Shown here: positions 1-54,941 of the stretch, in pieces | Position numbering within the stretch: position 1 is the first letter of the stretch | Layout: each line of letters starts with the position of its first letter | Virus record (IMG/VR): IMGVR_UViG_3300010403_000008 | Span: 1-54,941 of that record | DNA: 54,941 nucleotides | Source of the DNA: a virus | Taxonomy: Duplodnaviria > Caudoviricetes | Reading direction: 5' to 3' (one strand) | Position numbers and translations under genes: made by a program | The notes under the pieces: generated by a model | What the model was told of the DNA's origin: nothing | Database searches by the model: none | What the model saw: only the letters and a program-made list of their open reading frames with translations

Positions 1-123
1 CGGTCGAATCCGGGTTGGGACCACAAAAAATGCAAATATTTGACCGGGGTGTCGCCAATTCTTTCGCCTTTGTATTTCCCGAAAGGCATCCTGAAATCAT
101 CATTTATCGGGTCTGGAGCTTTA
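1..123. repeat. Terminal direct repeat, left copy (assembly overlap of a circular or circularly permuted genome)
   Basis: Bases 1-123 are identical to 54819-54941. Confidence 0.95.
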
Positions 124-131
124 ATGATCAT
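1..131 (-). CDS. 5' part of a DUF3820-like small protein spanning the circular junction (continues 54818..54740)
   Basis: ATG at 131 overlaps the upstream stop (ATGA). It reads MIIKAPDPINDDFRMPFGKYKGERIGDTPVKYLHFLWSQPGFDRKSPVGLYIQNNLSALETENTDLIWT* across the join, with an MPFGKYKG motif. Confidence 0.75.
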   Translation of the reverse strand, partial: MIIKAPDPINDDFRMPFGKYKGERIGDTPVKYLHFLWSQPGFD

Positions 132-1027
132 GCCGTGATTCCGTTAATGTGATTGATTACTACCGTAGCACACTTGGCAGAATCCGTGTTAATATCATGC
201 TCCCAGAACCTTAAAACCGTGTATCCGTTTTGCTTCAGTGCGGCGTCTCGGTTTCTGTCTTTGGCTTTGATTGCCGCAGTCATTTTGGGATTTTTCTGAT
301 GTCCGCATTGTTCGCAGCAGTGCCAAAAGCATCCATCGCATTCGATGACTATTCCATGTGATGGAATGTAAATATCAACAAGGAACCCAGCCACTGGACA
401 GCTTGAAACATATTGAACTCCAAGCAACGAGAGTTGACGCTGCATCTCGCGCTCAATAGAAGTATTTTTTCTGGAATCGGCCCCTTTGGCGGCAATTGAC
501 TTAATTGTTGATGCGCTCATTTTAGCACGCATTTCTGGAGTGCGCTTATGGTGTCCACATCTATTTAAGCGGGATGCTATGCTGATTTTTGCGCAGTGCT
601 CTGGTGTTCGTATTTTGCCTTTAAGTGCGGCAGCTATTTTGGCTTTATGCTCTGGAGATTTCTTACGACCACGCAATGTCTTGCTGGCGCTTATGGCCCG
701 TTGGGCTTTAGTTCGTTCCAATGATTTTCTGATCTTTTCTATTACATGTGGTGGAACTACTTTGCCAAGATTGGCTGCGCGTAGTTTTGCACGAGCTTCT
801 AAGGTTATTATTTTCCCTTTTTGAGAAATGGAAATTTTGGCCTTAGTCTCTGGAGAATGCTTTCTTCCCATTTGTGAGAAGGCCATTCTTATTTTAGATG
901 CTTCTGAATGTTTCTTCCCAGTCCAATATCCTTTTCTTTTAGGCGTATCCTCCATCCGCTCCATCTTGTAGGGTCCGTAGGGCATCCGGTCATCAGCAGT
1001 CAGTGCTTTAGGGGCAGAGAGAATCAT
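128..1027 (-). CDS. Putative homing endonuclease: NUMOD3-type repeats plus a C-terminal DUF559/Vsr-like nuclease domain
   Basis: Repeated GKKHSEASK / GRKHSPETKAKIS / KSPEHKAKI units, and a C-terminal VDIYIP..IVIECDGCFWH...KDRNRDAALKQNGYTVLRFWE. Likely start is the ATG at 1027. Confidence 0.8.
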   Translation of the reverse strand: MILSAPKALTADDRMPYGPYKMERMEDTPKRKGYWTGKKHSEASKIRMAFSQMGRKHSPETKAKISISQKGKIITLEARAKLRAANLGKVVPPHVIEKIRKSLERTKAQRAISASKTLRGRKKSPEHKAKIAAALKGKIRTPEHCAKISIASRLNRCGHHKRTPEMRAKMSASTIKSIAAKGADSRKNTSIEREMQRQLSLLGVQYVSSCPVAGFLVDIYIPSHGIVIECDGCFWHCCEQCGHQKNPKMTAAIKAKDRNRDAALKQNGYTVLRFWEHDINTDSAKCATVVINHINGITA

Positions 1028-1348
1028 TTCCGTCTCATCCTTCGTTTCCTGCACTCCATCCTGACCCACCACTTGGGTGGAAGGAGCGGGCCCCAGACAG
1101 TGCGGGGTGTTTCGTAACGATTCATAAAAGATAAACCGGCAACGTCTCCTGTCCGCTAATGCACTAGCGTCTACAGGTCTAACGCGCCGGTAAAGTGTTT
1201 CCAGTCAATTCCAAGTATGCCTGCTCAAACATGGAGATGTCCATACGTGCTTTCACCCTGTACTCGACCAGAAGTGGAATCTCTTTGGCGGTACAGTGAA
1301 TGACGCTCCCGTCCTCCAGCTTGATTCTGGCTCTCTGCTCTCTGTCAT

Positions 1349-1555
1349 TCATGCCCCAATGTACTTGTGGAACTGTTCGTTCAAGTTGTGGAATGCCTTC
1401 TTCTGTGCCAGCAGGAGCTTCAGCCTGCGCGTATCCATCATCGCCTTACCTCTAAGGTCATAGTCGGTCTTGAATGCATTACGGGCCTTTTCCCATGTGT
1501 GCAAGGCAGATTGGAGTGATTGGGTGTGGGAGGGAGTTGGTTTGGTTCGTTTCAT
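1349..1555 (-). CDS. Hypothetical protein
   Basis: ORF in a tightly packed minus-strand gene run. Confidence 0.5.
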   Translation of the reverse strand: MKRTKPTPSHTQSLQSALHTWEKARNAFKTDYDLRGKAMMDTRRLKLLLAQKKAFHNLNEQFHKYIGA

Positions 1556-1567
1556 TTTATGTTCAGT

Positions 1568-1867
1568 TCATTCAGCAGAGTATCCACATTCCCTATCAGC
1601 CTGTTCTTCCCGTTCATCGTGCCTGTCTTCACAGGACTGATGAACGAACTTCCCATTGGGGACTGGATTGTTGCAGTACGCGCACAGGTGAATGGATGCG
1701 GTGGGTTGTTCGGGGGTGAGTGTTTGTTCAGTTTGAAATTCCATAAAGTCACGATAGCAAGCAGGACACACCCTAGCATTGTGTACCCAGTCGATATGGT
1801 ATTCTGTGAAAGATTGGCCACACCAACCACAGTGATGGTCTGATATGGGTTTTGTGGCTGGAATCAT
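1568..1867 (-). CDS. Small zinc-finger protein
   Basis: CGWC, CPAC, CAYC and HQSC motifs; start overlaps the upstream stop. Confidence 0.55.
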   Translation of the reverse strand: MIPATKPISDHHCGWCGQSFTEYHIDWVHNARVCPACYRDFMEFQTEQTLTPEQPTASIHLCAYCNNPVPNGKFVHQSCEDRHDEREEQADRECGYSAE

Positions 1868-2589
1868 CGTTCAAATCTCCTTGTACATTCCATTCGTTGC
1901 AGGCATTCAACAACGGATTCGTTGGGTAGCAAGTTCCAGCCACATCCCGTTACCCCACCCTTCCATGATCCACGTTCCGGTCCAACTTCCTCACTGAAAT
2001 TAACCCAAATCGAATCTCGGACCTTCCTGAATGGAGTCCATTTATAGCGTCCGGTCCATCGTTCAACTGTGACTGCTGCCTGAACCTTCTGCTGTTCTCC
2101 ATTTAGCAGCGTATAAGCGTAATTGAATGTGCCAGTGTTCTCTGTCTCTGCCTTCTTTTTAGATTCGTAATCGTCCATGAACTTCTTTCCACAGACATGA
2201 ACCACTCGCTTACGATCCAGAGACAAAACTTCTGACTTTATGTGAACTGTGGTGATGAATGGAATTCCGAATGAGCAGTAAAGATTTCCCCATCTCCAAA
2301 TGAATTCTACCCGATCCATGAAGTAGAATCCCCAACTTCGGCATGAATCATCCCACCTTCGGGTGTCGCGCTTGGTATAAAGCAGGGCAGTGTTCACCCA
2401 TAACCACAGGAATCCAGCAGCCAGTCTGATTTGGGTTCCTGTTGATTCTCGTTCGTCTTCATAGACTTTGAATTCTGGCATCTGCCATCGTTTACGCAGG
2501 CCACATTCAAATGGCTGATCTCCAGTTTTGTGATTTGCGCTCCTGAGACATGCCCCATCAAACCAGAATCGTGTATTTCCAATAGTCAT
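1864..2589 (-). CDS. Hypothetical phage protein (Trp-rich)
   Basis: Long ORF; the probable start at 2589 overlaps the ATPase stop (ATGA). Confidence 0.55.
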   Translation of the reverse strand: MTIGNTRFWFDGACLRSANHKTGDQPFECGLRKRWQMPEFKVYEDERESTGTQIRLAAGFLWLWVNTALLYTKRDTRRWDDSCRSWGFYFMDRVEFIWRWGNLYCSFGIPFITTVHIKSEVLSLDRKRVVHVCGKKFMDDYESKKKAETENTGTFNYAYTLLNGEQQKVQAAVTVERWTGRYKWTPFRKVRDSIWVNFSEEVGPERGSWKGGVTGCGWNLLPNESVVECLQRMECTRRFER

Positions 2590-3260
2590 ATTGCCTGTGG
2601 AATCTTCGGTCTGTATGAGGGCATCCCTGCCAAATCGCACCAGTGCGCCATGTTCATCCGGTCCAGCACCCGATGATCGTACTTGGCTGCAATCATGGGC
2701 TTGTCCAGATTGGTCGTAATGAACAGCCACTTCCCCTGACACATATCCAGTACCCTGCACAACCGTGAAGTCGTTTCCCCCTGCTTGAACCGATCCACTT
2801 CAGCCCCCACATCATCCAGGAATACGATGTGAGCAGTTTTCAGGTCAGTGATTGCATCCTCGAATTCAGCGTTCTTGTCGTGCGAAGAGATGCTTGCCCA
2901 CGCCCCCCGCCACACCGCAGGCACAGTTCCACCCCATCCCCCTAAAGATGCGTCTACGGCCATGCAGGAGAGCGCACGGGCCAGCCTGCGGGAGACGGTG
3001 GATTTGCCTGTGCCAACAGGGCCACTGACAACCAGCCAAGTTCCAGACTTGCGGGTATTGTTCATGGCATTGTGGTAGAACCATGCCCCCCACATGGTCA
3101 GACGATAAACAAGTGGATGATGGCTTTCATCTAGCCTGAAAAGCTTTGTCCGCACTGCTGAATGTACAGTTAATATCTTTGGCTGACATGTCCCAAAACC
3201 AGATTGGGTCTTTACACCCACCACGCTTTGCAATGCTTTGGTGATTTGGGCTGCGTTCAT
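2586..3260 (-). CDS. DnaC/IstB-like AAA+ ATPase (helicase loader)
   Basis: Walker A GPVGTGKS, Walker B IVFLDDVG, sensor ITTN, and C-terminal RVLDRM. Confidence 0.8.
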   Translation of the reverse strand: MNAAQITKALQSVVGVKTQSGFGTCQPKILTVHSAVRTKLFRLDESHHPLVYRLTMWGAWFYHNAMNNTRKSGTWLVVSGPVGTGKSTVSRRLARALSCMAVDASLGGWGGTVPAVWRGAWASISSHDKNAEFEDAITDLKTAHIVFLDDVGAEVDRFKQGETTSRLCRVLDMCQGKWLFITTNLDKPMIAAKYDHRVLDRMNMAHWCDLAGMPSYRPKIPQAI

Positions 3261-3498
3261 TGAAGATTGAATTCAGCGGGCCGGGCGCTACTCCGACTGT
3301 GGCTACGTGCGGGACGGTCGTATCGTGCCGCGCTTGCATTGCGCGTTCCGGCATCGAGCCGGACAGCTTGTTCCACCAGGATTAACATTCGGTGGGCCTT
3401 GTTACCGCGTTCCAGTGCCAATCCCTGGACGCCGCTGCATACCTTGGCACGTCTAGATGCGTGTCTGCTTTCCACGCCGCCGCTGAAATTGTTCAAAT

Positions 3499-3756
3499 TC
3501 ACGATGGTTCAACCCGTTCTCCATTCTGCACATGCCTGCACGGATGCCCACCCCTGCGACCGGGAAGGGGCACCCCACGCTCCCGCAGCCCGTGCTTCAG
3601 AAGCTTACGCTTGAGGGTGGACACGGACAGCTTCAGTTCGCGGGACACAAGAACCAAGTTGTTCTCGTGCTTGCCCATCAATTCCTTGAGGGTTTCGCAC
3701 TCAACAACCTCAAGCTTGTTGTACTGAAGACCGTTACCGCAGGCGGCACAAATCAT
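3499..3756 (-). CDS. Fis-family helix-turn-helix DNA-binding protein
   Basis: LMGKHENNLVLVSRELKLSVSTLKRKLLKHGL resembles the Fis-type HTH. Confidence 0.65.
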   Translation of the reverse strand: MICAACGNGLQYNKLEVVECETLKELMGKHENNLVLVSRELKLSVSTLKRKLLKHGLRERGVPLPGRRGGHPCRHVQNGERVEPS

Positions 3757-3903
3757 ACGGAGTTGGTGAGCATGGCAGGATTGGGTACCTGAGCAGGGAC
3801 ACGGGTCTTACTGTTGTTCGCAGGTTTACTCGGTTCTTCCCCGGTATTGCGTTTCCGCCACATGCTCATTTTGGGTTATCTTGCTGTGCGTTATTGACCG
3901 TGC

Positions 3904-3933
3904 AAGATTGCACGATTGTTCTTGCTCTGTCAA
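3904..3933 (-). promoter_or_regulatory. Putative sigma70 promoter, related to those at 47956 and 49959
   Basis: Minus strand reads TTGACA-gagcaagaacaatcGTGCAATCTT, upstream of the minus-strand replication genes. Confidence 0.45.
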
Positions 3934-4139
3934 ATTATTCATGCGATTTATTCACCGATGATTGCATGGAAAGAGATGAACAGGAAGAACGGTTGGCAGT
4001 TTGGCCCTTGGCCCCCGCTGGAAGAAGTGCGTCATGGTGTGAATCGTTTCGTCTGCAAACAGAACCCATTGAACCAAACTCCCGAGCCTGTCAATTCACC
4101 TGAACGAACACCCGTACAAATCATCGTGATTGTTCTGCA

Positions 4140-4466
4140 ATGAGAAGAATCGCCTCACTGTTTGTACTGGTACTGGCAGCCCTCCCGCTTCAGGCTTCCC
4201 CTGATATGGACAGGTTGTTGGATGCGGTGTGGAAGGCAGAGGGAGGGAAGAAGGCTCGTGTCCCGTACGGCATTACGACAGTACGGGTGAATTCACCCAG
4301 TCATGGTCGTGCGATTGCGCGCAGGACTCTGACTCGTGCGTTGAGTGAACGGCCTGACTTGCCCTGGATTGAAGCGACAGCGCGGGTTTATTGTCCGGTA
4401 GAGGCTGATCCTGTGGGACATCGTAACTGGAAGAAGAACGTATTGCACTTTTACAATAAGCGATGA
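4140..4466 (+). CDS. Signal-peptide-bearing lysozyme/transglycosylase-like protein (possible endolysin)
   Basis: Hydrophobic N-terminus, then DAVWKAEGG (candidate catalytic Glu), PYGI, YCP and NWKKNV. Confidence 0.5.
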   Translation: MRRIASLFVLVLAALPLQASPDMDRLLDAVWKAEGGKKARVPYGITTVRVNSPSHGRAIARRTLTRALSERPDLPWIEATARVYCPVEADPVGHRNWKKNVLHFYNKR

Positions 4467-4850
4467 GCAATATTTCGATTGATGAACTCAGACGCAGATT
4501 CCCAAACGCTTCCGCCAGTGTGCTCAAAAGGAATAGCCATGGTCATCAAACGGTGCGGAAGGATCGTGGGCCACAAGAACCGAAAGAAGATTGCGGGCAA
4601 AAGGCTGATCACAGACCCAAGAGTAAAGTCACACATGGAGGCAATTATCCGCAATTTCGAGTCCGAATTACTTTCTTTTATTCCGACAAGCGAAGGATCG
4701 ACTTGGACGGATCAGCAAACACACTCCTTGATTGCCTCTGTAGCGCCGTCAGACGATTCTTGGACCGTTATCCCGGAACTGCACCTGACAGGCAAGCTGT
4801 GCGAAAAAGGGAATGAAGGTGCAGAAATAATCATCGAACGAATCCAATGA
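4463..4850 (+). CDS. RusA-like Holliday junction resolvase locus with two overlapping open frames (4463-4816 and 4479-4850)
   Basis: One frame has VRITFFYSDKRRIDLDG..TLLDCL. The other has DDSWTVIPEL...GNEGAEIIIERI. Confidence 0.55.
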
Positions 4851-5086
4851 GAAAAATTTCCAACGAAGAACGGGACAAGATCACAGAGAAGATGGCCAAC
4901 CATTTGGGGGTAGACAACGTAATCATCATTTACGGGGATCATGTGGAGGGGAAGATTGACACGATGATGTGTTGCCATAAAGAGGTTGATTCGTTGAATT
5001 TCGGGGAGAATGCCATCGGGGCATTGCAGACCCTTCTGCGTGGAGTTGATCGTGGCAGGAAGCAGGAACAGACCAAAACTGAATAG
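4847..5086 (+). CDS. Hypothetical protein
   Basis: ATGA-coupled to the upstream ORF. Confidence 0.5.
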   Translation: MRKISNEERDKITEKMANHLGVDNVIIIYGDHVEGKIDTMMCCHKEVDSLNFGENAIGALQTLLRGVDRGRKQEQTKTE

Positions 5087-5107
5087 GCTTCAAATCCACA
5101 CAGAATC

Positions 5108-5701
5108 ATGCATCTTGATCACATGCGCCTAATTCTGGTGGTTTGGATGGCCCTGATTGCTGTTGTCGCTTGCTCAATGGAATTCAGGGATGTTTACGGG
5201 ATCGTTCACAATACGGATGGGAAGAACGTGATTATAGTTGTGGGCAATACCAACTGCCCTCCACTCGACAACATGATCAGGTTTCAGTTGTCTGGACTGA
5301 TCGAAGACTACCCAGATGTACTAGCTCTTGCTGTATTCCCATGCACGAATTCAGCCCCTGAAGCAGTGAAGGCGTGGCAGGCACGAGTACCTGGTGCGAA
5401 CCGATTCTGTCCTATTGAACTGGACGCCAGAATCCCACACCCATTGCTGACTCAGTGGCAGAACATGGGGTACCCGCAATATGCAGGATTTGTATTCAAT
5501 GGGTCAGGTGAATGCGTTGTGGAGTGGCCTTACTGGAAATCAAGACAGGCCGTCGAAATTCCACTCACCCGCGAATTGAATTCACTACGCATTACTGGCG
5601 GTAGCAATGGGCCTGTGGTATCGTTCAGGCAGACAAAGATTGCATGGAGGGTGATTACGAACAATGGACCAGCCACAACGTATCAACTTGTTTATCCATG
5701 A
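5108..5701 (+). CDS. Exported protein, possibly thioredoxin/redoxin-like fold
   Basis: Hydrophobic N-terminus, and FRDVYG...GKNVIIVVGNTNCPP resembles a redoxin N-terminus. Confidence 0.35.
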   Translation: MHLDHMRLILVVWMALIAVVACSMEFRDVYGIVHNTDGKNVIIVVGNTNCPPLDNMIRFQLSGLIEDYPDVLALAVFPCTNSAPEAVKAWQARVPGANRFCPIELDARIPHPLLTQWQNMGYPQYAGFVFNGSGECVVEWPYWKSRQAVEIPLTRELNSLRITGGSNGPVVSFRQTKIAWRVITNNGPATTYQLVYP

Positions 5702-5986
5702 GAGAGTCAATATCTCCATATTCAATTAGGCCAACCACATCTGGAGGAATGCCTCAGTGTAGGTGTCCTGAGTGTGGATACATTGTGGATTCTGCGAGAT
5801 GCATGGAAACTTCAGCCGAGCCGTCTTCTGGTGATGTTTCTCTGTGTCTTAATTGTGGTAGTGTGAATCAGTTCACAGACATCCTTACCCTGAAAGGGTT
5901 TCCAAACTGGCAAACGGAAGTTGAGCCAGATCAGTTCCGAATGTTAACAGCCGCGATCAATATAATCAGAAAGCGAGGATTGCTAC

Positions 5987-6721
5987 ATGCCAAGATTGAG
6001 AAATAGGGCCAACCTAGTTCCTTACGGGTTTCAATTCTACCAACCTCAAACTCAATGGAGTCTCCCTGTTGACCTGTCCCGTTCCTTTGACGTGACAGTT
6101 CAACAGATTTACGATTATCGGAAAGGCAACCCAGGACTGACTGCACAGCACAACCTGTCACTGGATCGAAACGTGATTGCAGACGAACTGGACAGATTCA
6201 ACGCAGCCAGAATGGTTGCAGGTGGGTGGACGGGGTTTATCACGGAGGACGCCTCGGACCCCAAGATACCTCCGCAACTTTCGATCCCGGCCCGCCTCCA
6301 GCAGCGGGTTCAGGGTGTTGCGGAGGCCGCAGAAAACGCTAAGGCTGCTGCCGTATTGCTGGCTGAATGGCTGGGGGAGGGAGGAATGCCCGTCTCTACT
6401 GAACTGTCGAACAAACGTGCAGCAGTCTGCCTGCATTGCCCACAGAACGTAGACCCACAGTGGATTCAGAAGCTGGAAGCCAAAGCAGCGAAGAAGATCA
6501 TGGCATTGTTGGCATGGAAACATCAACTGTCCCCACCCGTTGAACAGGAAGGGAAGCTCTTGACGTGTCAGGTATGCGATTGCTACCTGCCATTGAAGGT
6601 TGTGGTTCCGTTCAAGCACATCATCAAAGGGACCAGTGCAGAAACGATGGCTGAATTGAAGACCGTGCTGACGAATGCGGGGGAGAAGTGTTGGGTAGTG
6701 ACGGAGGTGGAAGCGAAATGA
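5987..6721 (+). CDS. Hypothetical protein sharing its N-terminal domain with 7776-8834, plus a C-terminal Cys motif domain
   Basis: RLRNRANLVPYGFQFYQPQTQW...IADELDRFNAAR versus RLKSRHEFPPNGWKFYQPQTRW...VADELDEYNAVR; also CLHCP and CQVCDC. Confidence 0.65.
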   Translation: MPRLRNRANLVPYGFQFYQPQTQWSLPVDLSRSFDVTVQQIYDYRKGNPGLTAQHNLSLDRNVIADELDRFNAARMVAGGWTGFITEDASDPKIPPQLSIPARLQQRVQGVAEAAENAKAAAVLLAEWLGEGGMPVSTELSNKRAAVCLHCPQNVDPQWIQKLEAKAAKKIMALLAWKHQLSPPVEQEGKLLTCQVCDCYLPLKVVVPFKHIIKGTSAETMAELKTVLTNAGEKCWVVTEVEAK

Positions 6722-6958
6722 GCAGATGTTCAAGATGTGGCAGAACTTGGGCCATGAGTGGAATTAACTGTGGGTGTGAATATGAACGAACCTCAAAGAC
6801 CAACAATCGAAGAACTGGAAAGACTGCTAGCCAGCAACGAGCCTCTGGACATCGAAATTCAGCCAGACGGATCAATCAGATCAGTCCCACATGGAACGGC
6901 AAAGAATGCTGATGTAAAGCCAGTCACATTCAAATACGCAGTCGCAGAATATTACTGA

Positions 6959-7774
6959 ATGAACGTCGTAATTCCTTTCCACAACGGAGACGCGCACTTG
7001 GCTATTGATCTGGTCAAGTGGATTGGGCAATTGGGTGGGATTGGGGATGGGCAATTGTTCATTATTACCGATTCCGCAATCAAGGAAGAACATCTTGTTT
7101 CAATTAGGCAAGCGCTCACTGGTATTCCACCAGAAACGAATTGGGTCGTAAATTCGGATTGGACAGCAGTGATCGGTTGGCCACAGGGATCGAATTCGTT
7201 ACTCAGAATGGCCCTGTCTGGTTTGGGTGGACGAATCAAAGGCCATTGGATCTGGCTTGAACCAGACGCAATCCCGCTCAAGCGTGGGTGGCTGGACGCA
7301 ATCCGTAAGGAATACGCAGCCTGTGGGAAGCGGTACATGGGGAATGTGTACGTCTGCGACAACCCACAACTGCCCAACAGGCTGATGTCTGGGATCGGGG
7401 TGTATCCGGCTGATGCGAAGGAAGAGTTGGAGCATTTCACCACAACCCAGTACGCGTGGGATGTTGAGGCTGCACGATTCCTGGTTGAGAACTGTGCCCA
7501 CACCAAACTAATTCATCACTTCTGGGGGATTATGGGAATGCCCCCCACTTTCGCTGCTGCTCGCACACCTGAATCCCAGCCCAATACGTTCACGCTGGAA
7601 TCAATTCACAAGGATGCCGTGATCTTCCACAGGAATAAGGATGGGACGCTGCTGGAATTGTTGAAACGGTTGAATTCAATGACTGTTCCTATACCAGAGG
7701 TTGAGACTCTTGCACCCATCAAGAACGATGCTGAGTTGATTGCGAAGATCAGGAGTTCGGTGGAAGATTGGTAG
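6959..7774 (+). CDS. Putative GT-A-type glycosyltransferase
   Basis: N-terminal VVIPF strand, WIWLEPDAIPL (DxD-like position), GVYP and IFHRNKD. Paralogous to the C-terminal part of the next gene. Confidence 0.55.
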   Translation: MNVVIPFHNGDAHLAIDLVKWIGQLGGIGDGQLFIITDSAIKEEHLVSIRQALTGIPPETNWVVNSDWTAVIGWPQGSNSLLRMALSGLGGRIKGHWIWLEPDAIPLKRGWLDAIRKEYAACGKRYMGNVYVCDNPQLPNRLMSGIGVYPADAKEELEHFTTTQYAWDVEAARFLVENCAHTKLIHHFWGIMGMPPTFAAARTPESQPNTFTLESIHKDAVIFHRNKDGTLLELLKRLNSMTVPIPEVETLAPIKNDAELIAKIRSSVEDW

Positions 7775-7775
7775 T

Positions 7776-8834
7776 ATGGCCCGTCTTAAATCCAGACACG
7801 AATTCCCCCCAAATGGCTGGAAGTTTTACCAACCCCAAACCAGATGGGAATTGCCCGGCAACCTGTCGTTCAATGGGGCCGTGCTAGAGATTATCCAGCA
7901 TCGCACAACACACGCTGGTTTCCTGCATCAGTACAAGCTGTCTTGTGATTACAACACGGTGGCTGATGAACTGGATGAATACAATGCAGTCAGGTGCCTG
8001 AATGCCGGGCATCTGCATTTCCTGTCTGATTGCACGCAGTCTAATGACTATGCCCCCACAGGCGAAAGAACGTGGGTTTCTGACGATGTATCAAGCGGGG
8101 CTAAACGAAGGGATGTGGGCAATCTGATTACGGTAGCCCTTCCGTTTTGCAGGAAGGACGCTGGATTGATGTTCAAGCAGATTTCGTGGATGGGTGAATT
8201 GGGCGGTGCCAGAGATCATCATGCCGTCATCGCTTTCGATCACGATACCCCACAACCCGATGTGGCACGAATTGGGGATATTGCGAAGGTAGTGTTCAGA
8301 TCAGTCAGCATCTTCAACTATTCCAATCCTCCAAATACTCACGTCACATTTGCTTCCAAGCACGCATTCAACCTGATTGCTGGGTTCATGGAGAACGAAA
8401 TTAAGACTCCGTGGATTTGGTGGGAAGCAGACATGACGGCACTGAAGCCAGGGTTCATGTCGATTCTTCAGAACGCATACGAACGGGCAGGAAGGGCTTT
8501 CTTTGGGCCAATCGTGCCACAGATGGGGCATATGAATGGGACAGCCGTTTATCCACCCAACACGTACTCACTTTGCCCCAGTCTCAGGGTTAAAAATAAC
8601 GATGCGTTCGATACTGGCATGAATGGAGAACAGTCAGCGCAAAGGGCAGATGCCAGTCCGTTGATTTACCACGTCTGGTGCATGGATGGGGGCAGGTTCC
8701 ACCCTCACGGACACGGGGAGGTTCCTCACAACATCACCCCACAATTACTGAATCAGGTTCCAGCACAGGCTGTGGCCTTTCACCGTTGCAAGGATGACTC
8801 AATCATCAGACTCTTGCGAGCCAGAAACAAATAA
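7776..8834 (+). CDS. Putative glycosyltransferase fused to the N-terminal domain shared with 5987-6721
   Basis: VALPF, WIWWEADMTAL, AVYP and AFHRCKD align with 6959-7774. Confidence 0.55.
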   Translation: MARLKSRHEFPPNGWKFYQPQTRWELPGNLSFNGAVLEIIQHRTTHAGFLHQYKLSCDYNTVADELDEYNAVRCLNAGHLHFLSDCTQSNDYAPTGERTWVSDDVSSGAKRRDVGNLITVALPFCRKDAGLMFKQISWMGELGGARDHHAVIAFDHDTPQPDVARIGDIAKVVFRSVSIFNYSNPPNTHVTFASKHAFNLIAGFMENEIKTPWIWWEADMTALKPGFMSILQNAYERAGRAFFGPIVPQMGHMNGTAVYPPNTYSLCPSLRVKNNDAFDTGMNGEQSAQRADASPLIYHVWCMDGGRFHPHGHGEVPHNITPQLLNQVPAQAVAFHRCKDDSIIRLLRARNK

Positions 8835-8836
8835 TC

Positions 8837-9628
8837 ATGGAAATCGTTATCGTCACATTCGCCAGAGACTTCTCGTATTTGGAATACTGCCTCAAATCCA
8901 TCGACAAGTTTGCCAGTGGGTTTGAAGTGGTGACAATTATGATTCCCGTCAATGATCTTCCGATTCTCCTTGGACTGACTGGACCCTGGAACATCAAGAC
9001 TCCTGTTCGTATCAGAACAATGAATGAGTGGCCCGGGGCCGGATTCCTGCATCACATGTACATGGTGATGACTACGGATGAGTGGAGGACCGGAAAGAGT
9101 CCATACATTGCGCACATTGACGCAGACTGTTGTTTTACTGATCCGGTGACACCAAACGATTACATGCGTGATGGGAAGCCGATTCTGAGGTACGAAGAAT
9201 TCAACAGCCTGTGTGCAAGGCATCCTGCCCACATGGAGTGGTTTAATTGTACGTCACAGTGCCTTCCATTCCCAGTGAAGTACGAGACAATGCGTGCCCA
9301 TCCCGCCGTTTACCATGTTGATACGTACGCCCGTGCTCGGGAACGAATGAGGGAGAAGACAGGCGAGGAAGTGAACACGTACATTATGAGGCAGAAGAAC
9401 TCGTACCCGCAAACGTTCTGTGAATTCGTGACGTTGGGGAATGTGGCGATGCACGATCAACAGCATCTCTACACCCCAGTCAGGCAGAATGGAGATTGCC
9501 CAGACCCAGACAACAAAGTGATTCAGTTCCATGCCCCTGATCCCGTTCATTTGCCACAGGACATCTGGATTAAGGGAAGACAGCAGGTGATTGTTCCACT
9601 GGAAGTAATTCAAAAACTAGGACTCTAA
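8837..9628 (+). CDS. Putative glycosyltransferase (GT-A fold)
   Basis: EIVIVTFARD...CLKSIDKF N-terminus and IAHIDADCCF DxD motif. Confidence 0.6.
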   Translation: MEIVIVTFARDFSYLEYCLKSIDKFASGFEVVTIMIPVNDLPILLGLTGPWNIKTPVRIRTMNEWPGAGFLHHMYMVMTTDEWRTGKSPYIAHIDADCCFTDPVTPNDYMRDGKPILRYEEFNSLCARHPAHMEWFNCTSQCLPFPVKYETMRAHPAVYHVDTYARARERMREKTGEEVNTYIMRQKNSYPQTFCEFVTLGNVAMHDQQHLYTPVRQNGDCPDPDNKVIQFHAPDPVHLPQDIWIKGRQQVIVPLEVIQKLGL

Positions 9629-10192
9629 ATGAGCATTGAAATCAATCATCGGGAAGCTCTTGGGTTTTGGTTGAACAGGATCAAGAATCGTCCTGGCCAC
9701 ATTCTTGAGATGGCTGAGATTGGCTGTGCTCATGGGGGGTTCGCCAAGACTGTTTTGAGGCAGTGGAGGGGTGAACGGTACTGGATGGTTGATCCGTGGG
9801 CTGTGCAGGACAAGGAAGTGTATAAAGAGAACCAACCCACTCAGGAACAGTACGATCAGCAGTTTAGAGAGTGCGAAGAATTGTCTGAACGAGACACCCG
9901 TGTTCGTATCATTAGAGACACGTCAACGGAAGCAGCCAAGCAGTTCCAAACCAGTCAACTTGTCTGTGTCTATATTGATGCGAACCACAGCTATCGTTCA
10001 GCGATGGAGGATATGGATGCGTGGTGGGACAAGGTTCAACCCGGAGGAATTATGGGTGGGCACGATTTCAGAATGAAGACAGACGAAGGATGGTTCTGTG
10101 AAGTTGAGGAAGCGGTAAAAAGGTGGGCAATGGAACACAATGTCCCGTTCACCGTCACCCCCTGTACTAGTTGGTGGATCATTAAGCCGTAA
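9629..10192 (+). CDS. Class I SAM-dependent methyltransferase (Methyltransf_24-like)
   Basis: AEIGCAHG, VDPW, VYIDANHSY and PGGIMGGHDF. Confidence 0.85.
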   Translation: MSIEINHREALGFWLNRIKNRPGHILEMAEIGCAHGGFAKTVLRQWRGERYWMVDPWAVQDKEVYKENQPTQEQYDQQFRECEELSERDTRVRIIRDTSTEAAKQFQTSQLVCVYIDANHSYRSAMEDMDAWWDKVQPGGIMGGHDFRMKTDEGWFCEVEEAVKRWAMEHNVPFTVTPCTSWWIIKP

Positions 10193-10195
10193 ATC

Positions 10196-10936
10196 ATGGA
10201 TCACGAGGCCATAACAGCAGTTATCACCAGAGATGGACCATGGGGAACTGGTGTGAATCCAAACCCGTACGCCAAACAGCAGGCAGAATGGGAAAGGCGC
10301 ATTCAGTTCGCTAAAGATCGTGCCCACATCACTGATAAAATCACTTCGTTATTCGAGCCTCGTTACATCACTCCACCAGAAACCAGTGAGTTGATTGAAT
10401 CGCTGGTGACAGCCTCCGATTCAAGAAAGATATTGGAGGTTGGGACGTACACTGGATTTACCACATTGCACATTCTGCGAGCCTTGGTAGGCAAATCGGG
10501 GGCCAAGTTCATCAGCATAGACGCGAGACCAGCATTCGATGCCACATGGTGGGAGCCGTGGTATCCGACTATGGAATTCATAAATGGCTGGACGCCTGCC
10601 ATCCTGTCTGATCCCAGAATTCAAGCTCATGCCCCATACGATCTTGTGTTTGTGGACAGCGATCATTCTGTAGAGCATACGCAAAAGGAACTTGAAGCGC
10701 TGTGGCCACTCACCAAAGTAGGAACCATCTTCCTATTTCACGATGTGCCAGAATGGAAGTCCCCGCAGGATCGTGCTGCCCATCCTGTCCGCACGATGCT
10801 GTTGGAGAATGTGGCTCCTGGCAGGTTCTACGGTTTAATCGTGCCCACCTGTGAGCAGTTGGATTGTCTGGACGCTTGGGGACCGGGCTATCCCAAGGAA
10901 TGCAATCCTCACTTGGGGATATTCATACGTAGATGA
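10196..10936 (+). CDS. Class I SAM-dependent (O-)methyltransferase
   Basis: ILEVGTYTGFT, YDLVFVDSDHS and GTIFLFHD. Confidence 0.85.
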   Translation: MDHEAITAVITRDGPWGTGVNPNPYAKQQAEWERRIQFAKDRAHITDKITSLFEPRYITPPETSELIESLVTASDSRKILEVGTYTGFTTLHILRALVGKSGAKFISIDARPAFDATWWEPWYPTMEFINGWTPAILSDPRIQAHAPYDLVFVDSDHSVEHTQKELEALWPLTKVGTIFLFHDVPEWKSPQDRAAHPVRTMLLENVAPGRFYGLIVPTCEQLDCLDAWGPGYPKECNPHLGIFIRR

Positions 10937-11523
10937 CATGCGTCTCGTCATATCGTCCATTTGGCAAGTTCCCAGACATTGACCGGAACCAGATCATTTC
11001 CAAACACAGTTGGGAATCGGTCTTTGGTGGGATCGTTTACCTGAACCAATTCAACGTGCAGCTTTGGTCTGAACACACCACATTCACAGGCACAACCAAA
11101 CGCCCACGTATGAGTGAATTGTTCCTCACTGCTGCGTTATTGGGTGGGGTTGTGGCAGTCTTGAATTCTGACATCGTGATTGGGAATGGGTGTTCTCACT
11201 TCCTTGAAAGTACTATAAGGAACGGGAATGCCTGTGGATTCTCCTTTCGTTACGAGTTTGATCCTGTAGCGATGAATTTGGAATCAGCCAGACAGGTTGA
11301 TTCTGGGTTGGATTTCTTCATTGCAAATCCAGGAGTTTGGTACAAGACATTCAATGCCTGCCCTGAACGATTCATCATTGGGAATGGGGAATGGGACTCG
11401 TGGTTATTTGAGTACTGGAAAAGGAAGTACGGGAGATTCTGTGTTAACTTCACTGATCGTAAACTGGTATTCCATCCCAAGCACGGCGACAGGGAAAGGG
11501 AAGTTGACCCAGTACTAGCGTAG
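10933..11523 (+). CDS. Putative glycosyltransferase-like protein
   Basis: AVLNSDIVI motif, GLDFF, IGNGEWDSW and FHPKH; lies in the glycan-modification cluster. Confidence 0.5.
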   Translation: MTCVSSYRPFGKFPDIDRNQIISKHSWESVFGGIVYLNQFNVQLWSEHTTFTGTTKRPRMSELFLTAALLGGVVAVLNSDIVIGNGCSHFLESTIRNGNACGFSFRYEFDPVAMNLESARQVDSGLDFFIANPGVWYKTFNACPERFIIGNGEWDSWLFEYWKRKYGRFCVNFTDRKLVFHPKHGDREREVDPVLA

Positions 11524-11539
11524 GCGTAAGGATACACTC

Positions 11540-13873
11540 ATGGCAAAATTTACCAGTGCAGCCTTTGTTGAGGATACCGTCTGGACCATGCGTTTGGGGG
11601 ACTACCCCCGCTCCCTGAACCGTGCCCGTATCAACGATCTGTTCAATGGGGTTGCCCCATTCACGGCTGAATCAATCAAGGCGACCAATTCAGTCACCAA
11701 CGTCAATTTCCTTGAGTCAACCAAACTGGCCCAAGATGCGCGTGGGCAAGGGATTGGGGCACTGACCAAACCAGTCAACTACTTCACAATTACGGAGGTT
11801 GATCGTGGGCCAAAGCACAAACGCAAGGGCTTTGCCTCCACGATCACGAAGTTGATCAATCGCAAGGCGATGAAGAACAGCCTGCCTTATTACGAATCCC
11901 TGCGCTCAGTCGTAGCGAACGTAGTACTGCATGGGATTGGGCCAGTCATTTGGGATGACATGGAAAGCTGGTGCCCGAATGCGTTAGGGGTGGAGGATGT
12001 GCTTGTCCCAAGCAACACGAAGCTGACGATGCGGGATATTCCGTTCTTTGCCATCTTCAGGCCATATACAGCATTGCAATTGTACAGGCTCACTCACGGA
12101 CCCAAAGTTGATCCTGGTTGGAACATGAAGCTGGTGAACGCCTGCATTGAGGACGCAGACAGAAGGATCATTGATTTCGGTGTCCCGTACTCAGACCTGT
12201 ACTGCCCGGAAAAGCTGGCTGAACGGATGAAGGCTGACAGTGGGCTGTATTCGGCTGATTCAGTCCCAACGATTGATGCGTGGGATTTCTTCTTTTACGA
12301 TGATGAGGATGGGGAAGCGGGCTGGAGACGCAGGGTAGTACTGGATGCGAACTGGCAGTTGGGAACAGGTGGATTGGCTGGGTATTCAGGAACCAAGTCT
12401 ATTCAAGGGATGCGAACAAAGGTCGATACGAAAGGTGATTTTCTTTATGATTCAGGTGATCGGGTATATGCCGAAAAGATCAGTCAAATCGTTCACTTCC
12501 AATTCGGGGACCTGTCATCCGTCGCCCCATTTCGATACCATTCTGTTCGTTCCCTTGGGTTCCTCATGTACGCAGTTTGCCACTTGCAAAACAGATTACG
12601 ATGCAAGTTCAACGACTCATTATTTGAGCACATGCTTCAGTACTTCAGGGTTCGTTCATTGGAGGATTACGAGCGCACACTCAAGATCAACCTGATTGAG
12701 AAGGGGGTGATTGATGAGACAGTGCAGTTCATCCCGAACAACGAACGTTGGCAGGTGGATGCTGGACTGATTCAGATGGGCTTGGCTCAGAATCGGGACA
12801 TTATGGCCAGTAACAGCAGTTCCTACGTTCAGCAGAATCAGTTTGGAGGGAACCAGCCTGAGAAAACCGCAACCCAAATCATGGCTGAAGTGAACAATAA
12901 CACAGCCTTAATCAGTGCAGCCTTGGGGCAACAGTACATGTACCAGAAGTTTCAGTACATGGAGATATGCAGGCGGTTCTGCAAAGAGAATTCCCGTGAT
13001 CCAGATGTTAGAAAGTTCAGGTTGGAAGCACTGAAGTCAGGAATCCCTGAAGATGTACTTGATCCAGATTGCTGGGAACTTGAACCAGACAAGACGATGG
13101 GGGCTGGGAACAAGACATTGGAGATGGCGATTGCTGACAAGTTGATGAGTGTTCGTAATCTGTTCGATCCAGAACCTCAGCGTGACATCCTGCGTGATTA
13201 TACGCTGGCTGTGACTGATGATCCTGGACGCACGGAACGACTCGTCCCAGAGCAACCTGTGCTCGTTACGGATGCGGTGCATGATGCGCAGATTGCGGCT
13301 GCATCACTGATGATGGGGATGAAGGTGGATGTGAAGGCTGGGATGAATCACATCGAGTACATCGAAACGATGCTGGGGCAGATTGGATTGATCCTGCAAC
13401 AGATTCAAGCGTTTGGTAATATGGCCCGACCACAACAACTGGTTGGGATTGAGAACATGGTTGGGCATGTTGCCAAACACATTGCCATACTGGCTCAGGA
13501 CAAGAACGAGAAACAGCGGGTCAAGCAGTACGGGGATGCGATTGGGCAGATAATGAATCAGGTGAAGATGTACCAGCAACGATTGGTGCAGGCTCAACAG
13601 GCTGCACAGGCGCAGAACGGTCAGCCCAGAATGAGTCCTGAAGAAGCTGCGAAGGTGCAGGCGATCAATGCGCAGACACAGGCGAAGATTGAGGCCAGTG
13701 CCAAGAGCAACGCACAGAAGACAGCCCAGAGACAGACCCAGTTTGAGATTACGATGCAACAGGATGCACAGAAGCACGCTGCTGACATGGAGCAGCAGGC
13801 TAATCAGGCGCTTCTGAAGACCGGTCAAGAGGCCCTTAAAGCGGAAGCACAGCAAAATGGACCAACCGAGTAA
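11540..13873 (+). CDS. Portal protein (P22-like, Q/A-rich C-terminal barrel)
   Basis: 777 aa, first gene of the head module, KTATQI motif and a long Gln/Ala coiled-coil tail. Confidence 0.75.
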   Translation: MAKFTSAAFVEDTVWTMRLGDYPRSLNRARINDLFNGVAPFTAESIKATNSVTNVNFLESTKLAQDARGQGIGALTKPVNYFTITEVDRGPKHKRKGFASTITKLINRKAMKNSLPYYESLRSVVANVVLHGIGPVIWDDMESWCPNALGVEDVLVPSNTKLTMRDIPFFAIFRPYTALQLYRLTHGPKVDPGWNMKLVNACIEDADRRIIDFGVPYSDLYCPEKLAERMKADSGLYSADSVPTIDAWDFFFYDDEDGEAGWRRRVVLDANWQLGTGGLAGYSGTKSIQGMRTKVDTKGDFLYDSGDRVYAEKISQIVHFQFGDLSSVAPFRYHSVRSLGFLMYAVCHLQNRLRCKFNDSLFEHMLQYFRVRSLEDYERTLKINLIEKGVIDETVQFIPNNERWQVDAGLIQMGLAQNRDIMASNSSSYVQQNQFGGNQPEKTATQIMAEVNNNTALISAALGQQYMYQKFQYMEICRRFCKENSRDPDVRKFRLEALKSGIPEDVLDPDCWELEPDKTMGAGNKTLEMAIADKLMSVRNLFDPEPQRDILRDYTLAVTDDPGRTERLVPEQPVLVTDAVHDAQIAAASLMMGMKVDVKAGMNHIEYIETMLGQIGLILQQIQAFGNMARPQQLVGIENMVGHVAKHIAILAQDKNEKQRVKQYGDAIGQIMNQVKMYQQRLVQAQQAAQAQNGQPRMSPEEAAKVQAINAQTQAKIEASAKSNAQKTAQRQTQFEITMQQDAQKHAADMEQQANQALLKTGQEALKAEAQQNGPTE

Positions 13874-14044
13874 AATGCAGGTGATCGTTGATAGGGCTAT
13901 TGAGGCCAATCTTAAAGGCAATGCTCATGAGGCGATAAACGAACTCATTGAAGCCGTGAAACTGCTTTCAAGGGCACAACAGCAGGTAATGGGTGACATT
14001 TCAGATAGAAGCTTTAGCAACACAAGCACACCAATTGGAAGCAA

Positions 14045-14317
14045 ATGAGTCCCAGAACCAAACTACTGAATAATAAACCCTTGGCTGATAAAGTCAGGGA
14101 CATGGTGGATGGGGAAGTATTCGATACGGCTGCTGATGCGGCTTTGTTGCAGTACATCGAAGAACTTCCAAGTGTTGATTCTATGGATAGATACGCCATA
14201 AAGGCTGCCCAAATTGATGGAGCCAAAGGATTTCTTAAACTCTTCAGGAGAATTGCAGATGCCACCACACCCAGACAGAAAGCAGGATTGCCTGACAACC
14301 TAGACTTCAAAGCATGA
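14045..14317 (+). CDS. Small head-module protein following the portal
   Basis: 90 aa helical ORF between portal and scaffold. Confidence 0.55.
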   Translation: MSPRTKLLNNKPLADKVRDMVDGEVFDTAADAALLQYIEELPSVDSMDRYAIKAAQIDGAKGFLKLFRRIADATTPRQKAGLPDNLDFKA

Positions 14318-14673
14318 ACAGAAGAGGCTTCATAACGGAAATCTCAATAGGATTGTCTGCGCTAGTTTTTACGCCAAGGCTGATTCAGGCGAGTTGGAAA
14401 CAGCTTCCAGTCCAGAAGTTATGGACCCCTCATTGGGCGTTTCTTTCAGACAGATGGTTTCGAGCACGGCAAGTAGCATTCCATACAGAAAGAGGGTATC
14501 CGCTTAGTGAATTACTCCTTCAGGCACCGAGTTTTAATCGTGGAAATGACCCTGTTTTCTTGCGGCACAGCTTTTACGAGGAAATGTATCCAGTCGTTAA
14601 GGCTGCGAGTGGAATCATCGTAGAGCCATTTGAACACATGCCTGCAAATTGGAAACCAAGTTGTGATTTATGA
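14314..14673 (+). CDS. Hypothetical protein with a twin-arginine-like N-terminus
   Basis: MNRRGFITEISIGLSALVF; ATGA-coupled to the upstream ORF. Confidence 0.45.
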   Translation: MNRRGFITEISIGLSALVFTPRLIQASWKQLPVQKLWTPHWAFLSDRWFRARQVAFHTERGYPLSELLLQAPSFNRGNDPVFLRHSFYEEMYPVVKAASGIIVEPFEHMPANWKPSCDL

Positions 14674-14802
14674 AAAGAGGAGCAGGAACGATCACTGTAT
14701 TCAGACTTCCAAGCGCCCGAACCGGTCCTCAACTTTGGCTTGAGGGTTGCGTGATCGTTCCCATAAATCCATAATCCATGATAGCTTAAATTGCAAATTA
14801 TT

Positions 14803-16092
14803 ATGCCCGAATCCGCTACCGCCTCACCCCCACCCCCTGCCCCCGACTTCACCCCCCTGCCTGTCCAGCAAGACTCCAGCAGTGGTTCTGCCCCACCGAT
14901 TGTGCCGTCAGCATCCCCTCGTGAGATTGATGTTGGAAAAGCTTCAGGCGGGGCCAAGCAGGACAAGACGGGTTCGGGGATGGATGATTCGATGAGTGAT
15001 TTGGACAGGCTGTTTGCGGAGACGGAGGCAAAGCCGGAAAAGCCCGCTGGTAACGCGAAGGATGAGAAGAAGCAGTCTGACCAGTCTGGGGACGAAAAGC
15101 CTGCTGGTGAGGCAGCAGACGCCAAGGAAGAGGGGTCTGGTGAGAAGTCTGGGGAGGACAAGACTGGGAACGGAAAGGCTGTCAGTGCCCCTGAATTGAG
15201 GAAGGCGTACGAGGCCCTGAAGAAAGAGGCTGCTGAACTGAGGGAGAAAGTGAAGTCCCGTGGTCCATCCGAGGATCAGGTGAAGGAATTGCAGACGTTT
15301 AAGGAACAGTACGAATCTGAGTACAAGCGTAGGCAGGAATTGGAAAAGGAATTGGCACAGAGCGCGTACGAACGATCCCCAGAATTCAATGAGAAGCACG
15401 CTGGCCCGTTCCGTAATGCGTACCAGAACGCTCGTAATCGCATTGCACAGTTCAAGGTGACTGACAGTGAAGGGGCAACCAGACAGGCGAGTCCTGATGA
15501 TTTTGATGCGATCATGCAGATTGGGGATGATATGCAGGCAGCAACGGCTGCACGGGAACTGTTCGGGGATACGGTGGGACCGATTGTGATGATGCAGCGG
15601 GAGAAGGTGCAGGAATTGCATGGGTCAATGCAGAAAGCGATTGCAGATGCAGAAACCAACTTCACCAAACACCAGCAGGAACAGAAGGTGATGTCAGAGC
15701 GCAAGCAGGCGCATTTGAACAAGCTGTGGACGACGCTAAATACGGGTGCAGCCGAGAAGTACCCCCAACTGTTCAAGCCTGTGGATGGGGACGAAAAGGG
15801 CAATGAATTGCTTCAGAGAGGATTTGAGCTTGTAGATAAAGTGTTCATGGATGGGAGCCAAATGGACCCTGAAGAGACGATTAAACTGCACAGTCAAGTG
15901 CGCAACAGGGCAGCAGCGTTTGGGAGACTGGTGTACCAGAACCGTACGATGAGTGAGAAGATTGCTGCACTGGAGAAGGAGTTGAACGCCTTTAAGGATA
16001 GTGCCCCGAAGAATGGGGATGGGAGAGCGGGGAAGAAGGGGGAGGGGGAATTGTTTGGGGAGGATGCATTGGAGAAGTATGTTGATCGGTAG
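14803..16092 (+). CDS. Capsid scaffolding protein
   Basis: Pro-rich and acidic N-terminus with long coiled coils; lies between portal and MCP. Confidence 0.7.
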   Translation: MPESATASPPPPAPDFTPLPVQQDSSSGSAPPIVPSASPREIDVGKASGGAKQDKTGSGMDDSMSDLDRLFAETEAKPEKPAGNAKDEKKQSDQSGDEKPAGEAADAKEEGSGEKSGEDKTGNGKAVSAPELRKAYEALKKEAAELREKVKSRGPSEDQVKELQTFKEQYESEYKRRQELEKELAQSAYERSPEFNEKHAGPFRNAYQNARNRIAQFKVTDSEGATRQASPDDFDAIMQIGDDMQAATAARELFGDTVGPIVMMQREKVQELHGSMQKAIADAETNFTKHQQEQKVMSERKQAHLNKLWTTLNTGAAEKYPQLFKPVDGDEKGNELLQRGFELVDKVFMDGSQMDPEETIKLHSQVRNRAAAFGRLVYQNRTMSEKIAALEKELNAFKDSAPKNGDGRAGKKGEGELFGEDALEKYVDR

Positions 16093-16096
16093 GTTG

Positions 16097-16501
16097 TTAC
16101 GATTTGCTGTCATCGTTATGGCGATTCATTACGGCAAATGAGTCTTCCATATCGTTCGTGATTGAATCAAGTTCGCTGAACCATTGAATTAGGTCACGAT
16201 TCCATACCCATTGCTCCCCCTTAAGGTCTCCAGTCACGAGTCTGGCTCGTCCGTTAATGTCTCCGCTGACTTCATTTACAATCCAACAACAGAAGCGTCT
16301 TGATGGAAGACTTCTGCCCTTAAGCACACTGGGATTGAAATAGAAATCACCAGAATTGCTCTTTTTAATAATGGCTGCTATTTCTTCAGGTGTTTTGTTC
16401 CAAAGCTTCTTCTCATCTTCAAAGAAGTTGGATAGCATTTTCAATTTCTTTTGTGCATGTATAAGGCTTCGTTTTACGTCTTTTGATTTATGGGTTTTCA
16501 T
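16097..16501 (-). CDS. Hypothetical protein, last gene of the inserted cassette
   Basis: 134 aa AT-rich ORF overlapping the upstream gene. Confidence 0.55.
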   Translation of the reverse strand: MKTHKSKDVKRSLIHAQKKLKMLSNFFEDEKKLWNKTPEEIAAIIKKSNSGDFYFNPSVLKGRSLPSRRFCCWIVNEVSGDINGRARLVTGDLKGEQWVWNRDLIQWFSELDSITNDMEDSFAVMNRHNDDSKS

Positions 16502-17252
16502 TGGTTGTAAAATTTCGTGCGATCAGATCAAACCGTTCCCTTCCCTCCCGATTGCCAATTAGCTGCCATCCCCTCCATGTCATTCGATGTCCATTGACTA
16601 TACTAACAAGACCATAAGTAGCGGCACATGAAATTGAGCTTTTGTATTTCTTTCCGGGTCTCCAGTTCAGGGTTTCTGGCGGAAACAGGTCAGGATTCAT
16701 GTGAACGAATCTGGTGATGTTTTTCACATAATGAATAACCCCACTGGGGTCTCTTAAAAAGCATTCTCTGGCCCTGATGTGATTTGGACTATAGCGTTTA
16801 GATTGTGGTGTGTTTCTAATCTTTCCAAGATGCAGTTCTCTTGTGCGAATCCTATTCTTTTCAGACTGAACAGCGGCCAGCCATTTCGATTCATCCCTGA
16901 ACAAGATTGGGCTGTGTCCTTTTTCCCGTTGTTGTATCCCGTGATACAGATAGGCACATTCTCTTGAGCAAGAGATATTACTTCTTGTCTTCCATGTGGT
17001 TTGGAATGTTTTACCGCATTGTACGCATACCTTTTCCTTGTCGTTTATTCGGATGGAGTTTCCGGCACACTGGGTTGAGCAATACTTTCTCCACGAATGA
17101 TTTGGTTTCTCAAGCCATTCCTTTCCGCATTTCTTACAGGTTAATGTGATACGTTTTGGTCTCATAATGAGAACCTGCATAATGTGGGATGTATGCGGGC
17201 ACGCATTTGGGGTTTGAGGAGATGGAGGGTCATGTGCTGGTTCCGTTTTCAA
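16488..17252 (-). CDS. CxxC zinc-finger repeat protein, homing-endonuclease-like DNA-binding architecture
   Basis: CKKCGKE...YCSTQC and CVQCGKTF...SCSREC repeats, with C-terminal LRDPSG..HYVKNI..F and WRGWQL. True start may be the ATG at 17165. Confidence 0.55.
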   Translation of the reverse strand: MKTEPAHDPPSPQTPNACPHTSHIMQVLIMRPKRITLTCKKCGKEWLEKPNHSWRKYCSTQCAGNSIRINDKEKVCVQCGKTFQTTWKTRSNISCSRECAYLYHGIQQREKGHSPILFRDESKWLAAVQSEKNRIRTRELHLGKIRNTPQSKRYSPNHIRARECFLRDPSGVIHYVKNITRFVHMNPDLFPPETLNWRPGKKYKSSISCAATYGLVSIVNGHRMTWRGWQLIGNREGRERFDLIARNFTTNENP

Positions 17253-17754
17253 TCTGTCTCAGTCCAGACTTGATCGACTCTTCTGCCGTCAGCCTGCGTT
17301 TAGCTGCCTCCGTAGCTGCTTCTAACGTATTGAGTGATCGTTTAGATGTTGCCATCGCAATCACTCCATGACTGCTGAACTGAGCGTGGAATTTGATTCG
17401 TTCTTCGTTCGTCATTTTATCCGGGTCTGCATCCTTGACCAACATTCTTCGGATGGTTCGTCTTGAGAGCCTGTGAATTCGTCTGGTTGCATCTGCTCCA
17501 ACCATGTGAAATTCACCAGCCTTCAGCCTGCGAATTCCTTGACCCCGCACATGGGCGAAATACTTCCCCGTCTCACGCTGAACGATTAGGATTGCACGAG
17601 ACAGAATCCATGCGTGTTTCTTGAACAATTCACGTCCCGGTGTCAGTGCCTGCAATTCAGCCCTTGTGATCAATTCGTGATGCTCAATCTTGTTTAGGTA
17701 TCGAGCGATGGTCACGGAATCAATGTTGGCCTGATGTGGGATTGCTGACTGCAT
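17230..17754 (-). CDS. Accessory protein of the Cas7-like/array cassette, possibly winged-HTH
   Basis: LITRAEL...ILSRAILIVQRETGKYFAHVRGQGIRRL; starts 6 nt after array 4. Confidence 0.65.
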   Translation of the reverse strand: MQSAIPHQANIDSVTIARYLNKIEHHELITRAELQALTPGRELFKKHAWILSRAILIVQRETGKYFAHVRGQGIRRLKAGEFHMVGADATRRIHRLSRRTIRRMLVKDADPDKMTNEERIKFHAQFSSHGVIAMATSKRSLNTLEAATEAAKRRLTAEESIKSGLRQIENGTST

Positions 17755-17760
17755 AAAATA

Positions 17761-17920
17761 GAGTGGTGTGTGGTGATTTGACTTGGGGTTATGTGCAGTG
17801 CGGTAGCTTGACGTGATCTGATTTGCGGTGCTGTGGGTTACTGTGTATTGGATTGCCGTGGCGTGAAGTGGCGTGCGTTTGATTGAGTTAGTGTGGCTTG
17901 CAGTGTTTTGGTGTGACGTG
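17761..17920 (-). repeat. Pentamer guide-like array 4: 32 units of CAM-NN (plus strand NN-KTG)
   Basis: Exact 5-nt period: gaGTG gtGTG tgGTG atTTG acTTG ggGTT atGTG caGTG...; non-coding. Confidence 0.9.
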
Positions 17921-17941
17921 GAGAGAAATTGGCCCCTAAAG

Positions 17942-18071
17942 ATGGTGTGTTGTGTCGTGCGTTGTTGTGACTTGATTTAGGGTGCAGTGGAATGCTGTGG
18001 GTTGCAGTGTAATGTTGTGACTTATCGTGCTGTGGTTTTGAGTGGAGTGGCGTGACTTGGGATGTAGTGTG
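17942..18071 (-). repeat. Pentamer guide-like array 3: 26 units
   Basis: ATGgt GTGtt GTGtc GTGcg TTGtt GTGac TTGat TTAgg GTGca GTGga...; exact 5-nt period. Confidence 0.9.
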
Positions 18072-18098
18072 GAGAAATTAAACAGCACGCAATGGGGG

Positions 18099-18228
18099 AT
18101 GGTGTGGAGTGTTGTGAGTTGGCGTGTCTTGTGTTGGCACGAATTGCGGTGTCGTGTTTTGATTTAGCGTGCAGTGTTTTGAAGTGTTGTGTGTTGCGGT
18201 GCCTTGTTGTGTCCTGATGTGTTTTGGT
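18099..18228 (-). repeat. Pentamer guide-like array 2: 26 units
   Basis: ATGgt GTGga GTGtt GTGag TTGgc GTGtc...; begins 2 nt after the Cas7-like stop codon. Confidence 0.9.
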
Positions 18229-18230
18229 GA

Positions 18231-18791
18231 TTAAATTCGTTCTAACTTGGACACTTCAAATCGACCATTAGTTCCGCCCTTCTCAGCACGGAACTGGCCC
18301 AACCCAATGAACATCCCCGCATGGTCCAAATGCTCCCGTAAAATCTTCTCGTCAATCGCATCATCCAGAACGGCGATTGTAACGGTGGTCTTCCATGAAG
18401 TCAGGGTTGGGATGCAGCGAGCAACCCGCTTTCCTGAGCCTCGTATCCCGTCTGAGTTGGCGTTGATCCAGATTGGCTTGGCATCAGCACGAGTCATCCC
18501 AAGGTCCGCATCGTCCATCACGAGTAGGCCGCTCTCGAACAGCTTCGTATAGGTTCGTTTACCCTTACCCGGAACCTGTCTGCCAAGATGCTTGGCTGCT
18601 GCACAGATGCAGAACTTCAGAGCCATAGCTGGAATGATGCACCTACCAGCCTCGTTTACGCGAAGCTTTTCGAGGTAGCAGCGAACTTCAAAATCTTCGT
18701 GGGTTTCGCGGTCTGCGCGTTTGGACGTGAATGGAGCGCCTCCCCCTAACGGGGTGACGGATTGTAAGGTTACTCGGAATTTGTTTAACAT
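18231..18791 (-). CDS. Stand-alone Cas7/RAMP-like RNA-binding protein (Vipr-like)
   Basis: RAMP hallmarks: N-terminal FRVTLQSVTPL strand, IIPAMALK (IP.S.LKG-like), and a C-terminal Gly-rich loop AGMFIGLGQFRAEKGGTNGRFEV. Confidence 0.8.
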   Translation of the reverse strand: MLNKFRVTLQSVTPLGGGAPFTSKRADRETHEDFEVRCYLEKLRVNEAGRCIIPAMALKFCICAAAKHLGRQVPGKGKRTYTKLFESGLLVMDDADLGMTRADAKPIWINANSDGIRGSGKRVARCIPTLTSWKTTVTIAVLDDAIDEKILREHLDHAGMFIGLGQFRAEKGGTNGRFEVSKLERI

Positions 18792-18910
18792 GATGGAGTG
18801 ATGTGGTGTGTTTTGGTGTGCCGTGTCTTGATGTGTCGTGTGGTGTCTTGAATTGCAGTGAAGTGAGGTAGGTTGGTTTGCTGTGCAATGGTTTGTGTTG
18901 TCGTGTCGTT
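18791..18910 (-). repeat. Pentamer guide-like array 1: 24 units, decodes to an MCP-gene target
   Basis: Minus strand AACga CACga CAAca CAAac CATtg CACag CAAac CAAcc TACct CACtt CACtg CAAtt CAAga CACca CACga CACat...; abuts the Cas7-like start codon. Confidence 0.92.
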
Positions 18911-18914
18911 TCGG

Positions 18915-19064
18915 GTCCGGTTAGACCGGACAAAAAGTCCGCTCAGGTGAAAGACCAGATCGAATGGGGCTGGTCCGGTTTCCCGGAACTGAGCGGACCG
19001 AAAGTCCAAAGTGTCAGTCTTGCGCCATTCGACCGGCTTTCACACCAGTCACGGACGAGCGGAC
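18915..19064 (-). ncRNA. Structured, potentially pseudoknotted leader RNA of the cassette
   Basis: Perfect complementary pairs: 18915-21/18925-31, 18937-46/18989-98, 18953-58/18970-75, 18960-67/19025-32 and 18947-53/19037-43. Confidence 0.55.
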
Positions 19065-19091
19065 AATCCACCACTACCAGATGTTTGTCAA
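19063..19091 (-). promoter_or_regulatory. Putative sigma70 promoter driving the leader, arrays and Cas7-like operon
   Basis: Minus strand TTGACA-N17-GATTGT. Confidence 0.5.
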
Positions 19092-19103
19092 ATTGAAATC
19101 CGT

Positions 19104-19132
19104 TTGACTTTTACTTTACCGATAATTATTGT
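19104..19132 (+). promoter_or_regulatory. Putative sigma70 promoter for the MCP operon, divergent from the cassette promoter
   Basis: TTGACT-N17-TATTGT. Confidence 0.55.
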
Positions 19133-19308
19133 GCAAAACAGCTAGGCGTAATTGGCTTTCACTAGCGGCCATCACCTGTCGTTCGGGGTGGAATAAACAA
19201 TCGAACTACAGCGTAGCGGTATGGGAACCAGAAGGTTCGCTGTTCTTCAAAAGAATCCCCAACGGAATCTCTCACGTACGAGAGAAAAACTTTTAACGAA
19301 GAACTAAA

Positions 19309-20640
19309 ATGGCTAGTACACTTTCCTGTGGGGCATTTACTCAGTACCTCGTCGATCAGCTACCTGTTTATGATAAGTTGATTTTGGAGGACATTCGTCC
19401 GATGGACGGTTGGATCGGACATGTTAAGACGGGTACGTTCGAGGCGTACTCGGGCACAGAGCATACTCTGGACCGTTTCAATCACGTGTACCCGGATACA
19501 ACCAAGGCTTGGTCCCGAACTCAGGCCAGTAATTGCATCGGAACTCCTTGTGACAAAACGGAATACTGCATTGGGTGGGGTGCGACAAGAATCACTTATT
19601 TTTTGGAAGAGCAAAGTTGGGCGACGCCATTACTTTGTTTCGATCAGGAAATGCACATCACAAAAGCAAGAGAAAATTTCCGATATATTATCGGAGGAAT
19701 TCTCAAGCCCGCCACTTCGACCATCATGTCGAACTTCCTGCGTCGTCGTGCCCTCACGATTGGCACGGGCAAGAAGTGGGTGGCCAATGCCACAATGTCT
19801 GATTTCGTGCCCACCTGGGTCACTGTAGGCGGTTCTGAACTGTATCTGGACGTGACTGTGGAACCCACTTCCCGGCTCACTCCACAAATGCTTCAGCGTC
19901 GTGTGTCCCCACTCATGCTGATGGGCTATTTCGGGAAGAACCCGTTCGGGGACCGCAAATCCATTCCTTTGATCGAACTGGTCACTGGCATGGAAACTCT
20001 GTGGGACTTGGACAAGCAGGTCTGCGACAGCAACATCTCTGGCGCATGGCGGTTCACAGAATGGACGGCAGCCAACGAGTACTGGCGGTACGGCTTCAAC
20101 GGGCAGTTGGGCAACTACGCAACCCGTGCAGACCCAATGGAGATGCGGTTCAACCGTGTTGGTCCCGTGGCTGGTGGCAAGATTCGTTTCCAGTTCATCC
20201 AGCCCTACGTGAACGTCGCATCCAGTGGGGCTGGTGGTGCCCCCGGTCTCAAGTCGATTGAGAATGAAGACTGGCAGAATGCTCGTTACTCCATCAGCTT
20301 CATCTGGCACAAGATGGCGATGGAAGCACTGGTCGCAGACGCAACCCCGGTCAATCCCGAAATGCCATTCTCGTCCCGTAACTTCGGTGGACGCTGGCAG
20401 TTCGTGAAGGACAACCTGGGTGCGTGTGAGGACGGGACAGTCATTGAGAACAAGCGCGGGAACAAGGGTCAGTTCATCAGCGACTTCAAGCTGTCGATCA
20501 GACCCATGTACACCGAATTCGCGGAAGCGATCTTCCACATGCGCAATCGGGCCTGCATCACGATCTGCCCTCCGTGTGGCACTGATCCTGGGTATCCGAC
20601 TCAGAGCTACAACAGTTGCAATCCTGACTGCACACCGTAA
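19309..20640 (+). CDS. Major capsid protein
   Basis: 443 aa, follows the scaffold (apart from the insert), strongly biased codon usage, and followed by a terminator hairpin. Confidence 0.75.
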   Translation: MASTLSCGAFTQYLVDQLPVYDKLILEDIRPMDGWIGHVKTGTFEAYSGTEHTLDRFNHVYPDTTKAWSRTQASNCIGTPCDKTEYCIGWGATRITYFLEEQSWATPLLCFDQEMHITKARENFRYIIGGILKPATSTIMSNFLRRRALTIGTGKKWVANATMSDFVPTWVTVGGSELYLDVTVEPTSRLTPQMLQRRVSPLMLMGYFGKNPFGDRKSIPLIELVTGMETLWDLDKQVCDSNISGAWRFTEWTAANEYWRYGFNGQLGNYATRADPMEMRFNRVGPVAGGKIRFQFIQPYVNVASSGAGGAPGLKSIENEDWQNARYSISFIWHKMAMEALVADATPVNPEMPFSSRNFGGRWQFVKDNLGACEDGTVIENKRGNKGQFISDFKLSIRPMYTEFAEAIFHMRNRACITICPPCGTDPGYPTQSYNSCNPDCTP

Positions 20641-20666
20641 TCATCCGTCTGGGTTGATAGTAATTG

Positions 20667-20706
20667 GGAGGCTGGCTGTTTCGATGAGCAGCCAGCTTCC
20701 TTAATT
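20667..20706 (+). terminator. Putative intrinsic terminator or attenuator after the MCP gene
   Basis: Stem ggaggctggctgtt / agcagccagcttcc followed by ttaatt; a second hairpin follows immediately. Confidence 0.55.
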
Positions 20707-20759
20707 CGCTCCGAGAGCAATCTTGGAGCGCGGATTGAAACATTTGAAAGGCACACAAT

Positions 20760-21125
20760 ATGCCAGTAATTTACGGGAATAATCACAAGGAGAGTGACGA
20801 TGACGGTTACTCGGATGATTCAGGGATGGATTCCAAGGACGGGATGGCCAAGGAGGACAATGATGATTCAGCATCTGCGTTGCTGCCCAAATCAGTTCTT
20901 GGGGATCACAAGCTTAAGCCCGGAGATCAGGTCATTCTGGAAGTGGTCCACATTTATGAGGATGAAGTGGAAGTGAAGTACGGGAAGAAGAACAAGAAGG
21001 ACAAGGATAAGGACGATTCTGACGAGAACGAAGACAAGCCTGATCGTAATGACGATGACGATAATTCAGCAGGCAGTCAGATGGACATGTCTCAGAAGCA
21101 ACTGAGTGGCTTGATGGACGAATAA
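20760..21125 (+). CDS. Highly acidic small protein
   Basis: Asp-rich termini around an LKPGDQVILEVVHIYEDEVEVKY core. Confidence 0.6.
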   Translation: MPVIYGNNHKESDDDGYSDDSGMDSKDGMAKEDNDDSASALLPKSVLGDHKLKPGDQVILEVVHIYEDEVEVKYGKKNKKDKDKDDSDENEDKPDRNDDDDNSAGSQMDMSQKQLSGLMDE

Positions 21126-21127
21126 TC

Positions 21128-21682
21128 ATGGCAATCGCCTGCGATGCTGCCTCGTTGATGCTCAATGCCGCCTGTATTACTGAGTGCATTGCGCATGGGC
21201 AGGCGAACGCAATCAAGACCCAGCTTCTGGCTGACATTGCGGGTGGTTCTCAGGACCCGGGCACCCTCCTAGACGCTGCCCGCTGTTTCCTTTGCCTGAC
21301 CCGTACACAACTACTGGCCATTCGCGTTTACCTGCTGGCCATTCTATCCGGTACGTCTCCCACATCTCAGGCGATACAGGATCAATCGTGTTGCCTGCAA
21401 AATTGTCTGACCATTGGTCAGTTGAGTCTAATCCAGATTTACATTCTGGCAGTCAAGGCTGGTGAGTCTCCTAATGGCAATCTCCTCGATCCTGCCCGTT
21501 GCTTCCTTTCCTGCCTGATGGGGATTCAGAATGATGCGATCCAGACCTACCTTCTGGCTGTGATTGCGGGTGGTTCGACTGACCAGCAAGCCCTTCTATC
21601 ACTCGCTTCCTGTATTCTGGAATGCCTGTCTGGAGAGCAGTTGCTGGCTGCTGAGACGGTCCTAATGTGTCTTTGGGTTTAA
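21128..21682 (+). CDS. Cys-rich internally repeated protein, putative virion component (paralog 1)
   Basis: About five repeats of LL.AA.C..CL...QL.AI..YLLA. Confidence 0.65.
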   Translation: MAIACDAASLMLNAACITECIAHGQANAIKTQLLADIAGGSQDPGTLLDAARCFLCLTRTQLLAIRVYLLAILSGTSPTSQAIQDQSCCLQNCLTIGQLSLIQIYILAVKAGESPNGNLLDPARCFLSCLMGIQNDAIQTYLLAVIAGGSTDQQALLSLASCILECLSGEQLLAAETVLMCLWV

Positions 21683-21685
21683 GAT

Positions 21686-22327
21686 ATGCCATTTGAATGC
21701 GATGCAGCCTCACTGGTAGAAGCAGGGTGTTGCGTTTCCTGTTTGGAAGGGGGTCAGCTACAGGCAATCAAGACCCATCTGCTGGCCCAAATCGCAGGAG
21801 TCCCAACAAACATCGCTTCCCTGCTTGAAGCAGCCAGTTGTTTCTTCTGTCTGACCAGTCAACAATTGGCAGCAATCAGGGTGTGGCTTCTGGCTGACTT
21901 GGGTGGGATTGAACAGGACCCACAGGCGATCATGGATGAAACATGCTGCCTGTTGCAGTGCTTGTCCAAATTTCAAGCACTGTCTGCCCAAGTCGCAATC
22001 CTGGCTGAAATCAATGGGGACGATCCAAACAACGTTGCTGGGATGTTCAATGCTTGTTGTGAACTCTCTTGTCTGTCTGGAATTCAAAACGATGCGGTCC
22101 AAACTTATTTGGTGGCAGTTGCTGCGGGTGGTAGCACAGATGCAATCGAACTATTCGGGAATGCATCATGCGTTTATACATGTCTTTCACCGGGCCAGAT
22201 GGTGTATGCTGAAACAGCGATGATGTGTGCATGGTCAAACAATCTGGGTGGAACGTTCTTCAGGATCACTGACGATTTGGAACGAAGAATTACTGACGAA
22301 CTGGATAACAGGATTTGGAGAAATTGA
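21686..22327 (+). CDS. Cys-rich internally repeated protein (paralog 2) with a C-terminal RITD..ERRITD motif
   Basis: Co-linear with 21128-21682; the C-terminus resembles short fibre-attachment motifs. Confidence 0.65.
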   Translation: MPFECDAASLVEAGCCVSCLEGGQLQAIKTHLLAQIAGVPTNIASLLEAASCFFCLTSQQLAAIRVWLLADLGGIEQDPQAIMDETCCLLQCLSKFQALSAQVAILAEINGDDPNNVAGMFNACCELSCLSGIQNDAVQTYLVAVAAGGSTDAIELFGNASCVYTCLSPGQMVYAETAMMCAWSNNLGGTFFRITDDLERRITDELDNRIWRN

Positions 22328-22330
22328 TTT

Positions 22331-24307
22331 ATGGCTGATAAAAGAATCCAAGACCTGACAGCGGCAGTATCGGTGGCATTGACTGATCTGTTTGAAATCT
22401 CTCAGGGTGGAGTGGCCAGCAGGAAAGCCACAGGTAGCCAGATTCAGACATCATTTACCGGCAAACAGGATGCCCTTGGATTCACCCCTGAAAACGTAGC
22501 AAACAAATCCATTGATGGGACTCTTGCTGCCAATTCAGACACCCTCTACTCCAGCCAGAAGGCGGTAAAGACGTACGTAGACAACAGTGTTGCTGCTACT
22601 GCCCCATTCGTTGACACCACATCCATCGTAAAAGGTAGTGCGGATGGGACCAAACAACTGCGCTTCGAGGTTGACGGGTTCACAGCCGGAGCTACCAGAA
22701 TCGCTACCCCTCCCAACCAGAACTTCACGATGGCTGGGATTGATGTTGCGAACGTGTTCTCAAGTGGTCAGACGTTCACCCCAGCAACGAATACGATTGC
22801 ACTCAATATTACGGGAGTCACCGTAACAGCCGCTTCCAGCCAGACCTTCTCTCGCATTGTGGGGACGTGGAACACGACTGGCACTCCGGCAGCGATGCTG
22901 ATTAACATTACTGACACCGCCAGCAATGCTGCCTCAACTTTTATCGAATGCCAGATTTCAGGAAACCAAGTATTCTCGATTGGCAAGACTGGCTCTCTTA
23001 ATTTCGTTTATAATGTTCGCCAGACGTTCAATCCCGGTGCCAACAATTCAGGACTCAATGTGGGTTCTGTGGCCGGCGATCCTGGCACATTGGTAAACGG
23101 GGACTTGTGGTACGAATCTGGAGCCAATGAACTTCATGCCAGAATTAACGGTGTGACAGTAGCCCTGGGGGCAGGTGGCGGTGGTTCCCCCCCATTTACT
23201 GACGCGACAGCAATCATCAAGGGGAGCGCAGATGCTACAAAACTACTGCGTATTGAAGTGGATGGGTTCACTGCTGCTACGACTCGTGTAGCTACCCCAC
23301 CAAATCAAGATTTCACGATAGCTGGTCTGGAAGTTCAGCAGACATTCACGAAGCGCCAGACAATTACTCCACCAGTAGATACGGCTGGATTGGTTATTTC
23401 AGGCGCATCAATTACTGGGGCAGACTTTAGCAACATCCTTGATTTGGCTGGTACTTGGAATACTACGGGTGCCCCAAGGGGGATTAAGCTTAACATCACT
23501 CATGTTGCTAGTGATGCGGCTTCACAGTTGCTAGACCTTCAGGTTGGTGGGAATACCATGTTTGGGGTGGATGTTACTGGATTTGCAGCAATATCAGGGG
23601 GCATCCTTTCTGGGGCATCCATTACCATAAATCCAGGGACATTAAATATTACCCCTGTTGTTAATACGTCTGCCTTGATCGTGTCAGGGTATTCGCTTAC
23701 GGGAGCAAATACACAGCCTGTCTTTAACTTGTCTGGAACATGGAATACTAGCGGGGCACCGACCGGGATAAGTCTTAACATTACCAATACTGCATCAAGT
23801 GTATCTTCTAGGTTAATTGATTTGCGAGTTGGAGGAATAACGTTCTTCAACGTAGACAGGCTTGGAAACCTTGAAACAGCATCTGGAATCAATGCCGCTG
23901 TTGGAAATTTCACAGTCGCCTCAGACGGCTCATTCCAAGCCGCCGGTGGTCCGTTCGCTGTGGATGTTTCGTCTAATTTGACGATTAACAGCATTCTTAC
24001 TTTCAATAGTTCTGGATTAACATTAACGGATAATGGCGCTGGACTTCTTATATCAAGTAATGCTATCTCACTTAACAATAATCTGATCAATGATGTAGCT
24101 GAACCAGTTTCACCGTCTGATGCTGCTACAAAAAACTACGTAGATAGCGTAGCGTCACTATCTGGATCAGGTTCACCGGAAGGGTCCGTAACAGCTTCGG
24201 TCGGAAAATCCTATCTGGACATTTCAAATACTGACAACCCAGGACTTTGGTACAAGGCAACCGGATCAGGAAACACAGGTTGGAGGAACCTAATTGCAGC
24301 AGGATAA
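22331..24307 (+). CDS. Tail fibre protein
   Basis: MADKRIQDL..A...D......G.ASRKAT N-terminus, SQKAVKTYVD and DAATKNYVD motifs, G/T/S/N-rich with internal repeats. Confidence 0.8.
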   Translation: MADKRIQDLTAAVSVALTDLFEISQGGVASRKATGSQIQTSFTGKQDALGFTPENVANKSIDGTLAANSDTLYSSQKAVKTYVDNSVAATAPFVDTTSIVKGSADGTKQLRFEVDGFTAGATRIATPPNQNFTMAGIDVANVFSSGQTFTPATNTIALNITGVTVTAASSQTFSRIVGTWNTTGTPAAMLINITDTASNAASTFIECQISGNQVFSIGKTGSLNFVYNVRQTFNPGANNSGLNVGSVAGDPGTLVNGDLWYESGANELHARINGVTVALGAGGGGSPPFTDATAIIKGSADATKLLRIEVDGFTAATTRVATPPNQDFTIAGLEVQQTFTKRQTITPPVDTAGLVISGASITGADFSNILDLAGTWNTTGAPRGIKLNITHVASDAASQLLDLQVGGNTMFGVDVTGFAAISGGILSGASITINPGTLNITPVVNTSALIVSGYSLTGANTQPVFNLSGTWNTSGAPTGISLNITNTASSVSSRLIDLRVGGITFFNVDRLGNLETASGINAAVGNFTVASDGSFQAAGGPFAVDVSSNLTINSILTFNSSGLTLTDNGAGLLISSNAISLNNNLINDVAEPVSPSDAATKNYVDSVASLSGSGSPEGSVTASVGKSYLDISNTDNPGLWYKATGSGNTGWRNLIAAG

Positions 24308-24308
24308 C

Positions 24309-25655
24309 ATGAAAACATTTCTGGCACTTTTACTGACAGTAGTTGGTGTTTCAGCGCAGCCGTTGTTGCGCAGTGAATTAACCACTAACAATCCCCCATC
24401 TGGAATATTCTGGACCAACAGCATTTTCTCGGACTTGAGCTTTCTATCATTGGCGGACGGAAATGTGCCATCATGGAACTCAGCAGCCAAGAAATGGACC
24501 AATGTGGTTCCATCTTCTGGTGGTTCAACGCAGATGGTGGCTGCTGCAATAGGGGCATTGACTGTAACAAATATAGGGGTTGGGACAGCATTTCCAGATG
24601 CCGCTGGAGGGATAGGACTAAAGGGAACAAATAGTGGATTTCTTTTTGCTAATTCAGCTACTCCAAACTTAATCACGTACACCAACGGTCAACTGTTAAT
24701 TGCTCAAACCAATCAAGCAGGATTCAGCAATTTTCTGGCAGGGTATTCGTTGACTCTATCCAATGGATGGCCCGCCGCGACAAACACAATCGCCTCTATG
24801 TTCATGCGGTTTGCGGTCAATGCGTTTCAGACTGGCACAGGTGCTACAAATGCAAACCAATTTGCGGAGTATGGGTACATACCGAATATCACTGCGGTCG
24901 GCACTACCAATGGAGAATGGTTATGGATTACGAGATCACTCCAAAACGGGATTCCGTCGACAAATATGATATTAACATCCTCTGGGGCCGTAACAACATT
25001 TGGAGGAATCACCGCATCTAGTGGAAGCATAGTCGCTACTGGTGGAAGCTTGGCTGCATTAAACGGGAGTGTTCAACCCGGTTCCGGTTCTGCCACCGGG
25101 GTTGGTATATTCTTCGGAGGGTCAACGACAAAGCTGAAAAGTGCGGTCGATGGAATCCTGCTCATTCAAAACGCAGCCAATGCTGATGCCTTTGGCATAT
25201 CATTCGGCGGCACAAGTCAATCTAACGGTTTACTCAGAACAATATCTTCCAGCACCGGCAACTCCAATATGGTTTGGGAGTTGCGCTCCGGTAACACCAA
25301 TCAATATGGCATATTGACTGTCGGGGAATTGCGCGCGACGAATTCAATATCGCTTACCAATGGCGCGTTAATTGTGGGTCCTTCTGGTGCCGCTGTGACG
25401 AATATCCTGTCAGCTTCGGCAACACTGGATTTCCCTAGCACACTTGCGCAGACCGATTCTGATTTACCGATCACTGTTACCGGGGCGGCTCCTGGGGACA
25501 CTGTTCAGTTGGGAACTCCGACAATACCGTTAACAGGATCAACCTACACAGCCTTTGCATCAAATGACACTGTGTTTGTTCGCTTCAGCGTCTATGGGCT
25601 TGCGGCGAAAGACCCGGCAAGTGGGACATTCAAGGTGATCGTGACAAAGTTCTAA
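24309..25655 (+). CDS. Fibre-like G/T/S/N-rich protein with a signal-peptide-like N-terminus
   Basis: MKTFLALLLTVVGVSAQ; C-terminal ATLDFPS...ITVTGAAPGDTV..G...DTVFVRF....DPASGTFKV resembles fibre tip domains. Confidence 0.6.
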   Translation: MKTFLALLLTVVGVSAQPLLRSELTTNNPPSGIFWTNSIFSDLSFLSLADGNVPSWNSAAKKWTNVVPSSGGSTQMVAAAIGALTVTNIGVGTAFPDAAGGIGLKGTNSGFLFANSATPNLITYTNGQLLIAQTNQAGFSNFLAGYSLTLSNGWPAATNTIASMFMRFAVNAFQTGTGATNANQFAEYGYIPNITAVGTTNGEWLWITRSLQNGIPSTNMILTSSGAVTTFGGITASSGSIVATGGSLAALNGSVQPGSGSATGVGIFFGGSTTKLKSAVDGILLIQNAANADAFGISFGGTSQSNGLLRTISSSTGNSNMVWELRSGNTNQYGILTVGELRATNSISLTNGALIVGPSGAAVTNILSASATLDFPSTLAQTDSDLPITVTGAAPGDTVQLGTPTIPLTGSTYTAFASNDTVFVRFSVYGLAAKDPASGTFKVIVTKF

Positions 25656-25660
25656 CAATT

Positions 25661-25933
25661 ATGACATACGAAACAACAGAACAGCAGGATTTCGATCTGC
25701 GTGATTACGCAGCGATTCTAAATGTTGGCAAAGGGGCAGAGCCGCCTGAGCCGATAGATCAATTGTTCACACGCCTCGTGAATGAGTTTATGAACGAGAT
25801 AAGCAGAAAGGTTTCAGTTCAAAAGAAAGAGGAAGTTAAAGCCAAGATTGACACGCTTAACTCTGAAACTCTTGCTGCCATTGTTGCCATTATAGATAAC
25901 GCTGCTATCGGGGGAGGGTTGGTGGTGCCATGA
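25661..25933 (+). CDS. Hypothetical protein (possible fibre chaperone)
   Basis: Small ORF immediately after the fibre genes. Confidence 0.45.
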   Translation: MTYETTEQQDFDLRDYAAILNVGKGAEPPEPIDQLFTRLVNEFMNEISRKVSVQKKEEVKAKIDTLNSETLAAIVAIIDNAAIGGGLVVP

Positions 25934-26148
25934 AATTATGGATCACAAATCTTGGACCATTCGGCACTGGGATTCAAACCATCGCCTGCCTGTATGGTTT
26001 CAAGTCTCTTTACGATGCTCACAATATTGGTGGGGATGCGCCCAACCTAAAGCTGGTAATGGCACTTGCGGCAGTGGGTGGGATGTTGTCTATTATTGGT
26101 AAACTGATCAGTCACAAAGAAACATCCACAAACGATGCCCAAAACTAA
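25930..26148 (+). CDS. Small membrane protein (holin candidate)
   Basis: 72 aa with two hydrophobic segments. Confidence 0.35.
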   Translation: MKLWITNLGPFGTGIQTIACLYGFKSLYDAHNIGGDAPNLKLVMALAAVGGMLSIIGKLISHKETSTNDAQN

Positions 26149-26311
26149 AACCATCACGTTTACTGAACAGGAACTTCAGGTATGGGAAACGCTCTGTGAT
26201 CATGCCCTGAAGTCAGGGGGAACGAAGCTGGCCCATTCTGTGGTGTACTTCGTGCAGAAGTTCAATGAAATCCCATTTGTAGAAACACCCGATCCGCCCA
26301 AACCAAAATAA
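26135..26311 (+). CDS. 58-aa protein missed by the ORF track
   Basis: MPKTKTITFTEQELQVWETLCDHALKSGGTKLAHSVVYFVQKFNEIPFVETPDPPKPK* fills the gap between its neighbours. Confidence 0.6.
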   Translation: MPKTKTITFTEQELQVWETLCDHALKSGGTKLAHSVVYFVQKFNEIPFVETPDPPKPK

Positions 26312-26314
26312 ATT

Positions 26315-26902
26315 ATGAGCACACAAATTCTACCCATTGGTGAAATCATACTGACGAACGAACGTGGATTAATTGGGGCTGGGTACGATTACCAGCTTCG
26401 CAGTGGACCAGGGAATGCATTTGATACAGGATCGTTTGGACTTCCCATTTCAGACATTCGCAGACTGCGCTTCGATCACTGTTTCATCATCACCCCGGAA
26501 TCAATCCCATGGGTACCAGACGTGGAGGATTTGAAGGGATTCTTTCATTTCGTTCTGTCCAGTGAAGAGGGGGAGATCGTTACTGATGTTAAGAAGGACT
26601 TCTCGATTGATCCCAAATCGGACTTCTCCCACATCGTTCATTACATTGAGGGGCACAACCCGTGGTACAACATCCCAGCCGAACACGATAAAACCCCTGA
26701 TGGGAAGTACACCTTGACCTGTTTCGTGAATCCATTGCTGGTTGTGTGCCAGCCAGTCAGTTTCTTCCTTGAAATCATGGGGGAGAACATTTGGATGTAT
26801 GCTGCCCCAGTGCGGTCTGCTGCATTCCTCGTCCCGTTCCGTGAGGGCGTTGTGACGCGAGAGATGCTAAATCCTGCTGCCCCACCTCCAAAACCCGCTT
26901 GA
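26315..26902 (+). CDS. Hypothetical protein with faint lysyl-oxidase-like motifs
   Basis: RRLRF, F.L..EEGEIV..VK..F and PDGKYTLTCFVNP. Confidence 0.4.
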   Translation: MSTQILPIGEIILTNERGLIGAGYDYQLRSGPGNAFDTGSFGLPISDIRRLRFDHCFIITPESIPWVPDVEDLKGFFHFVLSSEEGEIVTDVKKDFSIDPKSDFSHIVHYIEGHNPWYNIPAEHDKTPDGKYTLTCFVNPLLVVCQPVSFFLEIMGENIWMYAAPVRSAAFLVPFREGVVTREMLNPAAPPPKPA

Positions 26903-26956
26903 CGGGCACGCAAGAGCGAATTTAGGGTGTCTGCGTACAGAGTCCCAAGAGTCCAT

Positions 26957-26991
26957 GGGCTGTCAGTTCGGTGGAACTGGCAGCCCTTTTT
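26957..26991 (+). terminator. Rho-independent terminator between convergent operons
   Basis: gggctgtcagttc-ggtg-gaactggcagccc-ttttt. Confidence 0.8.
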
Positions 26992-26993
26992 GT

Positions 26994-29945
26994 TTACGCT
27001 GAGTAGTTCAGTGCCCCCGCATGATGCAGATCAAGCGCCTTCTTCCTGAGCGTGTCCTTCCAGTCGTCATTCTGGGGCTTCTGTGGGGCAGCAACGGAGC
27101 GTAGCTGGAAGCCCTTTTGTCTGGCCCCTTCGATCAGTGTGGCGAGCCAGTCCATCAAGTCTGGGGACCTTCCCATTCGTTCCTTGGTTTTTATCTTAGG
27201 CTCAATTTCGATCCTGTTTCCAGCAACCATTGTCCACTCCCTGGTCATCCCATCCTCCAAAACGTCTTCAGTCAGGCCCCTAAATTGGCCAGCCTCCATA
27301 GCGTACCGGGTCATAAACCACAGTTCGGTCACAAATTTACTGAAATGTTCGTCACATCTCTTTGGTCGCATCTTGCGTTCAGACTCATCATAAATCTGAA
27401 GCTCTGTAGAGACGGGCCTTGATGTGGGCTTTCCCCCAAACTCCAGAGGATTTACGAATGGACTCCAGATACGGGAGAATGCGGTCCCAAGGGACCCCCT
27501 CCCGGTGGCGTCGTAGAATACGTGATTGGCTGGAATCCCCGCTTCAATGCACGCCTCCCTGACAAACATTACGATCTGATCTTCCGGCTCTGTATCTGTG
27601 CCAGCTTTAACTGGAATAATAACATGCGGCATCATGTGGATAATCAGGTCGCCATTGGCATCCAATCCAAACGAACCCCATCCTCCAACACAGCGATCTC
27701 CTCCAACTTCTCCGTATGCTGCATCCACTGCGTAGATTTTAGTCTGCCTATCATCTTTCCAAGCGACTTCCTCAAACGCCTTGAACTTGATTGCGATATT
27801 TCGTGTGAATATCCTGCGTCCGTTAAGCCCTGCCTTCCTGACACCCTTACATTGACTCCAGAACTGGAGACTGTCCCGACCATAGAAAGCAGCAACGGAT
27901 TCAATGCTTTTGGAATTTATCATCCAAGGGTACTTCGTTGGCTGATCTTTGGGATAATCCTCATTTGGAGAATCTGTGCCAACAAGATTAACCGTTCTGC
28001 CGTTCTCAAAACGATTATCCCAAACTGTTGTCTTGGTGATTTCCCCTTCGGTTCCCCAACCATTTTTAGGTTCAGAGATGCGGTCCAACGGATCACCGAT
28101 ACCAAGTGGATTCCCAACGAATACCCCTTTGAAGTCGTGTCCTTCGCCAGTGCCGGAGTTAAGGTTGGCTAATGCATCCAAGTAGCCAGCCTTCATTAAC
28201 TGCGATTCGTCTCCTAGTAGTCTCCTTCTTTTTTGTTTAATCCCCACGTACTTCCCTAATCCCTGCCATGAACCGCCAGAGGACATGCACGGGATGCAGT
28301 TGTGAACTACGACTCCATTTACGCTGTACGATGGGTGATTGTCAACCGAGAGATTGTAGACGCGATGTCCTGAATCACTAAATCCAACTCTTCCCTCACT
28401 CTTGTTTTCGAGAACCTCAACACTTGCCACCCAAGCGTGTTTAGTTCTTCCGTTCTCTTCGCGTCCGCCTTTCGCTTGAATGCTATCCGATGAATCCCAC
28501 CGTCGATTTCGACTGCCAGTTTCAGCCACGGGAACGCTATGTCTATTTCGTAAAAATGCCGAACGTTTTTTCTGGTTCTCCTGCCCGTCATTACTCTGAA
28601 ATGAAGTTCTGCTCCGATGAATGCTGAGGCGATTGCCTGTTCCTCTTTGGTGATTTTCAGATGATCTTCCCCGCTCTTGCGATCCCTGTTTTTCCATCTG
28701 CAAGATTCTCCGCAAAATCTCGTCCGAAACCTCGTCTTGGAAAGAATTATCGAGATGAATGGTTCCGCACATTCCTCGCATTTCCTTTGTTCTGGAAGCA
28801 TCTGGCAGAATTTCGTGCAGAACAGTTGGTTCGGGTGAGCCTGAAATGCTTTTCCGCAATGAGCACAGTTCTGCGTCGTTCGCTTTGGTCCAAGCCCATT
28901 TGCTGCTGCCCAACGACTCGCGCATGTTGTGCTGCAAAATCTGCCCCAATGTGGTGGGCGACTTGGTTTTGGTTTTACTGGTCTGTAAATTGCCTGACAG
29001 AATTCGCATGGTCTTTCTGGAAGCCTGTCTCGACAAAGAGCAGAGCAATGTTTCCTGTTTGGGTATCCTGGTCCGAGTGGTTGGTTGCAAGAGGCGCAGA
29101 GTTTCATGTATTGAGAACACCCTATCGTAAGTCTTTAACTTACTCGCGTCAACCCATCCTCTGCGTGTAAAGAACGGATGCTCAGGTGTGCAATCTATGG
29201 TTCTCCCATCCGATAACGTTACCCTTACTAACTCTCTGGCAATACTGCATTGTATTTCTGTTACTTTACCGATACCGAAAGCATTTAACACTTCTTCTCC
29301 AGGACTGATCGTTTCGATTGATTTTTTTCCTGACGGAGTATCGACTTGAGTTCCCGCCACAAAACAAATAATCCCCTTTCTTAAATCCCTAGTCTCCCCC
29401 TCAATAAGATTGTCGGTACAAATCGCGTGCTTACTATCGAGCAGATGCCCCGGAAGGGATGGGTAGCGATCTTTCGCCTGCTTGAACATATTCTTCATGT
29501 CACCCCAAACACGAAGCTCCAACCCACGAACGTCTGTGGACGAAACAAGAATGAGTGTGTTGTGGGGGAATGCGAAGTAGTCAGTCAATGCGTAACGCGT
29601 TAATGCACAATGAGTTTTTCCGCTATCTCGCGGGCCTAGCACAGCTAGGATTGTGCTTTTAAGCGTCTCCTCTAAAATCAAATCGCTCCATCTATGATGG
29701 GCGTCTTTAGGCCATAAAAGTTGCATCAGACGCTTGTAGTGGAAAAAATCCCCCATCCCCAATGTTTGACCTTGTTTCCCCTTCCAGCTTCCGCCCTTAC
29801 GTATGCAGTATAGCTCGATTTCAATTGCATCCATAACTGGCGGAAACGAAAGCCCGTACAGGTTTTTCTTCGCTTTCGGATTCCGCTTTGGGCCGCTGAA
29901 ACGTGGCACTGTGGGGTCGTTCGGATTCGCTGGATTTTCGCTCAT
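26994..29945 (-). CDS. terL: Terminase large subunit containing an intein
   Basis: Walker A GPRDSGKT, Walker B LLGDESQ, coupling motif VGNP, and nuclease motifs YAVDAAYG, YDATGRG and GRSPDLMD. Confidence 0.85.
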   Translation of the reverse strand: MSENPANPNDPTVPRFSGPKRNPKAKKNLYGLSFPPVMDAIEIELYCIRKGGSWKGKQGQTLGMGDFFHYKRLMQLLWPKDAHHRWSDLILEETLKSTILAVLGPRDSGKTHCALTRYALTDYFAFPHNTLILVSSTDVRGLELRVWGDMKNMFKQAKDRYPSLPGHLLDSKHAICTDNLIEGETRDLRKGIICFVAGTQVDTPSGKKSIETISPGEEVLNAFGIGKVTEIQCSIARELVRVTLSDGRTIDCTPEHPFFTRRGWVDASKLKTYDRVFSIHETLRLLQPTTRTRIPKQETLLCSLSRQASRKTMRILSGNLQTSKTKTKSPTTLGQILQHNMRESLGSSKWAWTKANDAELCSLRKSISGSPEPTVLHEILPDASRTKEMRGMCGTIHLDNSFQDEVSDEILRRILQMEKQGSQERGRSSENHQRGTGNRLSIHRSRTSFQSNDGQENQKKRSAFLRNRHSVPVAETGSRNRRWDSSDSIQAKGGREENGRTKHAWVASVEVLENKSEGRVGFSDSGHRVYNLSVDNHPSYSVNGVVVHNCIPCMSSGGSWQGLGKYVGIKQKRRRLLGDESQLMKAGYLDALANLNSGTGEGHDFKGVFVGNPLGIGDPLDRISEPKNGWGTEGEITKTTVWDNRFENGRTVNLVGTDSPNEDYPKDQPTKYPWMINSKSIESVAAFYGRDSLQFWSQCKGVRKAGLNGRRIFTRNIAIKFKAFEEVAWKDDRQTKIYAVDAAYGEVGGDRCVGGWGSFGLDANGDLIIHMMPHVIIPVKAGTDTEPEDQIVMFVREACIEAGIPANHVFYDATGRGSLGTAFSRIWSPFVNPLEFGGKPTSRPVSTELQIYDESERKMRPKRCDEHFSKFVTELWFMTRYAMEAGQFRGLTEDVLEDGMTREWTMVAGNRIEIEPKIKTKERMGRSPDLMDWLATLIEGARQKGFQLRSVAAPQKPQNDDWKDTLRKKALDLHHAGALNYSA
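28299..29366 (-). mobile_element. Intein (356 aa) in the TerL ATPase domain
   Basis: Begins CFVAGTQV, block B CTPEHPFFT, and ends VYNLSVDNHPSYSVNGVVVHN followed by a +1 Cys. Confidence 0.92.
28319..29107 (-). CDS. Endonuclease nested in an alternate frame of the intein: CxxC repeats plus DUF559/Vsr-like domain
   Basis: Four CxxC...(F/H)C...C repeats, then YEIDIAFPWLKLAVEIDGGIH...DAKRTEELNTLGWQVLRF. Confidence 0.85.
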   Translation of the reverse strand: MKLCASCNQPLGPGYPNRKHCSALCRDRLPERPCEFCQAIYRPVKPKPSRPPHWGRFCSTTCASRWAAANGLGPKRTTQNCAHCGKAFQAHPNQLFCTKFCQMLPEQRKCEECAEPFISIILSKTRFRTRFCGESCRWKNRDRKSGEDHLKITKEEQAIASAFIGAELHFRVMTGRRTRKNVRHFYEIDIAFPWLKLAVEIDGGIHRIAFKRKADAKRTEELNTLGWQVLRFSKTRVREELDLVIQDIASTISRLTITHRTA

Positions 29946-29989
29946 GCCGGGGGTAGTCTGTGTTCCGTTAACGGTAAACTTTACTGATT

Positions 29990-31759
29990 ATGGCCCAAGC
30001 CACCAACGGAACCCGTGTCACAGACGGGTCTACCACGTTTGAGGGTGGAATTGACAGTGGGCGCATCCCAACGATTGCTTCTCAGTCTAATCCACAAGGG
30101 CTTGCTCGCAACGAATTATCATGGGCAACCAACGCAACCATGCGTGGTGGGGGTATTTCCCCACGGGCAGGCTGGAAGCGATTAACCAAGATCAAGAGTG
30201 CCCCTGGACTGTTTCAGGGAGGACAGATTTACGAGCCTGATTTCGCGTTCCCATACCTGATGGTGGACATTTCAGGGCGAACCTACCAGATCAGGGTGGA
30301 TACAGACAACAGCGTTCACGATGTGACTGGCCCAGCCATGCCTGCCAATGAGGTTCAGCACTGGATCAGGCAGGGGGAACAGTTCTTAATCACTCAGGAT
30401 GGCGTATCTGAACCACGAGTTTGGGATGGGGTTCAACGACGCTTGATCAGCGCCATGGGTGGTGTCCCACCCTACCTGCCCATCGGTCAACCCATGGATT
30501 ACTTCATGGGCAGAATGTGGGTTGCGTTTGGCCGGGAGTACATGGCGGGAGATATTGTGTTCGGTCCTTCAGGAACTGCCCCGTATCAGAAAAGGGATGC
30601 GATCCTTCACAGCACCGAGAACACGTACTTGTCTGGGGGAGGGAACTTCATTGTCCCTACGGTTGCTGGAAACATTCGTTCACTGGACCATACGGCCAAC
30701 ATGGACACACAGCTTGGTGAAGGGCAGCTATACATCTCAACCAGACGAGCCATTTACACATTGAACGTTCCCCCAACCAGGGCAGCTTGGTCAATGCTTT
30801 CAGAACCATTACAGCGCATTGTCCAGAGACAGTTCGGTGTGACATCGGATCGTTCAGTTGCTCCTGTCAATGGAGACTTGTTTTACCAGTCAATCGACGG
30901 AGTAAGGTCCCTCTTGATTGCAATTCGTGACTACCAGCAATGGGGACAGTCAGCAATCAGCCGCGAACTGAACAGGGTCCTTCAATTCAATGATCGTTCA
31001 CTTTCAAGATTCGGAACAGGAATCAACTTCAACAACCGGATGCTTCAGTCTGTTCTCCCAAAGCAGACTGCTGCTGGCGTAATTCATCAGGGAATCGTTG
31101 CCCTTGACTTCGACCTGATCAGCAATCTTGGGAGCAAGCTGTCCCCCGTGTGGGAGGGGATGTCTGAGGGGTTGCAGATTCTTCAGATGTGGAGTGCGGA
31201 CTTTGGTGGTCTGGAACGAGCATTTGCAGCCATCGTTTCCCAGAACCCACTGACTCTTGGGGACATTGAACTTTGGGAACTGACTCAACAGGACAACTTC
31301 GATGAAGATGACAGGCGTATTCAGTGGTACATCGAAACCCCTGCCTATACCTGGGGCACTCAGTTCAGTCTGAAGAAGCTTGATTCTGCTGAAATCTGGA
31401 TTGATCGGTTGATTGGGAAGGTGGAATTCAAGGTTCAGTTCAGGGTGGATCAAGACCCATGTTGGTACGACTGGTTTGAATGGGAGGAATGCAATGCGCG
31501 TACTTCATGCGAACTGGCTAGTGATCCAGTCTGCTACCCTGAAGACACATTCTGTCCTGGGTATCGCGCAACAATGACACTACCGAACCCTCCCGTTCAT
31601 GCAGGACACGGAAACAATCGACCCATCAATATTGGATACCAGTTCCAAATGCGTATCTTTATCAAAGGCTACTGTCGAATCAGGGGCATACTGGTTCACG
31701 CACAGCCACGGGATAAGGCCCCGTTTGAGGGAATCGTTACAGAAAGCTTTGTCCCATGA
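29990..31759 (+). CDS. Tail nozzle / DNA stabilization protein (P22 gp10 or T7 gp12-like)
   Basis: 589 aa and beta-rich; N-terminal F.GG.DS...N...RGG.ISPR.G pattern; positional context. Confidence 0.65.
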   Translation: MAQATNGTRVTDGSTTFEGGIDSGRIPTIASQSNPQGLARNELSWATNATMRGGGISPRAGWKRLTKIKSAPGLFQGGQIYEPDFAFPYLMVDISGRTYQIRVDTDNSVHDVTGPAMPANEVQHWIRQGEQFLITQDGVSEPRVWDGVQRRLISAMGGVPPYLPIGQPMDYFMGRMWVAFGREYMAGDIVFGPSGTAPYQKRDAILHSTENTYLSGGGNFIVPTVAGNIRSLDHTANMDTQLGEGQLYISTRRAIYTLNVPPTRAAWSMLSEPLQRIVQRQFGVTSDRSVAPVNGDLFYQSIDGVRSLLIAIRDYQQWGQSAISRELNRVLQFNDRSLSRFGTGINFNNRMLQSVLPKQTAAGVIHQGIVALDFDLISNLGSKLSPVWEGMSEGLQILQMWSADFGGLERAFAAIVSQNPLTLGDIELWELTQQDNFDEDDRRIQWYIETPAYTWGTQFSLKKLDSAEIWIDRLIGKVEFKVQFRVDQDPCWYDWFEWEECNARTSCELASDPVCYPEDTFCPGYRATMTLPNPPVHAGHGNNRPINIGYQFQMRIFIKGYCRIRGILVHAQPRDKAPFEGIVTESFVP

Positions 31760-33498
31760 CAATTAGGCCCTGCAACGAATTTATAGACTGCGAGTGTTCG
31801 GATAATCCGTTCATCAACACGAGCGCGGAAGCACCTGACCCAAACCTGTTCTTTGCCAGAAAGTATTATGCAAATAATCCCTCACTGAATGAGAATGATT
31901 CGTGGTACGAACGATCATCTTGTTTGGGAACATGCTTCTCTGAAGTCTCTCAACAAGATGCTGAAGACTGCGCTTTGCGTAATGCCCAACTCTGCACTTG
32001 GGACCCAGTTCGGCCAGAACTGACACTTCTGTCTGATGATCCCCCATCAACCCCTCGTTCAAACATCTTTGGGAATGCAGCCGTATCGTGCAGTTCTCCC
32101 TGCCCCACAGGACCAGACTTCACATTCACGGTTCCTGCCAATACGTTTTACGCACTGACTCAGCAGGAGGCTGATGCAATCGCTCAGTCGATCTGTGATT
32201 ACAGGGCGCTGGTATTCAGGATGTGTTCTGGAGTGCCCCCTGAGCCTCCCATCTGTGACGTTACGATCACGAGCGTAATGCCGCCCACATTCACACAGGA
32301 TGCAGAGGTTGGAGACAGTGTGGCGATGGGGGTGACATTCAATTACACCGGGACTGAATCAGCAGTCTTCCTGTGGTACAAGGATGGGGTCCCATACGTC
32401 ACGACCCAAAATCCAAGCCTTACTTTGGATGATGTGCAGACATTCGATGCCGGGGTTTATCAGTTGCACATTCTGATTCCTCATTGTCCACCCGTACTGT
32501 CTCCGAATCTTACGCTAAACGTACTGTCCTGTTCCCAGACTGGTTCCCCAATCCCTGATCCATTATTTGATATAGACCAAACCCCGCAGGATTTGGGAAG
32601 CTTTGTCACCCCTCCCAATACGAGTGTTCCAGTTGGAAGCTTCCCACCCGGAAGTTTTGAGATTACGTACGAGGAAGGGGCATACGGACACACCCTTGGG
32701 ACAAACCCGTGCCCACTGGACCCATTCGCATACCATCAGGGATTCAATAGTTTTGTTGCTGTTGGGTTTCAGATTACTCAGCTATTGGGCTGGTTTGGAC
32801 AAACCTGCGCAGCAACAACTGGAGCAATTACTACGCAGATTATGGGTGGTGGTGGTCCACTAAATGAAACAGTGGACCATGAAGGCGGAAGTGCTTCGTT
32901 TGTCAGTTCTGGTCAGGATGGGGTTCCGGGTGCCCCCAATCCTACGTGGCACGTTGTTTACACCCCTTCACCCCCTCCAGACACAGCCCAATTTCAGATT
33001 GAAGATGTGGCTGAAATACTTCCCAAGCTGGCCCATCCAGACTGGACAGATAGTCCACTGATTCCAGTTTGGGATGGTAAATTTGCAGGAACCGGAGCCG
33101 ATCTTATTGCTCCAGACCAAATTGTTAGGTATGGAATCAGTGCCTCTAGTGCTTGTTCTGATGCGAAAAGACTTGGCAATAAAAAGACTGCCGAGACATT
33201 GGTTGAAGGTCCACGGACAGGACAAGAAATAGCAGATACAATAGATGGGACGGGGGACCCTGATACGGCAGGACTTGGGGCAGCCCTTTTGGCAAGTGGG
33301 ATGCTGGTTGCAACAGACAAGTACTGGTGGTTCCAGGCTTGGGACTGCTGTCATGGTGCAGGAGGGGTCGAATGCGTTCCTCATTTTTACGGATGGCTGG
33401 GTGTGAAAGAGTACGGTGCAGACATTGACGGCAATTACAGAAAGATTTACGGGCCACACCCGGAGTCTCCTGACTGTATAACAATAACAGAACTTTGA
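31756..33498 (+). CDS. Cys-rich virion protein with an Ig-like domain
   Basis: FTVPANTFYALTQQEADAIA repeat and an Ig I-set signature WYKDG....LTLDDVQTFDAGVYQL. Confidence 0.6.
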   Translation: MTIRPCNEFIDCECSDNPFINTSAEAPDPNLFFARKYYANNPSLNENDSWYERSSCLGTCFSEVSQQDAEDCALRNAQLCTWDPVRPELTLLSDDPPSTPRSNIFGNAAVSCSSPCPTGPDFTFTVPANTFYALTQQEADAIAQSICDYRALVFRMCSGVPPEPPICDVTITSVMPPTFTQDAEVGDSVAMGVTFNYTGTESAVFLWYKDGVPYVTTQNPSLTLDDVQTFDAGVYQLHILIPHCPPVLSPNLTLNVLSCSQTGSPIPDPLFDIDQTPQDLGSFVTPPNTSVPVGSFPPGSFEITYEEGAYGHTLGTNPCPLDPFAYHQGFNSFVAVGFQITQLLGWFGQTCAATTGAITTQIMGGGGPLNETVDHEGGSASFVSSGQDGVPGAPNPTWHVVYTPSPPPDTAQFQIEDVAEILPKLAHPDWTDSPLIPVWDGKFAGTGADLIAPDQIVRYGISASSACSDAKRLGNKKTAETLVEGPRTGQEIADTIDGTGDPDTAGLGAALLASGMLVATDKYWWFQAWDCCHGAGGVECVPHFYGWLGVKEYGADIDGNYRKIYGPHPESPDCITITEL

Positions 33499-33872
33499 TT
33501 ATGCCAGACTTCGTTAAAATGCCAGATGGTTCACTGATCATGGTCGGGACACCTAAGGCCCAACCTTCAGCATGGGAACGATTCAAGGCGACAGTGCGTG
33601 CCATCCCTGATCGTTTCAGTCCCAAGCCTGCCCCATGGTGGATCGAACAGCCACGACCCGTGCCTGTTCAGGCACGAGAACCAATGATACAGGTTCCCGT
33701 GATGCAGCAGACTGCCCAACAACTACTGGCCCCGTCTCCCGGTGCTGCCCCTGTGAATGATTTCGAGGAAGCTGAGAAGGAAGCGAATAAGCGTGCAGCC
33801 ATCGTGAAGCAGCTTGGGGATGTTCCTCGAAACATGCTGGCCAATGAATTCTTTGTAGGAAGAGAACGATGA
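33495..33872 (+). CDS. Hypothetical protein
   Basis: Coupled to both neighbours. Confidence 0.5.
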   Translation: MIMPDFVKMPDGSLIMVGTPKAQPSAWERFKATVRAIPDRFSPKPAPWWIEQPRPVPVQAREPMIQVPVMQQTAQQLLAPSPGAAPVNDFEEAEKEANKRAAIVKQLGDVPRNMLANEFFVGRER

Positions 33873-34918
33873 GAACCAACTTCGCAGCAGTCCGTGCATC
33901 CCGTATTCCTCAGGCTCTTGGAAAGGACTCCAAAGACGGACCATCGCTGGCATCGTACGTGAATGAAGCGCAGATTCGTTTGCTACAGGCTGCTGGTGAG
34001 GCTGGTTGGTGGGGGACATGGGCACGAATGGCATTCACAGTCAGTCAAGATGATCCTTTCATTACGGTCCCACGGGAAGTGGCCAGACTGATTGACGTGG
34101 ATGTCTGTCGCACTCCTGTCCCCATTCAGAACCAGTTTTACGAATTCCTTCAGTTCGGGGTGGGAGAACAGCGTGTTTTGCCAGAAGCCAACAGAAGCAG
34201 CGCGTGTCCAGTTGGGGTGTACGATCGGGGTGAATTCCCCACGTTCAAAGACATCACTTCTGGCAGCATGGTACGGGTCTACATGACGAATCCCGCAGAC
34301 AATACGAAACGAATCTTCTTCAGTGGAACCAACTCCGCAGGGCTTCCAATCTACACGATTAATGGAGGGAATCAGGTCAATGGGTTCTTCCTCAATCTGG
34401 ATTCCACCCAACCATTCGTTGAGTACATGGTTCCCATTGGTCAACTGACAGCTATTGCCAAGGACATTACGTACGGACCCGTGCAGGTGTTTGAAGTCAG
34501 TCTTGATACAGGAGAACAGACCCTGATTGCCGTACTTGCTCCTGGGGAAACGACTGCTTCGTACCGTCGTTACTTCCTTCAGAACCTTCCCAAGCGATGC
34601 TGTGAATGCAATCTGGACATGGCCACCACACCCATTCAGGTTTCTGCCTTGGCCAAACTGGAGATGATTCCAGTCGCTGTGGATACGGACTACCTGTTGA
34701 TCGGGAACATTCCCGCACTCAAAGAGGAATGCCTGTCAGTCAGGTATTCAGAGATGGATACGGATGAAGCGATGCGAATGTCGGAGTTCAAGCACAAGAA
34801 AGCGATCAGGCTCTTGAATCAGGAATTGATTCATTATTTAGGCAAACAACAGCCAGCCATTGGATTCAAGCCATTCGGGTGCGACACTCTTGAACGGGTT
34901 GCCCTGCAAATGATTTAA
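33869..34918 (+). CDS. Head-tail adaptor / tail tubular protein A-like
   Basis: YVNEAQIRLL N-terminal helix and a helical C-terminus; lies before the ejection proteins. Confidence 0.6.
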   Translation: MRTNFAAVRASRIPQALGKDSKDGPSLASYVNEAQIRLLQAAGEAGWWGTWARMAFTVSQDDPFITVPREVARLIDVDVCRTPVPIQNQFYEFLQFGVGEQRVLPEANRSSACPVGVYDRGEFPTFKDITSGSMVRVYMTNPADNTKRIFFSGTNSAGLPIYTINGGNQVNGFFLNLDSTQPFVEYMVPIGQLTAIAKDITYGPVQVFEVSLDTGEQTLIAVLAPGETTASYRRYFLQNLPKRCCECNLDMATTPIQVSALAKLEMIPVAVDTDYLLIGNIPALKEECLSVRYSEMDTDEAMRMSEFKHKKAIRLLNQELIHYLGKQQPAIGFKPFGCDTLERVALQMI

Positions 34919-34921
34919 CTT

Positions 34922-35722
34922 ATGGCCACTACCCCTCTCGATTACATCCCCAAGATTAACACTGGCGTGAACGCTGGTGGATTGCCACCCGCACTCCTTA
35001 AACAAACTGCTGCCAGCCTGTCTGGCGCACTGCGGGGTGAACTGCCAGAGGATGTGCAGAATCTCCTGATGCAGCAGGCAGCCGAGTATGGGGTTGCTTC
35101 TGGAATGCCGGGCAGTCAGTTCCAGTCGTACCGTGGGTTGCGCAACTTGGGCCTGACCAGTCTGGATAGAATCAGGGGAGCAGAGGGAATCCTTGGGAAT
35201 CAGTTTATCAATCCAGCACAGGCACAGGAGATCAATTTGCGCGCAGGTACAACCAGAGCAGGACTTGCCCAAGCTGGCCTTGAACTGGCACAGCAGAAGG
35301 AACTGGAACAGGAGAAGCTGGCACAACAGGGGACCCTGACTCGTGAACAGCTTGCGAATCAGGCTTCCATTGCTTCAGCAGGGGAGGCTGGCCAGAATTA
35401 CCGGGCATCCCTTGGACTTGCTGCCAGTGCAGCAAATGCTGCTGCCAATAGGGGAGGCAGTCACGGTGGGGCTGGTATAAATATCAGTGGAGGAACCGGA
35501 AGCGGTGTCGCCTACACTCCCGGTGGAACCGGGCCAGTTGGTGGTATTTCGTACGGTTCTCCATCTGCTGGATTTGATTGGGCTGGATATTACAATGCCA
35601 CAGGATTAAGCCCGGGAGCAGGTACTACCTATGGTTCCAATGGTGTTCCAACTTATGACAATTCGTACGATGATAGTGGGTTCACGAACTACGATGATGT
35701 GATTGACTATTATGGCTACTGA
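34922..35722 (+). CDS. Putative ejection (internal virion) protein
   Basis: A/G/Q-rich, precedes the large final virion gene. Confidence 0.55.
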   Translation: MATTPLDYIPKINTGVNAGGLPPALLKQTAASLSGALRGELPEDVQNLLMQQAAEYGVASGMPGSQFQSYRGLRNLGLTSLDRIRGAEGILGNQFINPAQAQEINLRAGTTRAGLAQAGLELAQQKELEQEKLAQQGTLTREQLANQASIASAGEAGQNYRASLGLAASAANAAANRGGSHGGAGINISGGTGSGVAYTPGGTGPVGGISYGSPSAGFDWAGYYNATGLSPGAGTTYGSNGVPTYDNSYDDSGFTNYDDVIDYYGY

Positions 35723-36647
35723 ACCTGGAGATACGGTTTACAATCCCAACTCATTGAGAATCGTTGGGCGGGGTGCTGACTCTTCGATTCCAGAAGGGTT
35801 CATCAGGGTCAATGACCAGCTTCAACGTTCTCAGGCAGCCCCACAACCATTGCCGTGGTGGATTGCGCAGGCTGACGAAGAAGCAGAGGCTCGTAGGATT
35901 CGTGATGAAGCCCAACGTCAGGCCAACATCGAAGAACAAGACCCAACCGGACAAGCAGCAAGGGGGATTGAACGGGCAATGCAGTTGGAGGGGGCGTTGG
36001 GTTTCGATGCAGACAGGAAGCGCGGTGTTCCCATTCAGGAAGCACTGATGAAGTGGGCACCCAAGATGTACTTCAGGAATCCAGCAGCAGTCGCAAGAAT
36101 CTCAAGGGACTTTACCCAATCTCAGCCCTTCACCCCTACCGAAACAGAAGTGGGTGGACAGCGATTGATTCAGGTGTCCCCTCGTCAATTCAGGTTCCCC
36201 CCACAACAGCAACCTGCTGTTGATGTTAATGCCCCCATTCCTGCTGTTGAAGTTAGGAGTCCCAGTGGGGAAGTATTGGGCCATGCAGTTCGTGGGAGTA
36301 GTGGGGCGATCCATCCCATGTCCAAGACCAAGGACAATCAGCAACTCTCGCCCTCACAGAAGTTGCAGGTTATGCGTGCTCAACTTACTCAGTTGAATGA
36401 TCAGCTAAAATACGCTTTGGGAAATCCAGAACTTAAAAAGTCACTAACCGAAAAGCGTGATGCAGTAATGGAATCTATTTCAGAACTTTCTCCCAGCAAA
36501 TCCAAGGCTGATTCCGCTCCTGCCAAACAATCTGCTCCCGACAAATCAGAAGCACGCAAGGAAGCTGAAGCATTGATCAAGAGCAGACCTAGAATCGCTG
36601 ATCAAGTACGTGCCCGATTCAAGCAGACGTACGGAGAGGATCTGTAA
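35712..36647 (+). CDS. Putative ejection (internal virion) protein
   Basis: Q/A/P-rich helical protein, coupled to the next gene. Confidence 0.55.
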   Translation: MATEPGDTVYNPNSLRIVGRGADSSIPEGFIRVNDQLQRSQAAPQPLPWWIAQADEEAEARRIRDEAQRQANIEEQDPTGQAARGIERAMQLEGALGFDADRKRGVPIQEALMKWAPKMYFRNPAAVARISRDFTQSQPFTPTETEVGGQRLIQVSPRQFRFPPQQQPAVDVNAPIPAVEVRSPSGEVLGHAVRGSSGAIHPMSKTKDNQQLSPSQKLQVMRAQLTQLNDQLKYALGNPELKKSLTEKRDAVMESISELSPSKSKADSAPAKQSAPDKSEARKEAEALIKSRPRIADQVRARFKQTYGEDL

Positions 36648-39600
36648 TGCCTACTGGTTTGTTCGATGATTTGGTAGAGACGGAAGAACCCAAGCCTTCC
36701 GAAACAAAGGGGTTATACGATGATTTGGTTGATCGGGATGAGGGCACAACACTTTCTGGTAAATACTTTCCCCCCGAGGAACGTAAGGGTGTTACGTACG
36801 AGGGACATTACTACCCATCCATCTATGAGATGGAAAAGGAAAGGGAAACACAGGTTCGCAAAACACTTCCCAAGGGAGCATTCCAGCATTTCAGGGAAGG
36901 GGTAACGAAGGGATTCGCTGGCTCTGCTGCAACAGGTGGATACGTCCTGACTCAATCAGATGACAAGCTGAAGAGCCTGCTTCTGTCTGAGCAAGAGAAA
37001 CTAAAAGCTTCTGAAGGTGAACCCACCCTGACAGAGAAGGCTTCTGAGATTGCTGGTAATTTGCTGGGGGCAGGAATCACTTCTGTTGCAGGTCAATTGG
37101 CAGGTGGTGGGAAACCAGCACTGGCTGCACAGTTCGGATTACAGTCTGCGGGAGATTCATTTCTCAAGGCCGGATTGAGGGCCATGGCAGAAGGCAAGAC
37201 CCCTGACGAAGCAGTCAAGATTGCCCGGCAAGTAGCGATTGCGGGTGCAGGGATTGGGGCAGTTGAGGGGACAGTGGTTCCCACAGGTGGACTTGGGTCT
37301 GCTGGCCAGATTGCCAAGACAGCAGGTGCAGGTGGAGCGATCTTTGGCGGGGGTGCAATTGCCAGGAACGTTGCTGAACGAGCAGCAGGACTAAAGACCC
37401 CCATCATGGAGGGGGTGCCGCAGGCAGGATTATTCGGGGCAGCTTTCCCCGTCGCTTTAGGGGGAGCCGGTGCGGCAGCCAGGGCATTACTACGCAAGGG
37501 TGCCAGAACACCAGCACCGGCCCTGCCCGAGCCAATCTCTGAACCCATTGCCCCCACAGAACCAATCCCACAGGTAACACAGGAAGCCTCAATTCCAGCA
37601 CCAGAAGGCTTCCCACCGCTTCCAAGGCGTGAACCCTCGGGATTGACGATGGTTGAAGCCCCGACGCAGCCACAGCCATCCAGAGGCGAAATAAAGGCTA
37701 CTCCCGCATTGCTTGAACAACTGCCTCCCGGGAAGTTGACTGAAGTACCAGTCAGTGAACTGCTTAAACAACCAGTTGAACGTGGCCCATCACTGGCAGC
37801 GGTAGAGGAATTGGGTCAGTCCATTCGCAGGCGTACTGATTTCGAGAAGGCTCGGGCTGAAACAGTCTCCCAACAACACGAGGCAATTGTTCACCCCGAC
37901 AAGCCATTGACCGATAATCAGCTTGGTTTGATCGAAGACAGCCTTCGCAAAGCAATCCTTGAGAACCAGATTCCCGGGGAGCGTCCTGGGTTCATTGCTG
38001 GTAGTGGATTGGAGAAGTGGGCCGATGATGTCCTGTCCTCTGACCTTCGTGGAAGAATGTCCATCAATCCTGTGGATATTTTAACCAAGGACATTGCAGC
38101 GTTAACGATAAAGGGAGCCAGCGTACTGGAACGTGGGATCAGGGATTACCCAGCATGGTCTGCTGAGATGTCCAAGTTGTACGGGGAGGAGTTCAAACCA
38201 ATTTTACGCAAGGTCTATATGCAGTCCTTGCAAGTGAAAGGAGCAAATGCCCTACAGCGAGAAACAGCGCAGGTTCTTCAACCTTTGCGCGAACAACCCG
38301 GAGAAGGCCAAGGGCAAGTGCCCGTCCAAGAAAGAGTCAGAGAAGCTGGCCCACGAAGCGAACAGCCTGTACAACCGGGAGAAACCGGACAAGCGCAAGT
38401 TCCACTGACTGAGATACTTAACAAGCCAGTGCAAGAGATTGCTGCTGCCTACGAAAGCATCCCACCTGATCAAATCGCCAGCTACGGTGTAGAGAACTTC
38501 AACCGTGCCATAGGGGAAAAGGCAAGTACGCCTGAAGACATTGCTGCCTTAAAGGCGATGGCTGAATCGCACAGTGCCAGAATCAACCAGCTTAAGAAGG
38601 ATGGCAATTTCCCTGAAGCAATGAGGCTGTCAGGATTCCAGCCAATGGAGGCGTACAAGTTTGCAGTTGAGAAAGGCCAAACGAAAGGGGGTGGTACTCC
38701 TGAAAAAGCGCAAGAAACGAAAGAAGCTGTACTGACCCAACCCCAACCTGCTTCCCGTGGCATTGCAGCTTCAGCCCGGGAAGCCTTGGGTTCTGGGATT
38801 GTTCCACGTGGAACAGGCGGGTTCGTTCGCCTGCCTGAAGGGACTGAACAGACCATCCTTGGGACTGCTGGTAAACTGGCTGGCAGGTCTGCCCCACGTA
38901 CTTCTGCTGCCTCAGAACAATCAGGAAATGCCCTAGTGCGTTATGCCTCAAGCCATATCGCAGCCAAACCCATTGCCAGGGTGATGGCAACTGAAGTTCT
39001 GGGTGGGAATGCTGCCCCTGAATTCAGTGAACGGTTGGGGGCCGTGCTGGTTGAGGACAGGCTGAGAGCAATCCGTGATTCGTTTGAGCGTAATGGGCAG
39101 ACCAAACAAGCCGGAGAGGTTGGTTCCGTTATCGGTAAAGATTGGTCTCCTTTGAAGACTGAGGCTGATTTCGAGGCTGCCCTGTCTGACCCAGCCATTC
39201 AACACGCCATCGAAGTACACAAGGCCACAGTTCAGCCCGAAGCACAGAGGATGCATGAAGTCACAGAAGGGGTCGTAGCGGGTCCAGGATTGCGTACAGG
39301 CGCGTTTGTCAACCTGAAGGCAGTTCTGGAGGATCAGCCCGAAGGAACGTTCTCAGGGGCATTCAGGGGCAATCTGGAGAACCCCCGCCATCTCAAGACC
39401 AAGTTCGGGCAGAAGGCAACAGGTACGGCGCAGGAGTACGAACTGGATTACCGGACGTTGGCAGAGCGAATGATGGAGGCGAATTACGCTGAATCAACCA
39501 AGCGTGAACTACATCAACAACTTGTGGCAGATGGGTTAGCCAAGCTTGGAGTGCCGGGTGATTCAGCCCCACTGTTTCATGGGCAGAAAGGCCAACGATT

Positions 39601-41221
39601 CACGATTGAGCGTAGAGGTGGGAAGGTTGAACACCTGTGGGTTGATCCCAAGATTGCGGGAGAATACAGGCAGGCGATCAATACCGATGGACCCATTGGG
39701 GAATCGGCTGCTTCGGTCGCAGCCAACCTGCTCAACAAGATTCAGTTGGCTGGTCCCACAGATGCGGTGTGGCACACAGCCAACATGATCAGTTCGATTG
39801 CTGGCTCTCAAGGGGGGAAGACCTTGCTCACCGATTTAGCCCGCAAATTCCCGGGAGTAAATATCATTGATGCAATTGGGAGGGTTGTCCTGAAAGCTCG
39901 TCAGGTATCAAATGATCCCGAAATACAGAATCAGTTGGCTGAAATCGCCAAGATCGGGGCATTACGTGGGGAAGGTCCTCCAACCCCGGTTCGTGCCAGA
40001 TTCGACCCAAGACGAATCAGTGATGCTACCCACAACGCACTGCTGGTGATTGATCGGGCGGGCAGGTTGGTTCGTGACGACTTGTACCAGAACCTTGTTT
40101 CCCGTGGCTTGGTTGACGCTAGTGAGGCTGGAAGGCGCGAGTGGATCAATCAGATGGGTCAGTACAATTCACGGCTCATGGGGCAATTTGAGCGCATTAT
40201 GAAGGAGTCTGGTCTGGCCCCGTTTATCGTGGCTGGTCGTAACTTCAATCGTCAGGCGATGCGCAGGCTGTCCCTGTCACCCGGGGTGAAGGCAGCCAAC
40301 CTGCAATCTGCTGCCTTGATGCGTGGGGTGGAATTGTTCGGGACAGCAGCAACCCTGTTTCTGATCCCAGCTACCATCAACTTCCTTACGACAGGTAACG
40401 TGAATGGCAGGCCCGGAACCAAGTTCGGTCAGATTGACACAGGTAAGGATTCTGGGGGCAAGCACATCGTCATTGATCCTGCTCAATGGATTGGGATTAG
40501 GCGCGGGTTGCGTATCACAGGAGCACAATCAACGATTGAGGGGATTCGTGAGGGGAAACCCATGCAGGAGATTCGCAATGAAGCGATCAGGGATGTGATT
40601 GGTGGATTGATCCATCCATGGGCAGGCCCTGCCGTCCATGCCGCCTCAACTGCCGGGACTGGATATTCCCCCACGCTGTGGAAGGAATCCAAGAATCCGA
40701 AAGACTTCGGTGAGAACGGACTGGCTGCATTGAAGCAGTTGAATCCAACCATTGGCGCATTGTTCGAGGGACACGAACAGCCAGGGACAACTCCCGCAGG
40801 CAGGGCTGGAATGTCACTGGCTGGTGCGGGTGGGGTGAAACTGGTTTCTCCTGTCACAGCCTCACAGCAAGTCGGAAATATGGTTCGCAAATGGATGAGT
40901 CTTTCTAAGGTGCCAGAGATTCGCAAACGATACGATCAGAAACAGCAACAGAATTTTGGTGAGAGCAAGTATAAATCAATTCGTGATGCCTTAAAAGCTG
41001 GAGACAACAAGGCAGCTAAAAATGCTTATGAAGAACTCTTAAAAAGAGTTCCAGAGCATAGAATTTGGAAGGCTTTTGAACCAAAGCCATCATTTACAGG
41101 ATCAGATGTATTGGAACCAATGTTTGTCGATTCCCTTTCAGCCAAAAATCTTGCTATCTACAATCAGGCGCAAGAGGAACGTCAGGCCATGTGGCAAAAG
41201 TTTCAGACGGCTGTGAAATAA
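36647..41221 (+). CDS. Large ejection / DNA transfer protein
   Basis: 1524 aa with repeated GLFDDLV/GLYDDLV N-terminal motifs and an A/G-rich membrane-like region; ends the virion operon. Confidence 0.65.
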   Translation: MPTGLFDDLVETEEPKPSETKGLYDDLVDRDEGTTLSGKYFPPEERKGVTYEGHYYPSIYEMEKERETQVRKTLPKGAFQHFREGVTKGFAGSAATGGYVLTQSDDKLKSLLLSEQEKLKASEGEPTLTEKASEIAGNLLGAGITSVAGQLAGGGKPALAAQFGLQSAGDSFLKAGLRAMAEGKTPDEAVKIARQVAIAGAGIGAVEGTVVPTGGLGSAGQIAKTAGAGGAIFGGGAIARNVAERAAGLKTPIMEGVPQAGLFGAAFPVALGGAGAAARALLRKGARTPAPALPEPISEPIAPTEPIPQVTQEASIPAPEGFPPLPRREPSGLTMVEAPTQPQPSRGEIKATPALLEQLPPGKLTEVPVSELLKQPVERGPSLAAVEELGQSIRRRTDFEKARAETVSQQHEAIVHPDKPLTDNQLGLIEDSLRKAILENQIPGERPGFIAGSGLEKWADDVLSSDLRGRMSINPVDILTKDIAALTIKGASVLERGIRDYPAWSAEMSKLYGEEFKPILRKVYMQSLQVKGANALQRETAQVLQPLREQPGEGQGQVPVQERVREAGPRSEQPVQPGETGQAQVPLTEILNKPVQEIAAAYESIPPDQIASYGVENFNRAIGEKASTPEDIAALKAMAESHSARINQLKKDGNFPEAMRLSGFQPMEAYKFAVEKGQTKGGGTPEKAQETKEAVLTQPQPASRGIAASAREALGSGIVPRGTGGFVRLPEGTEQTILGTAGKLAGRSAPRTSAASEQSGNALVRYASSHIAAKPIARVMATEVLGGNAAPEFSERLGAVLVEDRLRAIRDSFERNGQTKQAGEVGSVIGKDWSPLKTEADFEAALSDPAIQHAIEVHKATVQPEAQRMHEVTEGVVAGPGLRTGAFVNLKAVLEDQPEGTFSGAFRGNLENPRHLKTKFGQKATGTAQEYELDYRTLAERMMEANYAESTKRELHQQLVADGLAKLGVPGDSAPLFHGQKGQRFTIERRGGKVEHLWVDPKIAGEYRQAINTDGPIGESAASVAANLLNKIQLAGPTDAVWHTANMISSIAGSQGGKTLLTDLARKFPGVNIIDAIGRVVLKARQVSNDPEIQNQLAEIAKIGALRGEGPPTPVRARFDPRRISDATHNALLVIDRAGRLVRDDLYQNLVSRGLVDASEAGRREWINQMGQYNSRLMGQFERIMKESGLAPFIVAGRNFNRQAMRRLSLSPGVKAANLQSAALMRGVELFGTAATLFLIPATINFLTTGNVNGRPGTKFGQIDTGKDSGGKHIVIDPAQWIGIRRGLRITGAQSTIEGIREGKPMQEIRNEAIRDVIGGLIHPWAGPAVHAASTAGTGYSPTLWKESKNPKDFGENGLAALKQLNPTIGALFEGHEQPGTTPAGRAGMSLAGAGGVKLVSPVTASQQVGNMVRKWMSLSKVPEIRKRYDQKQQQNFGESKYKSIRDALKAGDNKAAKNAYEELLKRVPEHRIWKAFEPKPSFTGSDVLEPMFVDSLSAKNLAIYNQAQEERQAMWQKFQTAVK
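38247..38408 (+). CDS. Nested 53-aa basic protein in the +1 frame of the ejection gene
   Basis: AAAGGAG RBS then MPYSEKQRRFFNLCANNPEKAKGKCPSKKESEKLAHEANSLYNREKPDKRKFH*. Confidence 0.65.
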   Translation: MPYSEKQRRFFNLCANNPEKAKGKCPSKKESEKLAHEANSLYNREKPDKRKFH

Positions 41222-41337
41222 TCAATCCCTGCTCGATACGATCCAGTCCAGCGTGATCAGTCCAAGAGCCAGTGCAGCAGTTCCCATCAGTACAATGATT
41301 CGCCACACTTCCCCATTGATGTCCACGTTAAAGATCA

Positions 41338-42270
41338 TCATTGCCTGATTTGGTAGAATGCTGATCCACGTACTGATTCCTGATCTTCCCACTCCCCAAT
41401 CGCTTCCTCCCCAATCGTCAGTTCCCCTACCCGACTCCACGGACCAGCCAGTGAGGCTGACTTGTCGATCCCATGTTTGTCCCCCGTAATCCCAAGCATC
41501 GTAATCTTTGGTCCCTTCGATCCCATCGTAATGCCAGCAGGACTCCCGACCATGCTGGGTGATCCCGTAGCGGGTGGGATGGAGGCAAGTGGGGGCCAGA
41601 GGTTGCAAGACTCCCCACACGTAATGCAGTGGTCAAAGTCCATGCAGAACAGAAATCCTCCCAGTCTGCGAGGAAGTGGAAGGATGATGTCTTCGCCAGG
41701 ATGGATAGTACTTTTGGTCAATGTCAGCCAAGGTTCACTGCGCTGTTCAGGTACCCGCCATAGACTCACGACAGTAGCAGTAATGTTTGTTGGGAGTGAA
41801 CAGTACTGCGTGTCTCGTGCGTGCCAGCGAATCAGTGCGTCGCTGGTCCTGATCCTGAACCATGACGAACCATCAGAGTAATTTCGCATGGCAATCCCTT
41901 GAGCGAACGATTCCTCGAATGTGGTCCATGCTCGTGTTGGGTCAGGGACTGTCCAGTTGGTACTTAATGGCCAGCCTGAATCGTATTCAACCGTAGTACT
42001 TCCACCAGTCAGCATAAAACGCGGTCCACCTGCTGTGGAGCATTTGCTGGTGATGACTTGCTGTGTAAGGCCAAGAGAATCGAACGTAGTGGAGACTTCG
42101 GTGAGGTTGGTAACGTCACGCAACTGCTGGTTGCGCCAGAAGGTGGGGGTATTATTTGGATTCGTCCATTTATCCACATGAGTCCCACGAGCGGGCCATG
42201 CTTGAGGTTGGGCACTTGCGATCAGGGGGATGGTCAAGGTGAGAAGTGCCAGGAGACGAGTTGATTTCAT
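41338..42270 (-). CDS. Secreted protein with a Verrucomicrobia-style C-terminal motif
   Basis: Signal peptide MKSTRLLALLTLTIPLIASAQ; ends S.SL.GPW...EWED......SAFYQI. Confidence 0.55.
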   Translation of the reverse strand: MKSTRLLALLTLTIPLIASAQPQAWPARGTHVDKWTNPNNTPTFWRNQQLRDVTNLTEVSTTFDSLGLTQQVITSKCSTAGGPRFMLTGGSTTVEYDSGWPLSTNWTVPDPTRAWTTFEESFAQGIAMRNYSDGSSWFRIRTSDALIRWHARDTQYCSLPTNITATVVSLWRVPEQRSEPWLTLTKSTIHPGEDIILPLPRRLGGFLFCMDFDHCITCGESCNLWPPLASIPPATGSPSMVGSPAGITMGSKGPKITMLGITGDKHGIDKSASLAGPWSRVGELTIGEEAIGEWEDQESVRGSAFYQIRQ

Positions 42271-42315
42271 TGTATTACATACGTTTTGTTTGATGGTTCG
42301 GTACTGTAGGGGGAA

Positions 42316-42639
42316 TCATTCAGGAATCTGGTTCAGAAGGGTTTCGATCATCTCCCCAAGATCATCCAGGCTTTCGATGGTCTGACTAGTGTCCACCGAT
42401 TGATCAGCATACACCGCCCGTATCGCATCCATGGCAGCCTGAACTAATTCGTGATGCTTCACCCAATGATCGTGTCTGGGGTCCGTGGAAACGACAAGCA
42501 TGGTTTTTTTACCAACCTGCCTTGCGACTGGAGGTTTGGGATGTTTGCCCCTGTAAATACGGCAGTAGAGGGTGTGTGGGGCAATCCCGAGCATCCTGCT
42601 TTCGAGGAATAGCCATTCCTTGAAAGGCATTGAAGTCAT
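42316..42639 (-). CDS. Hypothetical protein, possible DNA-binding N-terminus
   Basis: SRMLGIAPHTLYCRIYRG is HTH-like. Confidence 0.45.
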   Translation of the reverse strand: MTSMPFKEWLFLESRMLGIAPHTLYCRIYRGKHPKPPVARQVGKKTMLVVSTDPRHDHWVKHHELVQAAMDAIRAVYADQSVDTSQTIESLDDLGEMIETLLNQIPE

Positions 42640-42883
42640 GCGGGTTTGGCAGGCAGAACAGCCATCTTCTTGATCTCTGTTTTTGGCATCCTCAGAATCT
42701 CAGACAGAAGGACAATTGCTTCTGGCCCCTTCTCTCTCCTTAAAACAATTCCACCCATTGGATGAATCGTTTTAATCCACCACGGGCCATGAAATGCCTT
42801 CCTGCCACTATTGAATCGGTCTATAGCCAACCAGACTTTATCACCCGGGAAGGCATTTGTGACGTAGAATTCCTTTGGGTAGT

Positions 42884-43300
42884 TCATTGTGCCCAGCTTG
42901 GGACTGGAATCCCATAACGTTTAGCCTTGGCCAGCTTGGAATACACAGCCACAACCGGAAGGCCAGAGACGAATGCGGCTGACTTCGCATCCTTGGCTGA
43001 CAGGATGGGCTGCATCTTTTCCTCGAATTGTTCGAGCATGTATTCAGCAATAATTGTCCGTGGATCAGTTGTCATGACTTCCGAAGTACGCAGGATGAAC
43101 TGTTCCCCATTGTGCATCAGCTTCGCCATGCCTCCAGGATAAATCCCAATCAGCTTCATTGGACTGCGGGGAAACTTGCCCTTAGTATCGCACACTTCGG
43201 GATGGATGTAGACTGGTTTGGTTACTGGCTTCGCATCTTCACCCTGCGCTGACAGAAAGTACTTTTCCTGAAATGTGGACGGAACTTCGTGTAATTTCAT
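42884..43300 (-). CDS. Hypothetical protein
   Basis: ATGA-coupled within the minus-strand operon. Confidence 0.5.
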   Translation of the reverse strand: MKLHEVPSTFQEKYFLSAQGEDAKPVTKPVYIHPEVCDTKGKFPRSPMKLIGIYPGGMAKLMHNGEQFILRTSEVMTTDPRTIIAEYMLEQFEEKMQPILSAKDAKSAAFVSGLPVVAVYSKLAKAKRYGIPVPSWAQ

Positions 43301-44076
43301 ACAACCCTCGGATCAAACCCATCCCTCAAGTATCTCCACAACCCAAACGCCTGCTGGAATGCTTCGTAGTAGTACGATTGTTCGCGAGGCCAGATGTGGG
43401 TGTAGAGTCTTCCCTTGGACAATTCATTGGTGGAGATGATGACAGACATTAGTTTGGGTGGCACCGGAAACGATTCTGCGTAGGCAGCCAACTGCATCGC
43501 CCACTCATCGTAGAAGTTGGGCTTGTCTTTTACGTCCTGACTCTTGAAGTCGAAGACGAACCCGTTTTCGTTAAAAACCCCACCCAAGTCCAAAGTCCCT
43601 GCGTACCCCAATCGCTCAGAACCGATTGTCATTTCAGTCCCCATTGCCTTTATCCCGTCCTTGAATTTCATCCACTCACCCATGTACGGCTGCATATCAT
43701 CACCCACAGGCTGCCCCTGTAATGAACCCGCAATCGCAGCATGAATACGGGTGCCCAAATCAGCAGCCTTCTCCCTGTGCTGGTCAGAATCCAATTCAAC
43801 CCGCAATGCGAATGAGTCCAGGTCTTCACCTTCGATTCGTGGAAGAGTCAGGGCTGACTGCAATACTTGGTTCAGCTTGTATCGCTCAAGCACTGGCTTG
43901 TGAATGACTTTTAGAATTTCAGTAACAGATGGCAGCAGTCCGAATTTCTTGGCCTCTCGTAATGTGGGGGCTTTATCTCCTACCCCATCTGCCTTCTTGA
44001 CCGTCCAAACAGGGGACAACTGCCCATTACCGATGGGTTTGTACCATTTGGGGGCTTTGGCGTTGAAGAGTTTCAT
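43297..44076 (-). CDS. PD-(D/E)xK exonuclease (phage recombination nuclease)
   Basis: LPSVTEIL, GTRIHAAI, YAGTLDL, VFDFKS and QLAAYA. Confidence 0.8.
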   Translation of the reverse strand: MKLFNAKAPKWYKPIGNGQLSPVWTVKKADGVGDKAPTLREAKKFGLLPSVTEILKVIHKPVLERYKLNQVLQSALTLPRIEGEDLDSFALRVELDSDQHREKAADLGTRIHAAIAGSLQGQPVGDDMQPYMGEWMKFKDGIKAMGTEMTIGSERLGYAGTLDLGGVFNENGFVFDFKSQDVKDKPNFYDEWAMQLAAYAESFPVPPKLMSVIISTNELSKGRLYTHIWPREQSYYYEAFQQAFGLWRYLRDGFDPRVV

Positions 44077-44510
44077 TCAGCGGGCGGTGTTACTTCTGAT
44101 GTGGAAAACAATTTCTCAAACTGATCCTTTAGCTTTGGGAAAACCCGGACCAGTTCAGCTTTATACTCATCACTGAGTTCCTTTAGCCTTCCGGTTTTTA
44201 CTTTCTCAAAGTCAGCCTTCCATTTGTCTGGTACTTTGAAGACGTACGTGGCGTAGGTACAATCGTACGAATCATCGAATGTTGTCACAAAGTTTGGATC
44301 AACATAAAGTAATTCCTCTCCATAGCCTTGCCCCCTGTTTCCACCACCTACACGGGTATAGACATGGATGAAGTCATCATATTCCTCATGCTCTTTATCG
44401 CGCAGGAAACAATCTCTGTACCTTGGATATTCGTCTGGATGCCTTCCCAGCATCGGGAGAACAAAGAATGTGGCTGGACTAACCCCATTGATTATGTTGT
44501 ACAGGCTCAT
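44073..44510 (-). CDS. Hypothetical phage protein
   Basis: PRYRDCFL...VYTRVGGGNR...DD.YDCTYATYVF. Confidence 0.55.
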   Translation of the reverse strand: MSLYNIINGVSPATFFVLPMLGRHPDEYPRYRDCFLRDKEHEEYDDFIHVYTRVGGGNRGQGYGEELLYVDPNFVTTFDDSYDCTYATYVFKVPDKWKADFEKVKTGRLKELSDEYKAELVRVFPKLKDQFEKLFSTSEVTPPAE

Positions 44511-44782
44511 ATCGGTGTCACATTCATCGCAGCCAACCCCTTCTCATTCTCAATGGGGGTGAACAGGACTCGGGTTCCGGTCTTTATAGTCTTGTACGGT
44601 TTCTTGCCTGTTTTTGTGAAACCATTCGTAATCACATTCAGTTGGGAATGATGGAAGAACCTGTCTTGCGCTTTGTCTGAGGAATCACAGCCTTCAGGGG
44701 TGATGAACCCGTACCCTTTGACTGTCATGTAGAACTTCACTGTTCCTGTTTGGACTCTTCCATTTGGTTCAGAATGGAACAT
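44507..44782 (-). CDS. Cold-shock domain protein
   Basis: GTVKFY...KGYGFITP (RNP1), FFHHSQL (RNP2) and KGLAAMNV. Confidence 0.8.
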   Translation of the reverse strand: MFHSEPNGRVQTGTVKFYMTVKGYGFITPEGCDSSDKAQDRFFHHSQLNVITNGFTKTGKKPYKTIKTGTRVLFTPIENEKGLAAMNVTPI

Positions 44783-45590
44783 CGTCTTCTCCTTTAGCGG
44801 GCTGTGAGTCAATAAATGCCTGAATAGATGCCATCACATTATCGAACTGCGGCTTGGTTGCAGGACAGTATTGCAATGGCAATTCGTCTAGTGGCTGATC
44901 ATTCCCCAATGCTCCCAATGAATTGAAGTACTTGGCAGCATTCTCTTTGATGGGCAGGAGTAGGGCCAGGAACTTGTCCTTCTGTTCCTGGGTTGCGATC
45001 TTGCCCGTAATCCCCAAAGCCCCCTCACGGTACAGTTCATCGGTTTTGGGGAGCGGGCCAGCAGATTGGGAGGCAATGCGGCCCCCAGCGTTATCCGTGC
45101 TGGGCTGGGCCTGTTGGGGGGCAGGCTGTTTAGCCGCACTGCCAGATTGTTTGGGTTGGGTAGGGTCTTTGCGCTTGTAGTAGCCAGACGGGCGTACCCG
45201 TTCATTGCATGGCATCGCAAGGTCAACATTCGCGTACACCTTGCCAGACTCTTTCGTGCTGTGAGAAACGAAGACGCTGGCTGGCTTGAGCAGGAAATCG
45301 TCAAGGTCGATTGCTTCCCCTTCCTTGATTTGTACTCCTCCACGCCACTTCGACAGGAAGGGGCCTAGGCTACCCTTCTCGTTTAACGTGGCTGTGAACA
45401 TACGAGCCACAATGAACGGTCTTCCATCGTCCATTAGTGCATCAGGCAACTCCCAATAGAACCTGACCTTATGTTGCATCTTGCCCCCGAACCCGGTCTG
45501 CATCCCAAGGTCTACAATGTCCACGCACACAGCTTTGTGCAGACCAGCAGGGGCGGGTACGAAGTCTCTGTTTTCGTTAACGAGTTTCAT
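44769..45590 (-). CDS. Putative ssDNA-binding / recombination protein
   Basis: PAG.H.AVCVDIVDLG N-terminal OB-like domain and an acidic DDVPF tail. Confidence 0.65.
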   Translation of the reverse strand: MKLVNENRDFVPAPAGLHKAVCVDIVDLGMQTGFGGKMQHKVRFYWELPDALMDDGRPFIVARMFTATLNEKGSLGPFLSKWRGGVQIKEGEAIDLDDFLLKPASVFVSHSTKESGKVYANVDLAMPCNERVRPSGYYKRKDPTQPKQSGSAAKQPAPQQAQPSTDNAGGRIASQSAGPLPKTDELYREGALGITGKIATQEQKDKFLALLLPIKENAAKYFNSLGALGNDQPLDELPLQYCPATKPQFDNVMASIQAFIDSQPAKGEDDVPF

Positions 45591-45594
45591 TCAG

Positions 45595-45801
45595 TTAGGA
45601 TTGTTTGCTTGAACCATTTGATGATTTGAACAGAAGCCCAGACAGAATGGACAGGCCAAGAGCTTGCAACCATGAGATTGTTTTAAGTCCAAAGATTGCA
45701 GGCATGAGCCAATTCCACAGCAGCCAGACCGGAATACTGACCAGTGCGGCAATGATGACAACGAGTCCAACGACTCCGATTCCGACGATTAGGTGTTTCA
45801 T
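45595..45801 (-). CDS. Small membrane protein
   Basis: WLLWNWLMPAIFGLKTISWLQALGL; hydrophobic throughout. Confidence 0.6.
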   Translation of the reverse strand: MKHLIVGIGVVGLVVIIAALVSIPVWLLWNWLMPAIFGLKTISWLQALGLSILSGLLFKSSNGSSKQS

Positions 45802-46004
45802 TTGAGATTAGATGAGCGCGGTAGAGAATTGCACTCTACACTGTGAGTTTTGTGGTACGTATATAAATCACAAGCTTCGCCACACTTAGGCCGCGTCTTA
45901 TTCCGCCACACGCTCATAATTAAAACGCATCCGCAGGCATCGCTTGCGAAGTGATGTGCCGTGTGGAATGCCCGGCCCTGCGAATGCGTAAAGTGATTCA
46001 TTGA

Positions 46005-46568
46005 TTAACAGGAGCAGGTGAATGCCTCGAAATATGAGGCATCAATCTTTTGTCCAAGAACAATGCTTAGATGCTCGAACAATTCTTCAGCATCTTCAAC
46101 GTCAGCAAGTTCGTGGCAGTCTGATCCTTTGTAATAAATCCAGCGTTCGCGCTTCACGTAGCGCATGAATTCTGAATATCCGTTATCGTGGCTGTCTGCC
46201 CAATGTGGGCAATGCCTTCTCACATAGCCTTCCAGCCATTGCTTGGATGCAGCCATTTCATCTGAAGGTTCAGATGGCTTTGGCGTGTCTGTGGCTGGGA
46301 ACGCAGGATGCACCCACTCATGGCGAAGGGATGTGATGGTTTTGGGGTAGAGACAAAGCCAGAAGGATTCACCTTGCTTTACTCTGGCCTTAAGGAAGGG
46401 GTCAACAATTCCAATCGAATCTGAAGACGCGAAGGCAATTCCATTCTCCAATCGTACATGTTCACCAGCCTCCAAAGCCTCTCCCGCCACTGCCGGAGCC
46501 ACAGCGATATGAATCGCATCCCTTCCAGGATTGCCTGTAATGAGTTGACCCAAATTCGTTTCACTCAT
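46005..46568 (-). CDS. Hypothetical phage protein
   Basis: RDAIHIAVAP...GIVDPFL...LYPKTITSLRHEWVHPAF. Confidence 0.6.
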   Translation of the reverse strand: MSETNLGQLITGNPGRDAIHIAVAPAVAGEALEAGEHVRLENGIAFASSDSIGIVDPFLKARVKQGESFWLCLYPKTITSLRHEWVHPAFPATDTPKPSEPSDEMAASKQWLEGYVRRHCPHWADSHDNGYSEFMRYVKRERWIYYKGSDCHELADVEDAEELFEHLSIVLGQKIDASYFEAFTCSC

Positions 46569-46912
46569 GCCCCACCCCCATTCAACAGCTTGGCTGCCTT
46601 CTCCCTGTGCGTTTTGGCCTGTGCTTCCAGTTCTTCAGCAGTGCGAATCATCCCAGAAGCTGTTTGCTGTCTGTCTGGCAAGCGACTGACTGCCTCAGCG
46701 ATTGATCCAGACACCCCACACTGCCCAGTCTCGTTCCACGCTGCCACATAATCCCCCACCAAATCACAGTTGACCCGCATTGAAAGGGAAGTGAGTCCGT
46801 TCTGCTTTGCCTGCTCCTTCAAATACTCAAATACCGCTGCTTCGTTGATACTGCTCATGCTTCGTTGGTTGGATTGTACTGCTTCTGCTTCGCTTGCTAT
46901 GCAATGTTGCAC
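46565..46912 (-). CDS. Hypothetical protein
   Basis: ORF in the early minus-strand run; start uncertain. Confidence 0.45.
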   Translation of the reverse strand: MQHCIASEAEAVQSNQRSMSSINEAAVFEYLKEQAKQNGLTSLSMRVNCDLVGDYVAAWNETGQCGVSGSIAEAVSRLPDRQQTASGMIRTAEELEAQAKTHREKAAKLLNGGGA

Positions 46913-47571
46913 GGTCAGGATTGGATGTCAAGTGCCCGCTTAAAGGCAATAGCTGCCCGGCAATGGCTTTCGTAGTTAAAGCCCTTTGGCTTGGTGTTTA
47001 GCCACTTCTCAAGGGCATCATCGTCCAATTTGAGGCTCATTCCAATCAGTTGACCCGCTACCAGAATCGCGTTCTGAACTTCGGGTTGTGTCTTGTCTTC
47101 TTTGTCTGGCATGGGTCGTATTCGCTCTAGGACTGCGCTGGGGGCGTTTTGTTTACTTGGGGGTGTCTGGGGACGGGTTGTGGGTTAAAGTGGCTGTAGG
47201 GCGATTCTGGGAGGCAAGGCGTTCATGTTTACGGGCAACCAGCTTCACGATGGCCGCTTTGGCCTTCTGTCCCGTCAACCAGCGGCATGTTCAGAGTAGC
47301 CCCACCGAACCCTTGGAATCCGTCTCTGGGGCTGGTTGTGTTCTGTGGGTTGTTAGTAACGTAAACATTCTCCGCAGCGTGGGGGCAATCAGCTACCAGC
47401 CAAGTGCGGCCAGACTTGCCAACGTGCTTGTGGTACTTCTGGCTGACTGCTTCAGCTTGACCGGAGAACATGCTATAGCTGTCAGTCACGAATTCACCGG
47501 GTTTTGCGATATAGGGTTGTTTCATGGGAATTAAATGCGGGGCCTCCCTGCCCCTTGTAGGAGCCGATGGT

Positions 47572-47907
47572 TTAGTCGGCAGAGTCGGGAGCGGGTTGTT
47601 CCTGGGAAATCTCTTCCAGCATATTCTCTGCAATCTCATGCCAATTGACTTCAGACAATGCTGCCCCCATCAAGTCAGCCCAGAACCCTTCCGTGCATGG
47701 GTTGGATTCCTCGAAATGATCCTTGAGGGATGCAGCGAGAAAGCAGGAAGCATCCAGTTTCCTGTCATCATCATCCTTGCCCGTTCGGTCCCATGCTTCC
47801 TGCGCTTGTTCAGCCCAGTACGCTTGGGATGATTCTTCGTTGTCGATCCAGAGGGAAACCAACCACGATTCGTAGTTGTACCAGCCGTTATATTCCTTGT
47901 GCGTCAT
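47572..47907 (-). CDS. Hypothetical early phage protein
   Basis: YNGWYNYESWLVSLWIDNE...LSEVNWHEIAE; directly downstream of a promoter. Confidence 0.6.
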   Translation of the reverse strand: MTHKEYNGWYNYESWLVSLWIDNEESSQAYWAEQAQEAWDRTGKDDDDRKLDASCFLAASLKDHFEESNPCTEGFWADLMGAALSEVNWHEIAENMLEEISQEQPAPDSAD

Positions 47908-47955
47908 ACTTCGTTACTTCGTTTATGGGTTGCTGTTGTTGTGTACTACCTGTGC

Positions 47956-47984
47956 AACATTGCACGGGCAAGAATGGATGTCAA
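47956..47984 (-). promoter_or_regulatory. Early promoter, near-duplicate of 49959-49987
   Basis: TTGACA-tccattcttgcccgtgc-AATGTT. Confidence 0.6.
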
Positions 47985-48211
47985 GGGGTGGGTTCGTGTT
48001 TGTTTCTGCGTAATTCTTGTGGGATGGGTTTGGACCATCGGCCCTTTCGCCAGATACGCCACTGGCCATTGGGGAGCAATCGCCAGGATGAACACCAGCA
48101 GCCGTGCGTACGTTCGCGGTACCACTTGGGGCACGCCTTGTCTGTCTTTCGCAGGGGCGAACTGGGCATGATGTAGGTGCAATTCAAGTGATGGAATCCG
48201 ATCATGTGGGG

Positions 48212-49916
48212 TTATACGTTGGCATTCTTGCAAACCTGAATGACTTCAGCAACGGTGCGTTCTGGTCTGTCATTCCATTCAACGATTCCTTCTCCACCGA
48301 TTGCTTCGTCAATTAAATCAATCACTTCGTTGCGTGCGGGGACGGGGTAATTAAGACACCAGCCGTACAGGCAAAATGCGGTGCGACCGTCAGGCAATCC
48401 CTTCTCAATTGTTTTCTGGCACCATAAATCAGGAGCCTGTGACAGTATTTCGTGAATCTTCATGGGTATGCCCCGTAATCGTTCTACGATGGCTGTGGGG
48501 GCGTTTTAGGGGGTTGGGTGGTGTCAGGGGATGGTTTGCCAGAACAGGATGCGTGTACGGGGCTTCACAGGCAAAAATCGCAGAGTTCTTCGGTTGTAAA
48601 GGCTTGGGCATCATGTTGGCCTACACGACAGCCAAAGAATGCCTGTCCTGTTGTCAGGAATCCCTGAACCACGTAGAGAATCTCAACGTATTGCCCCGTA
48701 CTTCGCAGGCGAGCCGTGCGGTACATGTGGGCTTTGTCTTTGATTTCGTCCCAAGTGGGGCAGAAGCAGGGACAAGAGTCGATGGGGAGGGTGAGCATGG
48801 AGTTCATGCCTTTGTTGCGTCTAGTTCAGAGTCAGTCAGTTTGTCTTCAGGACGAATCAGGTAGAATCCCCCCGACTGCCATACGACAACGGAGTCAGGC
48901 GGTCTTCCATCGGTGATGATGGTGGCGTAATAATCCCCTGCCAGTTTGGGCATGATTGCCCCATCCCGCATGAATTCTCCCCCGTACTGATTGGAAATCC
49001 AGGAATCAATCAGGGATTCAAGGTCGAGGGGTGTTTCGTCAGAGATGGGGACTATGTACTTCTGACCGGAAGCACATTCTTCAACGAACAAGTATTGATC
49101 GGGCCAAGGTTCAAAGCTCATACGGCAAAGAAGGAATACCCGCCATTATCGCAAAGCATGGCGCGTACGGGTTTATCGTGAATTGAGGGATGGGACAGAC
49201 GGTAGAGCAGGATTTCCTGGGGGCAATCTTCGTTGCCGTCCATGATGGCGAAGGATTGGAAGTCGGGGATGGGATTGGCGTTATTCCAGTTCTTTTGCGC
49301 AAGGTGCGTATCACGCAACCAGGAGCAATCGTCGGGAGTGTTGAGAAAGGTTTGAGTCATACAGCCTGCTGAGTGTGGGAGTTGAAAAGCTTATGGGCTT
49401 GTTGAATGGCGAATTGGGTTGTGATGTACCCGTGGGAATCAAAGACACGGGAGACAAGGGAGTGAATAGAATCCCAGTCAATTCCCCGAGCATCGGTGAC
49501 AGTATTGTTTTCGACAACAATTCCCGCAATCGAGTACCCGTCTGAGTCCAGCAATTGCCAGCAATTGACGGGTACGGGAATGAAGCCTGGAATCGTGTAG
49601 GAAAGGCCAAGGTGGATTTTGGTTTTCATGCTTTGAATTTCTTGGGGAATTTCTGTTTAAGGAAAGCGATTGTGGGGTGAGAGGCTCCGATCATGTCTTC
49701 ACAGAAGGCGTTTAGTTCGTGCGTATCACAGTCAGCCTGTCTGCCGTTCAATTGGAATTCGACTAAATCCCCATTGGTTACTGAGAATTCAACGTAAAGT
49801 CGATTGTCAGATAGGGTAGAGCAGGGCCATGAACTACCGTTCCTGTGCGCCCAATCGTACGTTTCCTGTGTGGAGAACTGGAATCCAGCGAAACAGCCTT
49901 TATTGTAAACTTTCAT
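48212..49916 (-). other. Run of small early genes (48212-48463, 48565-48807, 48804-49121, 49118-49360, 49357-49629, 49626-49916)
   Basis: Consecutive, mostly ATGA-coupled 80-105 aa ORFs downstream of the 49987 promoter. Confidence 0.6.
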
Positions 49917-49958
49917 GCCTTGTCTTCGGTTGATTCTGTTAAATACTTTAACCCGTCC

Positions 49959-49987
49959 AATCTTGCACAGGCAAGAATGATTGTCAA
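49959..49987 (-). promoter_or_regulatory. Early promoter
   Basis: TTGACA-atcattcttgcctgtgc-AAGATT. Confidence 0.6.
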
Positions 49988-50033
49988 GTGAGGGATTGCA
50001 GAAGTGTGCAAATATGCATACCATGTTGAGAAC

Positions 50034-50435
50034 ATGGCAGAACCACAACGGGAAGCAGAGGACGACGATGAAGAAGATTCAGACGAAGTGGGGCCAGCGA
50101 ACGGATTAAACGGAACCACAGAGCGAGCAGAGAGGGTAAAGCCGGGAAGGAGAACGAGTCTGCATCAAGTATATGAAATGCAAAGGGATGCATTCTTGAT
50201 AAGTAAGAAGCTGGCCGGAACCCTGACTGCACCAGTCGATTCTTCTGAGAAGCTTTCCAATGACGATCTAGCCAGACTATCGTCTGCATTCAGTTCTGTA
50301 TCAGGTGTATGGACTAAATTGCAGGACACTAAGCGTGAGATACGTGGTAAGGGTAAGGTTATGCCAGTACCTGCTAAACAGCCCACTCCCAAACGTACTT
50401 CCTTCGACATAGACGAACAGCCTGCTACTCCGTAG
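50034..50435 (+). CDS. Hypothetical helical protein (possible terminase small subunit)
   Basis: Isolated plus-strand ORF next to the long non-coding region; function inferred from position only. Confidence 0.35.
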   Translation: MAEPQREAEDDDEEDSDEVGPANGLNGTTERAERVKPGRRTSLHQVYEMQRDAFLISKKLAGTLTAPVDSSEKLSNDDLARLSSAFSSVSGVWTKLQDTKREIRGKGKVMPVPAKQPTPKRTSFDIDEQPATP

Positions 50436-51042
50436 TTCCTTCCCGTCTTACTCCAGGTAATTCCACGACAGACTTCTAGCGTACTTCCCTCCGTCTGCTG
50501 TGCCGTACTAGTACGTACCACTAACGATTCCACGCTCGCTAACGCGAGTTACTCCCACCACGCACCCAACGAGGGAGTAGGCTGACAACGTATAGTCCAT
50601 GCTTGGCGTACCTACTATCAGGCGTAATTATTACGAAAGGAATCTCTTTTATACGGTCAGACCGTCCCTACGGGGTGGAGGGGTGGGAGGGGAATTTGAA
50701 TGGTGGTAGTAAGGAAGGGACCCTATTTATTCTTTTTCTTTCTTAATCCATAATACGATTTCCTTCCTACAAACTGCTTTCCTTTTCTCTCCCCAAATTC
50801 CTTCTCAATTATCCCCAAAGTACTTCCTAATTTCTTCCCAAACGAATCAGGCTTCTACCAGAATCAATCTGAATGAAATTATCCCCAAATCACGTACTAG
50901 TACGTACTGGTACGGATCAGGGGGATTTCTTGTTTTCAAAGCCTTAGGAGTCGGGAACCCTATGAATCTGTCTCTGACTCTGTATGTGTGCATTTTGATA
51001 ACAAATGTTGACAGACTGTAACGAATGAGGTAAATGGTTTAG

Positions 51043-51486
51043 ATGATTGGATTTACCAAGCTGTTTGGGACGATAATCGCATCCTCAATCTGGGACCTTC
51101 CGCACGCAACGAGGGTTGTTTGGATCACAATGCTGGCGCTAAAGGATCGGGACCACATGGTCAGAGCCACGGAGAAGGCATTGGCCTTGATGTCAAGAGT
51201 GACTGATGATGAGGCCAGGATTGCTCTGGAGGCGTTTTCATCCCCAGACCCAGCCTCTCGTACTTCTGAGTTTGAGGGCCGTCGTATTAAGGCTGTGGAG
51301 GGAGGATGGCTGATTCTTAATGGGGAGAAGTACCGCAAGCTTCTCTCAGCCGCAGAGCGCAAGGAGTATAATCGGGTCAAACAAGCCGAGTATCGCAAGC
51401 GTAAAAAGACAATCGAACATGATGGGGCGTGTGCGGGGGCAACTCAGGCGATCAACGAAGGGTTCGCTCGCTACAACAAAGAATGA
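51043..51486 (+). CDS. Protein resembling the N-terminal domain of phage replication initiators
   Basis: GFTKLFGTIIASSIW...RVVWITMLALKD...PDPASRT.EFEGRRI..VEGGWLILNGEKYR. Confidence 0.55.
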   Translation: MIGFTKLFGTIIASSIWDLPHATRVVWITMLALKDRDHMVRATEKALALMSRVTDDEARIALEAFSSPDPASRTSEFEGRRIKAVEGGWLILNGEKYRKLLSAAERKEYNRVKQAEYRKRKKTIEHDGACAGATQAINEGFARYNKE

Positions 51487-51926
51487 CCAAACGACAAAAG
51501 GAGTACCAGTTGTTTCTGGAAAGCGATTGGTGGAAGATGTTCAGGGTTCGAGCCTTGGCGTATTATGCCGGACATTGCTCGAAGTGTCTTTCCAAACAAC
51601 AGATTCACGTTCATCACATTCGATACCCGTATCCATGGACAAAAACGACACTACAGGATGTTGTTTTGCTTTGTCACAAATGCCACGAGTGGGTTCATAA
51701 GGATGAATGCCATATACTGTCTGGCTTAACCTCGAAGCAGTGGCGCTTCATCCAGAAACAAAAGGATAAGAAAATTCGTAAGAGAATTAAGAATCGAATG
51801 CAGAAGATGCTAAAAAGACTGAACAAGAAAAGGAGTCAGAATTATCAGCATCATCAGCTTACGCACAACAGGAAGGCACAGGATCAGTGGCCCAGAGACA
51901 AGTGGCATCCTACCATTCACTACTAA
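51483..51926 (+). CDS. HNH endonuclease
   Basis: CSKC...IHVHHIRY...VLLCHKCHEWVH. Confidence 0.8.
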   Translation: MTKRQKEYQLFLESDWWKMFRVRALAYYAGHCSKCLSKQQIHVHHIRYPYPWTKTTLQDVVLLCHKCHEWVHKDECHILSGLTSKQWRFIQKQKDKKIRKRIKNRMQKMLKRLNKKRSQNYQHHQLTHNRKAQDQWPRDKWHPTIHY

Positions 51927-52740
51927 ACCTCACCACGCCCATCCTAGAGCGAAGTTTTAGGAGCAGATCGTTCTAAAGCTGCCCTGGCCTTCCTGAAATC
52001 ACCCATCGTAACGATTAGCGTGATCGGAAAGCTGTCTGGCATCTTTTCATTCCACTCCCGTCTGGATTGAGAGGTTCTTCCGCTTTCTTCAAGAAAGCGT
52101 TCAAACACATCAACGAATGGCAGCAGTGCGTTGTACAGTTGATCTTTTTCGTTCATCACGACTTCCCATCCCTCAAATCAATAATCTCCTGCTGTATTCG
52201 TTCCATGCATTTCCTGACCACCCTCAAGTCAATCTTAACGACATCATTGTGGGCATGAGTCCCTTCCAAATCAGTCTCAAATGCAGTCAGTGCCAGTCCA
52301 ATCTTGTGGACATGATACATGAGCAGTTTGGCGGTGTGGTCGTTTAGGGGTGGGTTCATAATTACCACCTGTCCAATTCTCGTTCGTACGCTTCTCTAGC
52401 TGATTCATGCGCACTGTCACGATAGTCTCGCTGGAGTTCACGAAGCTCCTTCCACATCTGATCTTTGGTGATTCTACCCTCAGCTTCGGCTTTGATGATT
52501 GCCTCTTCTTCTTTTTCGTATTGATTCATTGGATTCATGGCTTGGTTGACTATTTCTAAGGATTGTGTTCAGTTTCTTCCATGAGCTTCGCCCTCTTGTT
52601 CGCTGTTCTGATGATTCTGTGGTTCATTTGGGGCATTCTTCCCAATCCTCCCCAACAAGCACGGGTTAATCATGTGTTGCTGTTCGTTCTCATCCTCTTG
52701 TTGGGCTGGAAGTGCTTTGGTCCCCTGGTTCATCCCTGAA

Positions 52741-53103
52741 TCACAGCCCACCCTTCATCCCTTTCACTCCACCCTTGGCCATTCCTTCAGCAGCCTCTTT
52801 CAACAGTTCGGCCATTCCTTTCAAGAACACAGCCATCGTGGCTGCCCCTCCATCATTGGCATACCCTCCCAGCGAGAACGTCCCATTCGTATTGAATTCC
52901 AGCCCCTGTAACTGCACGGCCTGGCCAGACGATAATCGGTCCAGGGATGCGTTGTGTTTGTTGGTTCCGTAAAACACGTTGGTCTGCCCATTGACCACCA
53001 GCACGTACGGTACGACTGACTCACGTACGACTTTTACTTTGGTAGATGTTTGGCAGGCAGTCAGCAGGAGCAGTGGGAGGAACTTGATGATGTGTATTTT
53101 CAT
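52741..53103 (-). CDS. Lipoprotein
   Basis: Lipobox LLLLTA-C. Confidence 0.6.
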   Translation of the reverse strand: MKIHIIKFLPLLLLTACQTSTKVKVVRESVVPYVLVVNGQTNVFYGTNKHNASLDRLSSGQAVQLQGLEFNTNGTFSLGGYANDGGAATMAVFLKGMAELLKEAAEGMAKGGVKGMKGGL

Positions 53104-53126
53104 GGGGTACAGGCTATCATACTAAA

Positions 53127-53513
53127 ATGGATTCAAAGAACGAATTACTGGCCATCATGGATGAACGGGAGAAGCGGTACAATGAGCGCCACGCTGCATT
53201 GGAGAAGTCTTTCCTGCTGGCCATGTCCAGTGCAGACAAAGCCGTGCAAAAGGCAGAGACAGCCATTGAGCGACGTTTGGAGGGGGTTAATGAGTTCAGG
53301 GCAACCTTGGCTGACCAGCAGCGATTGCTCATGCCCAGGGCTGAAGTCGAAGTCATCGTCAATTCCATGAATGAGCGAATTGGGGAACTAAAGCGACAGA
53401 TCGACACCCTCCAGTCTGAAAGACAGGGGATCAAGGGAGGATGGGGGTACGCAGTGGGGGTGGTAGGGTTTGTTCTGTTGATCCTGTCACTCATGCGATT
53501 CATGGTGAAGTGA
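53127..53513 (+). CDS. Coiled-coil protein with a C-terminal transmembrane helix (lysis-accessory candidate)
   Basis: Heptad-rich body ending in GWGYAVGVVGFVLLILSLM. Confidence 0.55.
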   Translation: MDSKNELLAIMDEREKRYNERHAALEKSFLLAMSSADKAVQKAETAIERRLEGVNEFRATLADQQRLLMPRAEVEVIVNSMNERIGELKRQIDTLQSERQGIKGGWGYAVGVVGFVLLILSLMRFMVK

Positions 53514-53905
53514 TTGGGGTTTTGATCAGAACGTTGGTGTCAATTGGTCCGAACTGTTGGTAAAACGTGTGCTCGAATCGTTGAGGGGATGATCCACCGG
53601 GAATTCTGTACATCCAGATCAGGGTGTGATTGCTCACTACTTGTGGATGATGTAGGATGTAGGGAGGCTCGATGCCATTGGGATAAAACTTGCCCACTGA
53701 AATCAGGTTGGTCTTTGCCTCAATCACCACGTTTACCCCGTTCGTAATGGCAGGCATTGTTTCCTGTCCACAGGCCAGTCCCACCCAGCAAAACAACAGA
53801 AGGAATATTCTCATAATGTGAGAGGGACAGTGAGGGATCATGGCGCACATGCTTCCCAGCCAAGGGTTGTACGTGTAGTCGCTCCCCCTCACCATCCCAA
53901 AAGAT

Positions 53906-54226
53906 TCACTTGGGTTCAGGCGTGCCAGCAACCAGTCCAAGGTTCTTGGCCCGTGCCCCTTCCACAGTCAGTTTGATTGTGTCTGAAACCTCTTCCCTGC
54001 CTTCTCCCAGGTCAGCGTCCGCCGTTACCATGTAAACTGTATCACCGGGATCGTCGGAGGAAATCAGGTAGGCACTCATTCCATCTTCAGCCACTTCCAG
54101 CTTTGAGAATCCACTGACGATTTCCCATACAGGCTTGCCATCAAGCTTTGCTGGCTTTTCAGTGCCGGTGATTGGGGCCAGTGTTGCCTTTACCTTTTCT
54201 TCATTTGTTATCGTTTTTTCGATCAT
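53906..54226 (-). CDS. Small beta-rich (Ig-like) protein
   Basis: DGKPVW...DGMSAYLIS...VTADADLGEG. Confidence 0.55.
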   Translation of the reverse strand: MIEKTITNEEKVKATLAPITGTEKPAKLDGKPVWEIVSGFSKLEVAEDGMSAYLISSDDPGDTVYMVTADADLGEGREEVSDTIKLTVEGARAKNLGLVAGTPEPK

Positions 54227-54465
54227 GTCCGTTTTTGTCCTTCATCCGGGGTTTTGGGTTCAGGCGTACCCACTTGTGGGTTTAACCTGACTTTGGGCTT
54301 CCGGTTCAAGCCCCAAAGTATCCATGCCATGATAGCTAACGGAACCAGCAAGAGGAAGAGGGGAATGAGGATGGTCATATCAGTGTAAATGATTGCCGTC
54401 AGTATGCCAATCAATGGGGCCAGAGTCATATACAGCACGATCCGGCATTCACGATCTAAGCTCAT
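54223..54465 (-). CDS. Small membrane protein
   Basis: Two hydrophobic segments. Confidence 0.5.
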   Translation of the reverse strand: MSLDRECRIVLYMTLAPLIGILTAIIYTDMTILIPLFLLLVPLAIMAWILWGLNRKPKVRLNPQVGTPEPKTPDEGQKRT

Positions 54466-54818
54466 GGCAACTCCTTCAGGTTGTCGGCGGCGGTGAGGAT
54501 GGCGCGCTTCGCCATGATTGCGCCCTCCCTAATAAGGTAGACATGCCCCGATGCGCTTGGCCCAGCAAGTCCCGCCGCGTGCCTCATCCCGGCGCGGAAG
54601 GCGTCGAGTTGGATGTTGCGAATATCGGTGGACGTGACAATGGAGACATTTCGCTCTGCGAGTTCAATCGGGCCGCTCAACGTGGGATGTGTGGTGAAGC
54701 CAAGAATCATCATCCACTCTTCTGCTGGTCGTGGCTTGCTCACGTCCATATCAAATCCGTATTCTCTGTCTCCAGTGCAGACAGGTTGTTTTGGATGTAA
54801 AGACCCACCGGACTCTTG

Positions 54819-54941
54819 CGGTCGAATCCGGGTTGGGACCACAAAAAATGCAAATATTTGACCGGGGTGTCGCCAATTCTTTCGCCTTTGTATTTCCCGA
54901 AAGGCATCCTGAAATCATCATTTATCGGGTCTGGAGCTTTA
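54819..54941. repeat. Terminal direct repeat, right copy
   Basis: Identical to bases 1-123. Confidence 0.95.

Follow-up and report, generated by a model that had tools for sequence, protein, structure and literature searches.

What does an antisense cassette do between two structural genes of a phage, and which of its genes act together? The stretch of DNA analysed here, referred to as the window, is the complete 54.9-kb (54,941-nucleotide) genome of an uncultured phage, IMGVR_UViG_3300010403_000008. A first-pass annotation had described an insert of about 3.2 kb, antisense between the scaffold and MCP genes, and a 3216-bp minus-strand block (16093-19308) was confirmed there. It lies between a scaffold-like ORF encoding an acidic, coiled-coil protein of 433 aa (14791-16092, plus strand) and an MCP-like ORF of 443 aa (19309-20640, plus strand). 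The labels portal, scaffold and MCP are putative and come solely from gene order, size and conservation; the three proteins matched nothing in Pfam, PHROGs, PDB sequences (searched with a 9-member profile) or GenBank phages, and a genome-wide scan for Rfam families and tRNAs was negative.

The left edge of the block is sharp and coincides with the stop codon of the scaffold-like ORF. The same gap in nine relatives, collected through their MCP-like proteins, holds 0.4-2.2 kb of different minus-strand cargo, and its content differs between every close relative. In the closest relative, L002, a His-Me/HNH_3-like ORF occupies the same place (E 1.6e-5 and 7.8e-5, just below the Pfam cut-offs). The interval between the scaffold-like and MCP-like genes is a hypervariable cargo slot; in this phage it holds a composite insert, the antisense block of 3.2 kb.

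One part of this insert is a VIPR module (17230-18905, minus strand), comprising vipr, four arrays and the o174 gene. VIPR is a CRISPR-related, RNA-guided DNA silencer described in 2026 preprints (bioRxiv 10.64898/2026.04.26.720920, 10.64898/2026.04.26.720927, 10.64898/2026.10.15.759431), which assign it a role in silencing competing elements and describe it for GGY-type guides directed against satellites, prophage regulators and other VIPR loci. The vipr gene, o186 (18231-18791, minus strand), encodes a stand-alone RAMP/Cas7-like protein of 186 aa. The best PDB structure matches to its predicted model (AF2, pLDDT 95.7) were Csm3 and type VII Cas7 (Foldseek, E 2.4e-8, probability 1.0). A profile of the o186 family found 36pp_D, 'SUSP1 Vipr protein', in the PDB (E 6.4e-8), and o186 matches PHROG 4652 (E 4e-11). 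The RNA-guided Cas7-like system suspected earlier was in this way borne out as VIPR. IMG/VR holds 492 relatives of o186; the Vipr comparison set used below is the 80 IMG/VR loci that were kept, and counts of array cores add the window.

The four vrRNA arrays lie on the minus strand. The upstream array (18792-18905) has 23 CA[C/A]NN units and reaches the vipr ATG; downstream of vipr are array A (18226-18097, 26 units), array B (18069-17940, 26 units) and array C (17920-17761, 32 units). All 107 units keep a strict five-base register, built on a CA[C/A] core plus two variable bases. C occupies position 1 in 97 units and A occupies position 2 in 106, so that these two are fixed at 91-99%; at position 3, 60 units have C and 37 have A, and positions 4-5 are near-uniform. 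The core contains no G and admits a purine at position 3 (37/107 units), and it differs from the GGY, NNNGG, YNNNG and NNNNG consensuses given in the preprint (bioRxiv 10.64898/2026.04.26.720920). Across the 54.9-kb genome, five-base TG/CA periodicity is confined to the two flanks of o186, and only one of the nine relatives shows such periodicity, the one with o186. The array ends are alike (CACAC, then CAYCY-like units), and the short spacers between downstream arrays end in ATTTCTC-like sequence. These spacers are unstructured, since shuffled sequences fold as well (z -0.65 and +0.92), and this folding revealed no SUSP1-like structured 3' tail between arrays. A CRISPR-like reading was rejected because repeat-spacer structure is absent: repeat scans found no repeat-spacer CRISPR array. 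Pfam scans of 12 + 25 ORFs found no cas family (Cas10, Cas6, Cas1, Cas2).

A clear five-base array flanks vipr in 65 of the 80 IMG/VR loci. Together with the window, these have the cores CGC (24), GGC (14), CnC (9), CAC (4), GAC, GTC, CTC and GnC (3 each) and others (3). The core covaries with the Vipr G-loop position aligned to SUSP1 D177, which is described as a base-contacting residue (bioRxiv 10.64898/2026.04.26.720927). Loci with G as the second core base have R at this position (40/40), CAC loci have Q (4/4) and GAC loci have F (3/3), a covariation that is confounded by phylogeny because the independent lineages are few. The covariation points to a simple protein-RNA recognition code, in which the repeat core can change completely while the base-contacting residue changes along with it, R with G and Q or F with A. 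Such a code would be testable and could be used for orthogonal VIPR tools.

The three minus-strand ORFs at 16097-16501, 16488-17252 and 17230-17754 are real, and it had been suggested that one of them may be the effector; co-occurrence with vipr ties the winged-helix ORF to the system and removes the other two as candidates. That ORF, o174 (17230-17754, minus strand), encodes a 174-aa protein with an N-terminal winged helix and a helical C-terminal half, in keeping with its earlier description as wHTH-like. In its AF2 model (pLDDT 91.6), residues 2-83 match winged-helix domains with Z 8.7 (VIA) and Z 6.6; a Foldseek search returned nothing at E <= 0.001. An iterated profile detected the o174 family in 68 of the 80 Vipr loci, adjoining vipr and always on its strand (62 downstream, 6 upstream), and 9 of the 12 loci without it end within about 1 kb of vipr. 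The sister phage L004, which has the same VIPR module, carries a copy that is 78% identical, and in Pseudomonas phage LESphi2 the profile also matches the ORF that follows vipr (E 4.1e-9). These patterns indicate that o174 is the usual accessory protein (Vap) of the VIPR system. The VIPR preprints report that vap1 enhanced protection in SUSP1, and by analogy Vap probably helps at the DNA.

The o254 frame (minus strand) is open to a TTG at 17252 (254 aa), with the ATG at 17183 the more likely start (16488-17183, 231 aa). Its product has CxxC zinc ribbons, two or three in number, which a linker separates from a conserved C-terminal domain; relatives at E<=1e-3 number 765. It had been called homing-endonuclease-like; its zinc ribbons do match PHROG 'HNH endonuclease' families, but over residues 33-110 only, the non-catalytic part. 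The C-terminal domain matches PDB 9kja_A (E 5.5e-18), which bears the depositor name 'HNH endonuclease'; no paper on this entry was found. None of 36 o254 family members matched a Pfam HNH model or any other Pfam nuclease family, and Pfam and NCBIfam family scans detected no catalytic nuclease domain in o254, o174 or o134. We read o254 as having a predicted DNA-binding architecture of the homing-endonuclease-associated type, in which no catalytic domain was detected. Among the Vipr loci it occurs in 0/80 and among the MCP relatives, sister L004 included, in 0/9; its presence is sporadic, at a conserved site. The 134-aa ORFan o134 (16097-16501, minus strand) had earlier been listed as unknown; among 5.8 billion proteins it found only itself, it matched nothing in Pfam, PHROG or NCBIfam, its atlas model is poor (pLDDT 0.41), and it too is in 0/80 Vipr loci. 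A peptide-pattern search of IMG/VR for relatives of both returned a single, spurious 12-residue match.

A conserved leader of about 50 nt (17182-17233, minus strand) ends at the o254 ATG. Copies that are 88-92% identical, two in L002 and one in L003, precede unrelated minus-strand cargo ORFs, each ending at or near the start codon. In L004, o254 and o134 are replaced by an unrelated 142-aa ORF. Because they are missing from L004 and from all 80 Vipr loci, o254 and o134 are not effectors; they travel in this slot as independent passengers, and each has a leader of its own. The annotation is corrected to the effect that, among the three ORFs, the 174-aa gene alone belongs to the VIPR system.

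Between the cassette and the MCP-like gene lies a leader (18906-19308) that is common to relatives with other cargo. Homology to L002 resumes at 18929 and homology to L003 at 19145. Because L002 has this leader with different cargo, the segment 18929-19308 is backbone sequence rather than part of the cassette, which speaks against the earlier idea that the cassette brought promoters restoring MCP expression. The back-to-back promoters placed at 19063-19132 were not recovered either: on the plus strand the scan of the leader gave two sigma-70-like sites, both weak (19039-19067 and 19104-19132, 9/12 each), on the minus strand it gave none at 19063-19132, and the five promoter-like sites in the region are no excess over shuffles (3.7 ± 1.6). 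A stretch of about 145 nt (19050-18902, minus strand) is strongly structured (-61.8 kcal/mol, z -3.96, 0/200 shuffles). Runs X2 and X3 have contigs that span o174, vipr and the leader; 16104-17160 is uncovered, which is itself uninformative. Among the public runs listed for this sequence, none is of RNA.

Guides were read by the published code, in which the two variable bases pair and one base is skipped. The best own-genome match of the upstream guide falls in the MCP-like gene, at 19608 and 703 bp away (33/46, a score reached by 0/300 shuffled guides), in good agreement with the earlier estimate of about 700 bp. With the one-base skip, matches to MCP-like genes reached 21/24, and controls scored 18 at most. 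No match rose above controls with skip lengths of 0 and 2, and the skip-3 matches were arrays matching themselves; the one-base skip alone gives an above-control non-self match. The skipped base lands on the wobble position of the MCP-like codons. Unit position 3 was rejected as a pairing base, since on inspection the skipped target base does not track it. The units that read the MCP-like gene are 1-15 of the upstream array. Guide footprints cover codons ~96-122 (19593-19676, plus strand), with the guide of this phage at 19608-19676 and that of L004 starting from 19593, so that both VIPR phages aim at the same region; it is highly conserved, the most conserved stretch of the MCP-like gene. An exact 10-unit pattern from the upstream array found seven IMG/VR loci, and 7/7 were the homologous MCP-like site, at 27-28/30.

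Arrays A, B and C gave no own-genome match above shuffled guides, and so no self match, and nothing above shuffled guides in ~0.86 Mb of collected loci. IMG/VR was searched for exact matches to one 10-unit stretch from each. The patterns from arrays C and A had 0 matches, and the array B pattern had one metagenome match (23/52 overall), which was rejected as chance because agreement stops at the edges of the pattern. A recognisable target was found for one of the four arrays, the upstream one; targets of A-C may well exist, given that a single exact 10-unit stretch was searched per array.

The target site in this phage is matched less well than in many of its relatives. Over units 1-15 the self allele scores 25/30 (83%) and 11 of 16 other alleles score 26-28/30, among them those of the VIPR-less siblings L002 and L003 (26/30); four more distant alleles fall below self (21-24). 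A perfect allele for the guide is absent, and units 3 and 5 fit nowhere. Self-discrimination in this phage is slight. The mismatched self allele proposed earlier is real as an imperfect match that lies below some siblings, but the avoidance is weak (25/30 against 26-28/30). The contrast is clearer in the sister phage: the L004 guide scores 24/24 on L002, L003 and L100, against 22/24 for this phage and 20/24 for L004 itself. In the L004 self allele, Ser AGx has become TCx, Leu CTx has become TTx and Tyr has been replaced by Phe; pairing is lost precisely through the synonymous switches of Ser and Leu codon family.

The MCP-like gene is itself a mosaic. Its 5' tract (19309-19723, plus strand) is divergent, with a recombination breakpoint after codon 131-138. 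Relative to L002, wobble positions differ in 77/131 codons before the break and 60/313 after it (Fisher 1e-15, 0/200 permutations); relative to L003 the figures are 80/138 and 60/306. The breakpoint lies 25-50 bp beyond the guide footprints. This pattern of differences indicates that the divergent 5' tract is co-inherited with the cassette.

Taken as a whole, the data are fitted best by a system that silences competitors and is linked to a self allele which its guide matches less well. We consider it quite likely that the composite block has a VIPR core which acts in this way and carries o254 and o134 as passengers. By analogy with the SUSP1 and P. fulva systems, the vrRNA arrays would be expressed and form an RNP with Vipr, with Vipr protomers polymerising on the vrRNA, one per five-base unit. 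Vipr would bury the conserved three-base core, here CA[C/A] instead of GGY, and the two variable bases that it presents would pair with double-stranded DNA, every third base being skipped. This pairing would silence transcription. The upstream guide is written against the conserved MCP-like stretch (codons ~96-122) of sibling phages, and therefore the copy of a rival would be shut down in a mixed infection. The mismatched own allele and the cassette are inherited as one recombination block, which keeps 'weapon' and 'insensitive target' linked. The competitive role, like the function of Vap, is inferred; allele exclusion during co-infection, one of two outcomes foreseen in the first-pass annotation, fits the role that the preprints assign to VIPR. 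The locus offers a concrete, testable case of an RNA-guided weapon linked to its immunity allele, with a tract that ends just past the target.

An extension of competitor silencing is conceivable but rather doubtful, namely that the cassette makes up, with the 5' third of the MCP-like gene, a single selfish haplotype that spreads like a poison-antidote or drive element. In mixed infections, the guide would then silence the neighbour gene, an essential one, in siblings that lack the cassette, and only recombinants that gain both the cassette and the linked mismatched allele would escape. If this is true, it would be an RNA-guided counterpart of intron-less homing for which a nuclease is not needed.

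RNA-guided homing proper, the other outcome foreseen, would have the guide mark the cassette-free allele, o254 or a host enzyme cut it, and repair from the VIPR-carrying genome copy in the cassette together with the insensitive allele, in the manner of free-standing homing endonucleases. Such a process would account for a target 703 bp from the array in a gene that flanks the cassette, and for a tract resembling co-conversion that runs from the cassette to 25-50 bp past the target; the His-Me/HNH_3-like ORF at the equivalent place in L002, the homing-endonuclease-type DNA-binding modules of o254 and its C-terminal match to an 'HNH endonuclease' chain are in line with it too. We nevertheless regard homing as improbable. 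L004 has the same module and a guide to the same target region but lacks o254, as do all 80 other Vipr loci, and no catalytic nuclease family was detected in o254, o174 or o134. The SUSP1 and P. fulva-type (vap1-type) VIPRs are described as binding and silencing with no cutting (bioRxiv 10.64898/2026.04.26.720920), and ordinary recombination, with linkage then favoured by selection, would produce such a mosaic tract just as readily.

Still less probable is that the upstream guide tunes or times the phage's own MCP-like gene, with no competition between phages. The 83% self match over units 1-15 does exceed the score of 0.8 at which the papers call targets (bioRxiv 10.64898/2026.04.26.720920, 10.64898/2026.10.15.759431), the guide adjoins its target, and the two VIPR-carrying phages converge on one region. 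However, the L004 guide is perfect on VIPR-less siblings and worst among close relatives on itself, and the synonymous Ser and Leu switches remove pairing from its own allele. In the window, the self match drops to 72% over all 23 units and the three other arrays have none; the surveys reported in the preprint (bioRxiv 10.64898/2026.04.26.720920) found no self-targets at 0.8 or above. That all four minus-strand genes form a single operon-like defence or counter-defence island, with o254 and o134 acting together with VIPR, is very unlikely: the genes are adjacent on one strand with overlapping or closely spaced ORFs, and HNH-domain Vaps are among the published VIPR types (bioRxiv 10.64898/2026.04.26.720920), but o254 and o134 have a co-occurrence of 0/80 and are absent from L004, the leader of o254 also fronts unrelated L002 and L003 cargo, and o134 is without any relatives.

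Competitor silencing with a linked self allele can be set beside several known systems. Like Csm3 and type VII Cas7, o186 has an RRM/RAMP fold with a glycine-rich loop and a thumb; unlike type III CRISPR-Cas, the arrays have five-base and not six-base periodicity and carry the guide in interrupted dinucleotides. T4-like phages contain free-standing homing endonuclease genes, the seg and mob genes. Like these, the cassette is a selfish insert between conserved genes with its target in the neighbour gene of insert-free relatives, its own allele is protected by sequence differences, and a flanking tract is co-inherited. Unlike seg and mob, recognition would be by an RNA guide and not by a protein, no nuclease was identified, and the likely outcome is a silenced rival and not cleavage and repair.

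Pseudomonas phage vB_Pae_LESphi2 (OQ594955) has a VIPR locus that is unannotated: P21_9 is 29% identical to o186, and the next ORF, P21_8, is the o174 family match. In contrast to the locus described here, LESphi2 has canonical GGCNN arrays, all upstream of vipr and each followed by a longer spacer, and its VIPR locus adjoins a cI/cro switch and not a structural module.

The closest comparison is with the vap1 VIPRs of Escherichia phage SUSP1 and a Pseudomonas fulva prophage, which are classed as type II (bioRxiv 10.64898/2026.04.26.720920). Shared with both are a stand-alone RAMP protein homologous to SUSP1 Vipr, five-base tandem units with three fixed and two variable bases, a small DNA-binding-type accessory gene on the strand of vipr, and a guide that matches, with one base skipped and in wobble alignment, a coding target of a rival element. 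The locus further resembles SUSP1 in being phage-borne and in its array layout of one upstream and three downstream (bioRxiv 10.64898/2026.04.26.720920). It differs from both in its core, which is CA[C/A] and not GGY, has no guanine and allows a purine at position 3, and in the placement of its arrays, which lie between vipr and vap and not, as described for those systems, after both genes. The residue aligned to SUSP1 D177 is Gln here, the structured tail of SUSP1 was not found between the arrays, and the arrays, at 23-32 units, are far longer than the 9-16 repeats given for published VIPRs. The targets described for SUSP1 and P. fulva are a satellite and a prophage regulator, whereas the target here is the neighbour gene of the cassette in sibling phages. 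Measured against VIPR as the preprint texts describe it, the features that mark this locus as a variant are the G-less core and the next-door target.

The antisense block of this phage contains a VIPR system, a CRISPR-related RNA-guided DNA silencer of a type published in 2026, and o186 is its Vipr protein. The window bears direct terminal repeats and the IMG/VR record is complete at 54,941 bp. A portal-like ORF (777 aa, 11540-13873), an acidic, coiled-coil scaffold-like ORF (433 aa, 14791-16092) and an MCP-like ORF (443 aa, 19309-20640) lie on the plus strand, "MCP" being the label of the first-pass annotation. The suffix "-like" is kept for all three because Pfam, PHROGs, PDB sequences (9-member profile) and 50,697 GenBank phages (tblastn) gave no match; the analysis is independent of what the 443-aa protein does and presupposes only that no gene in the group is more strongly conserved. 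The 3216-bp gap between the scaffold-like and MCP-like ORFs holds the minus-strand genes o134 (16097-16501), o254 (16488-17252), o174 (17230-17754) and o186 (18231-18791), with 476 bases of non-coding DNA between o174 and o186 and about 520 more beyond o186. These coordinates bear out the anatomy first described, three minus-strand ORFs between the scaffold-like and MCP-like genes. Other selfish or counter-defence genes of this phage, all on the minus strand, are a NUMOD3 and DUF559/Vsr-like endonuclease ORF (128-1072), a homologue of the CBASS inhibitor Acb3 (1864-2760, E 1.6e-27) and a 983-aa protein with an intein (26994-29945; Intein_splicing, E 5.9e-10).

Relatives of o186 numbered 492 in IMG/VR and at least 50 in the protein collection, none of the latter family members having a Pfam domain. 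A Foldseek search with its AlphaFold model (pLDDT 95.7) gave 189 chains at E <= 0.001, among them Csm3 and type VII Cas7 (E 2.4e-8, probability 1.0), and the family profile matched the solved "SUSP1 Vipr protein" (36pp_D, E 6.4e-8). The non-coding DNA of the block is made up of four minus-strand arrays in strict five-base register: an upstream array of 23 units that reaches the o186 start codon (18905-18792), then arrays A (26 units, 18226-18097), B (26 units, 18069-17940) and C (32 units, 17920-17761). Across the 107 units, position 1 was C in 97, position 2 was A in 106, and position 3 was C in 60 with A in a further 37; the bases at positions 4 and 5 were about uniformly distributed. Five-base periodicity occurred nowhere else in the genome and, among nine relatives, only in the one that also carries o186. 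Metagenome contigs (X2) contained a relative with exactly one additional five-base unit in the upstream array, at window position 18823, and a wholly different array beside the vap start (loose end 17770), although the flanking genes were 85-99% alike; the arrays therefore change by whole units, with fast turnover.

The 174-aa ORF is the regular accessory protein of the system, Vap. Only two relatives of o174 came up in a word-based protein search, and tblastn gave weak matches adjoining vipr in 14 of 80 IMG/VR Vipr loci, but iterating a profile over the 4010 ORFs that these loci contain led to convergence on 68 of the 80. The matches always shared the strand of vipr (62 downstream, 6 upstream), and nine of the 12 loci without one are truncated on the side in question, about 1 kb or less from vipr. 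Pseudomonas phage vB_Pae_LESphi2 (OQ594955, L092) has an unannotated VIPR locus beside its cI/cro switch (2466-3971). There the o174 profile matched the ORF after vipr (P21_8, of the Vap family); P21_9, annotated as "hypothetical protein", is the Vipr homologue (29% identical to o186), and canonical GGCNN arrays (~2466-2570 and 2596-2815) precede vipr. The o174 model (pLDDT 91.6) has an N-terminal helix-strand-helix-helix-hairpin domain that in a wide structural search matched the winged helices 5wy5_B (Z 8.7) and PurR 1o57_A (Z 6.6, rmsd 2.8 over 69 residues); Foldseek returned weak winged-helix matches (best E 0.09). The earlier "wHTH-like" call and the candidate role of o174 are upheld, because the main VIPR preprint describes winged-helix-like and HTH-like Vaps, and SUSP1 vap1 improves protection (bioRxiv 10.64898/2026.04.26.720920).

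The first-pass annotation had offered o254 and o134 as candidate effectors as well, with co-occurrence with the Cas7-like gene as the check. Neither had a counterpart in the 80 Vipr loci (the lone o134 match is a 21-residue chance match) or in the nine relatives, and in the sister phage L004 vipr (92% identical), arrays and vap (78%) are followed by an unrelated 142-aa Cys-rich ORF. Both are passengers, unrelated cargo, and o134 is an ORFan. The o254 family has 765 representatives at E <= 1e-3, mostly viral by Atlas taxa, with two or three CxxC zinc ribbons, a linker and a conserved C-terminal domain that the alignment also shows alone. This domain matched a 111-residue PDB chain (9kja_A, E 5.5e-18) that its depositors named "HNH endonuclease"; a literature search found no paper on the entry. 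PHROG "HNH endonuclease" matches covered the zinc ribbons only, and none of 36 family members matched a Pfam nuclease model. The proposed homing-endonuclease-like architecture thus stands for the DNA-binding parts but not for a catalytic centre.

The slot itself is filled differently among relatives carrying the MCP-like gene. Homology to L002 stops at the scaffold-like stop codon (16091) and picks up again at 18929; that to L003 picks up again at 19145. In L002 (MCP-like protein 98% identical) the cargo comprises small ORFs and, where vipr would stand, a His-Me/HNH_3-like ORF (5220-5708, minus strand; Pfam E 1.6e-5 and 7.8e-5, just below cut-offs) and an XRE-type HTH gene (4601-4891), so the slot that in L002 houses what is probably a classical homing endonuclease is occupied in sibling phages by an RNA-guided system. 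L003 (96% identical) carries two paralogous small ORFs, the gap is 0.4-1.65 kb in more distant relatives, and, of the nine relatives, only L004 had vipr, arrays and vap together. A leader of about 50 nt (17182-17233) ends at the o254 ATG (17183), and copies 88-92% identical precede unrelated minus-strand cargo ORFs in L002 (4123-4173, 4397-4446) and L003 (7124-7167); the slot's cargo thus consists of modular cassettes. This leader is C/A-rich, has no Shine-Dalgarno-like motif, and resembles in its last bases the final vrRNA-array units before vipr; the slot may use it as a portable module for expression or recombination.

Since homology to L002 resumes at 18929, the leader upstream of the MCP-like gene is part of the backbone rather than of the cassette. 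This leaves the suggestion that back-to-back promoters restore MCP expression without support, and a promoter scan found nothing beyond chance at the supposed sites. A strongly structured stretch of about 145 nt (18902-19050, minus strand; -61.8 kcal/mol, z -3.96, 0/200 shuffles) adjoins the 5' side of the upstream array; the greater part, from 18929, is in DNA common to L002, whose cargo differs, and the stretch could be an RNA leader, insulator or terminator of the backbone. Two tandem paralogous Cys-rich ORFs (21128-21682, 184 aa; 21686-22327, 213 aa), ~50-56% alike with internal repeats, lie 3' of the MCP-like gene and are present in all close relatives.

Guide queries in the published form, built for each array from the two variable bases and a fixed skip of 0 to 3, were searched against the window and nine relatives. 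A non-self signal arose with skip 1 alone: on the MCP-like genes of L003, L006 and L007 the upstream array reached 21/24, where shuffled guides reached 18 at most. Skip-3 matches were rejected as targets, being arrays that matched themselves. In its own genome the best site of the upstream guide was at 19608, 703 bp from the array (33/46, reached by 0/300 shuffled guides). The first reading of a Cas7-like, RNA-guided system with its target next door was correct. The guide skips the wobble position of the target, as in the VIPR preprints. An exact 10-unit pattern occurred at seven IMG/VR loci, each time at the homologous position in an MCP-like gene of ~60% identity (27-28/30 over units 1-15). 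No other stretch of the MCP-like protein is as conserved as this site (…EEQSWATPLLCFDQEM…), which overlaps one of the six peptide patterns drawn from that protein for the locus search. Arrays A, B and C had no target among the own genome, related loci and IMG/VR patterns searched.

Over units 1-15 (maximum 30), 17 alleles were scored: the self and L004 alleles reached 25, those of L002, L003, L006 and L007 26, L094-L100 27-28, and L005 and L008-L010 21-24. With self at 25 against 21-28 elsewhere, this phage avoids its own allele only slightly; no known allele is matched by units 3 and 5. It is clearer in the sister L004, whose first 12 upstream units scored 24/24 on L002, L003 and L100, 22/24 on this phage and 20/24 on its own allele, which carries Ser AGx to TCx, Leu CTx to TTx and Tyr to Phe changes. 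The mismatched self allele previously claimed is thus evident in the sister and only slight here.

Compared with L002, the MCP-like gene differed at the wobble position in 77/131 codons before codon 131 and 60/313 after (Fisher 1e-15; 0/200 permutations); compared with L003, the break fell after codon 138 (80/138 vs 60/306). Over codons 31-120, this phage and L004 differed at 10-12 wobble positions per 30 codons and L004 and L002 at 15-19; over the 3' part the distance between this phage and L002 is much smaller. The breakpoint (~19702-19723) lies 25-50 bp past the guide footprints (19593-19676) and the insert has a sharp left edge, so the cassette and the part of the neighbouring gene that bears the target were inherited as one block. 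Such inheritance is predicted both by selection for linkage of a guide with an insensitive allele and by homing-type co-conversion. No enzyme was found for RNA-guided homing, which we consider improbable, and selection for linkage is more economical because it needs no nuclease. Of the two functions proposed earlier, allele exclusion is the best-supported candidate.

Cores on the vipr strand at 66 loci (65 IMG/VR loci with a clear array and the window) were CGC 24, GGC 14, CnC 9, CAC 4, GAC 3, GTC 3, CTC 3, GnC 3 and others 3. The CAC loci include the window and L004; alternative cores named in the available portion of the main preprint's text all contain G, CAC not among them (bioRxiv 10.64898/2026.04.26.720920). 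Among these loci, taken from the 80 IMG/VR Vipr loci (L012-L091) and the window and phylogenetically non-independent, the G-loop position aligned with SUSP1 D177 was R in 40/40 loci with G as second core base, Q in 4/4 CAC loci (and in L073) and F in 3/3 GAC loci, and the thumb motif was A-N-x-D-G when core position 1 was C (37/41) and V-P-x-D-G when it was G (23/23). In SUSP1, D177 contacts the first guanine, and its replacement by alanine abolishes activity (bioRxiv 10.64898/2026.04.26.720927). Covariation of the core with a single G-loop residue (R, Q, F or T) and the thumb motif (ANxDG or VPxDG) suggests a simple code by which the vrRNA core may be read out. Published VIPR systems consist of a lone RAMP gene flanked by long intergenic regions of five-base tandem repeats in which the core is fixed and two bases vary, and SUSP1 has one vrRNA upstream, three downstream and one small accessory gene, vap (bioRxiv 10.64898/2026.04.26.720920). 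The present locus fits this anatomy, with a lone RAMP gene, one five-base array upstream and three downstream, and one vap.

What the first reader, a model, noticed from the sequence alone, without database searches (positions are those of the whole stretch)
17230..19091. Stand-alone Cas7/RAMP-like gene with four pentamer (CAM-NN) arrays: candidate RNA-guided system using a gapped code
Seen: a 186-aa ORF with RAMP/Cas7 hallmarks (N-terminal VTLQSVTPL, IIPAMALK, C-terminal Gly-rich loop). It is flanked by four non-coding arrays with an exact 5-nt period (24, 26, 26 and 32 units; 108 total). On the gene's strand each unit is a near-constant triplet (mostly CAC/CAA; the central A is present in 107 of 108) plus a freely varying dinucleotide. 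There are no CRISPR repeats and no cas1/2/3/5/6. Known: Cas7 proteins polymerise along guide RNAs with a fixed nucleotide step. Inference: one subunit binds each pentamer through the constant triplet, and the NN pairs read a target two bases at a time, skipping one. I recall reports of phage 'VIPR' systems with GGY/NN units and such a code but cannot verify that here. If so, this is a variant with a different constant triplet (CAM).
Basis: partly seen in the sequence, partly recalled or inferred. Interest (0 to 1): 0.97.

Follow-up and report, generated by a model that had tools for sequence, protein, structure and literature searches.

The report
Phage VIPR system with CAM/NN guide repeats
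This is a phage-borne RNA-guided VIPR system, a recently described relative of CRISPR, that uses an unusual constant triplet (CAC/CAA instead of GGY) in its guide repeats, and one of its guides matches the capsid gene of related phages two bases in every three.

Summary
The complete 54.9-kb phage genome has exactly four period-5 arrays (22, 26, 26 and 32 units), all beside one 186-aa gene. On the gene strand each unit is CA[C/A]+NN.

The protein folds as a Cas7/Csm3-like RAMP (pLDDT 95.7; Foldseek E about 4e-8). Its family profile aligns to the experimentally studied SUSP1 Vipr (hhalign 96.4%, E 1e-9). In IMG/VR, 77 of 80 homologous loci carry pentamer arrays, and 67 of 81 loci share the downstream 174-aa gene (vap).

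It is therefore a member of the VIPR systems published in 2026. A preprint of October 2026 already mentions CAC/NN repeats, so the kind is known.

Two results here were not found in the text I read:
- The upstream array, read by the published one-base-skip rule, matches a conserved site in the putative capsid gene of related phages. All 21 exact database hits lie at that site, and a sister phage's guide matches 24 of 24 bases.
- The middle base of the constant triplet covaries with the G-loop residue that aligns to SUSP1 D177. It is Arg in 57 of 57 G-type loci and Gln in 5 of 5 CAC loci.

No RNA data exist, and targets of the other three arrays were not found.

The parts
18231..18791 (-). vipr gene: 186-aa Cas7-like RAMP protein with the G-loop GLGQFRAEKGGTNGRF
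   Evidence: ORF. AF2 pLDDT 95.7. Foldseek top hits are type VII Cas7 and Csm3, E 3.6e-8 to 1e-6, TM 0.5-0.6. hhalign of family alignment A1 against SUSP1 Vipr: Prob 96.4%, E 1.1e-9. phrog_4652, E 4e-11. No Pfam match.
18796..18905 (-). Upstream vrRNA array A4: 22 CAM/NN units that end 4 nt before the vipr start codon. Its NN string matches the capsid-gene site.
   Evidence: Target matches.
18097..18226 (-). Downstream vrRNA array A3: 26 units, target not found
   Evidence: Searches.
17940..18069 (-). Downstream vrRNA array A2: 26 units, target not found
   Evidence: Searches.
17761..17920 (-). Downstream vrRNA array A1: 32 units that end 6 nt before the vap start codon. Only an unconfirmed 19/20 partial match was found, in L083.
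17230..17754 (-). vap: conserved 174-aa accessory gene with an N-terminal winged-helix-like domain and a helical C-terminal part
   Evidence: Family found once per locus, on the vipr strand, in 67 of 81 loci. AF2 pLDDT 92.1. Foldseek matches are weak (E 0.15-0.5, prob about 0.9 over about 72 residues) to the ToxR, OmpR and SaeR DNA-binding domains.
18906..19075 (-). Conserved, strongly structured 170-nt stretch directly upstream of array A4. Its role is unknown (leader, processing element or promoter region).
   Evidence: About 80% identical in sister phage L001. MFE -74.3 kcal/mol, z -4.1; the other strand gives z -4.2. No Rfam match.
19608..19673 (+). Site in the phage's own putative capsid gene that resembles the A4 target (32 of 44 NN bases). 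The skipped base falls on codon position 3.
19309..20640 (+). 443-aa putative major capsid protein gene. Its homologs in other phages carry the A4 target.
   Evidence: Protein Atlas: the nearest clusters that have a Pfam family are capsid families, which is a lead only. No Pfam, PHROG or cultured-phage match. It follows a scaffold-like 433-aa gene.

Best explanation
The locus 17230-19075 (minus strand) is a VIPR (Viral Interference Programmable Repeat) system of a complete 54.9-kb soil phage. It consists of a Vipr RAMP protein, a winged-helix-like accessory protein (vap) and four vrRNA arrays. One array lies upstream of vipr and three lie between vipr and vap.

By homology with SUSP1 VIPR, the arrays are transcribed on the gene strand. 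Vipr protomers polymerise along the RNA, one per 5-nt unit. They sequester the constant triplet (here CAC/CAA instead of GGY) and present each NN pair. The filament then binds double-stranded DNA whose sequence reads xNNxNN... and blocks transcription.

The upstream array is aimed at a conserved stretch of the putative major capsid gene of a related phage lineage, about 300 bp into the gene. The skipped base sits on the codon wobble position, so synonymous change gives little escape. The guide has the sense of the coding strand, so it can pair only with the template DNA strand and not with the mRNA.

The switch of the triplet's middle base from G to A goes with a change of one G-loop residue (Arg to Gln at position 166, which aligns to SUSP1 D177).

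Shown here: the anatomy, the fold, the homology, the family-wide linkage, the target match and the covariation. Inferred: transcription, RNP formation and repression.
For: Anatomy:
- The window holds only four period-5 arrays and all flank the gene. There are 106 CAM/NN units with A at position 2 in 105 of 106.

Protein:
- AF2 pLDDT is 95.7. Foldseek gives 168 PDB matches at E <= 0.001, and the top hits are Cas7/Csm3.
- hhalign of the family profile against SUSP1 Vipr gives Prob 96.4%, E 1.1e-9. The SUSP1 ORF was checked against the paper's residues H17, R138, D177, W178 and R179.
- tblastn hits in cultured phages (LESphi2, E 6e-7; LittleE gp34, E 4e-4) are flanked by canonical GGC/NN arrays on the gene strand.

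Family:
- 487 IMG/VR stretches encode relatives. Of the 80 loci fetched, 77 have period-5 arrays.
- Array triplets on the gene strand are CGC 140, GGC 59, CTC 21, CAC 14, GAC 11 and GTC 10.
- vap occurs in 67 of 81 loci.
- In sister phage L001 (92% aa identity), the flanks and genes align but the arrays do not.

Target:
- A4 at skip 1 matches 19608-19673 at 32 of 44 bases. Other skips give at most 28, and 200 unit-order shuffles give mean 24.8, maximum 30.
- A 10-unit pattern (20 specified bases) has 7 exact hits in IMG/VR and 14 in metagenomes. All 21 lie at the homologous site of capsid homologs with 53-73% aa identity.
- In two complete target-phage genomes, skip 1 gives 28 of 32, against at most 21 for other skips and at most 23 for shuffles.
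- The upstream guide of L001 matches L089 at 24 of 24 bases over its first 12 units.
- Family-wide, best matches of at least 19 of 20 occur for 7 arrays at skip 1 and for 0 at skips 0 and 2.

Covariation:
- Residue 166 is R in 57 of 57 loci with G at position 2. It is Q in 5 of 5 CAC loci, F in 4 of 5 GAC loci and T in 2 of 6 CTC loci (Fisher p 4.5e-8, not corrected for phylogeny).
- All 18 bacterial-genome loci that have arrays are CGC with R. That scan's own search pattern required R or Q at this position.
Against: - No RNA data exist. No listed sequencing run holding the stretch is RNA, so transcription, strand and processing are unproven.
- There is no SUSP1-like ~40-nt 3' tail or pseudoknot. 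The arrays run to within 4-6 nt of the next start codon or are separated by 19-27 nt.
- The arrays have 22-32 units, against 9-16 for SUSP1-clade vrRNAs.
- Targets for A1, A2 and A3 were not found. Five further IMG/VR patterns gave 0, 0, 0, 1 and 7 hits, none of which extended.
- A4 has three mismatched bases (its 3rd and 5th units) against every sampled target.
- Over all 22 units, A4 matches its own capsid gene about as well (73%) as foreign ones (73-77%). Discrimination between self and non-self is therefore not demonstrated.
- The capsid assignment of the 443-aa protein rests on leads only.
- The covariation is partly phylogenetic. CAC may be a single origin, and 10 of 21 non-G loci keep Arg.
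Confidence: 0.85

Rival explanations
1. It is the same VIPR machinery, but the upstream guide regulates the phage's own capsid gene (timing or dosage of late expression) rather than attacking competitors.
For: The best match in the phage's own genome lies in the adjacent, divergently oriented putative capsid gene: 32 of 44 bases, or 27 of 32 in the core. Over all 22 units the self match (73%) is close to the foreign matches (73-77%). The guide of L001 matches L001's own gene at 20 of 24 bases over its first 12 units (read from the rows).
Against: Foreign capsid genes match better where it matters. They show a perfect 10-unit run in 21 contigs, against 18 of 20 in self, and 24 of 24 for the L001 guide in L089, against 20 of 24 in self. 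The phage's own gene differs at two units through synonymous Leu codon changes (TTA-CTT instead of CTN-TTG), as expected for self-avoidance. The published study found no self-targeting hit at >=80% NN match (Methods passage).
Confidence: 0.12
2. The arrays are transcribed from the opposite (+) strand as KTG/NN units, and the structured 18906-19075 stretch is then a 3' tail of the upstream array.
For: On the + strand, the structured region lies 3' of array A4, as a vrRNA tail would, and it folds as well on that strand (z -4.2). A target match cannot tell the strands apart.
Against: In homologous loci with canonical units, the arrays read GGC/NN on the gene strand. The SUSP1 arrays read GGT/NN on the strand of vipr. 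The other three arrays have no such tail on the + strand. Position 3 is C across all triplet types on the gene strand, matching the Y of GGY.
Confidence: 0.07
3. The arrays are non-functional simple-sequence DNA (a slippage-prone microsatellite) that happens to lie next to a RAMP-fold gene.
For: Whole-unit (5-nt) insertion variants exist in related metagenome contigs, as slippage would give.
Against: The variable dinucleotides use all 16 combinations with no repeated higher-order unit. Arrays accompany the gene in 77 of 80 loci, with locus-specific constant triplets. The NN strings match a capsid gene in period-3 register.
Confidence: 0.01

Closest known systems
VIPR systems, type II as in Escherichia phage SUSP1 and the P. 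fulva prophage (bioRxiv 10.64898/2026.04.26.720920, .720927 and 10.64898/2026.10.15.759431)
   Same: - It is phage-borne, with a minimal two-gene locus (vipr plus vap).
- One array lies upstream of the genes and three lie downstream of vipr; in SUSP1 all three follow both genes (paper text; arrays located).
- The units are 5 nt, with a constant triplet and a hypervariable NN.
- Targets are read with a one-base skip, and the skipped base falls on the codon wobble position.
- The target is a gene of a competing mobile element.
- The protein family is profile-homologous to SUSP1 Vipr.
   Different: - The constant triplet is CAC/CAA, not GGY. A purine is accepted at position 3 in 39 of 106 units.
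- The G-loop residue aligned to SUSP1 D177 is Gln, and the G-loop carries a 4-residue insertion.
- The arrays have 22-32 units, not 9-16.
- No ~40-nt pseudoknotted tail is present. Instead the last units are conserved (CACAC-CAY...) and abut the next gene.
- The target is a capsid gene of related phages, not a satellite recombinase or a lysogeny regulator.
- In this locus vap lies after all three downstream arrays.
Non-canonical VIPR arrays (GAC/NN, CAC/NN, WGT/NN, TGH/NN) reported in the Evo-PIN/COMPASS survey (bioRxiv 10.64898/2026.10.21.760802; passages read)
   Same: The CAC/NN repeat pattern lies next to a Vipr-like fold. This locus most likely belongs to one of those 21 clusters.
   Different: That survey, in the passages I read, reports the motif and the fold only. 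It gives no targets, no targeting rule for these variants and no protein-RNA covariation. Its figures and supplements were not visible to me.
Class 1 CRISPR-Cas backbone subunits (Cas7, Csm3, Cmr4, type VII Cas7)
   Same: It shares the RRM/RAMP fold with a G-loop and a thumb (Foldseek E about 4e-8). By homology, it polymerises along a guide RNA with a fixed step.
   Different: There are no CRISPR repeats or spacers and no Cas1. The step is 5 nt with 3 bases sequestered, rather than 6 nt with 1 flipped. It targets dsDNA with a gapped code.

Membership tests
VIPR | Vipr protein: a small single-RRM RAMP with a G-loop and a thumb, homologous to characterised Vipr proteins | tested here: met
   AF2 pLDDT 95.7. 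Foldseek top hits are Cas7/Csm3. hhalign against SUSP1 Vipr: Prob 96.4%, E 1.1e-9, 126 columns.
VIPR | Tandem 5-nt units flanking vipr, each with a constant triplet alternating with a hypervariable NN | tested here: met
   Four arrays with 106 units. The arrays do not align between 92%-identical sister phages, while the genes do.
VIPR | The constant triplet is GGY (canonical consensus) | tested here: not met
   The triplets are CAC 57, CAA 30, CAT 6 and others 13, of 106. The original paper allows 'a related consensus' (NNNGG, YNNNG, NNNNG), and none of these fits CAM. CAC/NN is listed as non-canonical VIPR in the October 2026 preprint.
VIPR | Targets are recognised with a one-base skip (guide NN to target xNN) | tested here: met
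   For A4, skip 1 stands out against skips 0, 2 and 3 and against shuffles. All 21 exact hits are at one capsid-gene site. The L001 guide matches 24 of 24. A1-A3 are inconclusive.
VIPR | An accessory vap gene predicted to act on DNA | tested here: met
   A conserved neighbour is present in 67 of 81 loci. The winged-helix-like N-terminal domain has weak fold matches only. Which of the published vap1-6 it is could not be determined.
VIPR | vrRNAs are expressed and co-purify with Vipr | not testable with these tools
   No RNA run holds the locus.
VIPR | A conserved structured 3' tail caps each vrRNA (SUSP1 clade) | tested here: inconclusive
   No ~40-nt tail is present. The last 2-3 units are conserved among all 7 arrays of the window and L001, and the spacers are short. 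The paper describes other array architectures (staggered, ribozyme-separated), so this feature may not be universal.
VIPR | Virus-borne minimal locus without CRISPR array or adaptation genes | tested here: met
   The virus record has direct terminal repeats and an estimated completeness of 100%, with no Cas1. Rfam gives no match.
CRISPR-Cas class 1 | A repeat-spacer array and cas gene set (cas1, cas2, cas5, cas6, large subunit) | tested here: not met
   No CRISPR repeat family in Rfam, no long direct repeats in TRF and no Cas1. The other cas families were not searched individually.

The most novel reading that the evidence does not exclude
The constant triplet and one or a few G-loop and beta1 residues form a matched 'handle code'. 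Position 166 is Asp, Arg, Gln, Phe or Thr with GGY, (C/G)GC, CAC, GAC or CTC respectively. In addition, the WIN/L001 lineage has replaced the near-invariant YSQS motif by LGGG.

On this reading, lineages such as this CAM type are orthogonal VIPR systems. They would have evolved so that a phage's Vipr cannot be loaded with, or diverted by, the orphan or decoy vrRNAs of competitors. That would give a natural set of mutually insulated RNA-guided DNA binders.
Probability: 0.3. Interest if true: 0.7.

Novelty: new member of a known kind. Interest (0 to 1): 0.5.

Why it matters
VIPR is a class of RNA-guided DNA-binding system described in 2026 and proposed as an ancestor of the CRISPR backbone proteins. 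All experimental work so far is on GGY/NN guides.

This locus shows three things for a lineage whose constant triplet shares no base with GG:
- Its guides still follow the one-base-skip code, shown here by natural targets.
- The family is large and mostly uncultured. It has 1087 clusters at 50% identity, and most of the 19 bacterial-genome loci are in Alphaproteobacteria.
- The triplet's middle base tracks the residue that aligns to a known base-contacting residue of SUSP1 Vipr.

If that pairing is causal, it offers a route to orthogonal, co-expressible VIPR tools. It would also help explain how phages avoid guide hijacking. Finally, the locus adds capsid genes of related phages to the list of natural VIPR targets.

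Tried and rejected
- Pfam gave nothing for vipr, vap or ORF134, and only sub-threshold zinc-ribbon hits for ORF254. A PDB sequence search gave one chance hit, E 0.36.
- Rfam at E <= 10 over 16000-19500 gave only a chance mir-981 hit. Rfam at gathering thresholds over the whole window gave 0. The structured stretch upstream of A4 therefore matches no known ribozyme family.
- Tandem Repeats Finder sees only a fragment of one array.
- The promoter and terminator scan was no better than shuffles.
- Targets of A1-A3:
  - No match above shuffles in the window, in 80+ loci, or in the two complete target-phage genomes.
  - Central 9-unit patterns gave 0 IMG/VR hits each.
  - 5' patterns gave 1 hit (A3) and 7 hits (A2), but none extended beyond the seed and they are not homologous to one another.
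  - The 19/20 partial match of A1 in L083, next to that phage's orphan arrays, found no second instance. It is left as unconfirmed.
- Skip-3 high scores in the family-wide test are array-to-array matches and are not evidence.
- My first impression that foreign targets pass 80% over the whole A4 array while self fails was wrong. Over 22 units the figures are 73-77% against 73%.
- No RNA holder was listed for the locus. The DNA contigs laid come from relatives and say nothing on expression.
- The capsid protein has no match in cultured phages, Pfam or PHROGs.
- PHROGs named none of the 10 largest other ORFs.
Kin of a virus record are not drawn.
- Supplementary files and figures of the four preprints were not visible. 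Fig. S17 of the first and Fig. S10 of the COMPASS paper may already show CAC-type logos or more. For each preprint I saw:
  - 10.64898/2026.04.26.720920: the outline, the whole Results, Methods sections 20 and 26, and find passages.
  - 10.64898/2026.04.26.720927: the outline and part 1 of 2 of the Results.
  - 10.64898/2026.10.15.759431: the outline and abstract only.
  - 10.64898/2026.10.21.760802: find passages only.
- The statement that targets and covariation for CAC-type VIPR are not in print rests only on two searches and on those readings.


Full report
**What is there.**
The window is a complete virus record of 54,941 bp with direct terminal repeats and an estimated completeness of 100%. 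The only run that holds the whole stretch is labelled soil metagenome and may be its source.

Two genes lie on the minus strand between a scaffold-like gene (14791-16092, plus strand) and a 443-aa gene (19309-20640, plus strand). The 443-aa gene is probably the major capsid protein. That call rests only on Atlas leads to capsid families, because Pfam, PHROGs and cultured phages gave nothing. The two minus-strand genes are a 186-aa ORF (18231-18791) and a 174-aa ORF (17230-17754).

A column-conservation scan found period-5 segments at exactly four places in the whole genome, all beside the 186-aa ORF. Periods 3, 4, 6, 7 and 8 gave none. On the gene strand the arrays hold 22, 26, 26 and 32 units of the form CA[C/A]NN:
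- Position 2 is A in 105 of 106 units.
- Position 1 is C in 96 of 106.
- Position 3 is C in 60, A in 37, T in 7 and G in 2.
- The last two positions use all 16 dinucleotides.

Its count of 24 for the upstream array includes two degenerate leading units.

**The protein.**
Pfam finds nothing, and PHROGs gives only phrog_4652, of unknown function (E 4e-11).

An AlphaFold2 model built on 48 homologs is confident (pLDDT 95.7, pTM 0.88). Foldseek against the PDB returns 168 matches at E <= 0.001. The top ones are type VII Cas7 and type III Csm3 (E 3.6e-8 and upward, TM 0.5-0.6).

I located the experimentally studied Vipr of phage SUSP1 in its genome record. It is a 195-aa ORF between four GGT/NN arrays, and its residues H17, R138, D177, W178 and R179 agree with those named in the cryo-EM preprint. 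A profile of the window's family aligns to it with 96.4% probability (E 1.1e-9, 126 columns).

Weak tblastn relatives in cultured phages (LESphi2 P21_9, E 6e-7; LittleE gp34, E 4e-4) are also flanked by canonical GGC/NN arrays on the gene strand.

**The family.**
The protein has 1087 representative relatives at 50% clustering (E <= 0.001). In IMG/VR, 487 stretches encode a relative.

Of the 80 loci fetched, 77 carry period-5 arrays, almost always adjoining the gene. On the gene strand the constant triplets are:

| Triplet | Arrays |
|---|---|
| CGC | 140 |
| GGC | 59 |
| CTC | 21 |
| CAC | 14 |
| GAC | 11 |
| GTC | 10 |

The third base is C in every type. The GGC loci read as canonical GGY on the gene strand, so by homology the RNA strand of the window's arrays is the gene strand.

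A profile grown from the 174-aa ORF finds exactly one member, on the same strand, in 67 of 81 loci. This is the accessory gene (vap). Its model (pLDDT 92.1) has an N-terminal domain of about 72 residues with weak matches to winged-helix DNA-binding domains such as ToxR, OmpR and SaeR (E 0.15-0.5, prob about 0.9). This agrees with the published statement that some vap genes encode winged-helix or HTH proteins.

In sister phage L001 (Vipr 92% identical), the flanks, vipr and vap align at 76-81% DNA identity but the arrays do not align at all. A related metagenome contig carries a whole-unit 5-nt insertion in the upstream array.

In bacterial genomes a narrow pattern scan found 19 loci, mostly in Alphaproteobacteria. 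Of these, 18 have arrays.

**What is known.**
VIPR systems were described in 2026 (bioRxiv 10.64898/2026.04.26.720920):
- They are phage-borne Vipr RAMP proteins with vrRNAs of GGY/NN units.
- They recognise double-stranded DNA with one skipped base per unit and repress transcription. Their natural targets are competing mobile elements.
- Seven types and alternative repeats NNNGG, YNNNG and NNNNG are listed.

The structural preprint shows one protomer per unit. G1 is read by H17 and D177, G2 by R138 and W178, and Y3 sits in a pocket that excludes purines. A third preprint (abstract only) reports codon-periodic targeting and orphan vrRNAs. A fourth, dated 22 October 2026, mentions in passing 21 clusters with non-canonical units 'e.g. 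GAC/NN or CAC/NN' next to Vipr-like folds.

The window is therefore a member of a known kind, and its triplet type has already been noticed in print.

**Test of the code on this locus.**
I replaced each constant triplet by 0 to 3 wildcard bases and slid the NN strings along the genome, with the arrays masked.

The upstream array (A4) at skip 1 matches 19608-19673 on the plus strand at 32 of 44 bases. The other skips reach at most 28. Two hundred shuffles of the unit order give mean 24.8 and maximum 30. The site lies inside the putative capsid gene, and the skipped base is codon position 3.

A 10-unit pattern from the centre of A4 (20 specified bases) has 7 exact hits in IMG/VR and 14 in the metagenome collection. 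All 21 lie at the homologous site of capsid homologs with 53-73% amino-acid identity. Across the hits the skipped bases vary while the NN bases are kept.

Control patterns from the other arrays (18-19 specified bases) gave 0, 0, 0, 1, 1 and 7 hits. The 19-base pattern found only L083, the locus it was derived from. None of the other hits extended or shared a gene.

In two complete genomes of target phages, which have no DNA similarity to the window, skip 1 gives 28 of 32 over 16 units. The other skips give at most 21, and shuffles at most 23. One of these two genomes has no Vipr relative, and the other has a distant one elsewhere in the genome.

The upstream guide of L001 covers an overlapping stretch of the same gene, shifted toward the gene's 5' end. 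Its first 12 units match L089 at 24 of 24 bases, and its last three units belong to the terminal motif shared by all arrays.

Across 260 arrays of the family, best 10-unit matches of at least 19 of 20 occur for 7 arrays at skip 1 and for none at skips 0 or 2. Skip-3 hits are array-to-array artefacts.

The guide has the sense of the coding strand. It can therefore pair only with the template DNA strand and not with the mRNA, which fits DNA targeting.

**Self or non-self?**
In the 16-unit core the phage's own gene matches 27 of 32, against 29-30 of 32 for foreign genes. Two of the self mismatches are synonymous Leu codon changes. Over all 22 units, however, self (73%) and foreign (73-77%) are alike. 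A4 also carries three mismatched bases against every sampled target.

I favour competition with related phages, as published for other VIPRs. Self-regulation of the capsid gene is not excluded.

**Handle covariation.**
I assigned each of 78 loci its triplet and aligned the proteins. The column most informative for the middle base is residue 166, the x in GLGxFR just before the G-loop:

| Triplet type | Residue 166 |
|---|---|
| Middle base G (57 loci) | Arg in 57 of 57 |
| CAC (5 loci) | Gln in 5 of 5 |
| GAC (5 loci) | Phe in 4 of 5 |
| CTC (6 loci) | Thr in 2 of 6 |

Among all non-G loci, 10 of 21 keep Arg (Fisher p 4.5e-8, not corrected for phylogeny). On a quick tree, the three different replacements imply at least three events, and CAC may be a single origin.

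In the hhalign alignment, residue 166 is the counterpart of SUSP1 D177, a residue that hydrogen-bonds a guanine of GGY and is required for silencing. Three distant Viprs with GGY units have Asp there: SUSP1, LittleE and the one in G001.

The first base (C or G) tracks residues 112 (N or P) and 172 (G or N). The WIN/L001 lineage, the only one that accepts A at position 3, has replaced the near-invariant YSQS at 15-18 by LGGG, W39 by Y and P169 by A.

These are leads to a matched protein-handle code, not proof.

**Differences from the studied systems.**
- The arrays are longer: 22-32 units, against 9-16.
- There is no ~40-nt pseudoknotted tail. Instead, all seven arrays of the window and L001 end in similar units (CACAC-CAY...). 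They then run to within a few bases of the next start codon or are followed by a 19-27-nt spacer ending in ATTTCTCC.
- A conserved 170-nt stretch upstream of A4 is strongly structured (z -4.1) and has no Rfam match. Its role is open.

**Limits.**
- There is no expression evidence. No RNA run holds the locus.
- The targets of A1-A3 are unknown, and so is the host.

**Verdict.**
This is a genuine, complete VIPR system of the non-canonical CAC/CAA type. The kind is already known, so novelty is modest. The natural capsid-gene target and the residue-triplet covariation are the additions worth testing.

Noticed in passing
window 16097-17252 (minus strand): Two ORFs lie directly downstream of vap: a 254-aa ORF with HNH-endonuclease-like zinc-ribbon hits (phrog_1271, E 5.6e-7) and a 134-aa ORF with no match. 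Both are absent from sister phage L001, where the corresponding gap is about 700 nt shorter. This looks like a homing-endonuclease-type insertion.
   Followed up: partly
window 18906-19075: A 170-nt stretch upstream of array A4 is about 80% conserved in L001. It folds into a long three-way-junction hairpin plus a small hairpin (MFE -74.3 kcal/mol, z -4.1; the other strand gives z -4.2). It matches no Rfam family.
   Followed up: partly
L083:8329-8485 and 8579-8607: A phage that carries the A4 capsid target has two period-5 arrays between its capsid and scaffold genes, with no Vipr relative in the held stretch (orphan vrRNAs?). Array A1 of the window matches 19 of 20 bases right next to them. 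No second instance was found in IMG/VR.
   Followed up: partly
L105 (G001:C1:26464-26913): One complete target phage (56,878 bp) encodes a distant Vipr relative (E 4e-13) at another genome position, with a GGT/NN array and Asp at the residue-166 position. The other complete target phage (G002) has none.
   Followed up: partly
window 21128-21682 and 21686-22327 (plus strand): Two adjacent paralogous ORFs (184 and 213 aa) are built of similar Cys-containing segments (for example CDAASL...C..C...Q..AIKT.LLA.IAG). Their function is unknown.
   Followed up: no
window 20954-21066: This is the only other periodic segment in the genome. It has period 9 and lies inside the acidic, Lys/Asp-rich 121-aa ORF 20760-21125, just after the putative capsid gene.
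   Followed up: no
window 18823: A contig from a freshwater metagenome run (X2) carries a 5-nt insertion (one whole unit) in array A4. A contig from run X5 replaces 100 nt of arrays A2/A3 (17974-18075) with 40 other letters. Arrays therefore change by units and blocks.
   Followed up: no
window, whole genome: The phage is very poorly covered by reference families. Of the 10 largest other ORFs, only 2 hit a PHROG at E <= 1e-5, and both hits are of unknown function. Rfam finds no RNA gene.
   Followed up: no

What the first reader, a model, noticed from the sequence alone, without database searches (positions are those of the whole stretch)
17776..17845. Array 4 decodes to an IS1-family transposase HTH motif ([I/M]TGIHRATIMRLG)
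Plus-strand dinucleotides of units 4-17 are AT AC GG AT CA CG GC AC AT AT CG CT GG CT, giving [I/M]-T-G-[I/M]-[H/Q]-R-A-T-[I/M]-[I/M]-R-L-G-L. From memory this closely resembles the N-terminal HTH of single-ORF IS1-family transposases (..ER.TG[V/I]HRDTIMRLG[V/L]..), with one unit differing. Inference: the phage silences or blocks an insertion sequence or IS-borne cargo, so targets would extend beyond competing phages.
Basis: partly seen in the sequence, partly recalled or inferred. Interest (0 to 1): 0.82.

Follow-up and report, generated by a model that had tools for sequence, protein, structure and literature searches.

The report
Phage VIPR guide aimed at IS1-like transposase
A soil phage carries a CRISPR-related VIPR gene-silencing system, and one of its guide RNAs spells, with one letter off, the DNA-binding motif of a widespread IS1-like jumping-gene enzyme, which suggests these phage weapons are also aimed at transposons.

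Summary
Positions 17776-17845 are 14 five-base units whose variable dinucleotides read AT AC GG AT CA CG GC AC AT AT CG CT GG CT.

The locus is a VIPR system, a kind described in 2026 preprints. ORF 18231-18791(-) folds as a Cas7/Csm3-like RAMP. Four arrays of CA[C/A]+NN repeats flank it, and CAC/NN arrays are already in print.

Under the published one-base-skip rule:
- The exact 12-unit pattern has no match in three collections.
- Relaxing five letters gives at least 120 genome stretches and 14 viral contigs.
- All 134 are in frame in ..ER[IM]TG[IV]HRDTIMRLG...
- Four such ORFs tested look IS1-like.
- The best target matches 13 of 14 units, 27 of 28 bases.
- All 134 targets have Asp (GA) where the guide has GC.
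- Controls gave 0 hits.

Independent support: guides of two other VIPR loci (L159 27/30 bases, L197 25/30) match other conserved motifs of the same transposase family. The best of 37,212 shuffled windows was 24/30.

Silencing itself is inferred, not shown, and the host is unknown. Verdict: a known kind of system with a target class I did not find in the main texts I searched.

The parts
17776..17845 (-). Guide block of array A4 (units 4-17). Its NN dinucleotides, read with a 1-nt skip, match the HTH-coding segment of IS1-like transposases at up to 13 of 14 units.
   Evidence: units. (targets and controls). The strand is inferred as the vipr-sense strand.
17761..17930 (-). Array A4 in full: 32 units of NN+[G/T]TG on + (CA[C/A]+NN on -) plus the flank GAGAGAAATT. 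Units 1-2 belong to an end shared by the arrays. No target was found for units 18-32.
17940..18079 (-). Array A3, 26 units plus the flank GAGAAATT. No target found.
18097..18236 (-). Array A2, 26 units. It abuts the vipr stop codon. No target found.
18231..18791 (-). vipr: a 186-aa RAMP (Cas7/Csm3-like) protein, the predicted vrRNA-binding filament subunit.
   Evidence: AF2 model with pLDDT 91.1. Foldseek top hits are chains of type III-A Csm and type VII CRISPR complexes, E 4e-8. 50 homologs. 330 relatives in IMG/VR. No Pfam family. phrog_4652, function unknown.
18791..18915 (-). Array A1, about 25 units, directly upstream of vipr. Its units 5-24 match ORF443 alleles of related phages.
17230..17754 (-). 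ORF174, which starts 7 nt after A4. Candidate accessory (vap-like) gene with no family assignment.
   Evidence: no family. Homologs lie next to vipr in 5 of 80 relative loci, including L138 and L159.
18912..19012 (-). Conserved structured element next to A1. Function unknown.
   Evidence: Conserved in L001. Fold of -43.4 kcal/mol, z -4.4 on the - strand. No Rfam match.
19599..19676 (+). Site inside ORF443 (19309-20640) that array A1 matches imperfectly: 14 of 20 units, with the skipped bases on wobble positions.

Best explanation
The region 17761-18915 is a VIPR locus (Viral Interference Programmable Repeat) of the non-canonical CAC/NN type. It holds a Cas7-like Vipr protein gene and four vrRNA arrays, most likely transcribed from the minus strand together with vipr. 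By the published mechanism, one Vipr protomer binds each 5-nt repeat and hides the fixed trinucleotide. The two variable bases then pair with double-stranded DNA while every third target base is skipped, and binding represses transcription. The 14 units at 17776-17845 form the 3'-proximal guide block of array A4. They are complementary, with skips on codon wobble positions, to the segment encoding the helix-turn-helix motif (..[IM]TG[IV]HRDTIMRLG..) at about codons 29-42 of a subfamily of single-ORF IS1-like DDE transposases. These genes are common and multi-copy in soil Acidobacteriota, Verrucomicrobiota and Alphaproteobacteria. The likely effect is that the phage's Vipr-vrRNA filament sits on the 5' part of the transposase gene and shuts it off, immobilising the element. 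Because only codon positions 1-2 of a near-invariant motif are read, one guide would cover many diverged copies. Shown here: the anatomy, the RAMP fold, the sequence match and its enrichment over controls, and independent guides against the same family. Inferred: the transcribed strand, tolerance of the single mismatch, repression, and the benefit to the phage.
For: (1) System identity. The fold is Cas7/Csm3-like. Five-nt arrays flank the vipr homolog in most of 80 relative loci; 5 of the 80 gave no segment. Relatives read GAC/NN, CAC/NN or CGC/NN on the vipr-sense strand. GAC/NN and CAC/NN VIPR arrays are in print (bioRxiv 10.64898/2026.10.21.760802, passages read). The one-base-skip rule and the silencing are in 10.64898/2026.04.26.720920 (sections 4, 20, 27 read).
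(2) Match. My estimate of the chance expectation is about 0.1. All 134 hits are in frame. The best is 27 of 28 bases (G002).
(3) Controls. The reversed pattern hit 0 of 301 genomes against 6 of 301 for the real one. A shuffled-unit pattern gave 0 against 14 in viral contigs. On 29 family members chosen by protein similarity only, A4 windows reach 26/28 bases, while the best of 8,550 shuffled windows is 22/28.
(4) Independent loci. The single ~17-unit guide of L159 matches the reverse strand of the conserved ..STSYVERQNLTLRM.. motif at 13/15 units (27/30 bases), with skips on wobble positions. A guide of L197 matches ..VDYAQIVKVF.. at 25/30. None of 37,212 shuffled 15-unit windows exceeded 24/30.
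(5) Position. The block begins one unit after the shared end units of the array. On the vipr-sense strand it is the 3'-proximal part, where the structure paper sees assembly and pairing start (10.64898/2026.04.26.720927, passages).
(6) Precedent. SUSP1 vrRNAs target the conserved catalytic core of a satellite's excision recombinase, wobble-aligned (10.64898/2026.10.15.759431, passages).
(7) The arrays look active in the usual way. A1 matches ORF443 alleles of related phages at up to 16/20 units. Of 5 complete related genomes, 4 show no Vipr match and 1 shows only a distant one (30% identity).
Against: No target matches perfectly. The exact 12-unit pattern gave 0 hits in viral contigs, genome contigs and metagenome contigs. 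A pattern that fixes the guide's GC and relaxes four other letters also gave 0 in metagenome contigs. All 134 targets have GA there. The mismatch would be a purine-purine or pyrimidine-pyrimidine clash, not a wobble pair, and it lies mid-guide. The papers' main texts give no mismatch-tolerance data that I could find. Only 14 of the array's 32 units match. The closest relative (L001/L138, Vipr 92% identical) shows no IS1-directed guide. 40 further relative loci added none, so such guides are rare: this window plus one clear and one marginal case among 101 relative loci. The host is unknown and Vipr was not found in 301 Acidobacteriota genomes. None of 5 related phage genomes carries the IS1-like gene. 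The 134-target set was selected with a pattern derived from the guide, so its conservation figures at the read positions are circular. There are no RNA data.
Confidence: 0.65

Rival explanations
1. The real target is an unsampled gene: a homolog with the same HTH, for example a transposase-derived regulator or mobilisation enzyme of a rival phage, satellite or plasmid, that carries Ala at the mismatched codon. On this view the chromosomal IS1-like genes are only look-alikes.
For: The guide differs from all 134 known targets at the same base. The published natural targets are phages, satellites and other VIPR loci. 14 IMG/VR contigs do carry the IS1-like gene. A1 of the same locus targets rival phages.
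Against: No Ala variant exists in any of the three collections. The Asp is invariant in the hits. Guides of L159 and L197 match catalytic-domain motifs of the same full-length transposases, not HTH-only proteins. Five complete related phages lack the gene.
Confidence: 0.17
2. The resemblance is a coincidence, or the block is a decayed guide that no longer acts on IS1-like genes.
For: With about 1e12 database positions and about 60 possible 14-unit windows, a 27/28 match to some sequence is not astronomically unlikely; by my estimate up to about 0.1 if every position counts as independent. The mismatch is central. Half of the array has no target. The closest relative lacks the guide.
Against: The match is to a family with more than 130 copies, not to a singleton. 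Words that abundant are at most about 1% of the database, which lowers my chance estimate to 1e-3 or less. It is in frame with skips on wobble positions. It starts one unit after the array's shared end units. Two other VIPR loci hit the same family beyond all 37,212 shuffled controls.
Confidence: 0.13
3. The arrays are not guide RNAs. They would instead be protein-binding repeats such as TRAP-type triplet repeats, iterons or a replication element, and the decoding would be meaningless.
For: Triplets spaced by two bases also occur in TRAP-binding RNAs (recalled, not tested). There are no expression data for this locus.
Against: The arrays flank a Cas7-like RAMP, as in most of 80 relative loci. 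The layout matches published VIPR loci. Two arrays have wobble-aligned coding matches far above shuffled controls.
Confidence: 0.03

Closest known systems
VIPR systems with non-canonical CAC/NN or GAC/NN repeats (bioRxiv 10.64898/2026.10.21.760802; types defined in 10.64898/2026.04.26.720920)
   Same: A small stand-alone Cas7-like Vipr gene flanked by tandem 5-nt repeats made of a fixed trinucleotide plus a variable NN. It is phage-borne. There is one array upstream and three downstream of vipr, a count that recalls the SUSP1 layout.
   Different: The arrays are long: 24-32 units, against 9-16 (type II) or about 10 repeats in print. No long structured 3' tail lies between arrays, only 21-27-nt spacers sharing AATTTCTC. 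I could not assign the type (I-VII), because the figures and supplements were not readable.
SUSP1 type II VIPR targeting the satellite excision recombinase (bioRxiv 10.64898/2026.10.15.759431)
   Same: The guide reads codon positions 1-2 of a near-invariant motif in the enzyme that a mobile element needs in order to move. Wobble positions are skipped, so synonymous drift cannot give escape.
   Different: The target here is a DDE transposase of an IS1-like element resident in bacterial chromosomes, not a serine recombinase of a phage satellite. The target motif is the HTH, not the catalytic core, although L159's guide does hit the DDE region. Nothing here has been shown experimentally.
Class 1 CRISPR-Cas backbone (Cas7/Csm3 filaments on crRNA)
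   Same: A RAMP fold, oligomerisation along a guide RNA, and periodic interruption of base pairing.
   Different: There are no CRISPR repeats or spacers and no cas1/cas2. The guide is written as dinucleotides every 5 nt. The target is read 2 of every 3 bases.
IS1 family insertion sequences (the target)
   Same: A Pfam DDE_Tnp_IS1 domain, an N-terminal HTH, a single ORF of about 280-300 aa, and multiple copies per genome.
   Different: The score is below NCBIfam's IS1 cutoff. No InsA-type zinc finger is seen by eye. No terminal inverted repeats of 14 nt or more were found in 4 loci. A conserved ~100-aa downstream ORF is present in 58 of 134 loci.

Membership tests
VIPR system | Vipr protein: a single-RRM RAMP (Cas7-like) with a glycine-rich loop | tested here: met
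   AF2 pLDDT 91.1, pTM 0.84. Foldseek top hits are chains of type III-A Csm and type VII CRISPR complexes, E 4e-8, prob 1.00. Invariant glycines lie near the C-terminus.
VIPR system | Tandem 5-nt repeats (fixed trinucleotide plus variable NN) next to vipr | tested here: met
   Four arrays. The same association holds in most of 80 relative loci; 5 gave no segment. CAC/NN and GAC/NN are named in print.
VIPR system | Guides match targets under the 1-nt-skip rule at 80% or more of NN units, with skips on wobble positions | tested here: met
   A4 units 4-17 match 13/14 units (93%). A1 units 5-24 match 16/20 units (80%) in related phages. Both are wobble-aligned. No target was found for A2, A3 or A4 units 18-32.
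VIPR system | vrRNAs are expressed and bound by Vipr | not testable with these tools
   No RNA run was listed for this DNA.
VIPR system | An adjacent accessory vap gene | tested here: inconclusive
   ORF174 follows A4. It has homologs beside vipr in 5 of 80 loci but no family assignment. The HNH-like ORF254 is not conserved beside vipr.
IS1 family transposase (the target gene) | DDE_Tnp_IS1 catalytic domain | tested here: met
   PF03400 is above its gathering score in 3 of 4 proteins (30.5, 30.0 and 37.4 bits against 24.1). The fourth scores 21.6.
IS1 family transposase (the target gene) | NCBIfam equivalog NF033558 at its curated cutoff | tested here: not met
   It is the best-scoring family in 4 of 4, but at 49-71 bits against a cutoff of 100. 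I therefore write 'IS1-like'.
IS1 family transposase (the target gene) | Terminal inverted repeats bounding a short element | tested here: inconclusive
   No flanking inverted repeat of 14 nt or more in 4 loci. Shorter repeats were not examined.
IS1 family transposase (the target gene) | Multiple copies per genome, as expected for a mobile element | tested here: met
   52 of 301 Acidobacteriota genomes have matches, up to 5 per genome. G135 has three at 2,555-bp spacing. The tally includes the unpublished genome G157.

The most novel reading that the evidence does not exclude
Phage VIPR systems police bacterial transposons as well as rival phages. A wobble-blind guide written against the invariant HTH of an IS1-like transposase family lets one phage silence diverged copies of that element across hosts. 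At least two other VIPR phages have independently evolved guides against other invariant motifs of the same transposase. This would be a virus-encoded, RNA-guided anti-transposon function.
Probability: 0.5. Interest if true: 0.65.

Novelty: new member of a known kind. Interest (0 to 1): 0.5.

Why it matters
VIPR was reported in 2026 as a weapon of phages against other phages and satellites. If guides are also aimed at insertion-sequence transposases, its natural target range includes transposable elements of the bacterial chromosome. The logic would be the same as already shown for a satellite recombinase: read only the amino-acid-determining bases of a motif the enzyme cannot change. That would give a concrete, testable case of a virus suppressing transposition, and a natural example of one guide covering a whole diverged gene family.

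Tried and rejected
- Exact one-base-skip patterns gave 0 hits: A4 units 4-15 in viral contigs, units 5-16 in genome contigs and in metagenome contigs, the pattern that fixes GC and relaxes four letters in metagenome contigs, and A4 units 20-30 in viral contigs.
- The first 14 variable units of A3 and of A2, with up to 3 mismatches, gave 0 hits in 5 complete related phage genomes.
- Other guide windows against the 120 IS1-bearing genome loci and the 14 viral loci scored no better than shuffled guides.
- Host search: Vipr was not found in 301 Acidobacteriota genomes, apart from two E~1e-3 hits that I take as noise. There was no blastn or tblastn match of phage genes in the 'phages' collection.
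- Rfam found nothing meaningful in 17600-19400. The promoter and terminator scan did not exceed its shuffles, so it did not settle the strand.
- No RNA holder was listed among the sequencing runs.
- My initial TRAP-like RNA-wrapping idea was dropped once the RAMP fold and the VIPR papers were in hand.
- Supplements of the VIPR papers (target tables data S3, fig. S17 repeat logos) were closed. They may already list transposase targets or this repeat type.

Full report
**1. Observation**

On the + strand, 17761-17920 reads as 32 five-base units of two variable bases followed by GTG or TTG, with a few deviants. Units 4-17 are exactly 17776-17845.

Three more arrays of the same kind lie at 17940-18069, 18097-18226 and 18791-18915. 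In + strand reading, each array starts with a shared ..(A/G)TG-GT-GTG. Arrays A4 and A3 end in GAGA(G)AAATT and A2 ends in GTGATTAAATT.

**2. What the locus is**

A full-text search led to four 2026 preprints on VIPR systems. I read the following:
- 10.64898/2026.04.26.720920: sections 4, 20 and 27, plus term passages.
- 10.64898/2026.04.26.720927: outline, abstract and passages.
- 10.64898/2026.10.15.759431: passages.
- 10.64898/2026.10.21.760802: passages.

These papers describe a small RAMP protein, Vipr, that polymerises on a vrRNA made of GGY/NN pentamers. The NN dinucleotides pair with double-stranded DNA while every third target base is skipped, usually the codon wobble base. Binding silences transcription.

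Here the 186-aa ORF 18231-18791(-) sits between the arrays.
- It has no Pfam family.
- It has 50 homologs in the protein collection and 330 relatives in IMG/VR.
- It gives a confident model (pLDDT 91.1).
- The best structural matches of that model are chains of type III-A Csm and type VII CRISPR complexes (E 4e-8).
- In 80 relative loci, 5-nt periodic arrays were detected beside or near the homolog in all but 5.
- On the vipr-sense strand these arrays read GAC/NN, CAC/NN or CGC/NN.

In Pseudomonas phage LESphi2, the only hit in the phage collection, GGC/NN repeats lie on the vipr-sense strand upstream of the gene. The October 2026 preprint names 'GAC/NN or CAC/NN' as non-canonical VIPR repeats.

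I therefore read the window's arrays as CA[C/A]/NN vrRNA genes on the minus strand, co-oriented with vipr and packed between vipr and ORF174. The strand is an inference. Promoter and terminator scans and Rfam did not help, and no RNA run is listed.

**3. Testing the IS1 reading**

The dsDNA target pattern NNxNNx is the same whichever strand is transcribed.

*Collection scans.* The exact pattern for 12 units found nothing in IMG/VR, in 185,579 species genomes or in the metagenome contigs. I then relaxed five letters to allow Val or Ile, Asp/Glu or Ala, and the alternative Arg and Leu codon families.
- I estimate about 0.1 hits by chance from the number of specified bases. This is my own arithmetic, not a tool result.
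- All 134 hits are in frame and read ..SIRSIER[IM]TG[IV]HRDTIMRLG[VLA]...
- The motif begins about 29 codons after the start in most of them.

*What the target gene is.*
- The ORFs are mostly 275-315 aa, with many truncated or fused frames.
- Of four tested, three pass Pfam's DDE_Tnp_IS1 cutoff.
- All four have NCBIfam 'IS1 family transposase' as their best family, but below its cutoff. Hence I write 'IS1-like'.
- The family occurs in 52 of 301 sampled Acidobacteriota genomes, with up to five matches per genome. This tally includes one unpublished genome, G157, whose locus I did not analyse.
- Record titles of the hits are mostly soil and peat MAGs of Acidobacteriota, Verrucomicrobiota and Alphaproteobacteria.
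- The one run that fully holds the window's DNA is labelled a soil metagenome and may be its own source.

*How good the match is.*
- Over the 134 sites, units 4-17 match at 9 (2 sites), 10 (28), 11 (70), 12 (33) and 13 (1) of 14 units.
- The best, in a Verrucomicrobiia MAG (L068/G002), has one mismatch in 28 specified bases.
- Unit 10 is GA (Asp) in 134 of 134 sites, against GC in the guide.
- A metagenome scan that fixed GC and relaxed four other letters found nothing. No Ala variant is known in these collections.
- Units 1-3 and 18-32 do not match.
- At the skipped positions, mean pairwise identity among the sites is 0.51, against 0.94 at the read positions. The latter figure is inflated, because the search pattern fixed most read positions.

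*Controls.*
- The tool's reversed-pattern control hit 0 of 301 genomes, against 6 of 301 for the real pattern with up to 3 mismatches.
- A unit-shuffled degenerate pattern gave 0 hits, against 14 in IMG/VR.
- On 29 family members picked by protein similarity alone, 6 have at least 11 of 14 units.
- On those same 29, A4 windows reach 26 of 28 bases, while 8,550 shuffled windows never exceed 22.

The guide thus fits one subfamily. Other subfamilies have a diverged HTH.

**4. Independent evidence**

I extracted every well-formed guide window from the relative loci and slid it, with the one-base skip, over the 134 IS1-like ORFs.

With 12-unit windows:
- Six real windows reach 21/24 or more, out of 2,560.
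- Only 2 of 64,000 shuffled windows reach that score.

With 15-unit windows (3,101 windows from 101 loci):
- L159 reaches 27/30 and L197 reaches 25/30.
- The maximum of 37,212 shuffled windows is 24/30.

L159's hit covers essentially its whole ~17-unit guide. It lies on the reverse strand of ..ISTSYVERQNLTLRM.., a conserved motif of the transposase core, with the skipped bases on wobble positions. L197's hit lies on ..VDYAQIVKVF...

L159 is also one of only 5 of 80 loci that share an ORF174-like neighbour with the window. Forty further loci added no case. The closest relative (L001/L138, Vipr 92% identical) has no such guide.

If the vrRNAs are vipr-sense, all three guides are antisense to the transposase mRNA.

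**5. The rest of the locus behaves like a normal VIPR**

- A1 (units 5-24) matches a site in the neighbouring gene ORF443 of the phage itself at 32 of 40 bases, with skips on wobble positions. The best of 2,000 shuffles is 28.
- The alleles in 14 related IMG/VR phages match at 12-16 of 20 units, against 14 for the phage's own copy. Twelve of those units were fixed by the search pattern.
- Of five complete related genomes, four have no Vipr match and one has only a distant one.
- None of the five carries the IS1-like gene, and the window has none either.
- The A4 target therefore lies outside this phage group.

**6. Mechanism**

Shown here:
- the RAMP fold;
- the repeat anatomy and its conservation with the protein;
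- the sequence relation to the IS1-like HTH, and its enrichment over controls.

Taken from the preprints:
- one protomer binds per repeat;
- NN pairs with the target under a one-base skip;
- binding represses transcription on either strand;
- engagement proceeds 3'-to-5' along the vrRNA.

Inferred:
- transcription of the minus strand;
- tolerance of the central mismatch;
- repression of the transposase;
- the benefit to the phage, for example fewer IS insertions into phage DNA or immobilising a competing element. Fourteen viral contigs do carry the gene.

**7. Novelty**

The system, the CAC/NN repeat type and the idea of targeting an invariant motif of a mobility enzyme are all in print. The main texts I searched for 'transpos', 'insertion sequence' and 'IS1' name no transposase target. 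An earlier-findings search for VIPR, guide and transposase together found none. The papers' supplements were closed and could hold such targets.

I rate this a new member of a known kind, with a target class I did not find reported and moderate interest.

Noticed in passing
window 18791-18915 versus 19599-19676 (ORF443, 19309-20640): Array A1 matches the phage's own neighbouring gene at 14/20 units (32/40 bases, against a shuffle maximum of 28), wobble-aligned. Alleles in related phages match at up to 16/20. In 4 of 5 complete related genomes no Vipr match was found. It looks like a guide against rivals' copies of a flanking gene, with the phage's own copy partly diverged.
   Followed up: partly
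window 18912-19012: A 100-nt element next to A1 is conserved in the IMG/VR relative L001. It folds into a three-way junction plus a hairpin (-43.4 kcal/mol, z -4.4 on the minus strand). It has no Rfam match and its function is unknown.
   Followed up: partly
L002-L137 (IS1-like loci), e.g. L002:4999-5304, L008:2146-2478: In 58 of 134 loci the IS1-like gene is followed, on the same strand, by a conserved ~100-aa ORF with no Pfam family. A small RHH-like ORF follows in 9 loci. Seventeen loci share a divergent ~300-aa upstream ORF. The element may be more than a plain IS.
   Followed up: partly
G135:C2:984-6897: Three identical IS1-like matches lie 2,555 bp apart on one contig, which points to a tandemly repeated unit.
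   Followed up: no
L159:2712-2796 and L197:2336-2410: Guides of two other IMG/VR VIPR loci match conserved catalytic-domain motifs of the same IS1-like family (27/30 and 25/30 bases).
   Followed up: yes
L294:8569-8619: Units 20-29 of A4 match 9 of 10 units in a non-coding, itself 5-nt-periodic stretch of a related phage contig, at about the position where that phage's own arrays would lie. It could be chance in low-complexity sequence or targeting of a rival's array. Unexplained.
   Followed up: no
window 16488-17252 (-): The 254-aa ORF downstream of ORF174 has weak HNH-endonuclease PHROG hits (best E 5.6e-7). No homolog lies beside vipr in 80 relative loci, so it is probably not part of the system.
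   Followed up: partly
G306:C1:26500-26898: One related complete phage that lacks a close Vipr has a distant RAMP-like match (30% identity, E 6e-7) inside a 287-aa frame.
   Followed up: no

What the first reader, a model, noticed from the sequence alone, without database searches (positions are those of the whole stretch)
17957..18016. Array 3 decodes to the ImmA/IrrE (HExxH) metallopeptidase motif RFTIGHELGHYF
Plus-strand dinucleotides of units 4-15 are CG TT AC AT GG CA GA CT GG CA TA TT. As codon positions 1-2 these give R-[F/L]-T-[I/M]-G-[H/Q]-[E/D]-L-G-[H/Q]-Y-[F/L], matching the RFT.AHELGH signature of ImmA/IrrE (DUF955) zinc peptidases. That family acts as anti-repressors of mobile elements and as regulators in some defence loci. 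I see no such gene in this genome, so the target would be in the host or another element. The orientation is opposite to array 1, which favours dsDNA rather than mRNA recognition.
Basis: partly seen in the sequence, partly recalled or inferred. Interest (0 to 1): 0.88.

Follow-up and report, generated by a model that had tools for sequence, protein, structure and literature searches.

The report
VIPR guide array reading ImmA motif
This stretch is the core of a guide-RNA array of a recently described phage system (VIPR) that reads DNA two bases out of every three, and its variable bases spell the zinc-binding motif of ImmA/IrrE peptidases, so the phage probably silences such a gene in a rival element or in its host.

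Summary
Positions 17957-18016 are units 4-15 of a 26-unit array of strict 5-nt repeats ([G/T]TG + NN), one of four arrays flanking a 186-aa gene.

That gene is a Vipr-type RAMP. Its family profile hits the solved "SUSP1 Vipr protein" (E 3.9e-7), and its model resembles Csm3/Cas7. The locus is therefore a VIPR system, described in three 2026 bioRxiv preprints.

The 12-unit pattern has 13 exact hits in genome contigs, 32 in metagenome contigs and 0 in viral contigs (about 0.004 expected by chance in genome contigs). All 45 are in-frame RFTIGHELGHY[F/L]. All 11 ORFs tested are PF06114.

No locus matches more than 14 of the 26 units, so the target is known at family level only.

Differences from published VIPR:
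- The scaffold is GUG/UUG, not GGY.
- The arrays have 23-32 units.
- The short tails are unstructured.
- The G-rich strand is antisense to vipr.

Verdict: a new member of a known kind.

The parts
17957..18016 (+). The finding: units 4-15 of array A2. Its NN dinucleotides equal codon positions 1-2 of RFTIGHELGHY[F/L].
   Evidence: Searches give the parsing. Searches give 45 exact hits, all in frame. Eleven of 11 tested ORFs are PF06114.
17942..18071 (+). '+' is the G-rich strand. The transcribed strand is unresolved.
   Evidence: The NN of unit 2 is TT, as in 10 of 17 family arrays that begin with ATG, so the first units may be a leader.
17763..17922 (+). Array A1, 32 units, abutting the start codon of g174. 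No target was found.
   Evidence: Units 5-16 gave 0 hits in viral contigs. No above-null match in the own genome or in relatives.
18099..18228 (+). Array A3, 26 units, abutting the stop codon of vipr. No target was found.
18793..18907 (+). Array A4, 23 units, starting 2 nt from the vipr start codon. It has a partial 1-nt-skip match to the phage's own g443 gene and to its homologues.
17923..17941 (+). Inter-array spacer after A1, beginning with the conserved GAGAAATT boundary motif. It is short and unstructured.
   Evidence: One search shows the same GGA(G)AAAT boundary in the family loci. One search gives a minimum free energy of 0 kcal/mol.
18072..18098 (+). Inter-array spacer after A2, with the same GAGAAATT motif. 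It is unstructured.
18231..18791 (-). vipr: a 186-aa RAMP (Cas7/Csm3-like) protein of the Vipr family.
   Evidence: The family profile against PDB hits 36pp_D 'SUSP1 Vipr protein' at E 3.9e-7. The AF2 model has pLDDT 94.7. Foldseek places it with type III Csm3 and type VII Cas7 at E about 4e-8. It belongs to phrog_4652 with no Pfam match. There are 13 viral loci with a homologue next to the same kind of array.
17230..17754 (-). g174: a candidate vipr-accessory (vap-like) gene, downstream of vipr beyond arrays A3-A1.
   Evidence: Homologues occupy the same position and orientation in 8 of 14 loci. The model has pLDDT 78. Its N-terminal ~75 residues resemble a winged helix only weakly (E >= 0.1).
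19606..19673 (-). Best own-genome 1-nt-skip footprint of A4, inside g443 (19309-20640 +, possibly the major capsid protein). 14 of 23 units match and the skipped bases fall on codon position 3.
   Evidence: the maximum over 300 shuffles is 11. Skip 0 and skip 2 give 8 and 9. The capsid assignment is a lead only.
16092..18929 (.). Variable island that holds the VIPR module. It is replaced by other DNA in close relatives.
   Evidence: In L167 and L168 (81-84% nt identity in flanking genes) homology stops near 16091/16066 and resumes at 18929/19145. Five related records have no vipr.

Best explanation
The stretch is the central 12 repeat units of one of four vrRNA-type arrays of a VIPR (Viral Interference Programmable Repeat) system. 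The system is carried on an accessory island of a complete 54.9-kb soil phage genome.

By analogy with the solved SUSP1 and P. fulva systems (inferred, not shown here), the mechanism would be as follows. Copies of the 186-aa Vipr RAMP polymerise along the array transcript, one protomer per 5-nt unit. Each protomer sequesters the constant triplet (here GUG/UUG on the G-rich strand) and presents the two variable bases. These pair with double-stranded DNA while skipping every third target base, and the bound filament blocks transcription.

Because the skipped base falls on the codon wobble position, the guide reads amino-acid-determining positions. Units 4-15 of this array read R-F-T-I-G-H-E-L-G-H-Y-F, the HExxH zinc-binding motif of ImmA/IrrE (Peptidase_M78) proteases. 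The phage has no such gene. The likely target is therefore an ImmA/IrrE gene of a resident prophage, ICE or plasmid, or of a host CapH/CapP-type defence regulator. Silencing it would stop that element or operon from being switched on.

Shown here: the array anatomy, the Vipr homology, and the exact in-frame matches to real ImmA genes. Inferred: expression, strand, filament formation, silencing, and the identity of the natural target.
For: Anatomy:
- Four indel-free arrays comprise 107 units, with T at position 2 in 106, G at position 3 in 97, and near-uniform positions 4-5.
- They flank a gene whose family profile hits PDB 36pp_D 'SUSP1 Vipr protein' (E 3.9e-7).
- The AF2 model of that gene (pLDDT 94.7) matches Csm3/Cas7 RAMPs (E about 4e-8; 187 matches at E <= 0.001).

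Conserved module:
- A scan of viral contigs for the scaffold pattern, followed by tblastn, found 13 further loci with both a homologue of this protein and the same kind of array.
- The layout (one array upstream of vipr, three downstream, then a small accessory gene) parallels the SUSP1 locus as described in 10.64898/2026.04.26.720920 (Results).

Target reading:
- The 12-unit pattern has 13 exact hits in genome contigs and 32 in metagenome contigs, against about 0.004 expected by chance in genome contigs.
- All 45 are in frame. Eleven of 11 tested ORFs are PF06114.
- The own genome has no PF06114 gene.

Skip rule in this clade:
- A4's best own-genome match under a 1-nt skip is 14/23, with every skipped base on a wobble position. 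The maximum over 300 shuffles is 11. Skips of 0 and 2 give 8 and 9.
- The equivalent array of relative L001 hits the same gene segment (11/15; shuffle maximum 9).

Precedent and context:
- SUSP1 vrRNA4 acts through a six-unit, 18-bp footprint read at near-invariant codon positions (10.64898/2026.10.15.759431, section 6). P. fulva-clade guides mostly target lysogeny-switch regulators.
- The matched ImmA genes sit in HTH(XRE)+M78 cassettes. Homologues of the L133-type ImmA occur on 84 plasmid records, 46 of them conjugative, and in 2 phage records.
Against: - No locus matches A2 beyond the conserved motif. The best overall match is 14 of 26 units (54%) across all 45 exact hits, and 11-12/26 in four plasmid and phage homologues. 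The VIPR papers call targets at >= 80% NN match.
- Units 16-26 find nothing above the shuffled level in the 45 ImmA loci (best 7/11, null maximum 7).
- Exact patterns from flanking or overlapping units found nothing in IMG/VR or in metagenomes.
- The 13 genome hits are spread over at least six phyla-level groups, so no host emerges.
- The constant triplet is KTG, not GGY, and is not among the alternatives named in the text I could read (NNNGG, YNNNG, NNNNG).
- The arrays are 23-32 units against the published 9-16.
- The tails are short and unstructured.
- The G-rich strand is antisense to vipr in 14 of 14 loci, and A4 abuts the vipr start codon. The transcribed strand, and hence the scaffold as RNA (GUG or CAC), is unresolved.
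- No RNA data exist for this locus.
- Shuffled-pattern scans of the large collections could not be run.
Confidence: 0.75

Rival explanations
1. A2 is a VIPR guide, but the ImmA reading is only a remnant or a by-product. The natural target of the full 26-unit guide would be something else or no longer exists, and the 12-unit core would be a decayed or recombined piece of an older guide.
For: The best full-length match is only 14/26. Units 16-26 match nothing in the ImmA loci. Arrays in this lineage turn over and share blocks: A2 and array 1 of relative L001 share unit runs such as GTGGA-GTGGC-GTGAC and the unusual TTATC unit, but L001's array lacks the ImmA core. In L039, two arrays share identical 3' halves.
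Against: A 24-base exact in-frame match to a catalytic motif in 45 independent genes is hard to keep by drift. A published vrRNA works through only six units, so 12 perfect units could be enough.
Confidence: 0.17
2. The arrays are decoys or competitor-directed RNAs rather than guides for the phage's own attack. They would titrate or redirect Vipr proteins, as the solo vrRNAs of SUSP1 satellites do.
For: Solo vrRNAs that redirect a helper's VIPR to decoy sites are described in 10.64898/2026.10.15.759431 (abstract and section 8). A4 partly matches the phage's own g443 gene (14/23).
Against: The arrays lie next to an intact vipr in this genome and in 13 other loci, which is the normal effector arrangement. 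No multi-copy host site was found or tested.
Confidence: 0.05
3. The arrays are not guides at all. They would be a periodic protein-binding RNA or DNA (like the GAG/UAG triplets bound by the TRAP ring), or a CA-rich untranslated leader that helps translation of the minus-strand genes.
For: The triplet-plus-2-nt-spacer layout resembles TRAP sites (recalled, not from a call). Read on the minus strand, the arrays run straight into the start codons of vipr and g174, with no Shine-Dalgarno sequence visible.
Against: The neighbouring protein is a Vipr/Cas7-type RAMP, not a TRAP. Pfam finds nothing for it or for g174 even at E <= 10. The variable dinucleotides carry a 24-base match to a protein motif and a wobble-phased match to g443, which a mere spacer would not.
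Confidence: 0.03

Closest known systems
VIPR systems, type II (Escherichia phage SUSP1 and the Pseudomonas fulva prophage). Sources: bioRxiv 10.64898/2026.04.26.720920, 10.64898/2026.04.26.720927 and 10.64898/2026.10.15.759431.
   Same: Both are phage-borne. Both have a ~20-kDa RAMP related to the solved Vipr. Both have flanking arrays of 5-nt units with three constant and two hypervariable bases, one array upstream and three downstream of vipr, and a small accessory gene. In both, the variable bases match coding DNA with the skipped base on the wobble position, on either strand, and there is no self-target at >= 80%.
   Different: The constant triplet is GUG/UUG (or CAC/CAA if the other strand is the RNA) instead of GGY. 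The arrays have 23-32 units instead of 9-16. The tail is a short unstructured GAGAAAUU motif rather than a pseudoknot. The G-rich strand is antisense to vipr (14 of 14 loci). The G-loop residues that read G1, G2 and Y3 in SUSP1 (D177, W178, R179) align with R/Q-F-R here. Sequence similarity to SUSP1 Vipr is confined to the C-terminal ~75 residues.
Other VIPR types with 'staggered' arrays or alternative consensus (fig. S17 and S18 of 10.64898/2026.04.26.720920; I saw the legends only).
   Same: Relatives L076, L093, L114 and L120 have arrays that follow each other across a ~9-nt GGAAAT(T/A)GG boundary with a shift of register. This resembles the legend's description of staggered arrays.
   Different: I could not see the figures or the supplementary data. 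Whether this clade and its GUG scaffold are among the seven published types is therefore unknown.
Class 1 CRISPR-Cas backbone filaments (Cas7/Csm3 on crRNA).
   Same: The protein has a RAMP fold with a G-loop and thumb. It would polymerise along a guide RNA with periodic flipped bases.
   Different: There is no repeat-spacer array, no other cas genes and no contiguous spacer. The period is 5 nt, with 2 pairing bases rather than 5 of 6.
ImmA/ImmR, IrrE/DdrO and CapP/CapH modules (an M78 metallopeptidase with an XRE repressor). CapP/CapH source: 10.1101/2022.04.27.489752 and 10.64898/2026.05.16.725639, seen as search listing and abstract starts only.
   Same: The genes that carry the exact 12-codon match are PF06114 proteins. 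They lie directly downstream of HTH_3 genes (3 of 4 tested). In 2 of 6 tested cases a SMODS-domain gene lies divergently next door.
   Different: These are the presumed targets, not relatives of the array. The phage itself encodes none.

Membership tests
VIPR system (broad sense) | A small Vipr protein: a RAMP with an RRM core, a glycine-rich loop and a thumb, related to characterised Viprs. | tested here: met
   The profile of 36 family members hits PDB 36pp_D 'SUSP1 Vipr protein' at E 3.9e-7 over the thumb-to-G-loop region. The AF2 model has pLDDT 94.7. The best Foldseek hits are Csm3 and type VII Cas7 at E about 4e-8.
VIPR system (broad sense) | Intergenic arrays next to vipr made of tandem pentanucleotides with three conserved and two hypervariable positions. 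| tested here: met
   Four arrays comprise 107 units with no indels. Positions 2-3 are 99% and 91% conserved, and positions 4-5 are near uniform. The same holds in 13 other loci.
VIPR type II (SUSP1 / P. fulva clade) | The constant triplet is GGY (YNNGG repeats), with 9-16 repeats. | tested here: not met
   The triplets are GTG 57, TTG 30, ATG 7 and others 13, out of 107. The arrays have 23-32 units. This is not one of the alternatives named in the Methods text (NNNGG, YNNNG, NNNNG). The locus is therefore filed under VIPR in the broad sense ('or a related consensus'), not under type II.
VIPR type II (SUSP1 / P. fulva clade) | An invariant, structured 3' tail (a pseudoknot) after the repeat tract. 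| tested here: not met
   Only a short conserved GAGAAAUU-type boundary is present. Both inter-array spacers fold with a minimum free energy of 0 kcal/mol. Rfam finds nothing.
VIPR system (broad sense) | The NN dinucleotides match natural targets under the 1-nt skip rule at >= 80% NN, with the skipped base on the wobble position. | tested here: inconclusive
   The A2 core matches 12/12 in 45 ImmA genes, in frame, but at most 14/26 overall. A4 matches 14-15/23 in g443 genes, in wobble phase and above the shuffled level. A1 and A3 have no candidate. The large collections could be searched only for exact sub-patterns.
VIPR system (broad sense) | No self-targeting at >= 80% NN. | tested here: met
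   The best own-genome 1-nt-skip matches are A1 11/32, A2 9/26, A3 9/26 and A4 14/23.
VIPR system (broad sense) | An adjacent vipr-accessory (vap) gene with a DNA-interacting fold. | tested here: inconclusive
   g174 homologues lie in the same position in 8 of 14 loci. The model is moderate (pLDDT 78). Only weak winged-helix-like hits cover ~72-75 columns (E >= 0.1, probability up to 0.98).
VIPR system (broad sense) | vrRNAs are expressed, bound by Vipr, and silence matching dsDNA. | not testable with these tools
   No RNA data are available for this locus. Testing this needs sRNA-seq, a pull-down and a reporter assay.
ImmA/IrrE, Peptidase_M78 (PF06114), for the matched genes | A Pfam PF06114 match above the gathering score, with the HExxH motif at the matched site. 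| tested here: met
   Eleven of 11 tested ORFs score E 1.8e-19 to 7e-8. Of the 13 genome hits, L127 and L133 were not tested. The 32 metagenome hits were judged from translations that show HELGH, most of them also with a downstream E-A-[D/N]-x-F...LL[M/L] segment.
CRISPR-Cas | A repeat-spacer array with repeats of more than 20 nt, plus further cas genes. | tested here: not met
   No such repeats appear in the window. The neighbouring genes have no Cas families in Pfam, NCBIfam or PHROGs.
TRAP-type RNA-binding attenuation | A TRAP-family ring protein next to the triplet repeats. | tested here: not met
   No Pfam family at all for the flanking proteins, even at E <= 10. The flanking protein has a RAMP fold.

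The most novel reading that the evidence does not exclude
This abundant Vipr clade would be a distinct VIPR variant. It would use a different RNA scaffold (G/U-U-G, or C-A-C/A if the vipr-sense strand is the RNA), read by a G-loop in which the guanine-reading Asp of SUSP1 Vipr is replaced. Its long arrays would work through short perfect cores aimed at invariant peptide motifs rather than at whole gene segments.

On this reading, A2 would be an anti-defence or anti-induction guide. By sitting on the HExxH codons of an ImmA/CapP-type protease gene, it would stop DNA-damage-triggered de-repression of a resident prophage, ICE or CBASS-like defence operon. The target could escape only by destroying its own catalytic site. 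A4 would do the same to the capsid-like gene of related phages.
Probability: 0.25. Interest if true: 0.7.

Novelty: new member of a known kind. Interest (0 to 1): 0.5.

Why it matters
VIPR was described only in 2026 and characterised in two closely related systems of enterobacterial and Pseudomonas phages. This locus shows the same logic in an unrelated soil phage. Its Vipr clade is large: 596 clusters at 50% identity with E <= 1e-30.

The clade has a different scaffold triplet, much longer arrays and no structured tail. Studying it would show which features of the code are essential.

The ImmA reading gives a concrete, testable example of a guide placed on a catalytic motif. If the target is a CapP-type regulator, it would extend VIPR from competition between mobile elements to counter-defence.

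It is also a useful check on the scan. A reader with no tools recovered the codon-phased, wobble-skipping code from the sequence alone.

Tried and rejected
- No RNA holder is listed among the public runs. There are six DNA runs, one of them a soil metagenome that may be the source.
- Rfam at E <= 1 over 17000-19400 gave only a chance miRNA hit (E 0.49), so no hammerhead or other known RNA is present.
- The promoter and terminator scan was uninformative for the arrays.
- No tRNA genes were found.
- Exact sub-pattern scans that found nothing:
  - A2 units 4-15 in viral contigs.
  - A2 units 11-21 in viral contigs and metagenome contigs.
  - A2 units 6-15 in viral contigs.
  - A4 units 8-19 in viral contigs.
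  - A1 units 5-16 in viral contigs.
- A3 was never scanned against a collection.
- Scans of five related phage records (G001-G005, fetched whole) plus locus L001 gave above-null matches only for A4.
- Coding explanation: a 5-nt period is incompatible with coding. ORFs through the arrays on the vipr strand give H/T/N-rich junk that falsely clustered neighbouring ORFs.
- My initial TRAP-like and translation-leader ideas were dropped after the Vipr hit.
- Fifteen other loci with complex KTG arrays were tested for a Vipr of this clade, and none has one within the fetched DNA. L044 and L047 have the hallmark array ends, but the arrays lie near the locus ends, so I cannot call them solo arrays.
- A profile test of the decoded peptide against PF06114 was not run, because a decoded peptide may not be typed into the search tools.

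Full report
**Observation**

The window is a complete phage genome of 54,941 bp with direct terminal repeats. It comes from a soil metagenome. Positions 17957-18016 are units 4-15 of an array that starts at 17942.

A phase scan of both strands finds four such arrays and nothing else like them:
- A1, 17763-17922, 32 units.
- A2, 17942-18071, 26 units.
- A3, 18099-18228, 26 units.
- A4, 18793-18907, 23 units.

Each keeps a perfect 5-nt register. Over the 107 units, position 2 is T in 106 and position 3 is G in 97. Position 1 is G 60, T 37, A 8 and C 2. Positions 4-5 are nearly uniform. Tandem Repeats Finder saw only fragments of A4.

A2-A4 begin with (G)ATGG + one variable base + GTG, and A1 with GTGGTGTG. 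A1 and A2 end in GGAGA(G)AAATT and A3 in GGTGATTAAATT; A4 has no such ending.

**What it is**

The arrays flank a 186-aa minus-strand gene (18231-18791). It has no Pfam or NCBIfam family and a function-unknown PHROG, phrog_4652.

A scan of IMG/VR for eight consecutive KTGNN units was followed by tblastn. Together they showed 13 other viral loci that have both a homologue of this protein and the same kind of array.

A profile of 36 homologues hits one PDB sequence: 36pp_D, 'SUSP1 Vipr protein', at E 3.9e-7. The AlphaFold model (pLDDT 94.7) matches Csm3 and type VII Cas7 RAMPs at E about 4e-8.

That name led to three 2026 preprints:
- 10.64898/2026.04.26.720920. I read the Results, the Discussion, Methods sections 20 and 26, and found passages including figure legends.
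- 10.64898/2026.04.26.720927. I read the abstract and Results part 1.
- 10.64898/2026.10.15.759431. I read the abstract, sections 6, 8 and 17, and found passages.

They describe VIPR systems as follows:
- A ~20-kDa RAMP, Vipr, polymerises on vrRNAs made of GGY/NN pentanucleotides.
- The protein hides the GGY triplet and presents the NN bases.
- The NN bases pair with dsDNA while every third target base is skipped.
- That skipped base usually falls on the codon wobble position.
- Targets lie on either strand.
- The outcome is transcriptional silencing of competing phages, prophages and satellites.

**Testing the ImmA claim**

It found 0 matches in IMG/VR, 13 in one-genome-per-species contigs and 32 in JGI metagenome contigs. 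Chance expectation in 596 Gb on both strands is about 0.004 (my arithmetic).

All 45 matches translate in frame to RFTIGHELGHY[F/L]. Ten of 10 ORFs, plus one more, are PF06114 Peptidase_M78/IrrE above the cut-off. L127, L133 and the 32 metagenome ORFs were not put through Pfam.

The phage itself has no PF06114 gene.

Against this, the match never extends. Over all 26 units the best score is 14. Units 16-26 find nothing above shuffles in the 45 loci (7/11 against a null maximum of 7). A 22-base pattern from units 11-21 has no hit in IMG/VR or in the metagenome collection. So the protein family is identified, but the gene is not.

Three observations soften the shortfall:
- The first units look like a conserved leader. 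Of 17 family arrays that begin with ATG, the second unit's NN is TT in 10.
- A2 shares blocks of 3' units with an array of relative L001 that lacks the ImmA core.
- A published vrRNA acts through a footprint of only six units, read at near-invariant codon positions.

**Does this clade use the 1-nt skip?**

In the phage's own genome, only one array and one spacing stand out. A4 with a 1-nt skip scores 14/23 at 19606-19673. The maximum over 300 shuffles is 11, and skips of 0 and 2 give 8 and 9.

Every skipped base is a third codon position of g443 (19309-20640). g443 is possibly the major capsid protein, but that is a language-model lead only. The match is antisense to the gene.

The equivalent array of relative L001 hits an overlapping segment (11/15; shuffle maximum 9). 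A4 scores 10-15/23 on nine fetched g443 homologues.

None reaches 80%. The phage's own copy (14) is barely worse than those of its relatives (15). What A4 does is therefore open. The wobble phasing does support the rule, and the opposite senses of A2 and A4 fit dsDNA targeting.

**Context**

The module sits on an island (about 16092-18929). The island is replaced by other DNA in two close relatives. Five related records, one of them complete, have no vipr.

A 174-aa gene (17230-17754) lies downstream of vipr, beyond arrays A3-A1. It has homologues in the same place in 8 of 14 loci. Its model is moderate, and only its N-terminal ~75 residues weakly resemble winged-helix domains. It is a vap candidate, no more.

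The ImmA genes with the exact match lie directly downstream of HTH_3 (XRE) genes in 3 of 4 tested cases. A homologue of the L133 HTH is present in 20 of the 45 loci. In 2 of 6 tested cases (L133 and L161) a SMODS-domain gene lies divergently next to the pair.

Homologues of the L133-type ImmA occur on 84 plasmid records, 46 of them conjugative, and in 2 phage records. One sits next to ThiF and multiubiquitin genes. These homologues match 11-12/26 units.

This resembles the CapH/CapP regulators of defence operons (10.1101/2022.04.27.489752 and 10.64898/2026.05.16.725639; search listing and abstract starts only). It equally resembles ImmR/ImmA switches of mobile elements; that comparison is from my own knowledge.

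**How it differs from published VIPR**

- The constant triplet is GTG (57), TTG (30), ATG (7) or other (13), not GGY. It is not one of the alternatives named in the Methods. 'GUG' and 'GTG' do not occur in the discovery paper or in the competition paper; I did not search the structure paper for them. A library search for 'vrRNA' finds only these three papers.
- The arrays are 23-32 units long against the published 9-16.
- The inter-array tails are short and unstructured.
- The G-rich strand is antisense to vipr in 14 of 14 loci.
- A4 starts 2 nt from the vipr start codon, so its minus strand must lie in the vipr leader. This argues that the RNA could be the CAC/NN strand. The G-rich scaffold and the conserved 3'-side boundary argue for the plus strand. 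I could not resolve this.
- In the profile alignment, SUSP1's D177-W178-R179, which contact G1, G2 and Y3, align with R/Q-F-R in this family. That is consistent with changed scaffold specificity.
- Some relatives have back-to-back arrays with a register shift, like the 'staggered arrays' of a figure legend that I could read but not see.
- The clade is large: 3,779 representative clusters at E <= 1e-3 and 596 at E <= 1e-30.

**Verdict**

The finding is a vrRNA-type array of a VIPR system, a kind of system already in print. It is therefore a new member of a known kind, with variant features that may or may not be covered by the published types.

The ImmA/IrrE reading of units 4-15 is well supported at family level and is biologically sensible. 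The natural target, the host, the transcribed strand and the role of the other 14 units remain unknown.

Noticed in passing
window 18793-18907 versus 19606-19673: Array A4 has a wobble-phased 14/23 match, including six consecutive units, to the phage's own g443 gene, which lies only ~700 bp away. It scores 10-15/23 on g443 homologues of relatives. The upstream array of relative L001 hits the same segment. This could be autoregulation, exclusion of relatives or a decayed guide.
   Followed up: partly
window 16092-18929; loci L167 and L168: The whole VIPR module lies on an island that is absent from two close relatives (81-84% nt identity in flanking genes). Five related records have no vipr, so the module is accessory in this phage lineage.
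   Followed up: partly
window 16488-17252 (-): A 254-aa ORF with weak HNH-endonuclease PHROG hits (phrog_1271, E 5.6e-7) lies next to g174. It is not conserved in relative L001, so it is more likely a free-standing homing endonuclease than a VIPR nuclease partner.
   Followed up: no
window 26994-29945 (-): A 983-aa ORF carries an intein (PF14890, E 5.9e-10; Hint domains) and has a weak large-terminase PHROG hit.
   Followed up: no
window 18905-19030: A stretch with long inverted repeats just beyond A4 folds more stably than shuffles on both strands (z -2.3 and -2.9). From 18929 it is conserved in a relative without VIPR, so it probably belongs to the g443 upstream region rather than to the array.
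   Followed up: partly
loci L133 (4035-5480) and L161 (7142-8434); L185: HTH+ImmA pairs that carry the exact 12-codon match sit divergently next to SMODS-domain (CBASS-like) genes in two loci. A plasmid homologue sits next to ThiF and multiubiquitin genes. Both are CapH/CapP-like contexts.
   Followed up: partly
loci L044 (7607-7846) and L047 (424-562): Arrays of the same type, with ATGTT-GTG starts and GGAAAT boundaries, have no Vipr homologue of this clade in the fetched DNA. They lie near locus ends, so solo arrays cannot be claimed.
   Followed up: partly
locus L039 (reverse strand 1635-1739 and 2333-2452): Two arrays of one phage share an identical run of eight 3' units but differ in their 5' halves. 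This suggests that guides evolve by duplication and block exchange.
   Followed up: no
window, minus-strand starts at 17754 and 18791: g174 and vipr have no visible Shine-Dalgarno sequence. Their start codons are preceded directly by the CA-rich complement of the arrays.
   Followed up: no
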